Shown here: in pieces, positions 1-64,000 of the stretch
How positions within the stretch are numbered: the first letter of the stretch is position 1
How the letters are laid out: every line of letters begins with the position of its first letter
Assembly: GCA_976226885.1 (NCBI GenBank)
Contig: OZ320316.1
Location: forward strand, 31,620,001-31,684,000
Source: Iphione sp. A-MEVVRFRX5
Lineage: Eukaryota
Reading direction: 5' to 3'
Length of the DNA: 64,000 nucleotides
The notes under the pieces: model-generated
What the model was told of the DNA's origin: nothing
The model's database searches: none
The model's input: only the letters and a program-made list of their open reading frames with translations
Program-made: the position numbers and the translations under genes

Positions 1-782
1 CGCTGTATACACATAGTATAAAACCCGTCACCTTTTGTCCTAGGTAGGAAGTTGTCCTCTGATATTCAAAGTCTAATAGTTCATCCTCGACCAAGAAGTT
101 CGGGCCGGACTGGACTTTGTATTGCTTGAATTAAAACCAGTATGCTGGCGCCTTTCTCAAAGATGTCCTGTCCATGATTGCCACAATATTGTGTTTAGGA
201 TGTACTGACCAAGAGTGCACCCTGATCTGCACCTACTACAATATATGTATATATATATTGAAACGTTTCTACTTGACGTGGGAATACACAATATGAGTGG
301 TTAGTAAACACTGCCACGTGTTGCAAGTAGCCATTTTGTCCAGTATGGACCCCTGCATACACATAATTGCCCATAATTTCACGATAACTATGCGGCTAAG
401 TACCGATGTAATAAGCAGGTTGTATAGCCTGCTGTGTGTACCATATTCGTGTGCCTTCCCTGAATGTCCCTTGTGCACACCTTGTTTGTATGTATTTATA
501 GATAGGCATTAGTGCAGATTCTGTCCCAGTCGGCGTTTATGTGTGCTCTGTTTGATGAACTAGTATAAATATGTAATAAATGTGTTATGCGTGCCCCCTA
601 CCATGCCATTCTTTCCTTCTCTCCTTGTTTCTGTCTCTCCTCATCCTTTTTGCCTATTTTGTTTTCATTCTCATTGTTTGTCTCCTTTCTCTCTCCTTTC
701 TATATTTCATTTTCTTCCCCCCTCCCTCCCTTCCTGACCTACACCCCCCCCCCCCCCGCTGTTTCCAGTTCGCGCGGGTCAG

Positions 783-1417
783 GTTGCCATGGAGACAACC
801 ACCGCTCGACGATCCATCACCCTACGGAGGGGTGGTTGGTGGGAGAGTATCGTGGCGGGGGGGGGGGGCGACAATAGATGACAAGTTGATCACGTGATGT
901 GATTAGTGGGTATTACTAGGGAGGGCGAGCAGTGAGGGAGGGACGGTTTGGTGAGGATCTATGTTAGAGGTGGTTTGTGAATTTACCCTGTCCCTGTTTT
1001 TCCCCATTTTTGTCACCGTTACAATTTCCTAATTCTTGGTGTTTCCTTTTGTTTGGCTGTCACTCTTGTGTGTACATTGTACATGTCACTCTTTCAAACT
1101 TTTCATCTCAGCCCCTAGCATCCAAGTGCAGTTTCAGGGGTAGCAAAAACATGTATATATATTCATGTATATGTGAATCGGTTTGTATGTATTAGTGTAA
1201 CTGAATGCAATGTGTGTGTCTGTACAACACATTGGGTACGTAGGTTGTTTGTATCTGTGTGTCCCATAGTGGCCGGTGCTTACTAGTCGACAGCGTCCCT
1301 TGTTACCATGGCTACTGTCCCCCTCCCTGCTTATTACCATGGCGACGCCCCCAACGCCCACCTCGTTAGGGCTCCTTGTCGATCAAACTGGAAGCGTTGC
1401 TCGGTTGCTATGGTGAC
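783..1417. promoter_or_regulatory. RFX X-box-like palindrome cluster 1
   Basis: GTTGCCATGGAGAC 783, GTTACCATGGCTAC 1302, ATTACCATGGCGAC 1333, GTTGCTATGGTGAC 1404; X-box consensus is GTTNCCATGGNAAC. Confidence 0.6.
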
Positions 1418-1549
1418 CGCTCGGTGGTTGTTGTTGGTGAGGAGTGGAGAGGAAAAGTGGTTCAGTGGTTAGATCACTGGTCGTTTACCCCAAGGGTACA
1501 GTGATTCATGACTCGTTTCGCTGTGGTATCTCCTACGTATCTGATCTAA

Positions 1550-1645
1550 GGCCCACTTTCCATGTGTACGGGCTTTTTCTCCGGACCACGGAGCCTGGAC
1601 TTCTCCGTTTACGCAAAACGAATCCGTACACATGGAAAGCGGGCC
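1550..1645. mobile_element. 96-bp Harbinger/Tourist-type MITE
   Basis: 22-bp TIR GGCCC(A/G)CTTTCCATGTGTACGG with 1 mismatch; flanked by TAA and TCA; TIR related to the elements at 31466 and 49134. Confidence 0.75.
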
Positions 1646-3179
1646 TCAGGTGTCTCTACTGCCTCCACTGGTGCGGGAAAGCTAGATCGTACTGACGGAC
1701 CACACAGTTAGCAGTCAAATTTGATTCTGTATTTTGTAAATATTTACATGCCAAAGCACAAAAGTATGCAAAATTATACTCGCAGCCCTTCCTTTCTCCC
1801 TAATCCACTTGTTCTCTACGCATGACAGGACATATATGTATATAGATGTATATGTCTAGTGATTGATGGTCGTATGACTAGGCAGTACCACCTCTCCCCT
1901 CCCAGCCAGGAGGTGCCACGGCGCCTGTTGGCATGTCAACACGCACATGACCGGGCCGCCAGCACAGGTAAGGGGGGCGGAGCGGAGGGATGGGAGGGAG
2001 TGTAGAGGTAGGCTTACACAGGACACCAGGCTTTTAACCCAGGGTAACGTCCAGCAAACCATTTACTACATTGGATGTTCATGATGTATGTGCATGCATA
2101 GAGTTATGGGGACGAAGACAGGTGGAGAAGAAAACATTTTCATCCTGTGTTCTTGTATAGATGTATGTATGTATTTGTGTGTGCGCGTGAGGGGGGGAGT
2201 GGTGGGTGCAGAGAGAAGGAGAAAGAGAGAGAGAGACAGAGAGACAGACAGACAGACGGACGGACGGACGGACGGACGAACGACCATAGAGAGACAGGGA
2301 AACACATAAATTGACCACAGCCCCATGCGACTGATGTCACGGTATCCGCCTCATTGTGGTGATCAGGTGTAGCAAACCTGATCCCCTCTGTTTCACAGCT
2401 GGTCACGCCGTGTTTTCCATGTAAGCCTGTTTCGTTACGGTTCCGGTTACTGGATTTGCATTCCTCACTTGGCTCGAACCTGTCCAGGCACTAAACACAC
2501 ACTGTCTCTCTCGCTCTCTCGCTCTCTTCCGTCTTTCGCTCTCCCCGCACATCTCGTATCCCTCTCTTTCGTTTGCTGTCCGATTGTCCCCCCCCCCCCC
2601 CCAAGCTTGAGTGAATGAGTCGACATGGTAAATTGCTTTCAAGCCCCTCGAGCGAATTATCATACCAGCAGGCTGCCCCGACCAGGTGAGTTCTCCCAAC
2701 ACATACCTCGCTAATCCAGGTAAACCCAGGGTAATCCAACCTGGTGTCGGGGATTAAACCACTTCAGCGAAAGGATTAATTCATGATATGGGATCACATA
2801 ATGTGGTGCGTATGGGAGGGAAATATGCACACGTAGGGAAGGTATGCATGTTCCCAAGCACGTATTCATAATAAAGGCAGCAGTTTTTTGTATTAGTTCG
2901 TCTATCACTACACAGCCCCGCCCCCCGTAACCAAACCTGTGGCGGTTCCGAATAAAGTGCATGGCAACCATTGGGTAACCTCCACCGGAACATTTCTTGC
3001 CTAGAAATTCTGCTCTCGCCTCTCCCTCTGTCTGTTTGTCTGTCTCTTTCTTTCTCTCACATCTTCAGTATACATACATGTACATGTATATACATTCGAA
3101 CATCACATACACCTCAGACCTAACGAGGAGTGCGTGCCTGTGTGGTGGTGGTGGTGGGATATGGGGTGTGAGCCAGGTG

Positions 3180-5275
3180 GTTACCATGGCGCCCATCAGA
3201 CAGCGGGGTTTCAGGTGTCCCCCAGTGTACGTTCAACCACGCGAGGGGGAACATACGATGGTATGCCCCTTCCCGCCATAACAAGTGCTCCCCGGCGCCT
3301 CCTCTCTGGAAAGGACATCCCCCATCCCTCAAATACACACACGTTCCTACCGTACCCCCACCTGGGGTCAGTCGTCGTCATGGTTACGGCTTGGGTCACG
3401 TGACAGGGCGCCGTGTTGCCAGCAGACGGCGTGTGAGGTTACCATGGTAACCAGGGAAAGTAGTACGGTAATGAGACTTTCGAAGTCAAGTGAAGCTAAG
3501 TAATGCATACCGGTACGTATCACATACAAGGTGTGCCCTTATACACATATATATATGTCTCCTACCACCCATTGCCCTTATATATACAGATATGTGTACC
3601 TAAAGTGGTTTAAGGGATCTTATTTAACGGAATTATCTAGCATATACTAGTGGTTAACAGTGTATATAATTCCCTCAACCCCCCCCCCCCCTTGGCCGCA
3701 ATAGTTCGGCTTGCGATCAGGTTGTTCGCTGATCGGGACCCCTTACCAAAGCTACATGTATTCTTCAACCAGAGGAAACTTCCATTCCTTCGACATGTTT
3801 ACTTCTCACTAAACATACTCTCTAAGCGTTCCCTTCATCTCCATAGTTCATATATACATAGTTCATATATATTTCTCTTCAGTGGGTCTGCTTCGTCTCC
3901 GTAATGCCACGGTGTCCAGCGCAACTCTCCCTTCTTCTTCTCCTTGTAGTTTCCCACCACCTCGACGCTGTCATCTTCCTCCATCATAGAGGAATACCAC
4001 CTATCCATCATTTTTCTAGATTCCTTCTCGTATTTCTTTTTTTCCATCTTGCTGTCCGTCCTTCCCTCATCATCACTGTGACCTCTACATCCTTGGCTTT
4101 GCCTATCTACCTATTTGTCTACCATCTATTTATTTCTCCATCCTCATTGGATGCTTCCTACTAATCTCAGTCCATGTATCTCCCACTATCATACACCTCT
4201 CCACAACTGACCAGTATTAAGTGGCCTGTCGCACAAACCCCCTCCCACTTCATTGTCTACGTGTAGGGGTATGTCTCATTGTAAATATACTCCCTCAGCC
4301 CCACCACCACTTTGTCATAATGCCCTATTGTCCGTTCCCGCTGGCCTCCTGCCCCCTCTGATGTAACTGTGACGTCATCGTGACGTAAGCGCAAGTGCCC
4401 CCGTGGTCAATCCCTCTAGTGGCGGTGGAAGGAGGGAGGGGGGGCCCGGATCCGTTGCCATGGTGACCTATTGTTATTGATCGGGAGGCACGAAACCTGG
4501 TGTCATAACTATGGACTGGGGACTGACTGCTGGGGCGTCAAGAGGAGGAGGAGAAGGAGTGTGTATATGCAGTGTGCGTAGGTTTGTTTGTGAGTTTGTG
4601 CGTGTGTATCTGGGGAAACCGACAACGATTGATGATCTCTGGACGTTCGAACGTGAACATGTATATTCGGAGACTTGGGAAGAAAAGACTGGCCTGGGTA
4701 TGGGCGATCGGGAAGACTTGTGGGGGGGGGGCATAGTTACGTTGGCAAAAGAAGAAAGCAAGAAGAATGCATTTGTATGCAAATGTGTACATAAACTTTG
4801 TTCATCTATAATGCATGAAATGTATATGGTGAATATACATGCAAGGAGCATTAGCAGGGCACAAGAATGGTGTAATTCTGCAGTGATTATCAGGAAACGT
4901 GAAATAGGCATTGATTTCATGATGTTTCTCTGTAGTAAGTCACGTTTCGTTTTGGTTATTTAATAGTAGAGAAATATAAGATGTCTTTGTCTCCTCTTTG
5001 ATTCACAGACCATCGGCAAGGGGTCGCTGTGGTGCATTGACCCGGACTACCGACCCAACCTGCTGCAGGCGCTGAGAAAGACGCCCTACCACCCCTATCA
5101 TCAGCTTCAGATGCTGGCCACGCCCACCCCGAACGCTGGCTACACCATTCTCTCTGGGTGAGTAGATTACTTGTCCTGACCAAACACCTACGTCCAATAC
5201 TAGTGTTGTCATCGTGTTATCTAGTGAGGTTCCTAGCGCCATGCTAGGACATTACAACTCACACACCCACACACA

Positions 5276-5308
<33 letters not shown>

Positions 5309-5790
5309 AGGGAGACCGAGCTATATTCGGAGATGCTGAAGATAAGAACGCCAGAGCAGCAAAAGTTAATGGTGCCACTGCATGGATGGGAATAGTAGTA
5401 GCCAACTAGAAGGTGAGATGAGAGGAACTTTTTCCACTCTCCTTGTGTTGATTCGATATCAAGGATTTTGTAATATCGCTGGCTGTGTTCGATCGCGACA
5501 CATTATCAAGGTTTTCTCGCCCTCCGGTCTCAGTCCAGGGGCTGCATAAGAGTAAGGAGAGATGTTACGGGTGGAAAAGAAAATATATGAACTAATATCA
5601 AGATGGAGCCAACATTTTAAAGAGTAGAGGGAAACAGATCAGAAACCGGAGATTCCTGAAGAGAACTACAGTGAGTCTCACTATTGATAATCACCACCAA
5701 CACTATCCGGGCACTCCGTAACCATGGAAACGCGTGGTGTGACCCTGGACGTGACCCCTCACGCCCCAGGATGGGGACTACCATGGGAAC
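3180..5790. promoter_or_regulatory. RFX X-box-like palindrome cluster 2
   Basis: GTTACCATGGCGCC 3180, GTCGTCATGGTTAC 3374, perfect palindrome GTTACCATGGTAAC 3438, GTTGCCATGGTGAC 4454, GTAACCATGGAAAC 5718, weaker ACTACCATGGGAAC 5777. Confidence 0.6.
5009..5157 (+). CDS. FoxN2/3: FoxN2/3 forkhead transcription factor, internal exon (end of the forkhead domain)
   Basis: Acceptor ttcacAG|, donor |GTgagt. Translates [29 protein letters not shown], closely matching the recalled FOXN2/FOXN3 segment [28 protein letters not shown]. Upstream forkhead exon not found in the window. Confidence 0.95.
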
Positions 5791-6821
5791 GGGGAGGACG
5801 TGCATACATAACAGGTTTAGTAGTTAATGCAAACATCTAAGTTTAAGGCGTAGCTGACAGAGAACCTACCTCCCGATCCCTCTCTATCTCAATCTTTCTC
5901 TCTCTATCTTTCTGTCTGCCTGAAAATGAGCATTTTGTCATGTAAGGGAGATGGTCTTGTAGGTACCCTTCCCTGGTCCATCTTGAGGCAGAGGTTTAAG
6001 GTGGCAAGGTGGTTTAGATCGGCAGACAGATGGGATAGAACGACAGTAAAGGGGAGATACGCAGGCCGGTTTGGTGGTAGACGTTGACACGTCTCCCCTC
6101 GCCGCTCGGTGTGTGCACACAGCTCACCCAACTCTCCGTGACGTCACACTAACCTGACGTCACCCAACTTGGCACATCGGCCCAGATGATTTTTAAGGTG
6201 GGGGGAGGAAGGAGACAGAGAAAACGTGTAAACATAGAGACAGAGTGAAGAGAGTATGATAGATAGAGAAGGGAGAGGCACTAAGACCGGCGGCACTATT
6301 TATGATAATTTTTAAAAAATCAGAATCAGCAATAAAAAGTCGCACGTCCGAAGCTGTGTGTGTCGGGGGGGTGGGGATGGCGAAGAGGTCGGCCCGCACG
6401 GCTGACGACACAAAGGCCAATACGTTCACTCCATGTAGGTCATGATTGTACAACACTCGCCACTACCACCACTACCACCACCACTACCACCGCCGACACC
6501 ACCCTGTCCTCTGAACATGGAAAGACACCACAGGACAGGCTGACTACTCCGAGATGACGGCACGAGTAGAGGACGGGGAAGAGTCACTTTATTCAGAGAG
6601 ATGTTCTGATGTGTGGCGGGGCATTCACAGTAAGAATCAGCGGTGGTAGGACAGCATGTACAGTTGCTTTGTGTAGAGACAGGCGTGGATGTGGGTTTTG
6701 TCCTGTTCCTCGATCAGTATGAGGTACTCTGTCCGTTCGTCTGTCTGCCTGTCCATTCTTCTCCGTTTCCCTGACTTTGGTCATTTTGCGTGCCACCTCA
6801 TCTCACGGCGTTCCCACAAGC

Positions 6822-7654
6822 GTCACCAAGGCAACGCGTCGCTATGGTGACGGCGCATGCGCCGATGCCACAAACAGCCGCCATTGCTGTCGTTGCTATG
6901 GTGATGGTTCCCTATTCGCTCACCAGATGGCAATGGTGAGCGGTCGTGGCGACAGTTTCTATGGCAACCACCACGCCCGGCGCATGAATACCGGCCGTTT
7001 GTATGTGCGCTGCATGTTTTGTTTCTATTCACAAAAAAGGACCGCTATGTTGTGACAAACTGGCCATCTGCAATGATCAAAAGGACAGGTTAAAACAACG
7101 TAGGTGGATTATTTTTGCACTATTGTTCCGTTTGTATAACTACGTCTGACCCATATGTATGTGTGTGAGCGTGATCTAAATGGTAGTGGCAAGTGGGAGT
7201 GGTGGGTGGCATAGGCGCTGGTGCTTGCAACAGACCGTGAATAGACGACAGACTAAGAGTAGGTCACGGATGAGAGACGATGTCACCACAGGCTGAAATG
7301 TGAGGTTAGTGGACCACAAAAGTACAACGGTAAACATGACTCTTCCCCACATTCTAAGTGGGACGCGAAGCTATGTAAGAGATGGACAGAATGTCAGAGA
7401 GACTAGTAACAAGTGTGTGTTAAAGACAAAAGAAAACAAGGGAAAGGGTGAAGGCCATGCGGATGAAATCAGAGAAAGACAGGAAGAGAGAGTGACAAAA
7501 ATCGAGACGAAGAGATCCACTCGCCCCCTCCCCTCGCCAGTGGCGGGCCTTTGTCAGTCGGTGTTTGTCTCGGCTAGAGCAGCGGTAGGGAATTCTCGCA
7601 CGGTGGCGCTCCTCGCTCTCCTAGCCTGACCTTAATACACGTCACTATGGTAAC
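6822..7654. promoter_or_regulatory. RFX X-box-like palindrome cluster 3
   Basis: GTCACCAAGGCAAC 6822, GTCGCTATGGTGAC 6838, GTTGCTATGGTGAT 6892, GTTTCTATGGCAAC 6955, GTCACTATGGTAAC 7641. Confidence 0.6.
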
Positions 7655-7703
7655 GGGACAGCTAGCGTCAGGACAAGTCTCCTACTACCGGCCCTACCTC
7701 TCC

Positions 7704-8037
7704 NNNNNNNNNNNNNNNNNNNNNNNNNNNNNNNNNNNNNNNNNNNNNNNNNNNNNNNNNNNNNNNNNNNNNNNNNNNNNNNNNNNNNNNNNNNNNNNNN
7801 NNNNNNNNNNNNNNNNNNNNNNNNNNNNNNNNNNNNNNNNNNNNNNNNNNNNNNNNNNNNNNNNNNNNNNNNNNNNNNNNNNNNNNNNNNNNNNNNNNNN
7901 NNNNNNNNNNNNNNNNNNNNNNNNNNNNNNNNNNNNNNNNNNNNNNNNNNNNNNNNNNNNNNNNNNNNNNNNNNNNNNNNNNNNNNNNNNNNNNNNNNNN
8001 NNNNNNNNNNNNNNNNNNNNNNNNNNNNNNNNNNNNN
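7704..8037. other. Assembly gap (N run)
   Basis: 334 N. Confidence 1.
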
Positions 8038-11000
8038 ATACCCATAGACAATGTTGAAGAACTTGTCACTCGGCAGTGTGTAGGTATGGACGATGTGGCG
8101 CTTAGTGGCAGGTGTGCCATTAGTAACTTACTCGACACACACCGACCAGGCCGGCTAAGCTTGCCTGTCAGTTTGTGCACCAGTAGTAACGTAGTTGTAT
8201 CACTACATCTACTACTCTTTGACTACACACGGCATATAGACAAACTGACCACAACGAAGTCACTGTCTGCTTATGTCGGTGTGCCGCTGAAGCCCCCGTT
8301 TTTATGGTGAGGGGCTAGTGGCCCAAACTTACTTCACTGCACCAGTCTACATGCAGTTCTATTATTAAACTATCATCATATCCGGCCTGGGCCAACATGG
8401 AGAAGCCTGCCCGCACACTCTGCTTGTATTAAAGACACTAGTATGGCTGTGCTTGTGGCCTTTCTGCAGGAGTTACTGCTCACTTAATCTTGATCTCCTA
8501 GTATGGCTGTGTATGGTCGTAAATTTACGAAGGTTTTATACACATATGGTTGGTGTCTCAACAGCTGCGTATGCCGGAATGGTCATAGAATCAGGCTTAT
8601 ACATATTTACCTCCATGGGTGGGGTTTTATAACACTCGTAATGGCAATCTTTTTAAAGACATCCCTGTATGATCATCAATATTGATGTATGCATTTACAT
8701 TTGTCTGCGTCTGTTGCCAGCTGAAATGTACCGAATTAGAGCGATTTTGTAACGAGCTGCACTTTGCAGTCTTTAAAAAAAATATCAATGAATTACAGCC
8801 CCATTCTGTACAAAGTGCTTTATCGAATAGCATGAAACAAGCAGATCAACATACGTTTTTCAAGTTTTAACAAATGATATAAACGTACCGGCATATCATT
8901 ATGTGAGTGATGGGTCTTGCCGAAGCTTTTTGTGTGTCAATTTAAATTGCAGCGTGCAAATTAGTCGTTGACTTTAAGCGAGTCCTTCCGTGTATGCATT
9001 TAGCTCTTACGTGTGCGCTTAGCCACAACCTCCCCGAAAAATCCAATTCATATCAATGCCCGGGCCGCTTATTAACACAGATGGATGTGTGATATGATTG
9101 CACAAGCAGAATGTGTGATATGTTGATTTCAACCACCATCAGTTGCCAACCTTGCCCCAGGGATTGTTGCATCTATTGCAGTATTGCATGTATATGGGTA
9201 TACCTTGACGCAGCCAACTCTGTAAGTACAGGAATTTGGGAAGACAGCAGACATCAAAAGGATAAATGCGTACATGTACATCAAAAGACCGCCAAACCTT
9301 GGATATCATGTACAGTGTCCGGTTTGTCAGGTGACAGGATCACGGTTACATATTCTAGTCCGCGAGGCGATGCTAAAAGATAGTAGTAGCCCTAGGTGAA
9401 ATTAACCCTTCTGTCCAGCGGGGAGCAACTACTATTACACTTTATACCGAAAACATAACATGAAAGTCGTCTAAAGCACAATGGCAGACCCTTCATGGAG
9501 TTATATTTTTCATACCGGGTCGCAAAGAAAATAGTTTGGAGACTCAATTTGTACTCAACCACGCTACTAATTACAATATACGTGTCCTTTAAATTATCTA
9601 GAAATGTCTTTGGATTAGGAAAGAAAACAAACTTGGCACTACTTTCTTAACAAACTGCCTTATCAATACATAAATGTGTATATCAGTGGAGGCTGCTGCC
9701 ATCTGGTGTTGGAGAAATGTTCTTGAATTGAGGGATTCCTTCCTTTCATGGACATCACATCTTCTGGATGACAAGGAGAGGGAAAAAAGAGAGACGAAGA
9801 GGGCGGTGAGAGAAGTGTGAAGGAAGAAAAGAATGGCAGAGGGGAACGAAAGGGATAGATCGAGTGGACAGAAACAGAGACAGAAGCGATCTGATTCCTC
9901 GGGTTATAACTATATTTAAGCGCAATAAACAGCTGTGCTTTAGAAACGCCAGATTAAGTTCATCGTCTAATCATATACATGCACGTTTATCGATTGCCGA
10001 GTCATATTTAGAGAGTTATTGTGGAACAGTGTCAGTGTGTCTGTACTGCTTCATAACAGCTTCGGTTAGATAGTAGGACACCATAGAATGGCTTGGGCAA
10101 TCTTTTAGAATTACTGTAATACGATATGTACAAGGATACAAAGTTAATATATTGCTCGATAATGCATATGCAGATCGGTTCCACGATGTCAAAACGCATC
10201 GTGTTTCGAGTGTCTCTTTCCCACACTTGTTTGCAGATATACAATTATATATGCAGAGATGCACACAACGCACTGTGGAGGGACAGTTACCGGGCCATTT
10301 GTTCATAAAGGTATGAGTGTGTGATTACAATCACATACCTTTAGGACCACAGTGCGGTTAGCCCTCTGTAAACGGACATGACCAAGCAATTTTTGGTCAG
10401 ATTAGCGGGGAATTAAGTCGAAGCAGGTTGGGGAGAGCGGTGAAGGAAGGAGGAGCATACGCACTGTACCAGGTTTCCAGGGTAGGGGATGAGGTCCTCG
10501 GGTGGGGGTGAGGGGAGTAAGCAGTGTAAGGAAGACAACATTTAACTGTACGTTTAATTGTTCTCATCAAATCTGAGAAGGAAGCAGTGGTAGGTCGAGA
10601 GGTGAAAAAGATTCAAGCAGCGTGAAATACGGCTTGTAAAAACCAGCTGTAACCGGTTATTGTCGAAGGGGCAGTACAGGACTAGGAAGACTGAGGACAG
10701 ACCTTTGGGTGGGGAGAAAACGGTGAGATGGTTAACGGCAGTGAAAAAAGAAACACGATGGTGGATATTCGAACACAAAAAAAGAGCTTTGGCAGAGGAA
10801 GCCGGTTGTAGTGGCGTACAGGTGCGGGTCTATAGGGTGGTAAGAACGTGGTTACTTGGAGATTTAAAGGAGGAGGTGGTTGAGTGGATGTGGATAGTGC
10901 AGGAAAGGACGCATTTGAGGCAAAAGGAGGAGTAGGAAGGGATACTTGTGTAGGAAGCAATGTATGGGGCTCTTGTTTTGAGAAGTGTAAAGTGGCGTTC

Positions 11001-11224
11001 TAGGGAACAGATGGGTGGGAATTTTAAGGATAGCAGAAGGAGTAGTGGTGGATAGGGAGGTAGAGGTACAGAGGAAAGGATGGAGGTGGGACTGCGTGTA
11101 GCGGGGGTAGGTGGTTTGCGGATGTACCGGGTGTGTGTTGGGCGTCTGATGGCGTCACGTGATCTATTGATGTGAGCCTCGTTATGATGGCTGCCGCTTC
11201 CTCCTTCTGCTCCTGCCGGGGTAC

Positions 11225-11290
11225 GTTACCATGACGACGACGGCCGCCTCCCCACTCACTAATTCTGCCACCCTCCGTCGTCATGACAAC
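11225..11290. promoter_or_regulatory. Paired X-box-like sites in a GC-rich intronic element
   Basis: GTTACCATGACGAC 11225 and GTCGTCATGACAAC 11277; a further site GTTGTCATGGAAAC lies at 14862. Confidence 0.5.
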
Positions 11291-12296
11291 CTGCTGCTGC
11301 CCACCACCACATTTGACGAAGTCTCGGCAAAGTCTCACGGAGGCGGCGAGAGCCGGACGAGAGGAGCCCTACCATCGTGGAAGCGGCAGGCGCGAGAAGC
11401 TCTCGCTGGGGGAGGGGCTAAAGACTTTCTGTTAGATTGTCATGGGAGAAAGGGAGGAGGGGAAAATAGATACATGCCCCACCCTAACCAGGGCATTACC
11501 ATAACCGGCATAGTGCTCATCACTTTATGTGTGTGCTCTAAGCTAGATGACTATAAGACGGCTTTTACATGTATCTGTATGTTATGTATGATAGGGATTC
11601 CCACAATGCTTTCCTATGGAGAAACATCCGTTTGCATGATAAGCCATCCTGGTCGGGAACAGGGAAACAGAATATGATGTATTAGCATTGTGAATGGAGG
11701 CACACGAAAGAGCTAATGGATATACTATATATAGGCTGTTTTGCACGCTCCAAAATATGTCCGTTTGCATTGCAAACGGGCACATGAGCCCTGCCTAAGA
11801 GGGAATCGATGGTCCATGGCCCTTGCTAACTTGGGTTGGTTTTCTTCAGCAGTTGTTCTGAAATGATGGGTATGGATGCTTCCAGACCGGTGTGAATGAG
11901 GGCCTTTCCATGTGGATGTATTCAATATACATGTAATAGACAGTGATCGCTGGAGGTGACCTTTATGACTGAAATTAGTGTATCATGCATCCTGAATATG
12001 TATTTGTGTGTGGGAAAACCACTGATTGATTGACCAGTATTACAGAAAGCCAGCCGTATATTTTTAGACACATGGGTAGGGGACGTAGTAACTATGTATG
12101 AATTTCCCTGCATGTCATGGCTGCATATCTGTCGACAAAACTACATGTATGTTTGCATGGAAAGCCCACCTAACACGGACACCAATCCTGACATAATATA
12201 GCCTACCACACCATTGTTGTCAGTGCTTAACAGAATACTCTTCGTATCGTGGTGGGGAAAATATATACTGATGACTGTTTGTCTTGTATTTTGCAG

Positions 12297-12352
12297 TGCC
12301 GCAAAGCCTCTACCGCTGGGAAATCGTCTCAACCTGAATACGCCCTCTCCTC
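12297..12352 (+). CDS. FoxN2/3: FoxN2/3 internal exon (56 nt)
   Basis: ttttgcAG|...|GTaagt; phase 2 in, phase 1 out, fitting both neighbours; encodes AAKPLPLGNRLNLNTPSP. Confidence 0.85.
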
Positions 12353-12416
12353 GTAAGTACATATTTATCACTAATAAGGTACACTTGATCCAGTGTCACT
12401 GAGACCTACACATACA

Positions 12417-12650
12417 NNNNNNNNNNNNNNNNNNNNNNNNNNNNNNNNNNNNNNNNNNNNNNNNNNNNNNNNNNNNNNNNNNNNNNNNNNNNNNNNNNNN
12501 NNNNNNNNNNNNNNNNNNNNNNNNNNNNNNNNNNNNNNNNNNNNNNNNNNNNNNNNNNNNNNNNNNNNNNNNNNNNNNNNNNNNNNNNNNNNNNNNNNNN
12601 NNNNNNNNNNNNNNNNNNNNNNNNNNNNNNNNNNNNNNNNNNNNNNNNNN
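12417..12650. other. Assembly gap (N run)
   Basis: 234 N. Confidence 1.
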
Positions 12651-14507
12651 GGGAAGTATACATTGCAAGCTAAATAGATTTATGCAGTGGGGAAGACAGT
12701 GTTCTGTGTATTTATTGTGACGTGGTCCTGTGATAAACGGATTAGAATGTGTAGCCGAGACCCCTTCTCCTCTGGTCATGTGATATCACAGTTCAGATGA
12801 GAATCTCAAAATTTTCGATGCCAAGGCACATCTGTCCCATCTCAGAATTATTGATAATGTGTACTCATTACAGCAATCAAATCAAATACCCCATTATTGG
12901 CAGAGATTTATCCAGATATGAACATTTGTATGTAAAGGCGAAGCGCGCAGAGGGATGAATTAACAAGATGTTTATGTAGTAGATTTGGGCAGGAAAAAAC
13001 ATTTCTTTCAGTAAAATGTCGCAAAGACAAAGTAAAATGATCTATTAGAGATGCAGCGACAAGCTTTCTTATTGTCAGTATGTATTTTTCAATGCATTGG
13101 ATAGAAGATGCTCTCGTATTAAACGGACGACTAAACGGCCAAAAAGAGATAACAACTCCTGTAACATAGGACGTACCGCTATAGTACATCGGAGTTGCCC
13201 ATAATTTGTGGTCTGCCACAGGGATCCGTACTGAGATCCCCCTAGTAGTATATCGGGACCCCAGCTGGCACACCTGCGACACATGCTGGCCTCCTGCGTA
13301 CAATGATGGATGCCTGCCTCATGGGTATTGATTGGCTATTGACAGCGACATTTACATGATGGCTCGCTCATCCTACCATTGATTGCACCCCCTCGGAGAA
13401 GTATGTCAGTAGGACCGATGCTCTCGCTACCTCTCACCCGGGGCCTGTGTGTCCCGGCTCCGAGTACAAACATCATGTTTATTGATCGGCTACAGATGAA
13501 TGCGTTTAAATGATGTGGCTGTACATCACCCTCTAGTAAGGCTGGCCGTAGACTGTACGGAGCGTTTAGACAGGTACACGGCCACATTATTACAGTTTCT
13601 TAATTACATCGAGCACGTCACGAGAAACGGCCCAACGCTCAATCAGTCGTCGAGAGAATAGTGCGCTTAGAGGAGGCAACTGCAAGTGACAGTTCCTAAA
13701 CTATAACTTTGTGTAGAAATCTGGTGGTTATTTTGATTTGTTTGCTGGGCCCTGGCGGAATAAATAGGAACTTACAACATTCTAAAAACATACATATCAT
13801 ACATACATACATACATACATTGCCTAAAACATGTAGTAATACCCAGTGCATCGTATGAACTCATTATTGTAATGTTGATGTCCATGTCCAAATTATCAAC
13901 TTATATTTATTTATATTGATAATATTTTACCTGTTTACGTGTAAAGAGTGAAAGAATAGTACTGCCTCATGTGGTGATAAAAGTACATGGATGTGTAAAA
14001 ACGCCTAACTTAGCCATCTAACCCATCTAGCATAAATATAAATATACATATATACATATATATAGAGAGAGGTAATGGATATATAAATATATAGATAAAT
14101 GCCTTTTACCTAGCTAGGTGTTTATCCTGATTAATAGATCGTAAATAAAAGCATGCGTAAGTCATTTTGATAATGCTAGATTTCCATTGTCCTATTAATA
14201 CTAACGCATAGGGGAACCGTATTCGTTGTGGTTTTTCAAATCTGCCCTCACCGCCTATAGGTGCCGCAGGTGTGGGGCAGTGATATGAAGTATGTATGTG
14301 TGTTATCCAGTGCATTTGTGTAGATAAGATGTTCAGAACCGTGAGGTACATGTACTCTTTCACGTTCTGGTGAACGTTCTATATGTTTCTACTTGCTCCG
14401 TCTAACGGTAGTGACGTCTCTGGTAATGGGAATTTTTGGACGCACTAGCAGAGGAGGTACCTATTGCCGTGACATATTCTAACGTTTGTTTGTGTCTCTG
14501 CTTTCAG

Positions 14508-14558
14508 ATCTCTTCCCTTTCCTCAGCAAGCGTCTGGCCCAATCCAAGATTGACTCCG
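14508..14558 (+). CDS. FoxN2/3: FoxN2/3 internal exon (51 nt, phase 1-1)
   Basis: ctgctttcAG|...|GTaagt; encodes HLFPFLSKRLAQSKIDS in frame with flanking exons. Confidence 0.88.
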
Positions 14559-14689
14559 GTAAGTGCACGTTCTCTCTGTTTCTGTCTCAGTCTGTCTTGT
14601 CTTTCTGTTCGTCTGTGTGCCTCACACATTCTTCTCACAAATTCTCTCTCTATTATACGTGTTTTATTCTTAAGGTTCTTAGCGCTCGC

Positions 14690-14691
<2 letters not shown>

Positions 14692-14764
<73 letters not shown>
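14692..14764. repeat. (CT)n microsatellite
   Basis: Uninterrupted CT run. Confidence 0.98.
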
Positions 14765-14767
<3 letters not shown>

Positions 14768-16479
14768 CAAGCCCTTTTTTATTGAGAGAAAATCAATAAC
14801 ATTCTTGTCTGCATTTCGCTGTGGCTGATAGTTCCGATGTCACCCACCAGGGGTTCCATTGGTTGTCATGGAAACACACGCCAGCGTTTTGAACACAGTT
14901 AAAGCGTCGCACCCATTCACCTTCAGCCTCGGGTAAGGGGGGGGACTGCAAGAGGGTCATGGCTTACTATAGGGGGAAAGAGGCCATTCCATAGATGCAC
15001 AGCCTCTGTCTATTGTCTCTCTGTCTTTCTCCCTCTCCCTCACGGCCTGGTCTTCCTCTCAACCTCAGTACCGATCTCTACCTAGACACTCACTCCCGCC
15101 ACCATCTCTGTGAGACCATGTACAGGTAACTCTCGTAACGAATGCTCTGATAACCATGTCTTTGAAATGACGAGGTCATAGTTTACAGTACAAAAAACCG
15201 TAATTTAAAGTACCGGTAAGCTTCGTTAACGAAACGGTCCGTTGACTTCACTTCGTGAAGAGAGGTATACCTGCGTGGCTTTTATGTCTTTAGATGAGAT
15301 TCCATCGCATTATTCTCAAACTAACTAGCGCATGAAAGATTATCCAGTGTGGCCGTAAATTTTTGTTAATTGTATCGTAACTAAAAGTGTACCTGTTGTG
15401 AAAGCATTTCCTGTTGTAAAACCTACTCCAACTTCATGAAATTAATGTATACACATGTTGTATGCTCCCTAGCGTTCTTCAAGTGCTATTAAGGAGTGTA
15501 TTTCAATGCACATTATATGATTCTCCCTAAATCTTAACCATTCCTAGGTGTTGCATTGTGTTTCGCGGTGTTCCTGACCGTGCCCAGCGTAGCGAGGGAG
15601 CAGTTGATTTGGGTGTACTATGCTTTTTCTACGTTTGAATCATAATACGCTGGATAGATCTGTCCCAAAAAGTGCAATTAGTAGTCAGAGTCTAATGAGG
15701 CCAAGCCAACCAAAGATGCGCAGTGGATGACTTGAGCCAGGGAAGAAGGGAATAAAACCTCAGTAGAGCCTGTCCGCTAGGTTTGGCTGGAATTATGAGG
15801 TGGTTGGATTAGTGAAGGAAAAGCACACTTAGGCTGGATGTTTGGGTTGATCTTATTACTGAGGTGACCTTATCCCAAGATTCCATCATTGCTAGACAGT
15901 GAATAGCGTTTTCCAGAGGAACACTGGTAAGAGTACATGAATTACACAGTAGGGGACCACCCTAAATCTGCCACGCACTTTGACAAAACGTCGCCGGCCT
16001 CTCTAAGCTCTTAAATCCCCACCTCCCCTGCCATTGCATCATAGGACCCGTCCACAAGATATTGATACATAATGAGATAAACCAGTTGCTTATGCCGCTT
16101 AGGTGGTTGGGATTGTCCCTCTGACCAGTACACTTCCCGACTAGTTGTAAGTTCTTGATTGCCATAGGTGTCTGTCTGTGTGTGTCGGTCCTTGAGGATA
16201 TTACATGTATATATTTAGACTTCACTGCGGGTGAGTGTGGGAGGATTGTGGAGGAAGGGCCACCTCCCAGCAACCCACCCCACTCCCCCCATCCTCACGC
16301 CTCTCCATCTTACCAGGTTAGTCCTCATTAAAGCCTCCCGACGGTCAGCCGGTCACGTGATTAGCAAGGCGGGCTCTAATTGGCCGGTGGTGCTGTCCTA
16401 ATGATGGCGGTGATATTTGCTGCTCTGCTCGTTTTGTTTGGTCGTTGCTCTCACTGTCCTCTCTTGTGTCTTGTTTTAG

Positions 16480-16533
16480 AGACGGACATAGACGTGGCCA
16501 ACACGCTGGTGTCGCTCAAACGGGCAGCTGAAC
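16480..16533 (+). CDS. FoxN2/3: FoxN2/3 internal exon (54 nt, phase 1-1)
   Basis: ttgttttAG|...|GTaagt; encodes ETDIDVANTLVSLKRAAE, resembling the D-x-D-A-A-x-x-(L/M)-x-x-L motif of FoxN2/3 proteins. Confidence 0.88.
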
Positions 16534-17152
16534 GTAAGTACCCGCACACACACACACACACGTGCTGCACACCAATAGGTAACGCTCAAAATAAAGACCC
16601 AATCAATCAAATGGGAAGCAGGTCACGGGAAGAACACAATTAGATACTAATGAACATTGCCACACACAATAAATATTTATTTCACTGCTTTCGGGAACTA
16701 TTGCATGACTTACATAGACATCTACGTGCGTGCACAACTAACGCACTCGCAGGCTCCCACCATTACTCGTTACTAGAACATGCACTCAGGGATATAGATA
16801 TTGAAATGTGAATTAACACATACACACACGCGCGTGTGTATTACAGGCATGCACACTGGCAGACTGGGAAACACATGATACTGTATACACACCCTCAGTC
16901 GTATGCATACAGTATGAAGTTCATGTGCTGCTATCACAGGAATAGTGACTTTCTTAACACTAAACACCTATGACTTGATGGGAAGAGCTCAGCGTTCCCT
17001 TTTGTTGCTGTCCCCCTTTCAAGATTTCCTATTCCCCCATCCATCTCTTGGTTTTCTTAGTCCCCCCCCTCTAGTCTTCACCATCTAGAAGTTACTCCTT
17101 CTTCCAAAACTCGGTGACCATTCTCTCTAACCTGGATCCTGTAATTTTGCAG

Positions 17153-17273
17153 AAGGCCGGCCGAGGTCCCTACAGTGTTCGAACGGTTGGTATGGCGGAG
17201 CGCGTTCACGGTCACCCTCACCTCCAGAGTTCGGCTCGGAACGAGAGAGGGAATTGCTGAAAGCCAAATACAG
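17153..17273 (+). CDS. FoxN2/3: FoxN2/3 internal exon (121 nt)
   Basis: aattttgcAG|...|GTgcgt; open frame QGRPRSLQCSNGWYGGARSRSPSPPEFGSERERELLKAKY; phases 1 and 2 fit the neighbours. Confidence 0.8.
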
Positions 17274-17626
17274 GTGCGTACTCATCTTTCGGTGTGCTCA
17301 CTCATATTGACATTTAGGACGGACAGGTCGGTAGTTTTTGTCACTACAGTGGTGATAAAATAAATTATCGCACCTCATAACGTGAATCTGCTTTATCTTT
17401 ATTATATGAGATCAACTGGCATGCCTGACTCCAAAAGTCTTGGAAACTGTGCACAGTTCACCCGGACCTACTCCGGTCGAGTTCAACACAGTATTTACAG
17501 TCTCACTAATGAAAGTTCATTCCTAGAGACCTTACTGTTGACTTAACTTGCACGTACATAGCATGTCTTTGGGTGCCGATGCAGTGCGACACCAAACTAT
17601 GATACTCTCATTACTTGCGTCAACAG

Positions 17627-18185
17627 GAGCCTGTACCGGCGTGACACCCCCGTGATCATCGTCTCCCACCCCAGCGAAGACCACACCTACAGTGCGGCGC
17701 GTCTCCCGCCCCTCACGTCGGCCTCGGACGTCGACGAGGAGTACGACTGGGGTTCCGACGAGGAGGACGCCGACTCCTTCAGCGACACGAGCGCCGCCGA
17801 CACCGACTTCTCGGACTGTGACAGTGACGGCGAAGGTCGGGTCAGCCCCGGGAAGCGGAAACGGCGCTCCTATGGCGGCGGAGGTGGCGCCGCCTACTCG
17901 GGCGTGGGCAGTCACCACGGTTACGGCCTGCCGCTCAAGAGGCGACTCATCGAGGCCGTCGACGAGGATGAAGAGATGAAGATCGTCGAGGGCGCAGACG
18001 CCTTGCTCAACCTGGCGGGTATCAAGACTTCCGGTGTGACGTCACTGCGCACGCGCAGTCCCGGGGGTGCCGCAAACAACAATAATAATAACAACAACAA
18101 CGACAAGAGTAGCAACAATAACAACAGTGCCAGTCCCAGCAGCAGTCAAGAGGCAGTGACATCAGAATCAACGCAGCGTTCCTAA
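17627..18185 (+). CDS. FoxN2/3: FoxN2/3 last coding exon
   Basis: caacAG| then PSEDHTYS, an acidic stretch and DEDEEMKIVEGADALLNLAGI, matching the recalled FOXN3 C-terminal motifs EDHNYS and EEMKEAAGSLLHLAGI. Stop TAA 18183-18185. The six exons total 990 nt with no frameshift. Confidence 0.93.
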
Positions 18186-19689
18186 CGACTGAGAGCAGAC
18201 ACCCAGGTCCCCACTCCTTTTCCCACTTCTCCAGGCTGAGTCCCGGGACAAGATAACCTGAGCGTTATTATGCTCTCTGTACATACAGCTAACATGCAAA
18301 CAAGACTTTGACAGACAGACAATGGGTCACATGACGTGACCTCGCCCACCAGAGACCCCTGGCGGCAGGGCGCTGTGGCCGTGCAGGGCGGGGCTCACTT
18401 TCGTCTGTCTGATGTGTTCATGTATGGCGGCCTCCATGAAACAGATCTGTGTTCATCAAACACCCACAGTCACACACAAACACACACACACACACACACC
18501 CATGGATGCTACTACAACCACTACCATTTCTACTACTACTGTTACTATTACTACTACTTCTAAGTACTACTACCATTGTACAGTTCACAATTTCACTTTC
18601 TCCTCTTCATGTCGAAAAAAGGAAACATAATCACAGAGGAGCCGCCTACGGGAGGCGCCAGACACTACTGTATTACTGCCCTCTGGTGTTAAACCGACAA
18701 AGCATATGTAGTTGATGCAATGACCACTAGTGGTCCTGTCTAATACAATGGACTAACAGGCAGCGGGGGGTCGTTTACCTCCCCCCTCCCTTTTCTCTGA
18801 CTCCGCCTCCTATGAAAGACTTATTATTGACCTATGGTATTTGACTCATTCCTTGCAGAGCGAGTGAAAGTTGTGTAGCTATGTCCGTGTGAATGCAAAG
18901 TCCCTATAAGAGTGTCATTTCGGGCCTCCCTGTTCCCTTCATCTCCGGCTAACGACTCGAGGTCAAAGGTCGAGGTCAGTTTTCGTGGTCAATTCAAGGT
19001 CACTTTCGCGGGAGGGGGTGTTCCACAGAATGAAGCAAGACTATCGTTTTCTGTACATTGTGCGTCTAGAATTCTTGACCTCTCACCGCGCATCTTGACC
19101 ACTTCACCCCCGTGCAACTACTTCCTCGACCGAAGTCTCCTGGAGCGTACCTCTCATTCCCTCGTCATCTTGCCGATGTATACTTGACGTGACGGACGGG
19201 CTAGACATGGGTACTACTCGGTCTAAACCTGTGGCGGGAGGACGTTCCCGCAGAGCGAACCGTTACCTGTCATGGAGTCGGAGAATGACGGTGAACTGCA
19301 GAGTCCCGAACGTATACACCACGTGTATCTGAAAATCTGTGTGTATGTGTGTGGTTACGCAGATGTGTACAGTGCAAATTTTCAAGGCTGTCTTAACTCG
19401 CTGCCTTTGGTTCGTACGAACCTCTTACTCAAGCGTTCAACCATTACTCAAATGCTCGACCCTTGTTCACTCCAGCACGGCAGCGGCCGATGTGTCCTCG
19501 GACCTCTCATTTCCGCTTCCCTTTGTGTTCCGTAGATGTAAGCCTACAAAAATATAGTTCATCCAGCCCCTATTCTTTATTCAGAGGTTAGGCCAAAAGA
19601 AAGTTTTATTTGTAGTTATCGGAAATAGGTGAGGAAGAAGCGACACTGACTTATCATGCTATAAAGACTCCTCCCTTTTTTGACACAGG

Positions 19690-20170
19690 ACTTGTGTGTA
19701 CATGTGTTATATGCATGTAAATCATACATATGTAACATACAGTATAACATGTCTGTGTATATGTATATAACATGTGGGTAAAATACATGTACAAAGTTAC
19801 TTCTTACATTTGCAGCACAGTTTTGTGTGTTACATTATACGTACATGTTTATTTACACTGAACATGTATGTTTATGTTTACATGTACATGTATATATTTT
19901 GTCTTCAGTGTATTTGCACACATGTATAATTTACATATGCATACACATGTGCTCATTTTACATGTCTACATACACGTGTTCATGTTACAATTTAGATGTA
20001 TATATACTGTACACATGCACATGTATGGTTTGCAAAAATGTGTATGCATGTTCGTGTAACATTCTTGTGTGTATGTTTACACACGTGGAAAACATTTTAC
20101 ATGTATGCATTCACATGTATGTATAAATCTGCACATGTACACATATGTACATATGTACACACATGTATCT
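19690..20170. repeat. Low-complexity TACATG/ACATGT-rich tract
   Basis: Dense degenerate repetition of acatgt, gtatat and acac motifs. Confidence 0.8.
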
Positions 20171-22848
20171 TGGCCACCATCCTCAGGTATATAGTATCCA
20201 GACATTCGACCGACAACCCCTATCACAGGCAGGCAAGCATTGCAGACCAGATTTTAAACAAGAGAAAAGATGTTGAATCGAATGAAATGTCAGCAAATTT
20301 TTACAGATTTATCCTATATTTCGGTTGTATTTTTGTTCCCACTTTTAAATATTGCCCGGAAGGTTTTTAATGTATCCCCATTTATACACGTATTTGTGGC
20401 AGAGGGAGTTTCTCCGTACGAAGTGTTCGCCAATGAGAATGACTGATTGATTCGTCTTGTGTAGACATACCTATAAATATATATACAATGTATACATGTA
20501 TGTATCCAAGTTCCCCCTGCACATTCTTCCATTTATTGGTGAATCGTTATACTCAGAAGTTTTAAATGTATCAATATTGAAGCACACGTGCTAGGGGCAA
20601 CGTCGTGTGACGTCATTTTAGACGCTGTCCTCCTTGATTGATGAAACTGATCATTATATAAAATACGATGTACATAACACCCTCCCTCCAGTATTTTTCC
20701 TTCTCTACTGTCTGCTTTTATCCGTCTACGCTCGTACCCTTCCCTAACCCCCCCACCCCCGGCATTCCCTAAACCCATCTCTCCCTTCATCCCTCCATCG
20801 ATTTTCATACTTCTCTCCTTCCCTTCCAGCTTTCCTATTCTGCCATACTATATTCTCCCACGTCTCCCCTCTTGCTTCCCACCAGTCCCTCAAGTCCTCC
20901 TACCTGTCCTCCTGCTTCACATCTATCTGCCTTTGGACTTCCCCCTCCCCCATCTTTCCCACCCTCCTTCCAGTCCCGCTCTTTTTATTCCCAGGAGGTC
21001 GTTTTATCCCTGAGGGTCGTTCCATCTTATTGATACTAAGTTCCCTATTTTACTGGGCTCCCTTGCCCTGCTGCGTACACCAAGGGAGGGAGGCTCTCTC
21101 TCACAGCCATTAACCACACACCCGTAGCCAAAACATTGTAGGTTGCTAAGGGGTCAGGGCACAGATGTTATTCTAGCTTATTATGTCTCAATACAATGTT
21201 TGTAGAAAGTTCTTTATATAAAAAGTTTATATATATATGTATATGTATGTATTTTTGAGGATGTTGGGGCGGGCAGGTGGCTACTGATGTATGTATATAT
21301 AGAGTGAGGCCCAGCCTCCAGCCACTCCTACCAAACATGGTACTATGGTTCATCGAAGACTTGTTAGGTGTCATTGTAGCTCGGCCTTTAGAGCCGACCT
21401 TTGTAGTCTTATATTCCAGGAGAGGGAGGAGAAGCGCGCGTATATTTCACTGCCCACACTCCTGCGGGACAATGCAATAAGGTCTACACTCCGCCGTGCA
21501 CCACGTTCAGACGACACCTTCGTACAGAGGAGGCGATGGCTTAACTGTGTACCCACCCCTCTATTAACTCCTACTCATGGACCACAATGTGTATGCTCTG
21601 ACTCATTACATGTGCGCTCGTTCAAGGCGATTCCTCTTTCTCTGTGTGCCCCTGCAGACTCTATCCGAGGGATCTCTTATTTCGAACTGCCAGTATCAAA
21701 CACAGCTTTGGGGAAACCCGTCTCCACCACTGAATTTGTTCACAATCTCTCCCGATGTACGTCTTATGATGTCGCTTGTGTGTTCTGTCACTTGTATGTC
21801 TGCCTCTGTATGATTCCCGTCTGATTTGTAAGACGCTGTTGTCATACAGGGATGTACGGTTCTTGAGTTTAGGGGGGAGAGAGGAACGGAGAGAGATCTG
21901 ATATGGAGGTTCCCTTCATTCCCTGGTATCATCAGGAATATAAGTCCGATCAGGTACGACGAAGCAGGTGTAATCACCTTTAATACAAGTTGGTCCGACA
22001 AAGGGTAATCACGTATGAAGCTAGGATTTGGCCCCAAAAGTATATAACAAGAAGTTGTTCGTTGTTTTGACATGTTCTGTCAACTAGGTATACCATGTCC
22101 CATTCGGTTTACCTCCCATATTGCCAGTTATGTATAAAATAACATTCAGGTTTACTAACAGTGGGGCATAAAATGATAAGATATTGGTATCAGATGCGTT
22201 ATTTATCAAAAAATATATACATACTGGCTAAGTTTGTATTACCAGCTACATTTAACAACTGTTGGGAGTATTTGTCAACATGGCCTACCATAACAACGTG
22301 GTATGCTTGAGCAGCTAGGCATAAATTACTTCACAAAGCGAATGAGTACAACTAGGCAGAAAATAAGAATACATTACCATCGGCGCATGTAATAACCAGG
22401 CAGTTGTAATAACAGTATAGGCGTGCAATACTCTCTGAACGTATATTGTATGGTACCCTGGGGAGAAAATTCCACCAAATATCGGTGAAAGTTCAACCAG
22501 CTGACGAGAGGTGGCAGCACGGCGAGTGGTGACGTCATCACCCGGCGTCTAGACTTCTTCATTTGTTCAACCCTTGTGTTCACTCTTACTTCCTGTTTAT
22601 GTTCTTTAATGAAGAACTGATGAATCATGAAATAAAATTTACCTGCACACTTCACTGATGTGTTCATACTTTTCTCGTCCACTTAGATGAGCTTCTTGAA
22701 ATAGCATTTATTAACTACTGTTAAACATCTAAGGACACTACTTATTATAAACGGCTACAAGACTCCTTCAACCAGTTATTTATATCATATCTAAAAGTGA
22801 ATAAAATGTACACTTCCTGATTAAAAGGAGAATCAATACTAATATTAA

Positions 22849-23110
22849 GGCCTAGAAAAAAGTTATGTTTCCAATAACCTGGCCGACCCTACATTAAAGT
22901 TAACTTTTAAAAAAATATTTTTTGAATAACTTCAGAATGAATCACGATAGAGACATGTTCCATACATGAAACTGTTCCTTAGGTTCCTAGTTTTCATTTA
23001 ACATAAGTTTCATTAAAATCTATAAGTGCTATTGCCATAAACATCTGTTGCTTTTAGGAGTGTTTGACATTGAAAAAAATAGAAAAAACGTGACCTACCG
23101 ACCGACGTGT
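22849..23110. mobile_element. Partial Harbinger-type non-autonomous element
   Basis: taa-GGCCTAGAAAAAAGTTATGTTTCCAATAACC resembles the family A terminus (GGCC-A-run-TAGGTGTGTTTCTGGTAACC); no second terminus found. Confidence 0.35.
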
Positions 23111-23960
23111 GTCACTTCTGATTCACATGTATCTTGAACAAAAAGTCACTTATTGGATTAAAACCGACTCATCAGGCTTGTACATTGTGCATTGTACACA
23201 TCTTTGATTGCTGGTTGTGCTAGAACCCCATCTATTAGCTGTACATCAGTATTTTTTCCTGTCTGGCAGACAAGCGACGGGCCACTGAAGTGGTACCTAT
23301 AGATGACAGTGGTTGCAAACTTTGCTGTCAGCCAACTAACTTTTATTCTCTTATCATTGATAAGAGGGCTGTCACCCTGTCCAGCACCCTGCAAATAGGC
23401 TATTGAAAAATTTTAATGTGAGGTACTATGGGCTTCTTTTTCGTATATATGCCCATCCTCTTTAAGAGTTAGAAGCGAAATTAATAATCCAATTCTCTGA
23501 TTAACCTCTTACTCTTCTTGTCATCTTTTTTGGAACGCCCATTAGATGCACTCCTCCTTCCAACCTTCTTCCCTGTTGAGGTGGATTAAGACAAGAAACA
23601 TGAACAACAATGATGTATGTCAAATCGCGTGGTTTCATGCCGGTTATCGTACAATATATGTGATACCGCTGAGCACTACAATGTCTCATGTCGATGCCTA
23701 TCCATATACAAGCAGAGAATAACTTCGAGGATCATGTTATATTGGCCTTTCTTCACCGTCTTCAAAGATTTTGGGTCGTGTGTCTCTACCACGTGACCTT
23801 GGTGGATTACCCACTTTTGTTTACTTGTCAAATATCGTCTGCTCCAGATTTTAGTAGGTTATTTCTACATATGCTGAACGGAGCAGACCCACTTCACGTC
23901 TGGTAAGATCACCACACAAACGTCATTCGTCTGGAGAATTCGAAATTCAAGGGGGAGACG

Positions 23961-24030
23961 ATGGCGAGTCAACAGAGGACGGTTATTGTAGCAGTGGACG
24001 CCAGCAAGGACGCTAAGGATGCCCTCTTTC
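23961..24030 (+). CDS. Universal stress protein (UspA-like), exon 1
   Basis: ATG at 23961; MASQQRTVIVAVDASKDAKDALF is the typical USP beta1 start (IxVAVDxS); donor |GTgagc, phase 1. Confidence 0.9.
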
Positions 24031-24508
24031 GTGAGCAATTATAGGCTTAATATGCACTGTACATGTACATGTATGATTTCTGAGTGTGTGTGTCCCGGGT
24101 GTGTGTGAGAGCTACCTGTCCTCAAAATTTGGATGTGTAGGCTCAAATGTATATTAAAACACATCTCTGAGATATTCATATATGGAAATCATATAATGAT
24201 ATACATTGCCTATGGTGAGAATCTGGATGTACCTGCCAATTTTAAGAAATACAGTAACTTAAAAAATATAGCCGAGTGGACTTAGACGTGCAACAGTGAA
24301 ATCAAATTAAAGTGACCATAATCTAGTGATACACTTATAATTATCGCTGTTCACCAGTGTTAACGGATAGTCAACTTCAAATGAATTATTTTTAGTCTAT
24401 CGATAATCAATTAACTGCAGGTATATGTTTTTTTCAAACATATTGTATTGAGTTCAATGGATTTGTCTGCCAGTATAAACAAATGTAGGAACGTTTGTTT
24501 TTTCACAG

Positions 24509-24595
24509 ACTTTATCGACAACTTCTACACCTCCGGCACCAGGGTTACCATTGTCCACTGCCCGGACATGAAAGCAGAAGGAACTCTGACACCCC
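24509..24595 (+). CDS. USP exon 2
   Basis: tttttcacAG|...|GTaagt; HFIDNFYTSGTRVTIVHCPDM contains the USP beta2 motif (V-x-I-V-H). Confidence 0.88.
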
Positions 24596-25291
24596 GTAAG
24601 TTGCATGTAAACTCGTCCTCTATATCCTTCAGGATTTGAGTTTTTCTTCAGATTCGCCTATAATAGGACAAATGAAAAACAATATCCTCATAGGGAGGAT
24701 GAACATCCTCCTACTGACCACTCACAGCAACGTCAGTTCTTGCACCAGTGTGTACATGTATTACACGGGAAACAGTTTATACACCTGTAGTCTGCTTGAA
24801 TTGAATTTGACACCTCGACGGTATCTGGGCGGCCTTTTCCTTATTACAAATTATTAAACTGTAAGCAACAGTGCTGTCTGTTTTCCCTGGTTGAGCAATC
24901 AGGTCTGTGGCCATTTTAACACAATATGCTGGATTGTGTAAATACAAGTATACCTCTGTAGAAGTACATGTAGATTAGGCATGGATTACTGGAAAACACT
25001 CTGGAAGTGGTGAGATGTATGTTTTAAAGCTTCATCTCTATCAACAAATGCATTTGTATTAGTAGTACATGTACAATATATCTGTAGCTGTTTCCTTTAT
25101 TTTTAGTCAGTTCTTTCCAACATTCCTTGGCCTTAGGCCACAAAATCTCTGGAAAAAAAGAAACTTTATTACAAAAAATAACTTTGTCCCCATAGGCTTC
25201 GTTAATAGAGTTATACTTAGGTGTCATAATACACTCGCCATTTTCCTCAGAAGACATTCATGAAACATGATTTTATTGATTATATTTCTAG

Positions 25292-25407
25292 CGGCCAGGT
25301 TATTGCGACCAGAGATGCCTTTTGATAACTGGATGGCACGTTGGGGCAGCGAGGCCAAAGCCAGCAAAGTCATTGACAAGTATAAGGAACTGATGAATGA
25401 GCGATAT
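25292..25407 (+). CDS. USP exon 3
   Basis: tatttctAG|...|GTaagt; ARLLRPEMPFDNWMARWGSEAKASKVIDKYKELMNERY; phase 1 in, phase 0 out. An alternative in-frame acceptor at 25313 is possible. Confidence 0.78.
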
Positions 25408-26330
25408 GTAAGTGCATGTACGCGTAGGTATAAAGAACTTGTGGGAAATAAAGAGGGAAGTCAAGGCAGACTAAGTTATCTAAAGCACACAAAAAGAACC
25501 TATTAGACTGTATTTCCATGAGTGTGTGCATGTGGGATGCGTGCGGAGAAAAATCATATGTGAAAAAACTAGTGTATTTTCGTTAGTTTATGCATACAGG
25601 GTGTGTTTGGGGTGCTTGCATTTTCAGTTGGGCCAGAAGATAAGGCTAGAAGCAGATTAGGATATGCTTGAACATATGTAAATCAGCTTAATTTGCATAA
25701 TATAATTTGCATAAACAAACACAACCATCGCCTAGCATTAGTATTCCTATCCTTTTGGAGTTTTTGGAAAGTCCGACATGTTTCCTTCATTCTATCAATG
25801 CATTTTCAAGACTCTGTAATAAAAAGGTTGTGTCTGATTGATTATGAAGAAGAGAAAACAAACGGGTATGTACCTCAAAGCCGCAACATTATTGCCTGAT
25901 TTCTTGTAACTGTGATGTTGGACGTTCACTCATACAGGATGAAACCGATGGCTCAATTTACATTGTCATGGACCAATTTCAAGACATTTGTGCAAAATGA
26001 TTACACAAGTTGCACAATTATGGATCTATTTACATGGGTGAGAGGAGGAGGTAGGAGGAAAGAGAAGGAGAGAGAGAAAACGCATGTTTCATGGTAACAC
26101 CCCATGTGGTAGGATGCGGTAAAAACTGATGTTTCCTGCACGTTATGCATGAAACCCAAACCGCACTTATGGAAACAACCTCAGTCAAATTTTGAGGGAA
26201 GAAGCCATAAGAAATATTCATACGCAAAGTACATGTACAAATTATACGATTTCAGCCAGAAAATATTTCAGTAAATTCAACTGCCCCCCGCCCCACCAGT
26301 AAATATAAGAATGTACTCTCTTCCCCTTAG

Positions 26331-26546
26331 AGCCATGTTGACGTGGCGTTCGTCGTCAAGCCAAGTACAAACCCTGGCGAGACGCTGGAGAAGCTGTGTG
26401 GGGAGCTACGCGCGAAGATGTTGGTTGTGGGCCGGCAGGGTACCAGTCGATCACAAGGGCGCTGGAAGGACACCATGGGCGGCCTGGCACGACACTTGGT
26501 GGAAAAGGCTCCAACTGCTGTCTTAGTGTGTCCTTACAATGTGTAG
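26331..26546 (+). CDS. USP exon 4 (terminal)
   Basis: ttccccttAG|; SHVDVAFVVKPSTNPGETLEKLCGELRAKMLVVGRQG...LARHLVEKAPTAVLVCP matches the USP C-terminal half (P-x-x-x-I...D-L-I-V-M-G-x-R-G...A-x-C-P-V-L-V-V). The four exons total 489 nt, 162 aa. Confidence 0.92.
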   Translation, partial: SHVDVAFVVKPSTNPGETLEKLCGELRAKMLVVGRQGTSRSQGRWKDTMGGLARHLVEKAPTAVLVCPYNV

Positions 26547-27640
26547 AAGCGCAAGTGTGTTTACATGCGGACGATACATAAGTTGTGTACGAATGCAAAT
26601 ATGTGAATCTCGCCTAACTTACCACGATTCTCTACTCGGTAGTGAAAAACCGGGGTGAAATGCTTTGCTCAATCTGGACAGGAAAGCAGCGCCTCTGACT
26701 AAAGTCCCTCGGGGGAGTGAGATGGTCTGTGGTAACTGGGATTGTCATAATTTGTGGTTGGTCGTAGTAGATAGCGGAGGAATAGATCCTGAGAGGTGAC
26801 CACAAAAATTCCCTCAAAACGGACATATAAAACGGGTACATGGACATATTATAAGTGCACAGTGCTCGCTTTGGCAACACTGCTTGGTGCCAAGTAATCC
26901 TGCCTGCAAATGGTGAGATGTTGCAATAATTGGGGATGTGTCTATTCGAGGGTATCATCCTGAATCGAACAAAAATGCCAGGGAAACATAAGGGTACTGC
27001 TATCGTGAGGTGCTCGAATAGCAATAGGTTATCTATTATTCATTCAAGGAAAGGAGATGTCAGTTGCAGGGAAAATATGTATTGTAGGTGTAAATTAGCT
27101 TAGGTTGGTGTCACTCGGCAACATCAGTCACATTTTGCTTGGAAGTTCTTCATTGCCCTGGTTTCCAAAGCAATTTGTTTTTTCTGAACTGTTCACTGTA
27201 TCTCCTTGAGGCTACATCTCCATGTGCACGTGTGTGCATGGGCGTGATAGCATGTTTTCAGTGTGTTTTTTAGGAACAATGTTAACAGGAGGAGTGTATT
27301 CTTGGAGTGGGATAAGTGTCATTGCACTCGTGCTTTGACTTATATGGGACAGGGTACTTGCATTGGAGGTGAAAGGTGGTGGACTTGTCTCTTTGAGCTA
27401 ATGTAAAGTTTAGTCTAACAATAATTATTTGGCATTAATTCCAAAGCTAATTCTGACATAATGATGAATATACATGTAGAACTACCTTTAGATGAAGTGC
27501 CTATGTCAAAATAATCATTAGTTTATGTGCATCAGGTCTTAAAGTGTACATTAGGATATGCAGAAACTCCCCAATTATCACCCACTCTTCACCTCTGCAT
27601 TATTTTTACTGAAGTACAAGCGCCTACGGCGCCTGTCTTA

Positions 27641-27880
27641 TCAGGCGGAGGGATAGTATTTTACAGCCTTCCTTTCTGCTTGAGTGGACACAGGTGCATT
27701 GATACTAAATCTCGTAAAACCACAGGGCCACATATGTCAGCCACCATGGCCGGACTACTTTCAGGCGGAGGGATAGTATTTTACAGCCTTCCTTTCTGCT
27801 TGAGTGGACACAGGCGCATTGATACTAAATCTCATAAAACCACAGGGCCACATATGTCAGCCACCATGGCCGGACTACTT
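27641..27880. repeat. Direct tandem duplication, 2 x 120 bp
   Basis: 27641-27760 and 27761-27880 differ at only two positions seen (ggtgcatt/ggcgcatt, cgtaaa/cataaa). Confidence 0.95.
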
Positions 27881-29077
27881 TCGGGCAACGTTTTATATAG
27901 GTAGTGTAACAAAGTTTAGAAAGGTATTTAAATCTATACACTAATTTAGTTCTTTAGCTTATCAATCAAACTATGAATTGAGTACAGTGACCCCATATAA
28001 TACCATAGAAATATGTATGAATACTGGGTTGACAACTCTTTGTTTACACTTTACTCACCAAAAGTACCTGGATTCCCCACTCCAAGAATCCATGTGCGCA
28101 TGCACCATGTAGCATGTGACATGTCTGTGTGCACTGTCTTTCGAAAAATGGGAAAGTGAGAGTAAAAAGGCTTTGTTAGCTATGTTTCCCGCAGAAAAGG
28201 AGATGGTTCTTCAGATTTGCTCACTTTTCCTCACTCATCCTCATCAGTCTTTTCATTTTTTTGACTGACTTTCCATGAAATTCACTGTTTTTGGCCTTGC
28301 TCCTATGAAATTCACCGGTTTACAGCCAAATTACCATGTACATGTAATTCACCATTTATTGGCTGAATTTTGATGAAATGTGCCATTTTCCACCATTTTT
28401 TGGATGTGTTTGCCTGATATTTGCCTCTTTCAGGCAAATTTTCTTGATTTTTGCCTTATTGCTACTATTTTCGTTGCTTCCAAAGTGGAAAACATGGTGT
28501 ACATATTATGCTACCACTGTGAATGGTGTTTATATAGTGGTTATAGGAATAACTTTCTGCAGTGGAGGAACACAGTCCACACCAACATGCTTACATGGAA
28601 ATTTAGCCTAAACAGGACACTTTACATCTTCAAACGAGCTGTGATACATTTATGATATACTTAAAATAAATTATATTTCCAAAGTAGGAATCACAAACAC
28701 ATGACAGGTTTCACAAAATGGCATAAACATACTAAATGAAGCATTTATTTAGATATTGGACACAATGTATTCTACTCACCTTGTCAACAGTGTGACGCTT
28801 AGGGTGACGCATTGGTAACATACAGCATCATTGGAATCATTTGGGTAACAACCATCATTCAAGTTTTTTTCTTTTGTTGAATAAAGCTTAGATTTGGATG
28901 TAAACCTCCCAATTTACTGTGTTTGTTAGTTTTTTCAATATGTACAAAAATCCTTGTTACAGGTTATTAAGCCTGAACTTCCCTAGACATGTATGTATTG
29001 TATGTGTTTTCATGCCCATATTTTTATGGGCATGTGGAAAAGGGCAAATCTCATGAAAATTTAGTTGAAAAAGTGGG

Positions 29078-29345
29078 TGGGGAGTTAGCTCAGTGGTAGA
29101 GCACTGGTCCACTGATTGAGAGGTGGCAGGATCAATCCCGGGCTTGGAACTTTTGATCATGACCAAACAGATTTACTGTAGCCCCAACCAAGAGTGGTGC
29201 TCCACAACTCGTTAAAAGGCCGTGGGTGTATAGGATTCTGTCCCCTATGCATAAAAAGACCTCAGAAACCTATTCGAAATAAGAGTAGGGGACAACCCCG
29301 GGTATTCTGGTCTCTCAATTCTCAACAATAGATGGTAGTATGCTA
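29078..29345 (+). mobile_element. tRNA-derived SINE (possibly carrying a Meta-type core)
   Basis: A box TAGCTCAGTGG, degenerate B box GGATCAATCC, no proper cloverleaf; body AAAAGGCCGTGG...TGCATAAAAAGACC...ATTCGAAATAAGAGTAG resembles my recollection of the MetaSINE core. Confidence 0.65.
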
Positions 29346-30014
29346 CCCCAGGAGGATATCTAAGAACTCTGTCATGTGATAGAGAATATCTAGTTCCTGG
29401 TTAAAGATACGATGAAAATGAAATGAAATGAAAATGGAAGAAAACATAATTTCATGGAAATTTTGTGAGAAAAAACAAAATTCAAGGAAATTCAGCCAAG
29501 ACCTGAATATTTCATGGAAATTCATTCAAGAAATGGCAAAATGCCAAAAAAAACAAAACAAAACTGATGATGAAAAGTGAGGAAATGTGCGCGAAAATGT
29601 TCTTTTTTGCACAAAATATAGCTAACAAGGCTTTGTCACTTTCACTTTTACTTTACTGCTTTACAAAACATGCATCGTGACACTATGAATACTGGGAACT
29701 TTCCCAATCCCCAAACAAGCATATACACCCTTGAAAACATGCGACATGTGACACACATGTAAGGAACAACTCCTTGTGTTAATAATAGTTCCCCAAAATA
29801 CGTGGTGTTACAGCCGTAAAAACATGTGCCTAAGGAAATTCAGCCTAAGTAACAATTAAATAGCTGCTTTTCTTAATGTCGCTATTAATATTGACTTATC
29901 GGTACATTCTTCTCAATAGAAGAATTATATTAATCTATGTGATTTAATACTCTGTTCACAAAACTTTTGCTGGTCAGTATTTGTGAAAATAATTTCTCGG
30001 ATACAGAACTACTA

Positions 30015-30191
30015 CAGTGGAACCTCTCTACAATGGACAGCAAAGGGACTGGCCAAAAACTGTCCATAAAGAGGGGTGTCCTTTATAGCAGGGTTATTTA
30101 AACATGATTATATAGAGTTGGTTCCTCTCCAGTCTGTCCATAGTGAGGGGTGTCCTTTGTAGAGGGTGTCCTTTGTAGAGGGGTTCCACTG
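30015..30191. mobile_element. Tc1/mariner (pogo-type) MITE, 177 bp
   Basis: TA|CAGTGGAACCTCTCTACAA ... TTGTAGAGGGGTTCCACTG|TA: 19-bp TIR with 1 mismatch and TA duplication. Confidence 0.85.
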
Positions 30192-31465
30192 TATATATAC
30201 TGCCATGACAAAATTTGTGAGAAGATTTCATTCATTTTTCAAAAGTCTAACCATCAAAGTGTCGCAGTATGTACATATGAACAGACCTAGGCGACACCTT
30301 TTAAGTCTCCGTGCATTGATTCACTCATGCATGTACTTAGATCAGCCATGCAGGTTGTGTCTTGACTTCAGGTTGCACTACTTTTTCGTCTCCATGAACA
30401 ATACAAGACATAACATATTGTGGTGAACAGCAGAAAATACTGGAGCAGTGGCTCGGTAAGGTGGATACGGATTTTGGAATATGAAGAGTATTTTATGAAA
30501 TTTTGCTTGTCACTGTATGTATAAACCAAAAGTTAGTTTTATTGGTCGCCATTTGACCTGTTGCTGAGAGTAGACAGTATGTATTCCTTACTTGTCTTTC
30601 TGCAGTCCTTTTTTTTCATAAAGCCAAAGTAATCTTGTTTGATTGGTCCTATGGTCTTTCGTTTTTTTAAACAAAATCTTATATATATATATATATTTCC
30701 CTTAAACAGTTGTGCTAACCCAGGCTAACTTTGAGCGGCAGAATGTGCACTGGAGCGTCCATCATGGTATATTCTCACTACTGTATAACATCCTGGGAGA
30801 TGGCCTCCTACTGGAAATGTTAGCTTTGATATTCTCATACAGATTCTCACTGGCTCAAGTGGCTAACCTGTATACACCCTTGAACATACACTAAAACACC
30901 CACAGTTAAATGTATCAAAACGTATGACATTGAAATTTTTCTTCTGAGTTCAATGGTTTTCCACCAGGAGGTGCATTTATGCTGACAAAAGTTATCCATC
31001 TCAAGAAGGGAATTGGTACTCGACTGGCAAACGTTCCGCTGCATCTTTTCCTCGATGTTGTTACTCATTTCTCTACAAGCTGAGCAAATACTGCGTGTGA
31101 GGTGCAACTTGTCTCTACAAGTCTGCAGCTAAAATACAGAATCGAACTATACGAACCAGATTCTTGTGAACAATCTATGGCTTGCCTGGTTTTATTTCCC
31201 GAATAAAGCGGCGCCATCTACATTGAAGTGAATGTAACATCCACACCCTGGTGGATGTTTTCAGAAACAGGCTTCACTGGATCGTTGCTTTGATTTAATT
31301 TCTTTATTGAGGATCCGATTCACCCTCACGGGTGCTTTTCAATAGACACTCAGCCATAACACAGCTTCATTTCGTTATTTGTCAGTTTCACTTACAACAT
31401 ACTGTTTCTTTGAATCACAAGAGAATGTGCTTGAAAGTCCATTCCACAACATGATGCCTTGGTAA

Positions 31466-31810
31466 GGCCCGGTTTCCAACATGTGTGGCCGTGTATGTGC
31501 AATTTATGTGCATGTTCATGCATGCTTTTTTACATGCACTCTCATGCACAGGGGTGTCCTTCACCATCCATGAAGGACAGTGCATAAAAAGGTATGAAAT
31601 ATGAAGAAATCACAGTGCGTGGCCATGTGTGTGCATGGAATTATCGAGCATGCACCAAAATATGATCCATGCATGCTGTGCACACACTTATGCACATGCA
31701 TGTCTATGTACTTATAGAAATCAGTACATTAAATACAGTGTGATTGATTAATATGCACGTGTAAATATGCCCATGCATACAGATGGTTATGCATTTATGG
31801 AAACCGGGCC
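31466..31810. mobile_element. Harbinger-type MITE family B
   Basis: TAA|GGCCCGGTTTCCA ... TGGAAACCGGGCC|TAA: perfect 13-bp TIR and 3-bp target duplication. Confidence 0.85.
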
Positions 31811-33164
31811 TAAAGGAAACATGTCTGGAAACAGTCCTTCACAGGTCTTTCAACATTCAATTTTAGTTGATGCCTCCTACTAATACGTAAATGTATAGTT
31901 CTTAATAAAATGGAAAAAGGACACATGAAATGTTCTAGGAAGAGAATGAACTGGGGAAAAAACGTGTGGAACAGTGGCGTAGACAGAACGAAGGAGAGAT
32001 TTTGATTGAAGAAAGATATAAATATACTGTTTGGGAGCTGTTATTGGGATGTACATGGCAACTCTTGCGGACAGCCTAAGGAAAGGGGATGACATGTCCC
32101 TGGAGCCAGAAAAGGGACGCCATTACCAAGTGCAGCTTTATCAAGCTAAGTTTCATATGAAGCTTAGCTTGATCAAGCTTTCCCACATTCTGCTTGTAAG
32201 AGCTGGACTTGTCAAACGTCTCCCACGTGGAGGGTTCGTGGTAGTGGTAGGAGACGTTTCATATCTCATGGTTTTTCTAATTTTGTCCTTATTTTAATTG
32301 CTTCCACATGGTTACCAGATGTATTCATTGTTGGCTACTATGCAATCAGTGTGCAGATGCGGAGAAAATCCGTGTGTTAGAGTCAAGTTATCTTCTTAGT
32401 GATGGTAATCAGGTGTTACTCATTGACTGTAGGGTCATCTTCCTCTCCTTTACCACCTTCATAAGGAATTTATTTGTATGTTTGTTTTCACCATATGTGT
32501 GGTAACTTCCACCATTGTATTGGGGATCCTGGTGCCAAGAGGGCAGTATGCGTGTGTGAACACTTGGGGTTCCCTCTCCATTGCTTCATGTGTGTCTACC
32601 CTGTTCAATAGTGACATAGTTCAAGGATCTATGCTTAGCTGTATATTCTGTTGGAGAGGCAAAAAGGTCCAGTTACTGTGGTTTTGACCTTTATAGTCTC
32701 ATCAGGTACCAAGGGGTTATTGTCATATGGATATTTATGTCCAAAAGTAGGGGTGATGGGACAAGTTTGTCGTGGCCACTGCTTAGCAGTCAGAAACAGG
32801 TGGGATAGTGGTCCAGTGGTTTTCATTTAATGTCCTATGATAAATTCTCGACTGGAGCCACCTGATAGACCTCCATGCTAAACCACCCAAGTAGATGTAT
32901 ATCCCTTTGTAGGAAGGTGGGTGGAGAGATGAAAGGGTCTCCACCTGTGAAACACTGTATTGGTCAGGTCCTCTCCATGTATTGGTATATGTATGAATAA
33001 ACTGGAGAAGATGTGTTTGGTCATATTGACCCTTGCTGTGAGTTGAACCCTCCTCCTAGACCCTGGAATGTGTACACCCTTGCCATAGAAATATATCATT
33101 TTTTGTAACGTGACTAGGTATCCATAAAATGTGGGTAAAGGAAGAGTTATAGTCAAATTTTGAT

Positions 33165-34010
33165 GCTATGGCATTCATGCCCTGTGGGACAGTGAATGTA
33201 GTTGGTAAATCCCCATGAATTCAAGCTTTTGTCTCAGTTTTGTGGTATGATGCTTGTCTGGATGACTGTGTATAAAGTTCACTGCATGTGATGTAACATC
33301 CTAAGCCCTGGTGTGTGCCTTCAGTAAAATTGGTGGCAACCAAGTGAGTGTGTAACTTGTGAGTGATGTAGAAATGTGTTGCCATGCAGTCTTGCAGTCT
33401 GTTTTTAGGCCAAAAGAAAAAATAGGTGTGCTTCTGGTAACCCACCCCTACCTACTAAAACCTTACCCCACCTAAAACTTTTTTGGCCCCAAAGAGTTTC
33501 CAAGGTTGAATTTCCTTATATACATGTTTTCACGACACATGTTTTTGGTAAATTTAGTAGAAAAACAACAAAATCCATGAAAATTCAGCAAAGAACTGTA
33601 AAACTCATGCAAATTGTTCAGAATTCTTCATATTATCTTTATTACCTATTGAAAACCGAAGGAAAAAAGTGAAAAAATATTTTTTAAAAAGTTACCCCCT
33701 CCCTACCTAGGTTTTTTGTGTGGTTGTTACCAGAAACACACCTTTTTTTTGGCCTTAGTAAGTCCTACATATTGCTTGCCAGATCATTTGTATGTAATGC
33801 AGTCATTAGGTTGGAGCTCTTGCAGGTGACATTAAACTTAGCATTGTATGAGCGACCCATGGTCTTGCTCCTAAGCCTTCCTGTTTTGCCCAGTTTGGTA
33901 CAGTATCGACATAAATCATGATGACAGACACATCTTGGTGAATGTCTGTTAGAATCTGTGTTTGGAGTGGTCTCCTGTGGTGCCAAGGTAGGAAAGTTCG
34001 GCTTGTGACA
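33165..34010 (-). mobile_element. Decayed Penelope-like retroelement, GIY-YIG endonuclease region, interrupted by a MITE
   Basis: With frameshifts reads LCRYCTKLGKTGRLRSKTMGRSYNAKFNVTCKSSNL-(CIT.K..GKQYVGLT)|KNRLQDCMATHFYI...LEFMGIYQLH...PQGMN, the known Penelope endonuclease pattern (TCxSxNLIYxIxCxxCxxQYVGxT ... RLxxRxxxH ... WIxxLxTxxPxGLN). Confidence 0.85.
33408..33754. mobile_element. Harbinger-type MITE family A, copy 1
   Basis: TTA|GGCCAAAA...AGGTGTG(C/T)TTCTGGTAAC ... GTTACCAGAAACACACCTTTTTTTTGGCC|TTA; internal sequence shared with the copies at 37140 and 45612. Confidence 0.9.
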
Positions 34011-34551
34011 AATTTCACTTTATTTTTCCTTGATTAACGTTTGGTTACAAAATCTGTGTTTCCATCATCAGTATGCGCTTTGCGGAATGATATTAGCAGG
34101 AATGTGGAAGAGTCTGAGGCAAAGGTCAAAGAGAATGGAACGAACAAATCGATAATAATACTTTCCGGTCGTTACACGTGCCCAAATGTACCATGTACGT
34201 CATGACACGTAACTTCATCGTTGCTGCTGCTGGCGTCATGCAGTGATGATGTAATAAATAATTAGGGAAGACAATGAATGTAAATCACAGACCTCAGCAT
34301 GCATGGTACCTAACACATTTCATCATGTGCACGTCCACCAAACATCCACCAAACACGGGCCAAACCCGCCATCCTGTCGCCGTGTCAGATACTGTTTGCA
34401 ATGTATTGTTTCGTAGCGTGTCCATCTTGTAGCAATTAGAGCCGTTATACGACATTAATAAAAACCTCAAGCCACACACACACACACACACACTCATACT
34501 GATATAGTGGAGATGAGGAAAGGGATAGAAAAAGAGAGAACTGAAGATGAT

Positions 34552-34681
34552 NNNNNNNNNNNNNNNNNNNNNNNNNNNNNNNNNNNNNNNNNNNNNNNNN
34601 NNNNNNNNNNNNNNNNNNNNNNNNNNNNNNNNNNNNNNNNNNNNNNNNNNNNNNNNNNNNNNNNNNNNNNNNNNNNNNNNN
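34552..34681. other. Assembly gap (N run)
   Basis: 130 N. Confidence 1.
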
Positions 34682-35587
34682 TGCCAGTATAAAAAACCTT
34701 AAAAATAAAACACGTATAATACCTGAATCAATAGAGTTTCCAATTATTACATGTATATAATGGTAAACTCTTCATTGAAGCAGATATCTCTTGCACACAC
34801 TACTGAGAGAGTTTCGCTTTGTCCGTTCAGCCCGCCGAAGCCGGGACCTAAAACCTTGTAAACACTTTAAGGTGATTTTCAATCTGTGTGTATGTATATG
34901 TGTGTGCGTGCGTGCGCCTATGCACGGCTTTATTTAAGTGTTAGTTAAACCCAAGAAAATCCCCTGAGCCCCCCACCCACCCGCCGCGATGCATTGTCTT
35001 TTCCTTCAAATAAGCGATCAATTAACGAATCGTTTAGCGATTTGGAATCAAGGATGGCGACAGGTGGGGAGGAGGCACGGAAAGTGTGGGAACATGAGAG
35101 GGAATGAGGTCGGGACAACAGTCCATCTGAGAAAAAATATAAATGTACAGTATATATGTACATGTGTATTCCTTCTTTATATTATGCAAAACTGTTGGTA
35201 GCCTTTTAAAGCGGGAATAAAATATAAAAAGAGCCAGTGAACAGTGCGACAAACATAGCGGGACCAAGAAAAGAGCTGAAAAGAATAAAGAATGGAGGCA
35301 TTAAAAAGAGAAGGCATTGTAGAGACAGAGAAAAGGATGAAACGATATAAACAAGAAAATACATGTATAGAAGGAGTGAAATGAGAGAAGACATGGCAGA
35401 CAAATGGAAGTGATGAATAGGGTAAACAGGTGGCGCAAAGTATGAAGTAACTATATCTACTTGTCCATGATGAAGTCCAATGTAAACTGACTAAATTCAC
35501 TTCCAGGTACACAGTAAATGAATTGTTTGTATCATGTAATTTCTCCGGTTATAACATTGTGTCTATTTAGGTAAAATGTGTAGAAAC

Positions 35588-35715
35588 NNNNNNNNNNNNN
35601 NNNNNNNNNNNNNNNNNNNNNNNNNNNNNNNNNNNNNNNNNNNNNNNNNNNNNNNNNNNNNNNNNNNNNNNNNNNNNNNNNNNNNNNNNNNNNNNNNNNN
35701 NNNNNNNNNNNNNNN
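35588..35715. other. Assembly gap (N run)
   Basis: 128 N. Confidence 1.
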
Positions 35716-36717
35716 ACGAACAAAGCAAGGGATTGGGAGCTAGCAACGGGTATTATAATTTAGACATAGGTATGGAAATGAACACGTACAAAGTCCCACA
35801 ACATTACATTAATTAGTAATTTGTGTCCAATCTTTCCAGCATCATTCGCTCTGGATGAGAAGGTGGTTGACGGTCGGTTCCTGGCATGCATTGTGGTGGT
35901 ATGCGGGTATGCCCTGGGTCTTCCGTAAGAGCATGCAGCTGTTAAACAAAAGACAAACAGTGAAGGGTTTAAAACAAAAGAACAAGCGATGGTGGGATTA
36001 AACAACGCGTCAACGCAAACGCGAAAAGGACAGGAGTGGATGGAGTGCATTAGAAAGGTATGGACGGGTGGGTGGGTTAAGTTGGGGGGCGGGGGGAGGA
36101 GCTGTGTTAACACCTCCGCGAAGTGAGGACACTAGCGCCTCCACAGCTTGGTCACGCGCGATCGTCCCCACATGCATGCGCACCCTGACGTTATGATTCT
36201 GGTGTTAGCACCTCATGCACGTGTGGTGTAGGTTGCATACAGACAAATATATTCCCACAATATTCACGGTCTAGGATCCCGTTGTATATGTCTTCTTTCC
36301 ATCCTTCTCCTATGTGTCTATCTCTTTTCTTTCACCCGTTTTTACTCTCTCGTGGGAGAACTCATTCAAAAATGCACCGACACATGTGTTTAGCCATGTG
36401 AGCCTCAGCCTCCCACTCGTCACGCCTCACTTCACCGACGCACGGCCCGTTCCATTCCACTGCACACATACACGTACACATACCCTCTTCGTGTGCAGTT
36501 GGCGGCAGTATGATATAGTGATATGCCACCAGAGGGAGTTCCCATGGACGAGAAGAACGGTCAAGGTCGCACTGACCTCTACAATTGCAATCGGCTTCGA
36601 TGACCCCGTCAGGACGTGGACTTCTACCTTAGTGAATTGCAATCGTGTATATCAAGACCTGTTGGACACACTACGGATTACGTTTGCTGGTTGCTGAGAT
36701 CGCCAGTGCAGGATAGC

Positions 36718-36742
36718 ATGTTAGGTGTGGACCAGCTGCCAG
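36718..36742 (+). CDS. Homeobox gene, probable first coding segment (3' end of exon 36499-36742)
   Basis: Strong donor ccaG|GTgagt at 36742, phase 1, joining acceptor 38971 to give MLGVDQLPD-MADLVQ in frame. Acceptor cttcgtgtgcAG| at 36498. Translation could instead start at 38973. Confidence 0.5.
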
Positions 36743-37139
36743 GTGAGTGATCCTTTTACCAGTTATTATCTGTGTTTTCGTACACGGGTTAAAAAGAAGA
36801 CAGTCCCTCGCACCCCATTGCTTCAAGTGAGGAGCAGTATAGACTTGATATCAGGGGGATGAGTATAGTTTTCTTCAAGCTTATGCTAACGTTGGGAATG
36901 AGACACCAGAGCCGAAACGCGTCCCTCTAACTCAGCCAATGACCATAAAAATCCCGTATGAATAAAATGTTTCGAGGTAACCTGTGAATTGCTTTTAGTT
37001 GATATCTTTGTCGAAATGTTCCACTGGGTTTCCAGCAATCCCCCCTGTCTATTTAGATGCTAACACTTTCAACCCCTTTCAGTCACACCACATAAATTAA
37101 AGTAATTCCTATGGTGATAAAATACACACACATATATAT

Positions 37140-37497
37140 GGCCCCTCCCTCAAAAAAAAAGAAGGTGTGTTTCTGGTAATGACCAGCCAAAAACCTTGGT
37201 AGGGAGGGGGGGTATCTTTTTTTTAGATTTTTTTTTTTTCAGTTTCTTCCTTTGGTTTTGAATAATAAAGACAATATCAAGAATTTGAGTAATCTGTATA
37301 AGTTTTACAGTTTTTTGGTGAATTTTCATGAATTTTTTTGTTTTTCTACTCAATTTACCAAAAACATGTGCCGTGAAAACACATATCTAAGGAAATTCAG
37401 CCTTGGAAACTCTTTGGTCCAAAAATGTTTTAGGTTGGGTGAGGTTTTACTAGGTAGGGATGGGTTTCCAGAAACACACCTATTATTTTTGTTGGCC
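37140..37497. mobile_element. Harbinger-type MITE family A, copy 2 (opposite orientation, left end decayed)
   Basis: Shares internal blocks such as AAAACACATATCTAAGGAAATTCAGCCTTGGAAACTCTTTG with copy 3; right TIR CCAGAAACACACCTATTATTTTTGTTGGCC. Confidence 0.8.
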
Positions 37498-38732
37498 TAT
37501 TAATAATCTATGCTGCTGGTAGAAGCTAGCCAGGTAATACATGTACAAACAGTTTTGGCCCGCCCCCTCATTAATTTTGCCTAAAGAACAAAACCTGTGT
37601 AGGTTCCAGTTCCGTATCGGAAATTTAATTTAAACGCTAAATATTCATCACTTGTGTAAGGTTTGTAAGCCTCCCCATATACTACAATAACATCGTTCGA
37701 GGGTTTTCGGAGGATCACCCTCCCCCAAATATATGACAGCAAATAAAGAGGTCCGCTATATTAGAAGTGCGAGTCAAACTTCCTTATATGCATTGAAACG
37801 AAAATAATAATTTTGCAGATCACTTAGTTAAGGTGATTTGATGCATACATAGAGATAATAGATTTCCATTATAAAACAATTATATATATAAGAACATTGC
37901 ACAGATTGGCCCAATTTCGACAAATTCCCGCCCAAACCACACAAATTCGACAAATCTGACTGAAGCACCATTAATCTTTTATGCAAATTTCGTTCAACAA
38001 ATGCAAGGGGAATGCAAGTATTGAAACCGGCCGGAAGTGGGGATTTAGTAATTAAATGTATCCAAGTTAAAGATGAAGATATGGTCAGAGTTAGAAATCG
38101 TGATGGAAGTCTTGGTGTGCTGATTATTTTGTAGTAAACTTGCCGGCTCACGGATCGGTGCGTTTCATGGACAATGCGATTTGTGTGCTTTACGATGACC
38201 CTATTCTGATCATAAGTTGTCTTGCTACAGAAAAAACAGTTCACATGAACTGTCCTAGTGCTAACAATATATCAGTCAAACCTGTACTTGCTAAGAATGG
38301 GGACTTCCTGCTATTAGGTTCTCATGTAATCAGTCGACAACAAGAATACAACACTAGGCAAAATGCCTTAGCTCTGATACCCATGTGTGCATATGTAAAG
38401 GTAGCAGGTTAACTAGGCCCCTGGCTGACTGGGCATGTGCACATGGATATCAGCACCGTATAGATATATATTTAGATCAGCTTTTAACAAAAGTTTGGTT
38501 TGAAAAGACTGACACGAAAAGGACTATCTTTTTCATTTTTTTCAGATAGAAGACATTGTTCTCTTTTCAAAATAGTCCTTTTCTTCACGAGTTTGCTCCA
38601 CAATGGGTTAACATTATTGTCAGCACAGTGGGATGCAAAACCGACCATAGTCCTGCAAGAACTGATCAATGAATAAATCGTTTACGAGTAATGGAGAGGG
38701 TAATCTTATATATAAACATATACATGCATAGC

Positions 38733-38799
<67 letters not shown>
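38733..38799. repeat. (GA)n microsatellite
   Basis: GA run with one interruption. Confidence 0.97.
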
Positions 38800-38802
<3 letters not shown>

Positions 38803-38970
38803 TGGGGGGGGGGCAAGAGTGTCTAGAGAGAGGCAATCGGTCCTGCGCTATGAAGGTTTGTAGAGATTGTGTTGTTAAAAACTCCGTCCTTTCGACCACC
38901 GGCTGCAAGTCTGGGCACTCAAAGGCGCACGATGTTAATTTTTCTCATCATGCTCTTACCTCTTCTACAG

Positions 38971-39588
38971 ATATGGCCGACCTCGTCCAAACCAACAATC
39001 AGCTGAACCATGGCCTGCCACCTGGCGGTGAACTCTTCAATCGGACCCCTGATCTAACGCAGTACTGTCCGCGCATGCCCGACGATTATGCCGCTCCCAG
39101 TGACCTGTTGCAGAACCACTACTACCAACCACAACAACACCATCAACAACAAGCACAGCATGCAATGTCTGATCACCACGGTTCACATCAGCAACATTCT
39201 AAAAATGGCGTGACGGTGCCGAAATATCACAGTCAGCACCATCAGGTTGCTCCTCAGCATCATCAACACCAACAAAACCAACGCGATTTTCAGCCACAAA
39301 GCCAGCATCGGCAGGTACAATATGAGCAACCAGGACAGCATCAATTAGGACAACACGGTAGTAGGACGGAGCACGGTTACAACATGCTTAACATTAATGG
39401 TAACGCTATTAACAACAATGATGTCAGCATCAGCATGAATGAGAACCGTGTCAGTCCCATTAGTAACAGCATCAGCAACAGCATGAATAACAGAGCTAAC
39501 GTACATGACAACAGCAACAGCAGGAGTAGCAATGGCAGCAGCGATATCAACATCAACCACAACATTTGCCTTAACGACAGCAATGAGT
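38971..39588 (+). CDS. Homeobox gene, Q/H/N-rich N-terminal exon
   Basis: acctcttctacAG|atATGGCC; 618 nt open frame; donor |GTgagt at 39589 in phase 1, matching the homeobox exon acceptor at 45037. Confidence 0.75.
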
Positions 39589-41423
39589 GTGAGTAGTGAA
39601 CACGTCAGTTATTCCGTTCCTGTATCTATTGTTTGATGTGAATGTGTGTACATGTACAGCGTAGATGTGTAGAGTATCACTTTGTGGTCAACTCAGACAT
39701 AAGGTTGGCACAGAAACAAGGGGGTATTTTACACTACCTATATAAAATGTTGCCCAAAAGTAGTTCGGCCACGGGGAGATCTCGCCCCACATGTGTGAGT
39801 TTATTAGATATAGTATCACTGCACCAATTTAGCACTACTTTCTGTCTCTTTATGTCCAGTCATACAGAACCAAGGGTTGTAAAATTTAGCTGCCCGAGTA
39901 TTTAGCAGCCTGTACTTTGATCCCTTCAGTCAATCCCAAAGTCGTCTGCCGAAGGCGCTTGTTCACAATAAGAAAATAATTTGATTTCACTTTCATTCAC
40001 AGAATTGTGGAATCAGGAATGAGACCGATGATATTCTATCTGGTGACTGCCCATAAATGCTAATTCCCTTCCAATGTCCATTGTGAAGTTTAGTGTTACA
40101 GGTTTTCTTATACACAAGAAGGTCATTCAAAATCCCAGAGACCCTCACCACCTAGTGTGATCCATGATGCCTCAAGGCATCATTTACGCCTCACAAGGCA
40201 GTCCCATAAAGAACCTTTAGCCTTTTGCATGGGGATGGTTTCAGGGGTCGAATGCTCCATTCTCACCCTGTAACTCAACAGAACTAAAAGTTTTGCTATT
40301 TACCTTGGTCTGGCCATACAATTCCTTCACCTTTCGAAGAGGGGGGGGCAGCTTAGAATGCAACAAATGAAAACAAAGGTGGATCCGTACTGCCTGCGGA
40401 CATTTCTGGTTATACACATATCGCTACATGACCATCGATTCCGTTTTCATATTCAAAGTAACTATTTCAGGTGTGTCCAAGATCGGTCCCATGTGTGACC
40501 GGCGTATGTGGATGTGTTATATGTGCGTGTGTTAAGTAGGTGAGAATCCGCATACATATGATTGAAGTCACACTGGCACCCCATAACAACATGATCGTTG
40601 TGTTTATATGGTCCCATGTATCACACGTCGTTATCATCTAGATATCACAGCGAATATCACGAAAGGCGGCACCTTTCAAGAGACGCTGATACAGACGTCA
40701 ACGTCGGCGCCTGTGACCGCTGGTGCCGATTAGTCCAAATACATGTAACAAGTTGTCACCCACTACACCTCCACAGGTAGTCCTTAATCCCAGCAGCAGC
40801 CAACAATAAAGATACAGCGCAATCCACATCAAAGATGCTGACTCAGGAGTACCTCCTTTGAAGGTCGAGAGCAGCTGCTTGTGAACCCGTTCGGCATATT
40901 TTCCCGCCACCATATCTCACCAGTTCTCTTATTTTTCCTCGTGCTGTGTTCTCGTATCTTATACGTCTCACTCTCTGCCTCTTTCACCCTGTCCACCCCT
41001 TCTCTCGCCTTCTTCTACATAGCGAACTACTTTCATTGGCACTTGGTTCGCTGTCCCACTTCTTTCTCTCTCCCCTATAGTTTCCCTTGTTCATTTTCCC
41101 ATTTCTTCTCAGTATCTTCTATCTCTCTTGAACCGACTCTTTCCCTTCTTTAGCCCTGAACTCTGGCGCTTTTTCTCGCTCTTCTCACATCACTGAAAAC
41201 TCTTTCATTTCTTTAGCACTTTGTCCTACCTCTATTGTATTCTTACCTCCGACTCTCCTCTTTATCTTCACCTCCAGCCTCCCCAGTTTCTTTCCCTACA
41301 CCTTTCGATATACAGTCGGTCACCGTTCCTCACATGGGTGTTTTCAGTGCTGTGCCCCCATGTTGGACGCGCCGACACGCATGGCTGGTGAAACACACAT
41401 ACATGGATTTTAAGCCACTGTTA

Positions 41424-42033
41424 AGGTCGGTTTCTTTACATGTGTTGCTGTCCATCTGCATTGCCTTGCTTTTTTACCAGCACACTGATTTCAATGGAGG
41501 GTGTCCATTGTATGCATGACCTGTCCGTGTGTGCTGCCATGCATTGCCATGTGTTGCCTATTTTCGGTCCTAGACCAATAATTTAATGCACACAAACTGA
41601 AAACGCACAGCAGTATACCACACATATTCTTTGAATCAGGTGAAAATACCCATAGTATATGTTAACAATACTTTTTCCAGTGACATTCACCAGTTTTTAT
41701 ACTTTTAACAGTGACATTCACCAGTTTTTATACTATTTTCCAGTAAAAATCACCAGTTTATATACTTTTTCTAGTGACATTCCCCAGTTTTTATACTTTT
41801 CCAGTGAAAATCACCAGTTTATATACTTTTTCCAGTGACATTCACCAGTTTTTATACTTTTTCCTGCAGCTCTCATGTAGCTCTCACACAGCTCTCACGC
41901 AGCAAACATGCATCTCAATAGACACCCCTATCTGTGAGCCTGCGTTGCAGGAAAATGCATGTAAAATGCATGGTAACACCATAGAAGACAAACACATGGT
42001 AACGCATGGCAACACACGTAAGGAAACCGACCC
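41424..42033. mobile_element. Harbinger-type non-autonomous element with an internal minisatellite
   Basis: TTA|(A)GGTCGGTTTC ... GAAACCGACCC|TTA; internal tandem repeat of about 33-35 bp (TTTTCCAGTGACATTCACCAGTTTTTATAC) at about 41670-41865. Confidence 0.7.
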
Positions 42034-42789
42034 TTAAGTCATGTGTCTCACGGTGCATGTGCATCTAATAAATGACATCCTCCCTGCCTGCCCATCAAAA
42101 ACAAGCAGGTCATGTGTGAGAATACGACTTTGGTTTTAAGACATAACGTCAAAGCTTATGGGGACACTAAAACTTTGACATGTTGTTGAAGTGGTACCCG
42201 CAGCTCTCGTACAGTTGGTCCTTGTAATGTTATTGTTCTTGTGTTGTTATATTCTACTATACTGGTGGGTACGAAGGATGCATCGTCTCGTTAAAATTTA
42301 ATGATCTGATGGGACACTAGAATTGGTAATACCTCCAAGGGGCCCTGGTCTTTTAAACCTGGTCTAGAGTGCAGTCACCTGTTGAGAGATGTGATCTTGT
42401 CAGACATATTTTACGATCCAGTGGGCTACAGTGAAGGCAGGACGGAGAGTCTTCCTTCCTCAGGGGCAGGACCGGCTCAGTGCTGGCACCTGTTGACGGA
42501 CGCCGTCTTTCTTACGTTTACATGTCCCTAAGTGAGCCTCATCAATGGCCGCTATGACAGGACCTCATGTATGACCACCGAATCTACTAATGCTAGTTCG
42601 GACTATTTGCAATGCCACTCTGATGATGCCATACTCGATTGTCTCTTTGCCACATAACCGCAAAACGTAGATTGGACATGGCTACATGTAGTCAGTGCGG
42701 GAGTTCCTGTATAGGAATGGTCACGGACTAAACATTTCATGATTGAATATCGATTTAGAAAAAAAGCGATAATCTATATTTTATTGACC

Positions 42790-43165
42790 CTTCTTACCTC
42801 TTCTCTGCTCCAAACTGTCCTCTCCTCCCTACACTCCTCAAAATTCCTCCTCTGTCCTCCATCTTCTAGCCGCCCCTTCTCTACTCCAATTCCCTTTTCT
42901 TCCCCACCCTTTTCTACTTTCCTCTTCCTACTCCCTCTGTTCATCCTTCTCTTCTTCTTCCTCCTCCACGTCCTCGTCCTCTTGCTGCTCCTGCTCCTGC
43001 TCCTTTTCCTCCTCCATCTTTTCCACCTCCTCCTCGTATTCAACAATATTCCTTCCCCTGCTCTTCGTTCTACATCTTCTTCCTCCCTCCTGCTCCTCTC
43101 CGTCCTCCTCTTTGTCATGATCATGATCGTTGTCGTCGTCGTCATCGTCGTCATCAGCAGTAGCT
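42790..43165. repeat. Polypyrimidine (CCT/CTT) low-complexity tract ending in GTC repeats
   Basis: Almost purely C/T on the + strand; explains the acidic and basic pseudo-ORFs here. Confidence 0.85.
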
Positions 43166-45036
43166 GCAACAGCATTATTAATATTTGACAATTGTAATCG
43201 ATTATCGACCTTCAGTTGTTACCGATCTGGTGATAATTTACCTATCGACACATCACTCGTTCGCCATGAAGAGGTTTGTTAAGCATGGGATAAGGTGTTG
43301 GAAAACACCGATTCATTAGAAATTTTTTGTTACTTTTTAGTTTCAGTTCTTGATACTTATAATTACCAAACGGTTAACCCTGGGCATGCAGCAGATTTGA
43401 CACAGATTAAAAAAACAAGTGTAGAATATTATAAAACAATTATTAGTATATATTGCACATGTCCACTCTCCTCGTTGCCTTAGACCATCTTCCTCCTATC
43501 CTCGTGCCAACTCTTTCTCCCTCATGCATCTTCGCTGTCTGCCTCTCCATTCGGCCCGTCGCTTGCGAGTCCCATTGCACCCTGCCTCATAACCCTTCTA
43601 TCCCCGCTCCTTATCTCAGCTTCCCATAGCGTGGCTTCCATCAGGGGGCCCAGATAAGCGCGAGACTGTGCGAGAAGCCCCGAGACCCCAAGTGACCGTC
43701 ACCAGAGAGGCCAACTTGTGCTGACGAGTGCGGGCCTATTATAGAGTGTTTCCCCGTACTCAGTTTCAGTCCATCATCACTGGAGTCACGAGAAGCCACA
43801 GCAGCTAGACTAAGTGAGTAGTTGGTTGGAGGGAATTCGGAAACCAAATTTATTGGTGTGTTACATATGCATATGTAAGGCCCCAAGTCCTGATCAGTCT
43901 GCTTCACAAATCACGCTGGTCCATCCCTGATTTCATTCCATAATTCATGGTTGGGTCAAGTATTTTCTAACCAGCAACAAATTTTAAAAATCAGGGAAAA
44001 ATATGTTGTACTGATTTTCTATGTTAGTATATTTCCCTTATGCCCCTTATTCTTTTTCCTCCGAGACCCACTAAATAAGTTATTGACGCCACTTCAATTT
44101 AAATGCTGGTCATGTTCATATCAAGCAGTCAGGACAGTTAATTAATGCAGGTGTATTTATGTACAAGACCTGCCCAGTGCTTGTCTACCAGGGCTATCCC
44201 TTTGAATTCCTAACTTATCATACAACAACGGCCACAGCATATGATTCGTGAATTTCCCAGATTTGGACTTTGTACCAAACACACATACGCCCAGTTGTGA
44301 GACTCTACCTTCTATCCATTCGTCGTCCTTTCTCTGTGATCGTGTTTTATGCCTGAAACCGTAAAGCTGACACAGCTGTTCGTTCCATCGTATCCCAGTA
44401 AAGCGTTACCAGTGGCTTGTCAGAAGAATAATGGTATCTCGATCAGGTTATAACTAGTAGGAAAATTTCATTAGCTGCTCGCGAGTTAAGTTGGTGGCTC
44501 GAGATGGCTAGTTCGGTTACTACAGATACTTTCTGTTATCATATCTCTGGTGTTTACCATGCTCAAACAGTGATGCATAGACAGCGTAGTTTTGTAATTT
44601 ACACGTCTAATTATCTGTGTCCTCTTTCCAGTACTTTTTATTACCATGATACGTTCATGATAACTCTAGCAGCAAGAGCGTATACATTTTGTGTTTATGT
44701 TACAGGTTTTTACCGATGTTACCTTATATGTTACCTCCCATGCTTCTACAGAAACGCAGTACCATCGGGCACCTCCAGTATCATCTCTAGCATCTCCATC
44801 AGACAGACAGTTTTACCATTATTTACTAGTGTTATACGTATTTCCTTCCATTACCTGTAGGTCTACCGCCATCTCAGACTCTTCAGGGGTCACAGGTTTA
44901 AAACCATCATTTACCGATGTTATCCTCAGTGCTACGTTCTAGTATAATATTCACCATGCTCTCTGCCACCGCTACCGCTAAGCACTGTTTCGTCATTGAC
45001 CAAAACACGTGTATGACCATCTGCCTTGCCTTGCAG

Positions 45037-45203
45037 TACCTCCGCCGCCCCCTCTGACCCCTCCGCCCGTCAAGGAGCGGTTCTCCTACACACGTTATCA
45101 GCTCGAGGTACTCAATGGGATCTACGAGGTGGTGCGCTACCCCAACTCCTCCCAGAAGCAGCTCATAGCTAAGAGGATAGGAATAACACGTGATCAGGTT
45201 AAG
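45037..45203 (+). CDS. Homeobox gene, homeodomain positions 1-46
   Basis: gccttgcAG|...AAG|GTgggt; PVKERFSYTRYQLEVLNGIYEVVRYPNSSQKQLIAKRIGITRDQVK has R5, L13, L16, Y25-P26 in homeodomain register. Confidence 0.93.
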
Positions 45204-45611
45204 GTGGGTCAAGAATTCCATGTTCAGCATGGAAGCACATCGGTTTTCCGTCGTGGTTTCAACTCTATTAAGATAGCGTTTGGATAAACACTCTTCCATA
45301 ATTTCTTTTCTTGAATATCTCTGTAAAGTCTCCACAGGGAAAGGCTTCAGTAAAGGAGGCTGCGAGGGATGATTCGACTCTTGCATTGATATACATCTTT
45401 AAATCTGTTCTATAAGTAAGTTCAGTACTGGAGGTCATGAAGGACGTATCCAGTTAATCTTGTGCAGCCAGGGTCACAGAGATATCAAAGGAGAATTTAT
45501 CACACTCTAGGGCATACAGTTTTCCCTACCTCTAAGAGGAGGGGGGACCTTAGAAATGTTGCTCTCCAACTGTTAAAACCTCAAACATGATCTTGTCTCC
45601 TCCTTAACTAA

Positions 45612-45935
45612 GGCCAAAAAATAGGCGTGTTTCTGGTCATGACCAGCCAAAAACCTAGGTAGGGAGGGGGGGTTATCTTTTTTTTTATAATTTTTAAATA
45701 ATAAAGACAATAAGAAGAATTAAGACCAACCTGTATAAGTTTTACAGTTTTTTTTAATGAATTTCCATGGATTTTTTGTTTTTTACTAAATTTACTGAAA
45801 ATATGTGCCATGAAAACACATATCTAAGGAAATTCAGCCTTGGAAACTCTTTGGGGCCAAAAAAGTTTTAGGTAGGGTGAGGTTTTACTAGGTAGGGGTG
45901 GGTTACCAGAAACACACCTATTATTTTTTTTGGTC
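45612..45935. mobile_element. Harbinger-type MITE family A, copy 3, inside the homeobox intron
   Basis: TAA|GGCCAAAAAATAGGCGTGTTTCTGG ... CCAGAAACACACCTATTATTTTTTTTGGTC|TAA. Confidence 0.88.
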
Positions 45936-46195
45936 TAATGTACCAATTGCTCTGATTTTCTGATATAGTGTTTGTCCATATGGATTCATGACACTGGTTT
46001 ATTTTTGTATCTTGCAAATGAATTAATGATCAAATTAATATATTTTCATGTGTGGTTACACACAAATTGACATATACACAGAGTAATTTCAAATTATAAA
46101 GGTTGTAATAGTCTTCAGAACTTAGTTTATACATTTCAAACGTTATATTTTGTCTACTTGAAAATAACTGTATCCATTCCTTCTATGTACGTTAG

Positions 46196-47791
46196 ATCTG
46201 GTTCCAAAACCGTCGTCGAAAGGATGTCGTAGGAAAGGGCAAGGGTGGTGCAGGAGTGGAGGAGCAGAGAGGCAGCTCATCCATGGTGCCTGAAAACATC
46301 ATGAAAGGGGTTGTCAGTGAGCTGCTCAGATACACGAACGAACAACGAGGTCAAAACAAGAAGGCACGTCAGAAGATGGCTTCTTCCGGAGTACACCGTC
46401 ACAAGCCTTACGCGAGACCAGAGAAGGATTCGGGAACACTGTCAGAGGACAGTGAGAAGATATCAAATGGGAATCAGTTGAATGGTGACGGCCGAGTTCT
46501 GGCTCAACCTAAGCCTTCCCAGCAACAGCAACAGTATGAGTTTCAGCAAACACATCCACAGCGCCTACCTCAGCAACATCAACAGTCGCAGTCACCGGTT
46601 GAGCAGCTCAACTCTCCACCTTATTGCCAGAATTCTCAGCCTGCACCGGACACCAGACCACCCCAGCTTCAACCAGAGCTCCGTCAGGAACCTGAACAGA
46701 GGCAATCCAGTCCCACGTCATCTCTGAATGGAAGTACCTGTGGGCCACCTGCGCGCTCTCAACATCTCCTTGATATCCCTGCAGGTGTCACTGGAGGTGG
46801 CTCCCCTGATGGCTCGCCAACAAGCAGGAGTCCTTCTGCCATTTCAGCTGGAGTGAACGCCACGTCTCCCCATGGAAGTGTTTCCAGCCCTCTGAGTGTA
46901 GCATCTTCTGGAGGAAGCCCTCCTGTGACCACCAGCAGGCTACAACCGGCTATAAAGTCAACCTCCTCTATCCCAAGCTCTGAGCAGCTAGACATGCTAG
47001 CCCCACCTAATGCTGTGGCCCCAGGAGCACCTGCCTCACCACCGGAGAGCGACTCCTCAGCAGACTCGTTTGATGATGAATGTGGAGAGGACCATGCCCC
47101 AAAAGATGCTGTTCCGAACCACAGCGGGGAACGGACCCTGGTGACCGAAGCGCCCCCTAATGTCACGCTTAGTACTAGTGAACCACTCCCCCCACTGAAT
47201 ACAGAGACCTCTAGTGTTAGTGGGCTACAACATGGCCATAGGCCACCTGGTGGGAGAGGTGGCATCTATGCCCCTATTCCATCTTACCCGACTCTTCCAT
47301 GGATGAATGACTCCATGCGGCCTTCACCTTCATGGATGAATGATCCGATGAGACCGTCACCTCCATGGATCAGTGACGCTGCACGACCTTCACCTACATG
47401 GATGGGTGATTCCCTGTATAGTCAACAGCCATGCTACCCCTTCCCCCTCGGGGTGCCCTCAACTCCACCCCACTATCCCTACCCGTCTTACAAACACTCA
47501 GTCACAGGGGCTGACCCTGCAGCTTCTGCGAGAGAGCGGCTGTTCTCAGTTCCACTGGTAGCCGAACCACCACGGCGACTGTCGACGATGGCGCCCGCTT
47601 ACACAAGTGAAGACCTCTATCACAAAGCCCTCCCACCAGGGGTTCCACCTGCGCCTGCGCCTGGTGGTACTGGCCTCTACCGGGACGCCTACCAACCATT
47701 GCTCATCTCTAGTTTGACCAATCCTTACTTTGGAGTAGACGCTGCCGCCGCCAGTTGGCAGCACCAGCCACACGAACCATCAGGACTGTGA
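46196..47791 (+). CDS. Homeobox gene, terminal exon (helix 3 IWFQNRRRKD plus a long P/S-rich tail)
   Basis: gttAG|ATCTGGTTCCAAAACCGTCGTCGA gives WFQNRR (Q50), in frame with the 511 aa ORF ending TGA at 47791. Confidence 0.93.
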   Translation: MWFQNRRRKDVVGKGKGGAGVEEQRGSSSMVPENIMKGVVSELLRYTNEQRGQNKKARQKMASSGVHRHKPYARPEKDSGTLSEDSEKISNGNQLNGDGRVLAQPKPSQQQQQYEFQQTHPQRLPQQHQQSQSPVEQLNSPPYCQNSQPAPDTRPPQLQPELRQEPEQRQSSPTSSLNGSTCGPPARSQHLLDIPAGVTGGGSPDGSPTSRSPSAISAGVNATSPHGSVSSPLSVASSGGSPPVTTSRLQPAIKSTSSIPSSEQLDMLAPPNAVAPGAPASPPESDSSADSFDDECGEDHAPKDAVPNHSGERTLVTEAPPNVTLSTSEPLPPLNTETSSVSGLQHGHRPPGGRGGIYAPIPSYPTLPWMNDSMRPSPSWMNDPMRPSPPWISDAARPSPTWMGDSLYSQQPCYPFPLGVPSTPPHYPYPSYKHSVTGADPAASARERLFSVPLVAEPPRRLSTMAPAYTSEDLYHKALPPGVPPAPAPGGTGLYRDAYQPLLISSLTNPYFGVDAAAASWQHQPHEPSGL

Positions 47792-49133
47792 GTGGTCACA
47801 AGAGTAATCCACCACCTAGCACTGTCAAGTAGGAAAGTGGTTGTCATGGTAAGCAGACTTTAGAAATTAACCAGACTGCGCTACTGACCAAAGGTTGGAG
47901 CCAACTTGAAAGATGTAGCAGAGAGTGATTCGAAATGAAATTTTAGTTAACGGGAAAATGGAACTGATGATTCTGATTTCTTACTTCACAGACAGATAAA
48001 ATCTGTGCAAGTACTGCATGTTATATCCAAAGCAAATCGACTCGAGCCTGAACCTAGTGGAATTTACAAGTAGAATACACGTCTTGGACAGTACGTGTTC
48101 GGATTCACTTTGATCAAAACAAAAATTTAGCTTGGATACTTTCCTTGCTGCGAAGCTAGCTACAGTTATAGGCAAATGATAAAGACCACATCTCGAGGTA
48201 TTGGTCAATGTAGATGGTGAAATCAATGACTGCAACGATATTCTTATAATTATACCAAAGAGTACGCTGTTTGTGATATGGACTGATGACATGTGACGAA
48301 GTACACCGAATGGCTTCAATTTGTAAATAAAATTAATGTCACAAAGACTTCTTCATGTCAAATATTGAACTTACCTACAGTCATCCTCTTTGAAATTAAG
48401 CTGTAAGATGCTGATGACCTTAAAAATCATCATTGATTAATTAAAGACTGCATCTTAATCACATTTAGATGACAATGAATACACTGTTACATATAAAATA
48501 CTTGGTACGTGTTCTTTTCCTCTGAATCGAAATTGTTTTAATCCCTGTTTGTAAAGACTGGACCACTGAGTGACAGATAGTGGAGGACAAAAACCCGTTG
48601 AATGTTTGACATTTGGTATCCTACCATTAAAAGCTCTATATCCATTTCTACTCAGCACAGATGTACATGATGCTCACACTTAAACATTCATGTGCTCGTA
48701 CATATGCTGTTATGTACGACTCATATGTCTACTAATGTCTCTCTTAAGAGAATCCACGGACCCACAAACACGCGACACTTTCCTATAAATACACAAAAAG
48801 TAGCCTTAGATGACCTAGAAGAAATATAGAGGGATTAGAAGCATTACGTAGATTGGATCTAGACTTGGAGATATTTGTGCATATTTTGCGGAATCCACTC
48901 TGTTGCCCAGATTTACACGAAATGGACACATTTTACGTAGAAGCACATTTTTCTGGGATATTGATGCAGGCATTATTACATAAAACTCACATTTTCTCCA
49001 ATACTTACACAAAAACGACATATATAGGATGTAGATTCCTTGTTTTTCATGTAAATAGACAGATGAGCAAAAATAAAGACAAATATCCTAATGGAGCAGG
49101 TAGAAATCAGGGCATGCCCACACCTATCTGTAA

Positions 49134-49753
49134 GGCCCAGTTTCCATACATGCGGCAATGTCCGGGGGTGTGCGTGAGAGCTCTGTGTGCATTTCCAGTG
49201 CATTGGTATGCATTGTGCTTTTACCACACGACAATGCACAGGGGTGTTCCATACATGCATGCATTTGTGTGCATAAATGAAGGGGAAAAATACAAAAAAT
49301 GGCAAAAAAAAACACTGTAAAGAGGCATATTTCATGGAAAATGGGCCGAAAAACAGCAAAATTCATGGAAAATAGGCCGAAAAACTTCTAATTACATGGA
49401 AAATCAGCTGAAAAATGGAATATTTTATGGAAAATAGGCTGAAAATGGAAAAATTGTGCACAAAATTCCAGAAAAACTAACATGTGTGGAAATGTGTGGT
49501 AGTCACATTCAAAAGTGAGTAAAAGTGAGTGAATATGAAGAAATAGCAGTGCATTGCCCTGCATTGCCCTGCGTTTGTGGCAGATTTACAGTCCTGGTCT
49601 GGAAATGGGCAATGCAGGTCAACGCAGGTCAATGCACAGAGACAGCTGCCACAGGTATGGAAACCATCTCATTGTTTCTCTATATACTGTTAATAACGCA
49701 GGTCAACACAGATCAATGCACACGGACATTGCTGCATGTATGGGAACCGGGCC
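49134..49753. mobile_element. Harbinger-type MITE family B, 620-bp member
   Basis: TAA|GGCCCAGTTTCCATACATG ... CATGTATGGGAACCGGGCC|TAA; internal CATGGAAAA repeats. Confidence 0.8.
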
Positions 49754-49816
49754 TAAATCCTCTCCCATATCAACGGTCATGTGACAGTCCATGGGCCAAG
49801 GGCTACCAGTGGTTAT

Positions 49817-50320
49817 AGGTATACTAGCCAAGGAAAAAGGGTATTCCAGTGCAAACCTATGGAAACTAAAGAACATTTTTGGCTATCATTTGGTGTAAAG
49901 ATTGTGTAAATACTCCGAAATACATGTATATAAATTATTCTTAAATTTTCATTCTTTCACAGAATCTGTTCTAGAAATGATATTCTTGAAAGGGTTTCAA
50001 TTCTTGATAGGGCATTTCCGATATTTCTGTATTATAAAGGCATTTAAAATAATCCTCAAACTTTGTCACTATGGTCACTTAATGTATTCATTTATGTAAA
50101 TTAGCTCATTTACATATCTGATCACATGACTTAAAATAACTTAATAACTAATAAGAATTTACAAAAACTGACTTTTGTAACAGATTCTACAGGAAAAATT
50201 AGCAAAATGAGTTTTTCATGACTAGATTTCCATTTCCTTCATTTTATGCCTCAAATAATGGTTATTTTACACTTTCACTATTTTGCACCGGATACCCCTT
50301 TTCCCATGGCTGGTCACATA
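49817..50320. mobile_element. Non-autonomous DNA transposon with degenerate TIRs of about 35 bp (family unassigned)
   Basis: AGCCAAGGAAAAAGGGTATTCCAGTGCAAA at 49826 versus the reverse complement of 50281-50320 (AGCCATGGGAAAAGGGGTATCCGGTGCAAAA); AT-rich interior. Confidence 0.5.
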
Positions 50321-53029
50321 TGCACAAATTATACTAAGCTTTACTAAAAAGAAATTTAATCTACTGAATATACAAGCCCCTCCCCAATAAGAATATGTAT
50401 GCATTCAACACTGACTATATACATGTACCTCACACTCACACATACCTCACACTTAAAATAGGTCCCACTCCCATGCATACTGTTTCTACACATATTTCAC
50501 TCTCAAATAAATTCACACCGACAAACACATATACATATAAGGCCTACTTTTCTTTATACACATTGAAAGATACCTGACTTAGCTGCGTTGCTTTTACCCC
50601 AGAGGGGCCAACACAAAATTTCGTAGATGCCTTTATAAGGAAATACAGGCATAGAGGAAATCATACACAGATCTGTTTACCTGTTACCTATTGTCCGTTT
50701 GCATCATCTATGCTGGTATTGCCAATGTATGTTTTTTTCACACTGCATGCACTACACAGGGCATAGACATTGGCTCTTACGTAATCAGACCATAACCTCG
50801 GCGACAGGACATACAAGAAATGTCCACTTGTATGTCCATATGCAATGCTTAAGTCTACACTAACGCAATACATGTAAAAATCCACAAATGGAATTATTCT
50901 CCATGTAAACCGTGCACACTTAACACTTACTTTTACCTCACGTTAAAACACATCATATTTCTTCCCACATTGTTCCTACATATAACTCCTACTCACAAGT
51001 ACCTTCACACCAACACACTGGTACTAGACTCACACACAGGGATAAAACGTTCCAGCATCGGACATTCACATATGGTCCAGCTCAGGGATCACAAACACTG
51101 TGACGGTTAATCCCTTACATGTACTAATCCACTTTGATCCCCACTAATCCCATGATCCCGGCTACACCATCTCCTCCGCCACACGCCAGAAGCTAACCCC
51201 GGCAATGCCTGGGCGGGTACGTGTGGACATGTAAGAATTTGTTGGGCAGGGTAGCTTATACGTCAATCACCGAGCAGCAGAAATGACAGCTTCATAGGAC
51301 CAGGAGAAGCCAAGATAGGGTGGGGCAAAAGGAGAGGAAGTGGTAGAAGTAAAGACAGACAGGGGAAGAGGGGAGAGTTCGAAGAGATATACAATTGTGG
51401 AGAATCCCTAAGAGCCATTTTAATTAAGCCCCAAAGGGCACTCCCTCCTTGCATAAATGACACTGAAAGGTGTAAATTTTGATGATTAGGTATTTGGATT
51501 ATTCAATTGTTCTTGATCAGTTGTTTTGTATTTTCATTTCGTGGTGAAGCGATATATAAGAGAGGCTTGATTCCCCTTGTATACGTCGTATAGGGGGAAA
51601 AGTGGCGAGAAAGAGAGAGAGCGGGAGAGGGAGAGAGAGAGAGAGGAGGGAATGGCATTGGACAGGTTAGGGTATATTGAAGACCCTGGGCCTACGCGCG
51701 AGATAGGTACATGTACATCTGTACATTCTGTAGTTTCAGGTGTGGACGGGGTGTGAACCTGCTGACGAGTTCCAGGACTACTTGTTCTGAAGGTGTAGTT
51801 CTGAGCAGCAGTGTTCGCAGGATTCAGGGCTCTTCCGGATAAGGTAGGACAGCCCCGCATCCCCTGCATCGAGTGGTCCTGCTTCTCAGAAGCAGCATCG
51901 CTCAACGGTGACATGATTGACTGGGAGGCAGCAGCATGAGCGGGATGTGCAACCAGGCAGGACAAGTCGGGCCTTGGCGCTCAGCTCCTGAAGTCATGGG
52001 TAAGGTGGTCGCCACTCCACTGGTGTGGCCACAGGACAGGTTTGTGTGTCTAAGGGAGGACCTTGGTGCCAGGAGCATGACCATACACAATGACACGGTT
52101 TCGTCCACCATCTTGGATTTGTCATTTTCGAGAGTAAACAAAGCCGTGTGCCCATTGAAACCTATTGTAAAGAAGGCGAGGTTGCAAGTCCCATGGCAAA
52201 CAAACTATACTTTCTAACATTGTGAAACTTAACAGAATATTAGGAAAATTTGAAAGCATTAGTGTCTATGAAATGTCTTTCTAGTAGAAATTGCTAGTTT
52301 AAAAATAGTGTTCTTGGATGTCAAACACTCGAGTAGAGTCACATACCAAGCTTTGAAACTTTCGAGATGCTTCATTCAAAAGCATCTCCTTAGGCAAAAA
52401 TATTAACCCTTTAATGACAGCCACCTATCAAGTGAAGACGTAACGTCAGGGCGTTCCATAATCTATATGCTTCACCATAGAGGGCGACACCCAAACTAGT
52501 AAGGGAGCATCACCGGGCAAGATTTTGTCTTACCATTTTACCTTTTACCATATTTGGTGAAAATCCAATATGGCAGATGAAACCGTTTCATTGTGTATTA
52601 CCCAATCATGATCACTCGCAGTGCTGTCAAGCTTCTTTCTCAAGATTACAGGTTATTTCACCCAGCTTTGGACATGCTCAGCCAGTGAAGTAGACACCCT
52701 CGCTTTATCTCCCTGCTCCTCCTACAATGTCCTCACTCCACTGCTCTGAGGAGCAGAAGGTGATGTCCTTGTCGCACCCCAGAGCTACATGTATAATATG
52801 TTTGGAATAAAGGGTACCCTCAGAACTCCAGCCCAACACAAAATGTCTTCTCGGCTATCTAGTTTCAGGCGTTCTTTTCTCCCCAGGTATTTTTTTATAT
52901 TCTCTCTACAGCACTCCAACCCTATCCTCGTCTCCTTATTCCTCTCCCCTCTTGTATGTTACGCCTACTCTCTATCCGTTTCTGTGCCTGTCTCTTTCGA
53001 CTGGTTCTCCCTCTCATGGCCAGATGTCA

Positions 53030-53960
53030 CACTATAGCCGTCCCAGAGCGCCATCTATCGTAGTTCCGCTGCCTACGCCAGGTTCGCGCAGCTCGCCAGG
53101 CCTGGGGGTCGGGGGTCGGGCGGGCGGTGCGTCGGTGCGTGCGGCCACGTCTGCGCGGCAATGGGCGGCAGTGGTGGTGGCGGTGGCGGCGGCGGCGACC
53201 AGGCAGACAGACCGACGGCGGGCTGTGGAGAGGCCGCACAGGCGGCGAGAGCGGAGCGAGCGAGCGAGATCAGCCTGCTGAGAGAGGTAAAGGGAGCGAG
53301 TGAGAGAGAGCAGGCAGGGATCAGGGACGGCAGCCTGGCCAGACGTTAGCAGTTGGAGCAGCAGTAGACGCAGCAGCAGTGATAGCTCCAGCCGATATAT
53401 CCGGGCATAGAGTGGGAGAGGACTACCTCCAAGACAAGCAAGGCACACCTCCAGCTTGCCAAACACACGGCTCCTGTCCGACGACAAGCAGCAGCAGGAG
53501 CAGCGGCGGCGGCGGGCCGGCCCCGGGCAGCGGTGGGCGGCGATCGAGGAGAAGGGGGAGGTGGAGGCGGCCCGGAGTGGCGGGCAGCCTGTGTGCGTGT
53601 GTGCGTGTATGGTATACTACTACGCCTAGTAGTAGTACAGAGCCCGGGCACGGCGGAGACTCGGGCGGAGGAGGGGTACGACCAGGAGGAGAGAGAGAGG
53701 GTTGCAGAAGAGAGGGTTGAGAAGAACGGACGGCCCAGAAGATCCCCCGTGCATACGGTGCATCACCAAAATCAGCTGAAGTGAGGAGGAATAGGAACAG
53801 TTACAATCACAACGATAGCAGTCAGTATCCCTGGAATTACTCATCCAGATACGGAAATTGTGGCCTTCATCGTCGCCCTAGCCTGAAGCGTGCGCGGCGG
53901 TCCTGGAGAACCGCTGAGATCGTCAAAGGAGCGAACAGGACTTTTCTCTCAAAACAAGGT
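53030..53960. promoter_or_regulatory. CpG/GC-rich island, probable promoter and 5' UTR of a further gene
   Basis: High CpG density with GGC and CAG runs; possible + strand donor AAG|GTgtgc at about 53958; no recognisable protein. Confidence 0.45.
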
Positions 53961-54197
53961 GTGCTTTTTTAAAATGTGCGAGTGTAACTATGTAGATGTA
54001 AATGGGTACATTGCAGCTGTTTGTATGCGGGTGTAATATGAATTGTGTCCGAACATATGTTGGGTAGAAAAGGCGTATTCATGCAGGAAGGGATGAGGGT
54101 TGTATTGTAATGCTATACATTCAGGATGGTTTAGTAGGAGGCTACTGTGAATCATGACAGAAGTCGAGATGGTGGATGCATCCTCAGGGAGGGCGGG

Positions 54198-54201
<4 letters not shown>

Positions 54202-54241
<40 letters not shown>
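54202..54241. repeat. (GA)n microsatellite
   Basis: GA run followed by degenerate GACA repeats. Confidence 0.97.
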
Positions 54242-54247
<6 letters not shown>

Positions 54248-55878
54248 AGACAGGCAGTCAGACAGAGACAGAGGGACAGAGACAGAGACAGGAGGAAAGC
54301 GGATGAGAGATGGGAAACGCATGGTCTACGTGTGAATAATAAGATGAAGGATGTTGCGAGGGGATGCACGGTTGGCTTCTTCTCTCGGCGTCGGTGACAT
54401 AAAACCTGAATGCCTTGGGGATGGGGGATGCGTGATGGCCACTGCTGCCTCCTCCATGAATGGAAGCATGCCAACCAAGCGGAGAATATAGCATTCGGGT
54501 GATGGCCGTATGTATTGAGATTGATCTGGGCCCCAGAATGATTGGTCACAGCGCTCGCATGCATTAGCATTGGAAGGACTGGTCATGTATCACAGGGGCT
54601 AATGGAGCCTGACCGGTCAGTCCCCCCTCCCCTTATCATTACGCATATATATGCTGACATGAATGCGCCTGCACATGATTGCATGCATATATATGTCCCC
54701 TCAGAAACCTTGCCAGATGCCACATCGGTAAACTTGTACGTGGGACGTAAAGGTTGGCGGAAAGGCTCATAATAGTGTTGAGTTTCATGGCATCTGTGAG
54801 CAGCAACAACTGCATGTTGTAGTAACCATGGACACCACCAGCTGCAGTAACACTACTAGTAGTAGTAGCAGTGGTAGCAGCAATAGTGATGATGGTGGCA
54901 CTGGCGGTGCGTACGTTTACATTGTGGCACACTCTCTTCATGCCACTATTTTGTAATACTGGCAGTACAATTCATAATGTGATTAGTGCACGCGGTAATA
55001 ACAATTATACAGTACATACTATTACCATTACTGTAGTATGGGCGACAGAAACACTTGTAAATGTAGTACGGAGCACTTACATCACATGGATTAGGAGGTG
55101 TGGTTGCAGCCACATTACTCGTATTAGTAATGGTGCTGGTAGTATCAGAACCGTTAAGAGTAATGGGAGTAAGAGCAACAATATATATATATATATATAT
55201 AAATATATATACATCATGTAGCAGTAGCAGTAATAATAATGTTCAAAGTGACATCAGTAGCTGCATTGTAAGTAGCAATGATAATAATTACTGTATTTGC
55301 AATATAAGTACATACAGCATTCTTAATACTGTTAGTACTGTTAGCAGCATTTTTAGTCGTAAAAATACTAGCAGTGGTAAGAGTAGCAATGGAAATCGCA
55401 GAAGTACATTCGATCCATGTTTCCTGAACTAACCATAACCAGTCTCTTTACAGAGATTTCCTTTACTGAAAGCCTTCGTATCCGCACATTTTTAGTGAGA
55501 CGGAAGTGAGGACCGACTTTGTTTTTGGAAAATTACAGTAGATAACTCATAGTCTTTCACACCACAATAGTTTAAATCCAAGTAGAAAATGTTGTGGCAG
55601 GCTGCAATACAGCGTATTAGTGTCTATACCACATTGTATGCAGACTAGCACTTTGAATAACTGAGATGAGAGGGTGAGCCGAATGTCCCCAAAGCTTGAT
55701 GTTATTCTAAGCAGGTACTGTTTCCACTTTTGAAATGTTTTTTTAACGAGGAATTTGCCTGTCAGGTTCAAAGGCAGTAACACCTTTAATAGCAGCATTA
55801 GTAGTTAGTATGACGTGAGCAGCAGCCACAACAGTGGGTTTGGGTGAGCAACCCTTGTAGTCTTAAATTTATCTGTAA

Positions 55879-57045
55879 AAGCTGGTTTCCATTCATGCGT
55901 TTGCTCATTACATTTGTTGCATTTGCATTCCTCTTTTTTTTATCACACAAATATATACACATGCACAAGTAGGATATGGAAGTGAGGCCTAGGATCAGGC
56001 TGTGCGGGGAACATTTCCTCTCATTATTTTTTCCATCTCTAGCGTCTTATGTTCTGCAGCCTTTTTCTGAGTTATTGACACTGTTGCATTTTTTGTGAGT
56101 TGGTTACACTGTTGTGTGGTTTTCTTTGCATTTTTTGCTGATGTGCATGCATGTGTGTATATATGTGCGGTTGTGCGGTTTTTGCCCTATTGTGCACTTT
56201 TTTTCATGCACAAAATATCTAGAATTAGACCATCACAGACAGAGTAACACCTTCAAACAAACCCTGCACACAAGTCCTTTAGGTAACACACAAGTTTCAA
56301 CCAACCCCTTAACGAAAGTCCTTTACGCAGCACAAAAGACACCCCCCTCACCTGCGTTCACATGTACCATTATGGTCACTGATAAAGTAACACAGTGCAA
56401 ATGCAATGCACAAACACACAAATGGAAATTGGCCCTTAGGCTAGCTTTCCATGAATGCATTTTGCTGTTTGCATGTGCAGTGCATGCAAAATGGCTGTTT
56501 AAAGAGCTTTTTCCATAGATTTGCTCATGGGCTGTTTCCATGACTGCATGTGGTTGCTGCCACAGTGCTGCTTCCTCTCATTTCCTGCCATTTCCTCTCT
56601 GTTATCATCATTTTACTTCTAGCTATGTGTTAGGAAATATGGCAGGAAATGTTGAAATCTGTGGCTTTTTTCCCAAAATTAATAGCCTAACTTCACACCA
56701 TAACTGTAGACATTTGTGCATGTTTTTCTGCAATCAACGGTTGAAGTTGAAATGTGGTACTTTTGTCTTAATTATATGCAAATCTGTCAGATTTCAACAC
56801 ATATTCAAACATGTCCTAGCATGTTCCTTACACAATCTTCAAATTCCCTACTTATTTTCATACAGCTTTCCACAGTGGAGTGCAGTGAATGTAACGAGGT
56901 TGGTCATTTCAAGCAGTGCAATCCGTCCACACTCTGCATCACTGCATACCATGGAAACAAACCAGAGCATTATCATAATACCAAAACCCCACCACAAACA
57001 CACTCTGTATGCATTCCACATCACCACATTCATGAAAACCCGACT
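55879..57045. mobile_element. Two adjacent decayed family B-like MITEs sharing a TTA
   Basis: ATGGAAATTGGCCC|TTA|GGCTAGCTTTCCATG at 56422-56453; candidate outer ends GCTGGTTTCCA (55881) and CATGAAAACCCGAC (57031). Confidence 0.4.
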
Positions 57046-57297
57046 GAACAGAGAAAGGATGTGAATAGGAATTAGAATCTTTGGGAAACGTTTGTATTAG
57101 CAACGGACCTATAGCAGCACTAGTGGAATTGTAACAGTAGCAGTGTTGGCCACTAGTACTAGTATTAGCATTACTATCATAGTAGAAGCACTAGTGGCAC
57201 TAGAATTACATAATGATATTCAATAGGCAATCGCTTGCCCGGGTGGTGATAGAAATGATTACGAAGCTGATTGTCGGTCAGGCTTGCGGTTGGCCTA

Positions 57298-57427
57298 NNN
57301 NNNNNNNNNNNNNNNNNNNNNNNNNNNNNNNNNNNNNNNNNNNNNNNNNNNNNNNNNNNNNNNNNNNNNNNNNNNNNNNNNNNNNNNNNNNNNNNNNNNN
57401 NNNNNNNNNNNNNNNNNNNNNNNNNNN
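57298..57427. other. Assembly gap (N run)
   Basis: 130 N. Confidence 1.
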
Positions 57428-60400
57428 NGTCGAAAAAGAATGCCGCAATAGTTCTGGTCTGAGAGAGACAGAGGAGAGAAGGCAGGATAATAAGAGCGAT
57501 ACAGACAAGAAAACGAGAGAACAATGAAAGGAAGAAGAATATATTCAGGAGATGAGAGGATTGAAGGGAACATGCAAGCGAGGGGAGCAGGAGGGAAGTC
57601 AAACAGAAAGGGGACCGTAGGAGAAAGCCTTATGCTACGTGCAGCAGTTAAGCCTATACGCATTAATATGCTACCACTGGCCTTTTGGGATGTTGGTGTA
57701 TGGGCGCCAACAATAGAAGCATGCCGTAACAACCACTATAGCAGCCATTGATCAGTAAGTAGGACCAGACAGGAAGGTTTTCCGGCAGCGATATACATGT
57801 ATGTACATAGCGTCAGACAAGGTAGATAAAAGACAGGAAAAGAAGCATGCAGTCACAGTTAGGCAGGTAGACAGGCAAACAGGCAGGCAGTCAGATACAG
57901 TAGAGGCAGAAAGGCGGATACAGGTATAGATACAGCTACACATATGTATTTATAAAGAGACAGGCAGACAAACTGAGACAGCAAGACTTATCGACAGATA
58001 TACAGCAAAGTCTTCAGAGACATATTGTACACAAACAGACAAGACTTAAAACCTAGTGGGACGCGGCCTCTGAAGACATCAGAGACAGTTATCGCGACAA
58101 CCAGATGTAGCCGGAACATTTTATTTATACTTTCGTCACTGTAGCACTATAAGCAACTGCTTCTCTTAGGCGAGATTTTACTGTAACAAACTGGACATTA
58201 GCCAGGTAGCCTTCACACCAGGGGCTATGATCTTGGTACTGGACTGAGGGATGAGCTGCTGTCCTTGTGGATCAGCAAATACGTCATATTAGCCCGAGGG
58301 CAGATGAATGGATACAAACAGACAGAGCAAGAACGAGAGTGAGTGAAAGAGAGATTGAATACATCATACGCACCCAGTAATAGAGTAAACTTGGTGTTTC
58401 GTGCAAAGGCACTCCTACATAAGGTCGAAAAAAAACGTTTAGATCGCCTTCTACATTTATTACCACTCTAATATGAAGCCCTCGGAGAGTACGACTTAAA
58501 ATGTGAAGCTATGTAGCCATCGTTCCATAAAAGGTGAAAGTGGAAAGACATGGGCCAGATGTCATAGAAACCATGCAATCACGTGCATGTCATCTCGCGT
58601 GCAAGCGCTGGAAGCATTCCTTGAAATGTAATGCCACGAGTCAACACATCATAAAACATGGGAAGACATGGGCCGTTTTTCAAATATTAAAACCCCTAGG
58701 CGCACTTCTTTTCAAACGACCATGTTATCGCAAGACGCCAGAATGTGAGCTCCTTTGATCAAATTTCATCGGATTGCTACCTTTTTATTCCATCAGAAGG
58801 TCCCAATATCCTCCAAATCTAAAGCCGGTTAGTTCTGTGTCCCTTTGAAGTAATGGTCCGTGTGGGTGTCACCTGTCAGGGACACATTAAGCCTCCATTA
58901 ACTTCTCGCCGCCCACATATCAGCACGTGATCAGACGGGCAGGTGTGCTAAATTCTTGTTTCCCTTGCTTTCACCCGATGACAATTACCACCCCATGTCT
59001 GCATATCTGTATCAATAGGTATATATAGCCTGTTTGTATGTATATCCATATGAAACGGCCCTGTTGTCTTCACTAGTTCCGCCAGTGATTAATCAGACAC
59101 CAGCCTCCAGACTAACACGATGTGCAACCGTCAGCAAATAATTATGGTCTTATTCTGGCGTTTCTTCACAAATAGACCATTTGCATGTACATTTCCGTTG
59201 TTCCGTTATATTTCCCAGTAGTTAACATACGGACGTCGTGTGCAAGTACTGTCCTGCTAATTTTCTCTCACACTGCATGTACAGACATGATAGTCACAGT
59301 GGAACAAATGCTGCAATCTTGGCATTGGTAATTTTGGACAATACCACTCATATTAAAATTTTGACTACCTCACACCAATATACCCAGACAGAAAGCTATG
59401 TTTTGCAAATATAAAACCCACCGCAAAAAACTTCTCCACGTGCAGAGCAACAGCTTATATATGCTATAAAAATTTCATTATCTCTTGCTGTTTTCTGTTG
59501 TGATAGTTCATTTCAATAAAAGCCGTTATTATATTGCAATTACATTCAAAGCATTGTGTTACTATTGATATTGATATGGACGTATAGCTGTCACGTACCG
59601 ACAACTGTCGATATCACTGCAATGGCTACTGGCAGCAGTCTTGCAGTTCGGCAGGATGTGTAATTGACGTGCACAGTAGTTGGTGATGGTTTTTCCTTTC
59701 TCAGACCTTGGGCTTTTTCTGGGCGTTCCTCCTTTGGAACCGACCTGATATAGTCTTGTTCTCGTGAGTTTTTAATAGTTCGATGACATCAGGTAGTGGG
59801 CAGTAGTCAAGCAGATATCAGGTCCCAGTTTCCTGGCCTTCGAGTATTGTCGTTATGTAGTACTGTGGATATCAAGTTCCACTCACCTGGGTTTGGCGTC
59901 AGTAGTCCAGTTCATGTCAGTCCCAAGTTCGCTGGAGTACAGAGGTGTTCCGTTAGATTTCATATTTGTTGGTCAGCGGCCGGGTAGATAACCAGACCTC
60001 CGCTACTGACTTAGGGGGATCAGCAATATATCACACCCCCGTTCTCTGACGTCATTTCCCAGTCATGCTGCATACAGATTAGCTTGACTGTTGAATAAGC
60101 ATTCGATAGCCTTGTAGGGACTGCAGCAGACATTGCTTGGCAGTCAATACTCCAATAGACAACAGACTTTTTGACTGTGGCTTAGGAGTAATAGTAGACC
60201 AGACTGTCGTGGGAGTTTGATAGTAAGTTCATTTAGTTGTGTAAATATTAGACCCTACTAAAGATTCCTCAGTATAGATCAAGGCTAATGGTACAGATGT
60301 ACACAAAGCCTAGTACACAAAATATGGAGCTTCGTCACTGAAATTTTCATTGGAATTGTGAGATTCACTACATACTTGTAGATATGTATGTACAATATAT

Positions 60401-61538
60401 GTGTGTCACATCTGTGTGCAATAGATCGGCTTATTTTACCAATACTGGCGTTACATTTACACTTATACATATCCTTGTACATATACATGTATGTGTGTAT
60501 ACTAGTCATCTTTCATCCAGCAGGTCGGGGATGAGAGGCAGGAAAGGGGCAGAGGTGCACTTTTTAAGAAGAGTTGTTAGATTGACAATAACCGTCGACA
60601 AGCGCAGCAATAGCAGCTGTGGACAGTCACAGTGGAGAACAGGGTTTATATTGCATGATGTCAGGGATATGAGACACAACGGTAATCACAGTAACACCTG
60701 ACACTAAGTATATCTAGCCACTATCTTCGCGGTACCATTGGAAGGCTGTATTATAGAGACCAGAAGCTCAATTATTGTCATGTATACTAGAAAGTAATAT
60801 ATGTAATGCTTCTGCAACAGTCATCCGCAAGTTCTTCATTCTCTGGAAGTTGGTATGAAACCCACTACCGTTTTTCATCGCCATCTATCCAGCGGTGCTG
60901 GATCCAGTCTGTGCTAGGCCAGGGTGGGAGGGGGCAGCTGGGAACGGGTGGTGAGTAGGAGGCAGGAGGCCCATGCTGCCTAACGCGTGCAGGCATGCAT
61001 GCACACTGGGCCGCTGCTGCCGCCTCCATCGCTGGCTCGTGCCTGGTGCTCTCAGCGCAGGATTGAGGATGTGAGATGTTTGATAGGCGAGATGTTTGAT
61101 AGGCGCTGTCTCTCCTCTCTGCTCTCCTCGTTGGTTGTTACTCTACCTGACTAGGACATCTCCTCCGTCTCCACCACGTCCCGTACCTCCCCTTCCGTGT
61201 GCTCGTCTGCGCCCTTTCTTTTCTCCTTTCCTTTCCTCTTCCCTTTCCCACTTCCTCCCTTCTCTTCCTCCTCCCCCTCCTTCATCCTCCTCCTCATGCT
61301 TGTCTTTCGTCTTCATCTTCTATTTTCTTCCTCGTTTCCTCCTTCGTTTCCCTTCTTCATCCATCTCCTTCACTGGTCCGAATTCTAATGGACCCATCCA
61401 CCATCCATACAGTCTGTCCAGTAGAAAGGGCACAGGGACGCAGACGGTATATGCGCATGGGTAGAAATAGACTAGCGGAAAAAAGCGGAGTACAGACTCC
61501 TAGGATGTGACGGGGAGATGAGAGATGGAAAGATGGTA

Positions 61539-61818
61539 AGATAAGTCAACATAGAGAGGGTTACACAGAGAGGAGATAAGTCAACATAGAGAGGGTTACA
61601 CAGAGAGGAGATAAGTCAACATAGAGAGGGTTACACAGAGAGGAGATGAGTCAACATAGAGAGGGTTACACAGAGAGGAGATAAGTCAACATAGAGAGGG
61701 TTACACAAGGAGGAGATAAGTCAACATAGAGAGGGTTACACAGAGAGGAGATAAGTCAACATAGAGAGGGTTACACAGAGAGGATATAAGTCAACATAGA
61801 GAGGGTTACACAGAGAGG
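61539..61818. repeat. Minisatellite, 35-bp unit x about 8
   Basis: Unit AGATAAGTCAACATAGAGAGGGTTACACAGAGAGG repeated head to tail with few variants and no spacers. Confidence 0.95.
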
Positions 61819-62424
61819 ATATGTGAGGAATTGATGGCCATCGCTAGCAGACTGAAAATTTGAGAGAACGTAGCACAGGGAACAAAAGAGAAGACGATAG
61901 AAACTGTGAGTAGTATGTGGGACAAAAGAATGAAATTTGAGAAGAGAACAGAAATTACCAGACGCACAGCAAAGCAGAGTCCAAGTTGGGATCTGGCATC
62001 GAGCTGAAGGGGATCAGGAGTGGGTAAATGGCGTAGATAAGTAGGTGTATGGGTGAGAAAATAAGTGAATGCGACTGTCGTATAGACAGCAATACAAGCC
62101 GCCGAACCTGGAGGAGGCAGGAGATTTTCCCCTGGCAGACGGCTAGCACGGACACGTATACCAGGAGGCTACCGTGGGAGGATGGTGGTGGTGGTGGTCC
62201 CGGAGTACTGGAGAGCCCAACCCACACCACCCCTAACACCTTCCCACTCCCTCCTCCCACCAGCAGCTGTTATTTCTAAAGCCGCTACCAGGAAGCCATA
62301 CCTTCACCACCCCTCCCCAATCCCCCTCTCCCCCACCTCCACCCGAGCCACGTGGACTGGCAGTGATGCTATTTGTGGCGGCAGGAACCCTCGAGCCTTC
62401 TGCTCCTCTCCTCCCTCTCCCCCC

Positions 62425-62428
<4 letters not shown>

Positions 62429-62475
<47 letters not shown>
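62429..62475. repeat. (CT)n microsatellite
   Basis: Uninterrupted CT run. Confidence 0.97.
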
Positions 62476-62478
<3 letters not shown>

Positions 62479-64000
62479 GCCCATCCCTCACTGGCCCTGC
62501 ATACAACGCTTTCACTGGTGCACGTGCCACTATATGGGACCATAGAGTGCTGCCTCAATTTTGGGTGGTGACACCCGAAACCTCTATTGAAAACCACCGC
62601 TAGGCAAGACTAGGTGAAAAACCGACCCAAGGATGTTCCTCAATATCATAATGTTTCCTTTAGACTTCATATGGGACTAGCTTTGGGTTTCGATATTGCA
62701 TATAGATACATCAGACAGTTGTATAAAGACACATATTCAGGTATGCTGCTTGGCAAAGCGCCCATAGCATGGGCAGTTCAGGCCTTTTGCTAAGCTAGAG
62801 TTAATGCTAATGAATTCCCTTGTGTTGTCCATAATAATAGTGTATAATACTGCATCGTAGCAGGGGAACGTTGCACAGTCTACTGGACTACTGCCTAGTG
62901 AGGCAGTAGGCTACTGTATGAGAGTGATAGTTATCTGAATTTTGATCACTGAACGGTGAAACTTGGCCTGCCAATCCATCTGACTGCTGCCGTCTGAGCC
63001 ATCATACCATGGTAGTGGTAGCCATCTGGGTGTTTACTACTGAACCATAGCACTTGGGCCTGATAATCTCCCTGACTACTGTCTACTCAGCTAGAAAACT
63101 AGACGGGTGATATCTATCTGATGACTTGTTCCTGTGTCGTGACATGTACATCCGATAGCTTCCTGATCAATGAGACATGATTCTGGTAGATGATATCAGT
63201 GAACACATGAAACATACAACCAGATGACATCACGTACACAAACTATAGCAGGATTCATGTACACAAAAATACTCTTTTGTATATACAAGGATCTAAAGCA
63301 GAACCACGTGTTATGGTACAGATATCAAACTTTCTACTTTTTTTGTGCAATGTAAACCAGCGCACACATTTATATCATATGTATACTACACATACGGATG
63401 CTATGCAGTAAACAGGTCCTAGATGTTTGAGGGCTTAAGAAGTCGAAGTCCGACGATGCCAAATAGCCAGAAGGAATTTATTGTACATGCCATTTAATTT
63501 GACATAACTAAAGTGGTTCAAATCTTGAAGCAATCAATATATTACTCTTATTGGTTTGCCCAAACTAACAGGCCGACCTTAATCAATGAAATAGTACGAC
63601 CATTTTGTAGATGTTGCCCGTCAGCTGTATCCAAAACTGAATGAATTTAATTAGCTTCTACTCGCCTTTGATGACCTGACTGCAAAAACAATCAACATGT
63701 AGTATTACTTAACTATGAAATAAAAGTTACCTTTTGGATAGGTTATAGGTATAATCCACTCTCCAGTTATTGAAATTATATATATTATGGAGACCACTTC
63801 AGTGACAAATCACGATAACATAAGTTCGGTCCGAATGTGTATATATATATTTAACACAAAACATATAAAGCAGTGGGATACCTTTTGCACTATCCCCTTC
63901 ATCTCAGCTAACTTGGTAATACAGTAATTGTCAGAATTCATCAAGGAAATATCAAATATGGTATAGTCATGTATAGTAGGTAGTCACTTCCTTTACTATC

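What the first reader, a model, noticed from the sequence alone, without database searches (positions are those of the whole stretch)
783..14875. About 18 RFX X-box-like palindromes in FoxN2/3 introns: a possible RFX-driven intragenic enhancer array
Seen: 14-bp near-palindromes of the form GT(T/C/A)N(C/T)(C/T)ATG(G/A)NNAC at 783, 1302, 1333, 1404, 3180, 3374, 3438 (perfect GTTACCATGGTAAC), 4454, 5718, 5777, 6822, 6838, 6892, 6955, 7641, 11225, 11277 and 14862. Their flanks are unrelated to each other, so they are not copies of one repeat. By eye only a few similar sites occur in the other 49 kb (26086, 47840, 54822). Known: this is the X-box bound by RFX dimers, master regulators of ciliary genes, acting with FoxJ1 and FoxN4 in multiciliated cells. 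Inference: this FoxN2/3 is under dense homotypic RFX control, which would tie it to a ciliogenesis or sensory-cell programme not normally attributed to FoxN2/3.
Basis: partly seen in the sequence, partly recalled or inferred. Interest (0 to 1): 0.72.

Follow-up and report, generated by a model that had tools for sequence, protein, structure and literature searches.

The report
RFX X-box array inside FoxN2/3 gene
The introns of an invertebrate FoxN2/3 gene hold about 50 times more RFX-type binding motifs than the genome average; the same gene is crowded with them in an annelid, a mollusc, a priapulid and echinoderm-like DNA, which fits the RFX-Foxn3 cilia-gene circuit recently shown in mouse.

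Summary
All 18 listed sites exist, 13 fit the stated pattern exactly, and the window has 24 strand matches against 0.87 in shuffles.

- **Excess:** near-consensus X-boxes (GTYRCCATGGYRAC, at most 1 mismatch) number 18 in the 27 kb of the gene. Shuffles give 0.04, and the genome-wide rate predicts 0.36 (0.13 per 10 kb), an excess of about 49-fold.
- **Not a repeat:** the sites lie in single-copy DNA.
- **Gene:** it is FoxN2/3. Its first coding exon lies 5.7 kb upstream of the window, and every listed site is intronic. The array starts near the presumed promoter at about -9.7 kb and stops before the last exons.
- **Conservation:** ten of eleven FoxN2/3 loci from other animals also exceed every shuffle. 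These include Capitella, Lottia, Priapulus and two echinoderm-like contigs. Intronic sites do not align between species.
- **Supporting parts:** the genome has RFX genes with dimerisation domains, and the encoded FoxN2/3 keeps the LXXLXWL RFX-docking motif.
- **Precedent:** mouse Foxn3 has Rfx3/Foxn3-bound intronic enhancers whose RFX site is needed for activation and self-repression, so the cilia link is no longer unattributed.

Binding was not testable because no sequencing runs were listed. The scan has noted X-box clusters at other loci of this genome.

The parts
783..796 (.). X-box GTTGCCATGGAGAC, intron 1 (the intron that splits the forkhead domain)
1302..1417 (.). tight cluster of three X-boxes (1302, 1333, 1404) in 116 bp, intron 1
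3180..3193 (.). X-box-like GTTACCATGGCGCC (1 mismatch), intron 1
3374..3451 (.). pair of X-boxes 64 bp apart (3374; perfect palindrome GTTACCATGGTAAC at 3438), intron 1
4454..4467 (.). X-box GTTGCCATGGTGAC (0 mismatches to GTYRCCATGGYRAC), intron 1
5009..5158 (+). FoxN2/3 exon encoding the end of the forkhead domain ([34 protein letters not shown]...), AG acceptor at 5007-5008, GTGAGT donor at 5159
5718..5790 (.). pair of X-box-like sites 59 bp apart (5718, 5777), intron 2
6822..6968 (.). tight cluster of four X-boxes (6822, 6838, 6892, 6955) in 147 bp, intron 2
7641..7654 (.). X-box GTCACTATGGTAAC, 50 bp before an assembly gap
7704..8037 (.). assembly gap (N x 334) inside intron 2; not filled, continuity untested
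   Evidence: no runs listed
11225..11290 (.). pair of X-boxes 52 bp apart (11225, 11277), both with CpG variants, intron 2
12417..12650 (.). assembly gap (N x 234) inside intron 2; not filled
14510..14560 (+). probable small FoxN2/3 exon (weak tblastn match to spliced orthologues P0056, P0088)
14862..14875 (.). last X-box of the array, GTTGTCATGGAAAC, intron 3
17143..17253 (+). probable FoxN2/3 exon (tblastn to P0079, E 3e-4); boundaries approximate
17622..18185 (+). last coding exon of FoxN2/3 with the conserved C-terminal motif EEMK..ALLNLAGI; start approximate, stop at 18183-18185

Best explanation
The palindromes are genuine X-boxes, the binding sites for dimeric RFX transcription factors. 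They form a homotypic array of roughly 30 sites across the FoxN2/3 transcription unit. The array runs from the presumed promoter, about 9.7 kb upstream of the window, through introns 1 to 3, and it contains tight sub-clusters of 2 to 4 sites within 150 bp or less.

The most likely function is to make FoxN2/3 transcription depend on RFX. The encoded FoxN2/3 keeps the LXXLXWL motif that docks mouse Foxn3 onto Rfx3 dimers. So the same sites probably also let FoxN2/3 return to its own gene and repress it. That would give an RFX-to-FoxN2/3 negative feedback limiting the RFX (ciliary or sensory) programme.

Selection seems to keep the number of sites rather than individual sites.

**Shown here:** motif identity, the excess, intronic position, single-copy context, recurrence at the orthologous gene in other phyla, presence of RFX genes, and conservation of the docking motif.

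**Inferred:** RFX occupancy, the sign of regulation, the feedback loop and the cell types involved.
For: **Motif identity**
- Over 58 half-sites the matrix is G54 T55 Y54 R52 C45 C51 A57, which reads GTYRCCA.

**Excess**
- The gene segment -10 kb to +18 kb has 18 sites at up to 1 mismatch against 0.04 in shuffles.
- The genome rate predicts 0.36 for the same span (15,523 sites in 1.18 Gb).
- There are none in the 45 kb downstream, which includes a homeobox gene.
- Random genome gave 3 in 200 kb.
- 300 scrambled palindromes of the same composition gave a mean of 0.04 and a maximum of 2.
- X-box halves are the top non-simple 8-mers in the gene.
- The flanks are single-copy.

**Orthologous loci, sites at up to 1 mismatch against shuffle expectation**
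- Capitella teleta: 10 against 0.02.
- Priapulus caudatus: 5 against 0.08.
- Two echinoderm-like contigs: 5 and 4 against about 0.01.
- Unnamed lophotrochozoan contigs: 8, 6, 5, 3 and 1.
- Lottia gigantea: 7 against 0.32 at up to 2 mismatches.
- Total: 48 sites in 269 kb, against 0.48 for scrambled controls.

**Alignable non-coding sequence**
- The only two non-coding blocks alignable with the nearest species are centred on X-boxes upstream of the coding region.

**Reader and partner proteins**
- The genome has at least 5 loci with an RFX DNA-binding domain and a BCD dimerisation domain.
- LTSLAWL, which fits LXXLXWL, is invariant across aligned FoxN2/3 and FOXN3.

**Mouse precedent**
- Two Foxn3 intronic enhancers are bound by Rfx3, Foxn3 and Foxn4.
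- Mutating the RFX site removes both activation and Foxn3 repression.
- Foxn3 mRNA rises in knockouts.
- Sources: bioRxiv 10.1101/2024.10.28.620684 and PMC12304973.
Against: - There is no binding, accessibility or expression evidence for this organism, because no sequencing runs were listed.
- Species-specific backgrounds for the orthologous loci are unknown. X-boxes are over-represented genome-wide here (3,686 perfect palindromes against 4 for the reversed control), so part of the excess elsewhere could be general.
- One orthologous locus (L032) shows no excess, and L027 is weak.
- Intronic sites are not positionally conserved.
- The forkhead motifs GACGC and GTAAACA are not enriched beside the X-boxes, unlike the mouse enhancer that was dissected.
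- The target gene is assumed from position alone.
Confidence: 0.6

Rival explanations
1. The X-boxes are bound by RFX but do not regulate FoxN2/3. They would serve a neighbouring gene, or act as architectural or looping sites or as a sink for RFX protein.
For: Target assignment rests on position only. In vertebrates, Rfx2 is reported to stabilise chromatin loops; this is cited within PMC12304973.
Against: The array tracks the FoxN2/3 transcription unit. It starts near the promoter and stops before the last exons. It is found with FoxN2/3 in ten other loci from several phyla, including the compact Capitella locus, where all 10 sites lie within the gene plus or minus 2.3 kb. In mouse, Foxn3 intronic RFX sites drive Foxn3-responsive reporters.
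Confidence: 0.12
2. The sites are read mainly by a different winged-helix protein. One candidate is the lophotrochozoan HP1BP3-like linker histone with an N-terminal RFX-type domain, noted elsewhere in this genome. Under this reading the array marks a chromatin state and does not serve as transcription-factor input.
For: Earlier scan note s1-329394 reports such a fusion protein in this genome. X-boxes are hugely over-represented genome-wide.
Against: This was not tested here. Full palindromes point to dimeric RFX factors, and the genome encodes these.
Confidence: 0.05
3. The excess is a by-product with no function. Possible sources are local base composition, palindrome-prone GC-rich DNA, CpG decay, or old copies of a mobile element.
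For: The sites sit in GC-rich patches (59% against 46% GC). Elsewhere in the genome some X-box-like matches lie in tandem repeats.
Against: Dinucleotide shuffles give 0.04, 300 scrambled palindromes give 0.04, and the reversed pattern gives 0. Flanks are unrelated and single-copy. The excess recurs at orthologous loci with GC from 30% to 49%.
Confidence: 0.03
4. The array is real RFX input, but it is ordinary. Any large regulatory locus in these genomes would carry similar X-box loads, so nothing is specific to FoxN2/3.
For: Other X-box clusters were noted in this genome, in a PDE1 gene and in other loci (s1-313917, s1-347303, s1-325246). Backgrounds in the other species were not measured.
Against: Density here is about 49 times the genome mean. 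The neighbouring homeobox gene and 45 kb of flank hold no site at up to 1 mismatch. Twenty random 10-kb pieces never held more than one pattern site. Ten of eleven independent FoxN2/3 loci exceed every shuffle.
Confidence: 0.15

Closest known systems
Mouse Foxn3 intronic enhancers bound by Rfx3, Foxn3 and Foxn4 (Zhang, Nair, Meng, Turner; bioRxiv 10.1101/2024.10.28.620684)
   Same: The gene is orthologous, the position is intronic, and an RFX dimer motif is the key element. The encoded protein keeps the LXXLXWL RFX-docking motif, so the same activation and self-repression logic is available.
   Different: The dissected mouse enhancer has a single RFX site together with forkhead motifs and E-boxes. 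Here there are about 30 X-boxes, with no enrichment of forkhead motifs beside them and no binding data.
Promoter X-boxes of ciliary genes (C. elegans DAF-19, Drosophila Rfx; consensus GTHNYYATRRNAAC, from my own knowledge)
   Same: It has the same 14-bp imperfect palindrome, made of two GTNRCC-type halves with a 2-bp spacer.
   Different: Classical X-boxes are single sites a short distance upstream of ciliary structural genes. Here they are many, intronic, and sit in a transcription-factor gene.
Homotypic clusters of transcription-factor binding sites in developmental enhancers (general concept, from my own knowledge)
   Same: There are several sites for one factor within 100-150 bp (1302-1417, 6822-6968). 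Site number is conserved while individual sites turn over.
   Different: The clustering extends over about 25 kb of one gene instead of a single module. I found no report of such clusters for RFX.
MDBP/RFX1 sites, where 5-methyl-C can stand in for T (from my own knowledge, not checked in a paper here)
   Same: Variation in the array is almost only Y/R. It includes CpG versions (GTCG....CGAC, ATGACG) of the TpG/CpA consensus.
   Different: Methylation state is unknown here, and the region has a relatively high CpG observed/expected ratio of 0.6-0.9.

Membership tests
X-box (RFX dimer binding site) | Imperfect palindrome of two GTNRCC / RGYAAC halves with a 1-3 bp spacer | tested here: met
   Over 58 half-sites the matrix reads GTYRCCA with an AT spacer. 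There are 18 sites within 1 mismatch of GTYRCCATGGYRAC.
X-box (RFX dimer binding site) | Occurs more often than chance or background | tested here: met
   Searches give 18 sites observed, against 0.04 in shuffles, 0.04 for scrambled palindromes and 0.36 predicted from the genome rate.
X-box (RFX dimer binding site) | The organism encodes RFX factors with a DNA-binding domain and a dimerisation domain | tested here: met
   PF02257 gives 9 matches and PF25340 gives 21 exon matches. They co-locate at C11, C17, C19, C26 and C10.
X-box (RFX dimer binding site) | Occupied by RFX protein in vivo or in vitro | not testable with these tools
   No sequencing runs were listed for this DNA.
Classical ciliary-gene promoter X-box | Single site close upstream of the start of a ciliary structural gene | tested here: not met
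   The sites are multiple, intronic and located in a transcription-factor gene.
Foxn3-type RFX-dependent intronic enhancer (mouse) | Lies in an intron of a FoxN2/3 or Foxn3 orthologue | tested here: met
   The best solved-structure match is FOXN3. Exons were mapped.
Foxn3-type RFX-dependent intronic enhancer (mouse) | The encoded Fox protein carries the LXXLXWL motif needed to associate with Rfx3 | tested here: met
   LTSLAWL is present. Columns L89, L92, W94 and L95 are invariant in 11 aligned sequences.
Foxn3-type RFX-dependent intronic enhancer (mouse) | Forkhead motifs (FKH, FHL-N) and E-boxes accompany the RFX site | tested here: not met
   Within 60 bp of the sites, GACGC occurs 5 times against about 3 expected, GTAAACA occurs once, and E-boxes are not enriched.
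Foxn3-type RFX-dependent intronic enhancer (mouse) | Bound by Rfx3 and Foxn3, with the RFX site required for reporter activity and repression | not testable with these tools
   This needs CUT&RUN and reporter assays.
Homotypic binding-site cluster | Three or more sites for one factor within a few hundred bp, conserved as a cluster | tested here: met
   There are three sites in 116 bp and four in 147 bp. The excess recurs at orthologous loci while flanks do not align.

The most novel reading that the evidence does not exclude
A turnover-tolerant array of X-boxes inside the FoxN2/3 gene is an ancient, bilaterian-wide device. RFX switches on FoxN2/3, and FoxN2/3 then docks on RFX dimers through its LXXLXWL motif. 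That docking shuts down both RFX targets and its own gene. FoxN2/3 would then be the conserved built-in brake of the ciliary or sensory gene programme, with site number setting the gain of the loop.
Probability: 0.35. Interest if true: 0.7.

Novelty: new member of a known kind. Interest (0 to 1): 0.5.

Why it matters
RFX and FoxJ1 are the known drivers of cilia genes, and a repressive arm through Foxn3 was described only in 2025, in mouse retina. The FoxN2/3 gene turns out to be packed with X-boxes in annelid, mollusc, priapulid and echinoderm-like genomes as well. This suggests the RFX-FoxN2/3 link is old and is wired into the gene's own introns. It gives invertebrate models, with Capitella as the compact case, a concrete set of elements to mutate. 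It also offers a clean example of selection on site number where individual sites are not kept.

Tried and rejected
- **Read evidence.** The search for public sequencing runs holding window 1201-7200 listed none. No ATAC, RNA or gap-continuity test was possible, and read laying was not used.
- **Wider background and Fox-gene controls.** I could not fetch more random pieces or the neighbourhoods of the other 35 forkhead hits.
- **Genome-wide count of close X-box pairs.** The pattern with a 1-30 bp gap found only about 15 loci. This was uninformative about larger clusters.
- **Repeat origin.** Rejected.
- **Rfam.** It found nothing in the window.
- **Long ORFs in the window.** They have no Pfam domains. 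ORF 11231-11677, which starts at the ATG of an X-box, has no support from spliced orthologues.
- **Forkhead or E-box co-motifs beside the X-boxes.** None found.
- **Site-by-site orthology of intronic X-boxes with four other loci.** None beyond the two upstream sites.
- **FoxN2/3-RFX complex prediction.** Left out. The only RFX dimerisation-domain DNA I could fetch is a broken, intron-less copy.
- **Literature.** Searches for RFX homotypic clusters or for FoxN2/3 with RFX in invertebrates found nothing relevant.
Full report
**Observation.** The window is G000:C10:31620001-31684000. Every one of the 18 listed 14-mers is present at its coordinate. Five (1333, 3180, 5777, 6822, 6892) miss it by one base. 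The pattern gives 24 strand matches (15 sites) in the window against 0.87 +/- 1.13 in dinucleotide shuffles, and 13 of the 15 lie before 15 kb. A tighter pattern, GTYRCCATGGYRAC with up to 2 mismatches, gives 22 matches against 2.48. Of the three 'outside' sites, 54822 is real, 47840 is a 2-mismatch site and 26086 is out of register; 50065 was overlooked. The two N runs (7704-8037, 12417-12650) are there and fall in an intron. I did not fill them and could not test continuity, since no runs were listed. Nothing below depends on them, except that densities are approximate.

**Not a repeat, not composition.**
- No direct-repeat family or tandem repeat underlies the sites, and the flanks are visibly unrelated.
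- A search of the whole genome with 700-7700 returns, besides itself, only short matches to simple-sequence tracts away from the sites.
- An unbiased 8-mer scan of the gene puts X-box halves (ATGGTAAC, CCATGGTA, ATGGCAAC) at the top once simple repeats are set aside.
- Three hundred palindromes made by scrambling the half-site GTYRCCA give on average 0.04 sites (maximum 2) where the X-box gives 18.

**The gene.**
- No forkhead signature lies in the window. A forkhead exon sits 5.7 kb upstream at C10:31614103-31614306.
- Its open frame (L005:3626-4360) best matches human FOXN3 among solved structures (5e-39, against 5e-25 for FOXN1).
- The forkhead domain is split after ...KEKGQ and resumes at window 5009-5158 ([14 protein letters not shown]...).
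- Spliced orthologues place further exons near 14510-14560, 17143-17253 and 17622-18185. The last of these carries the conserved EEMK..ALLNLAGI motif.
- All listed sites are therefore intronic: intron 1 runs from -5690 to 5008, intron 2 from 5159 to about 14509, and intron 3 follows.

**True extent.**
- With 50 kb of upstream sequence added, further pattern sites appear at -8403, -4418, -3284, -1769, -1367 and -751. Near-consensus sites lie at -9726, -9659 and -1215, and sparser ones reach out to -40 kb.
- From -10 kb to +18 kb there are 18 sites within 1 mismatch of GTYRCCATGGYRAC, against 0.04 in shuffles.
- From +19 kb to the window end there are none, although a homeobox gene lies there (note s1-334961).
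- The array sits in a GC-richer domain with relatively high CpG, from about -20 kb to +19 kb.

**Background.**
- The 1-mismatch pattern has 15,523 sites, or 0.13 per 10 kb.
- Twenty random 10-kb pieces held 4 pattern sites, never more than one each, and 3 sites of the 1-mismatch pattern.
- The gene's 6.6 sites per 10 kb is therefore about 49 times the genome mean. A Poisson expectation of 0.36 against 18 observed gives a probability of the order of 1e-24 (my arithmetic).
- X-boxes as such are strongly selected in this genome: 3,686 perfect GTTRCCATGGYAAC against 4 for the reversed control.
- Other readers noted clusters at a PDE1 gene and elsewhere. FoxN2/3 is therefore an extreme case and not the only one.

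**Other species.** A word search with the first coding exon found many FoxN2/3 first exons. I fetched the loci that lie on long contigs. Near-consensus X-boxes (up to 1 mismatch) against shuffle expectation are listed below.

| Locus | Species or source | Observed | Expected |
|---|---|---|---|
| L034 | Capitella teleta | 10 | 0.02 |
| L035 | Priapulus caudatus | 5 | 0.08 |
| L036 | echinoderm-like contig | 5 | 0.00 |
| L037 | echinoderm-like contig | 4 | 0.02 |
| L026 | unnamed relative | 8 | about 0.05 |
| L028 | unnamed relative | 6 | about 0.05 |
| L030 | unnamed relative | 5 | about 0.05 |
| L031 | unnamed relative | 3 | about 0.05 |
| L027 | unnamed relative | 1 | about 0.05 |
| L032 | unnamed relative | 0 | about 0.05 |

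- In Capitella all 10 sites fall within 6.4 kb, in and just around the gene.
- The echinoderm-like contigs encode proteins 62-67% identical to the Lytechinus protein.
- L029, a second copy from the same sample as L028, has 7 sites.
- Lottia gigantea (L033, 30% GC) has 7 sites at up to 2 mismatches against 0.32.
- In total there are 48 sites in 269 kb, against 0.48 for scrambled palindromes.
- The backgrounds of those genomes are unknown, which is the main caveat.
- Between this genome and the nearest locus (L026), the only alignable non-coding blocks are two upstream ones. Each is centred on an X-box: own -18671 and own -9659. The latter is followed by a perfectly conserved TAATGGCGTGATTATGGCGG.
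- Intronic sites do not align. The number of sites is kept while individual sites are not.

**Mechanism.**
- The half-site matrix is that of RFX dimer sites.
- The genome has at least five loci with both the RFX DNA-binding domain and the BCD dimerisation domain.
- In mouse retina, Foxn3 represses cilia genes and 81% of its bound regions overlap Rfx3.
- Foxn3 needs an LXXLXWL motif to associate with Rfx3.
- Two intronic enhancers of Foxn3 itself are bound by Rfx3, Foxn3 and Foxn4. Mutating the RFX site of one abolishes both activation and Foxn3 repression, and the authors suggest negative feedback (bioRxiv 10.1101/2024.10.28.620684).
- A second study reports raised Foxn3 RNA in the knockout and a Foxn3-Rfx3/7 axis (PMC12304973).
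- The protein encoded here has LTSLAWL at the corresponding place, and the motif is invariant in 11 aligned orthologues.
- I therefore read the array as RFX input to FoxN2/3 that also allows RFX-tethered self-repression.
- Against a simple copy of the mouse case, forkhead motifs and E-boxes are not enriched beside the X-boxes.
- Occupancy, the sign of regulation and the cell type remain inferred.

**Verdict.** The new elements are the density of the array and its recurrence at the same gene across phyla. I found no paper reporting either.

Noticed in passing
L005:341-395 (window coordinate about -9659 to -9605, upstream of the window): An X-box-like site, GTTGGCATGGCAAC, is followed by TAATGGCGTGATTATGGCGG. 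That 20-mer contains two ATGGCG (YY1-like) cores and is identical in the nearest other species (L026:7561-7602). It is probably the core promoter of FoxN2/3.
   Followed up: partly
G000:C1:1360147-1366381, and pairs at C1:2849051/2849326, 4363676/4363972 and 10422970/10423265: Some genome-wide X-box matches lie in a tandem array with alternating 154/203-bp spacing. Others come as pairs of perfect X-boxes 275-296 bp apart. These suggest a satellite and a dispersed element that carry X-boxes.
   Followed up: no
G000:C10:86596267-86599697 (loci L038-L041): This is an RFX-like copy with two tandem DNA-binding-domain pieces in one short ORF. Its dimerisation-domain matches are broken by stops and it seems to lack introns. 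It looks like a decaying processed copy.
   Followed up: partly
window 1302-1417, 3374-3451, 5718-5790, 6892-6968, 11225-11290: Neighbouring X-boxes are repeatedly 52-71 bp apart (71, 64, 59, 54, 63, 52; also 67 at -9726/-9659 and 52 in Capitella L034:8694/8746). This is a possible preferred spacing, but I did not test it statistically.
   Followed up: no
window 11231-11677 (+): A 148-aa ORF starts at the central ATG of the X-box at 11225, in a stretch with strong G-over-C skew. Spliced orthologues do not match it, so it is probably not coding.
   Followed up: partly
window 17911-17924: An X-box-like GTCACCACGGTTAC (2 mismatches) lies inside the last coding exon of FoxN2/3. It may be chance.
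   Followed up: no
window 36718-47791: The neighbouring homeobox gene, noted by another reader, has no X-box within 1 mismatch. It serves as an internal control that the excess is not general to developmental genes here.
   Followed up: partly
G000:C10:56701186-56701386 and C13:62516728-62516925: Two other forkhead hits break off at profile position 68, next to the FoxN2/3 split at position 69. They may be FoxN-class paralogues sharing the intron.
   Followed up: no
window 14692-14764: There is a perfect (CT)36 microsatellite about 100 bp before the last X-box. A complementary AG-rich tract lies at 2209-2282.
   Followed up: no
L026 and L037: Both contigs come from one ENA sample (ERZ26222911). 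They carry FoxN2/3 genes of very different lineages, one lophotrochozoan-like and one echinoderm-like, so that assembly mixes several animals.
   Followed up: no
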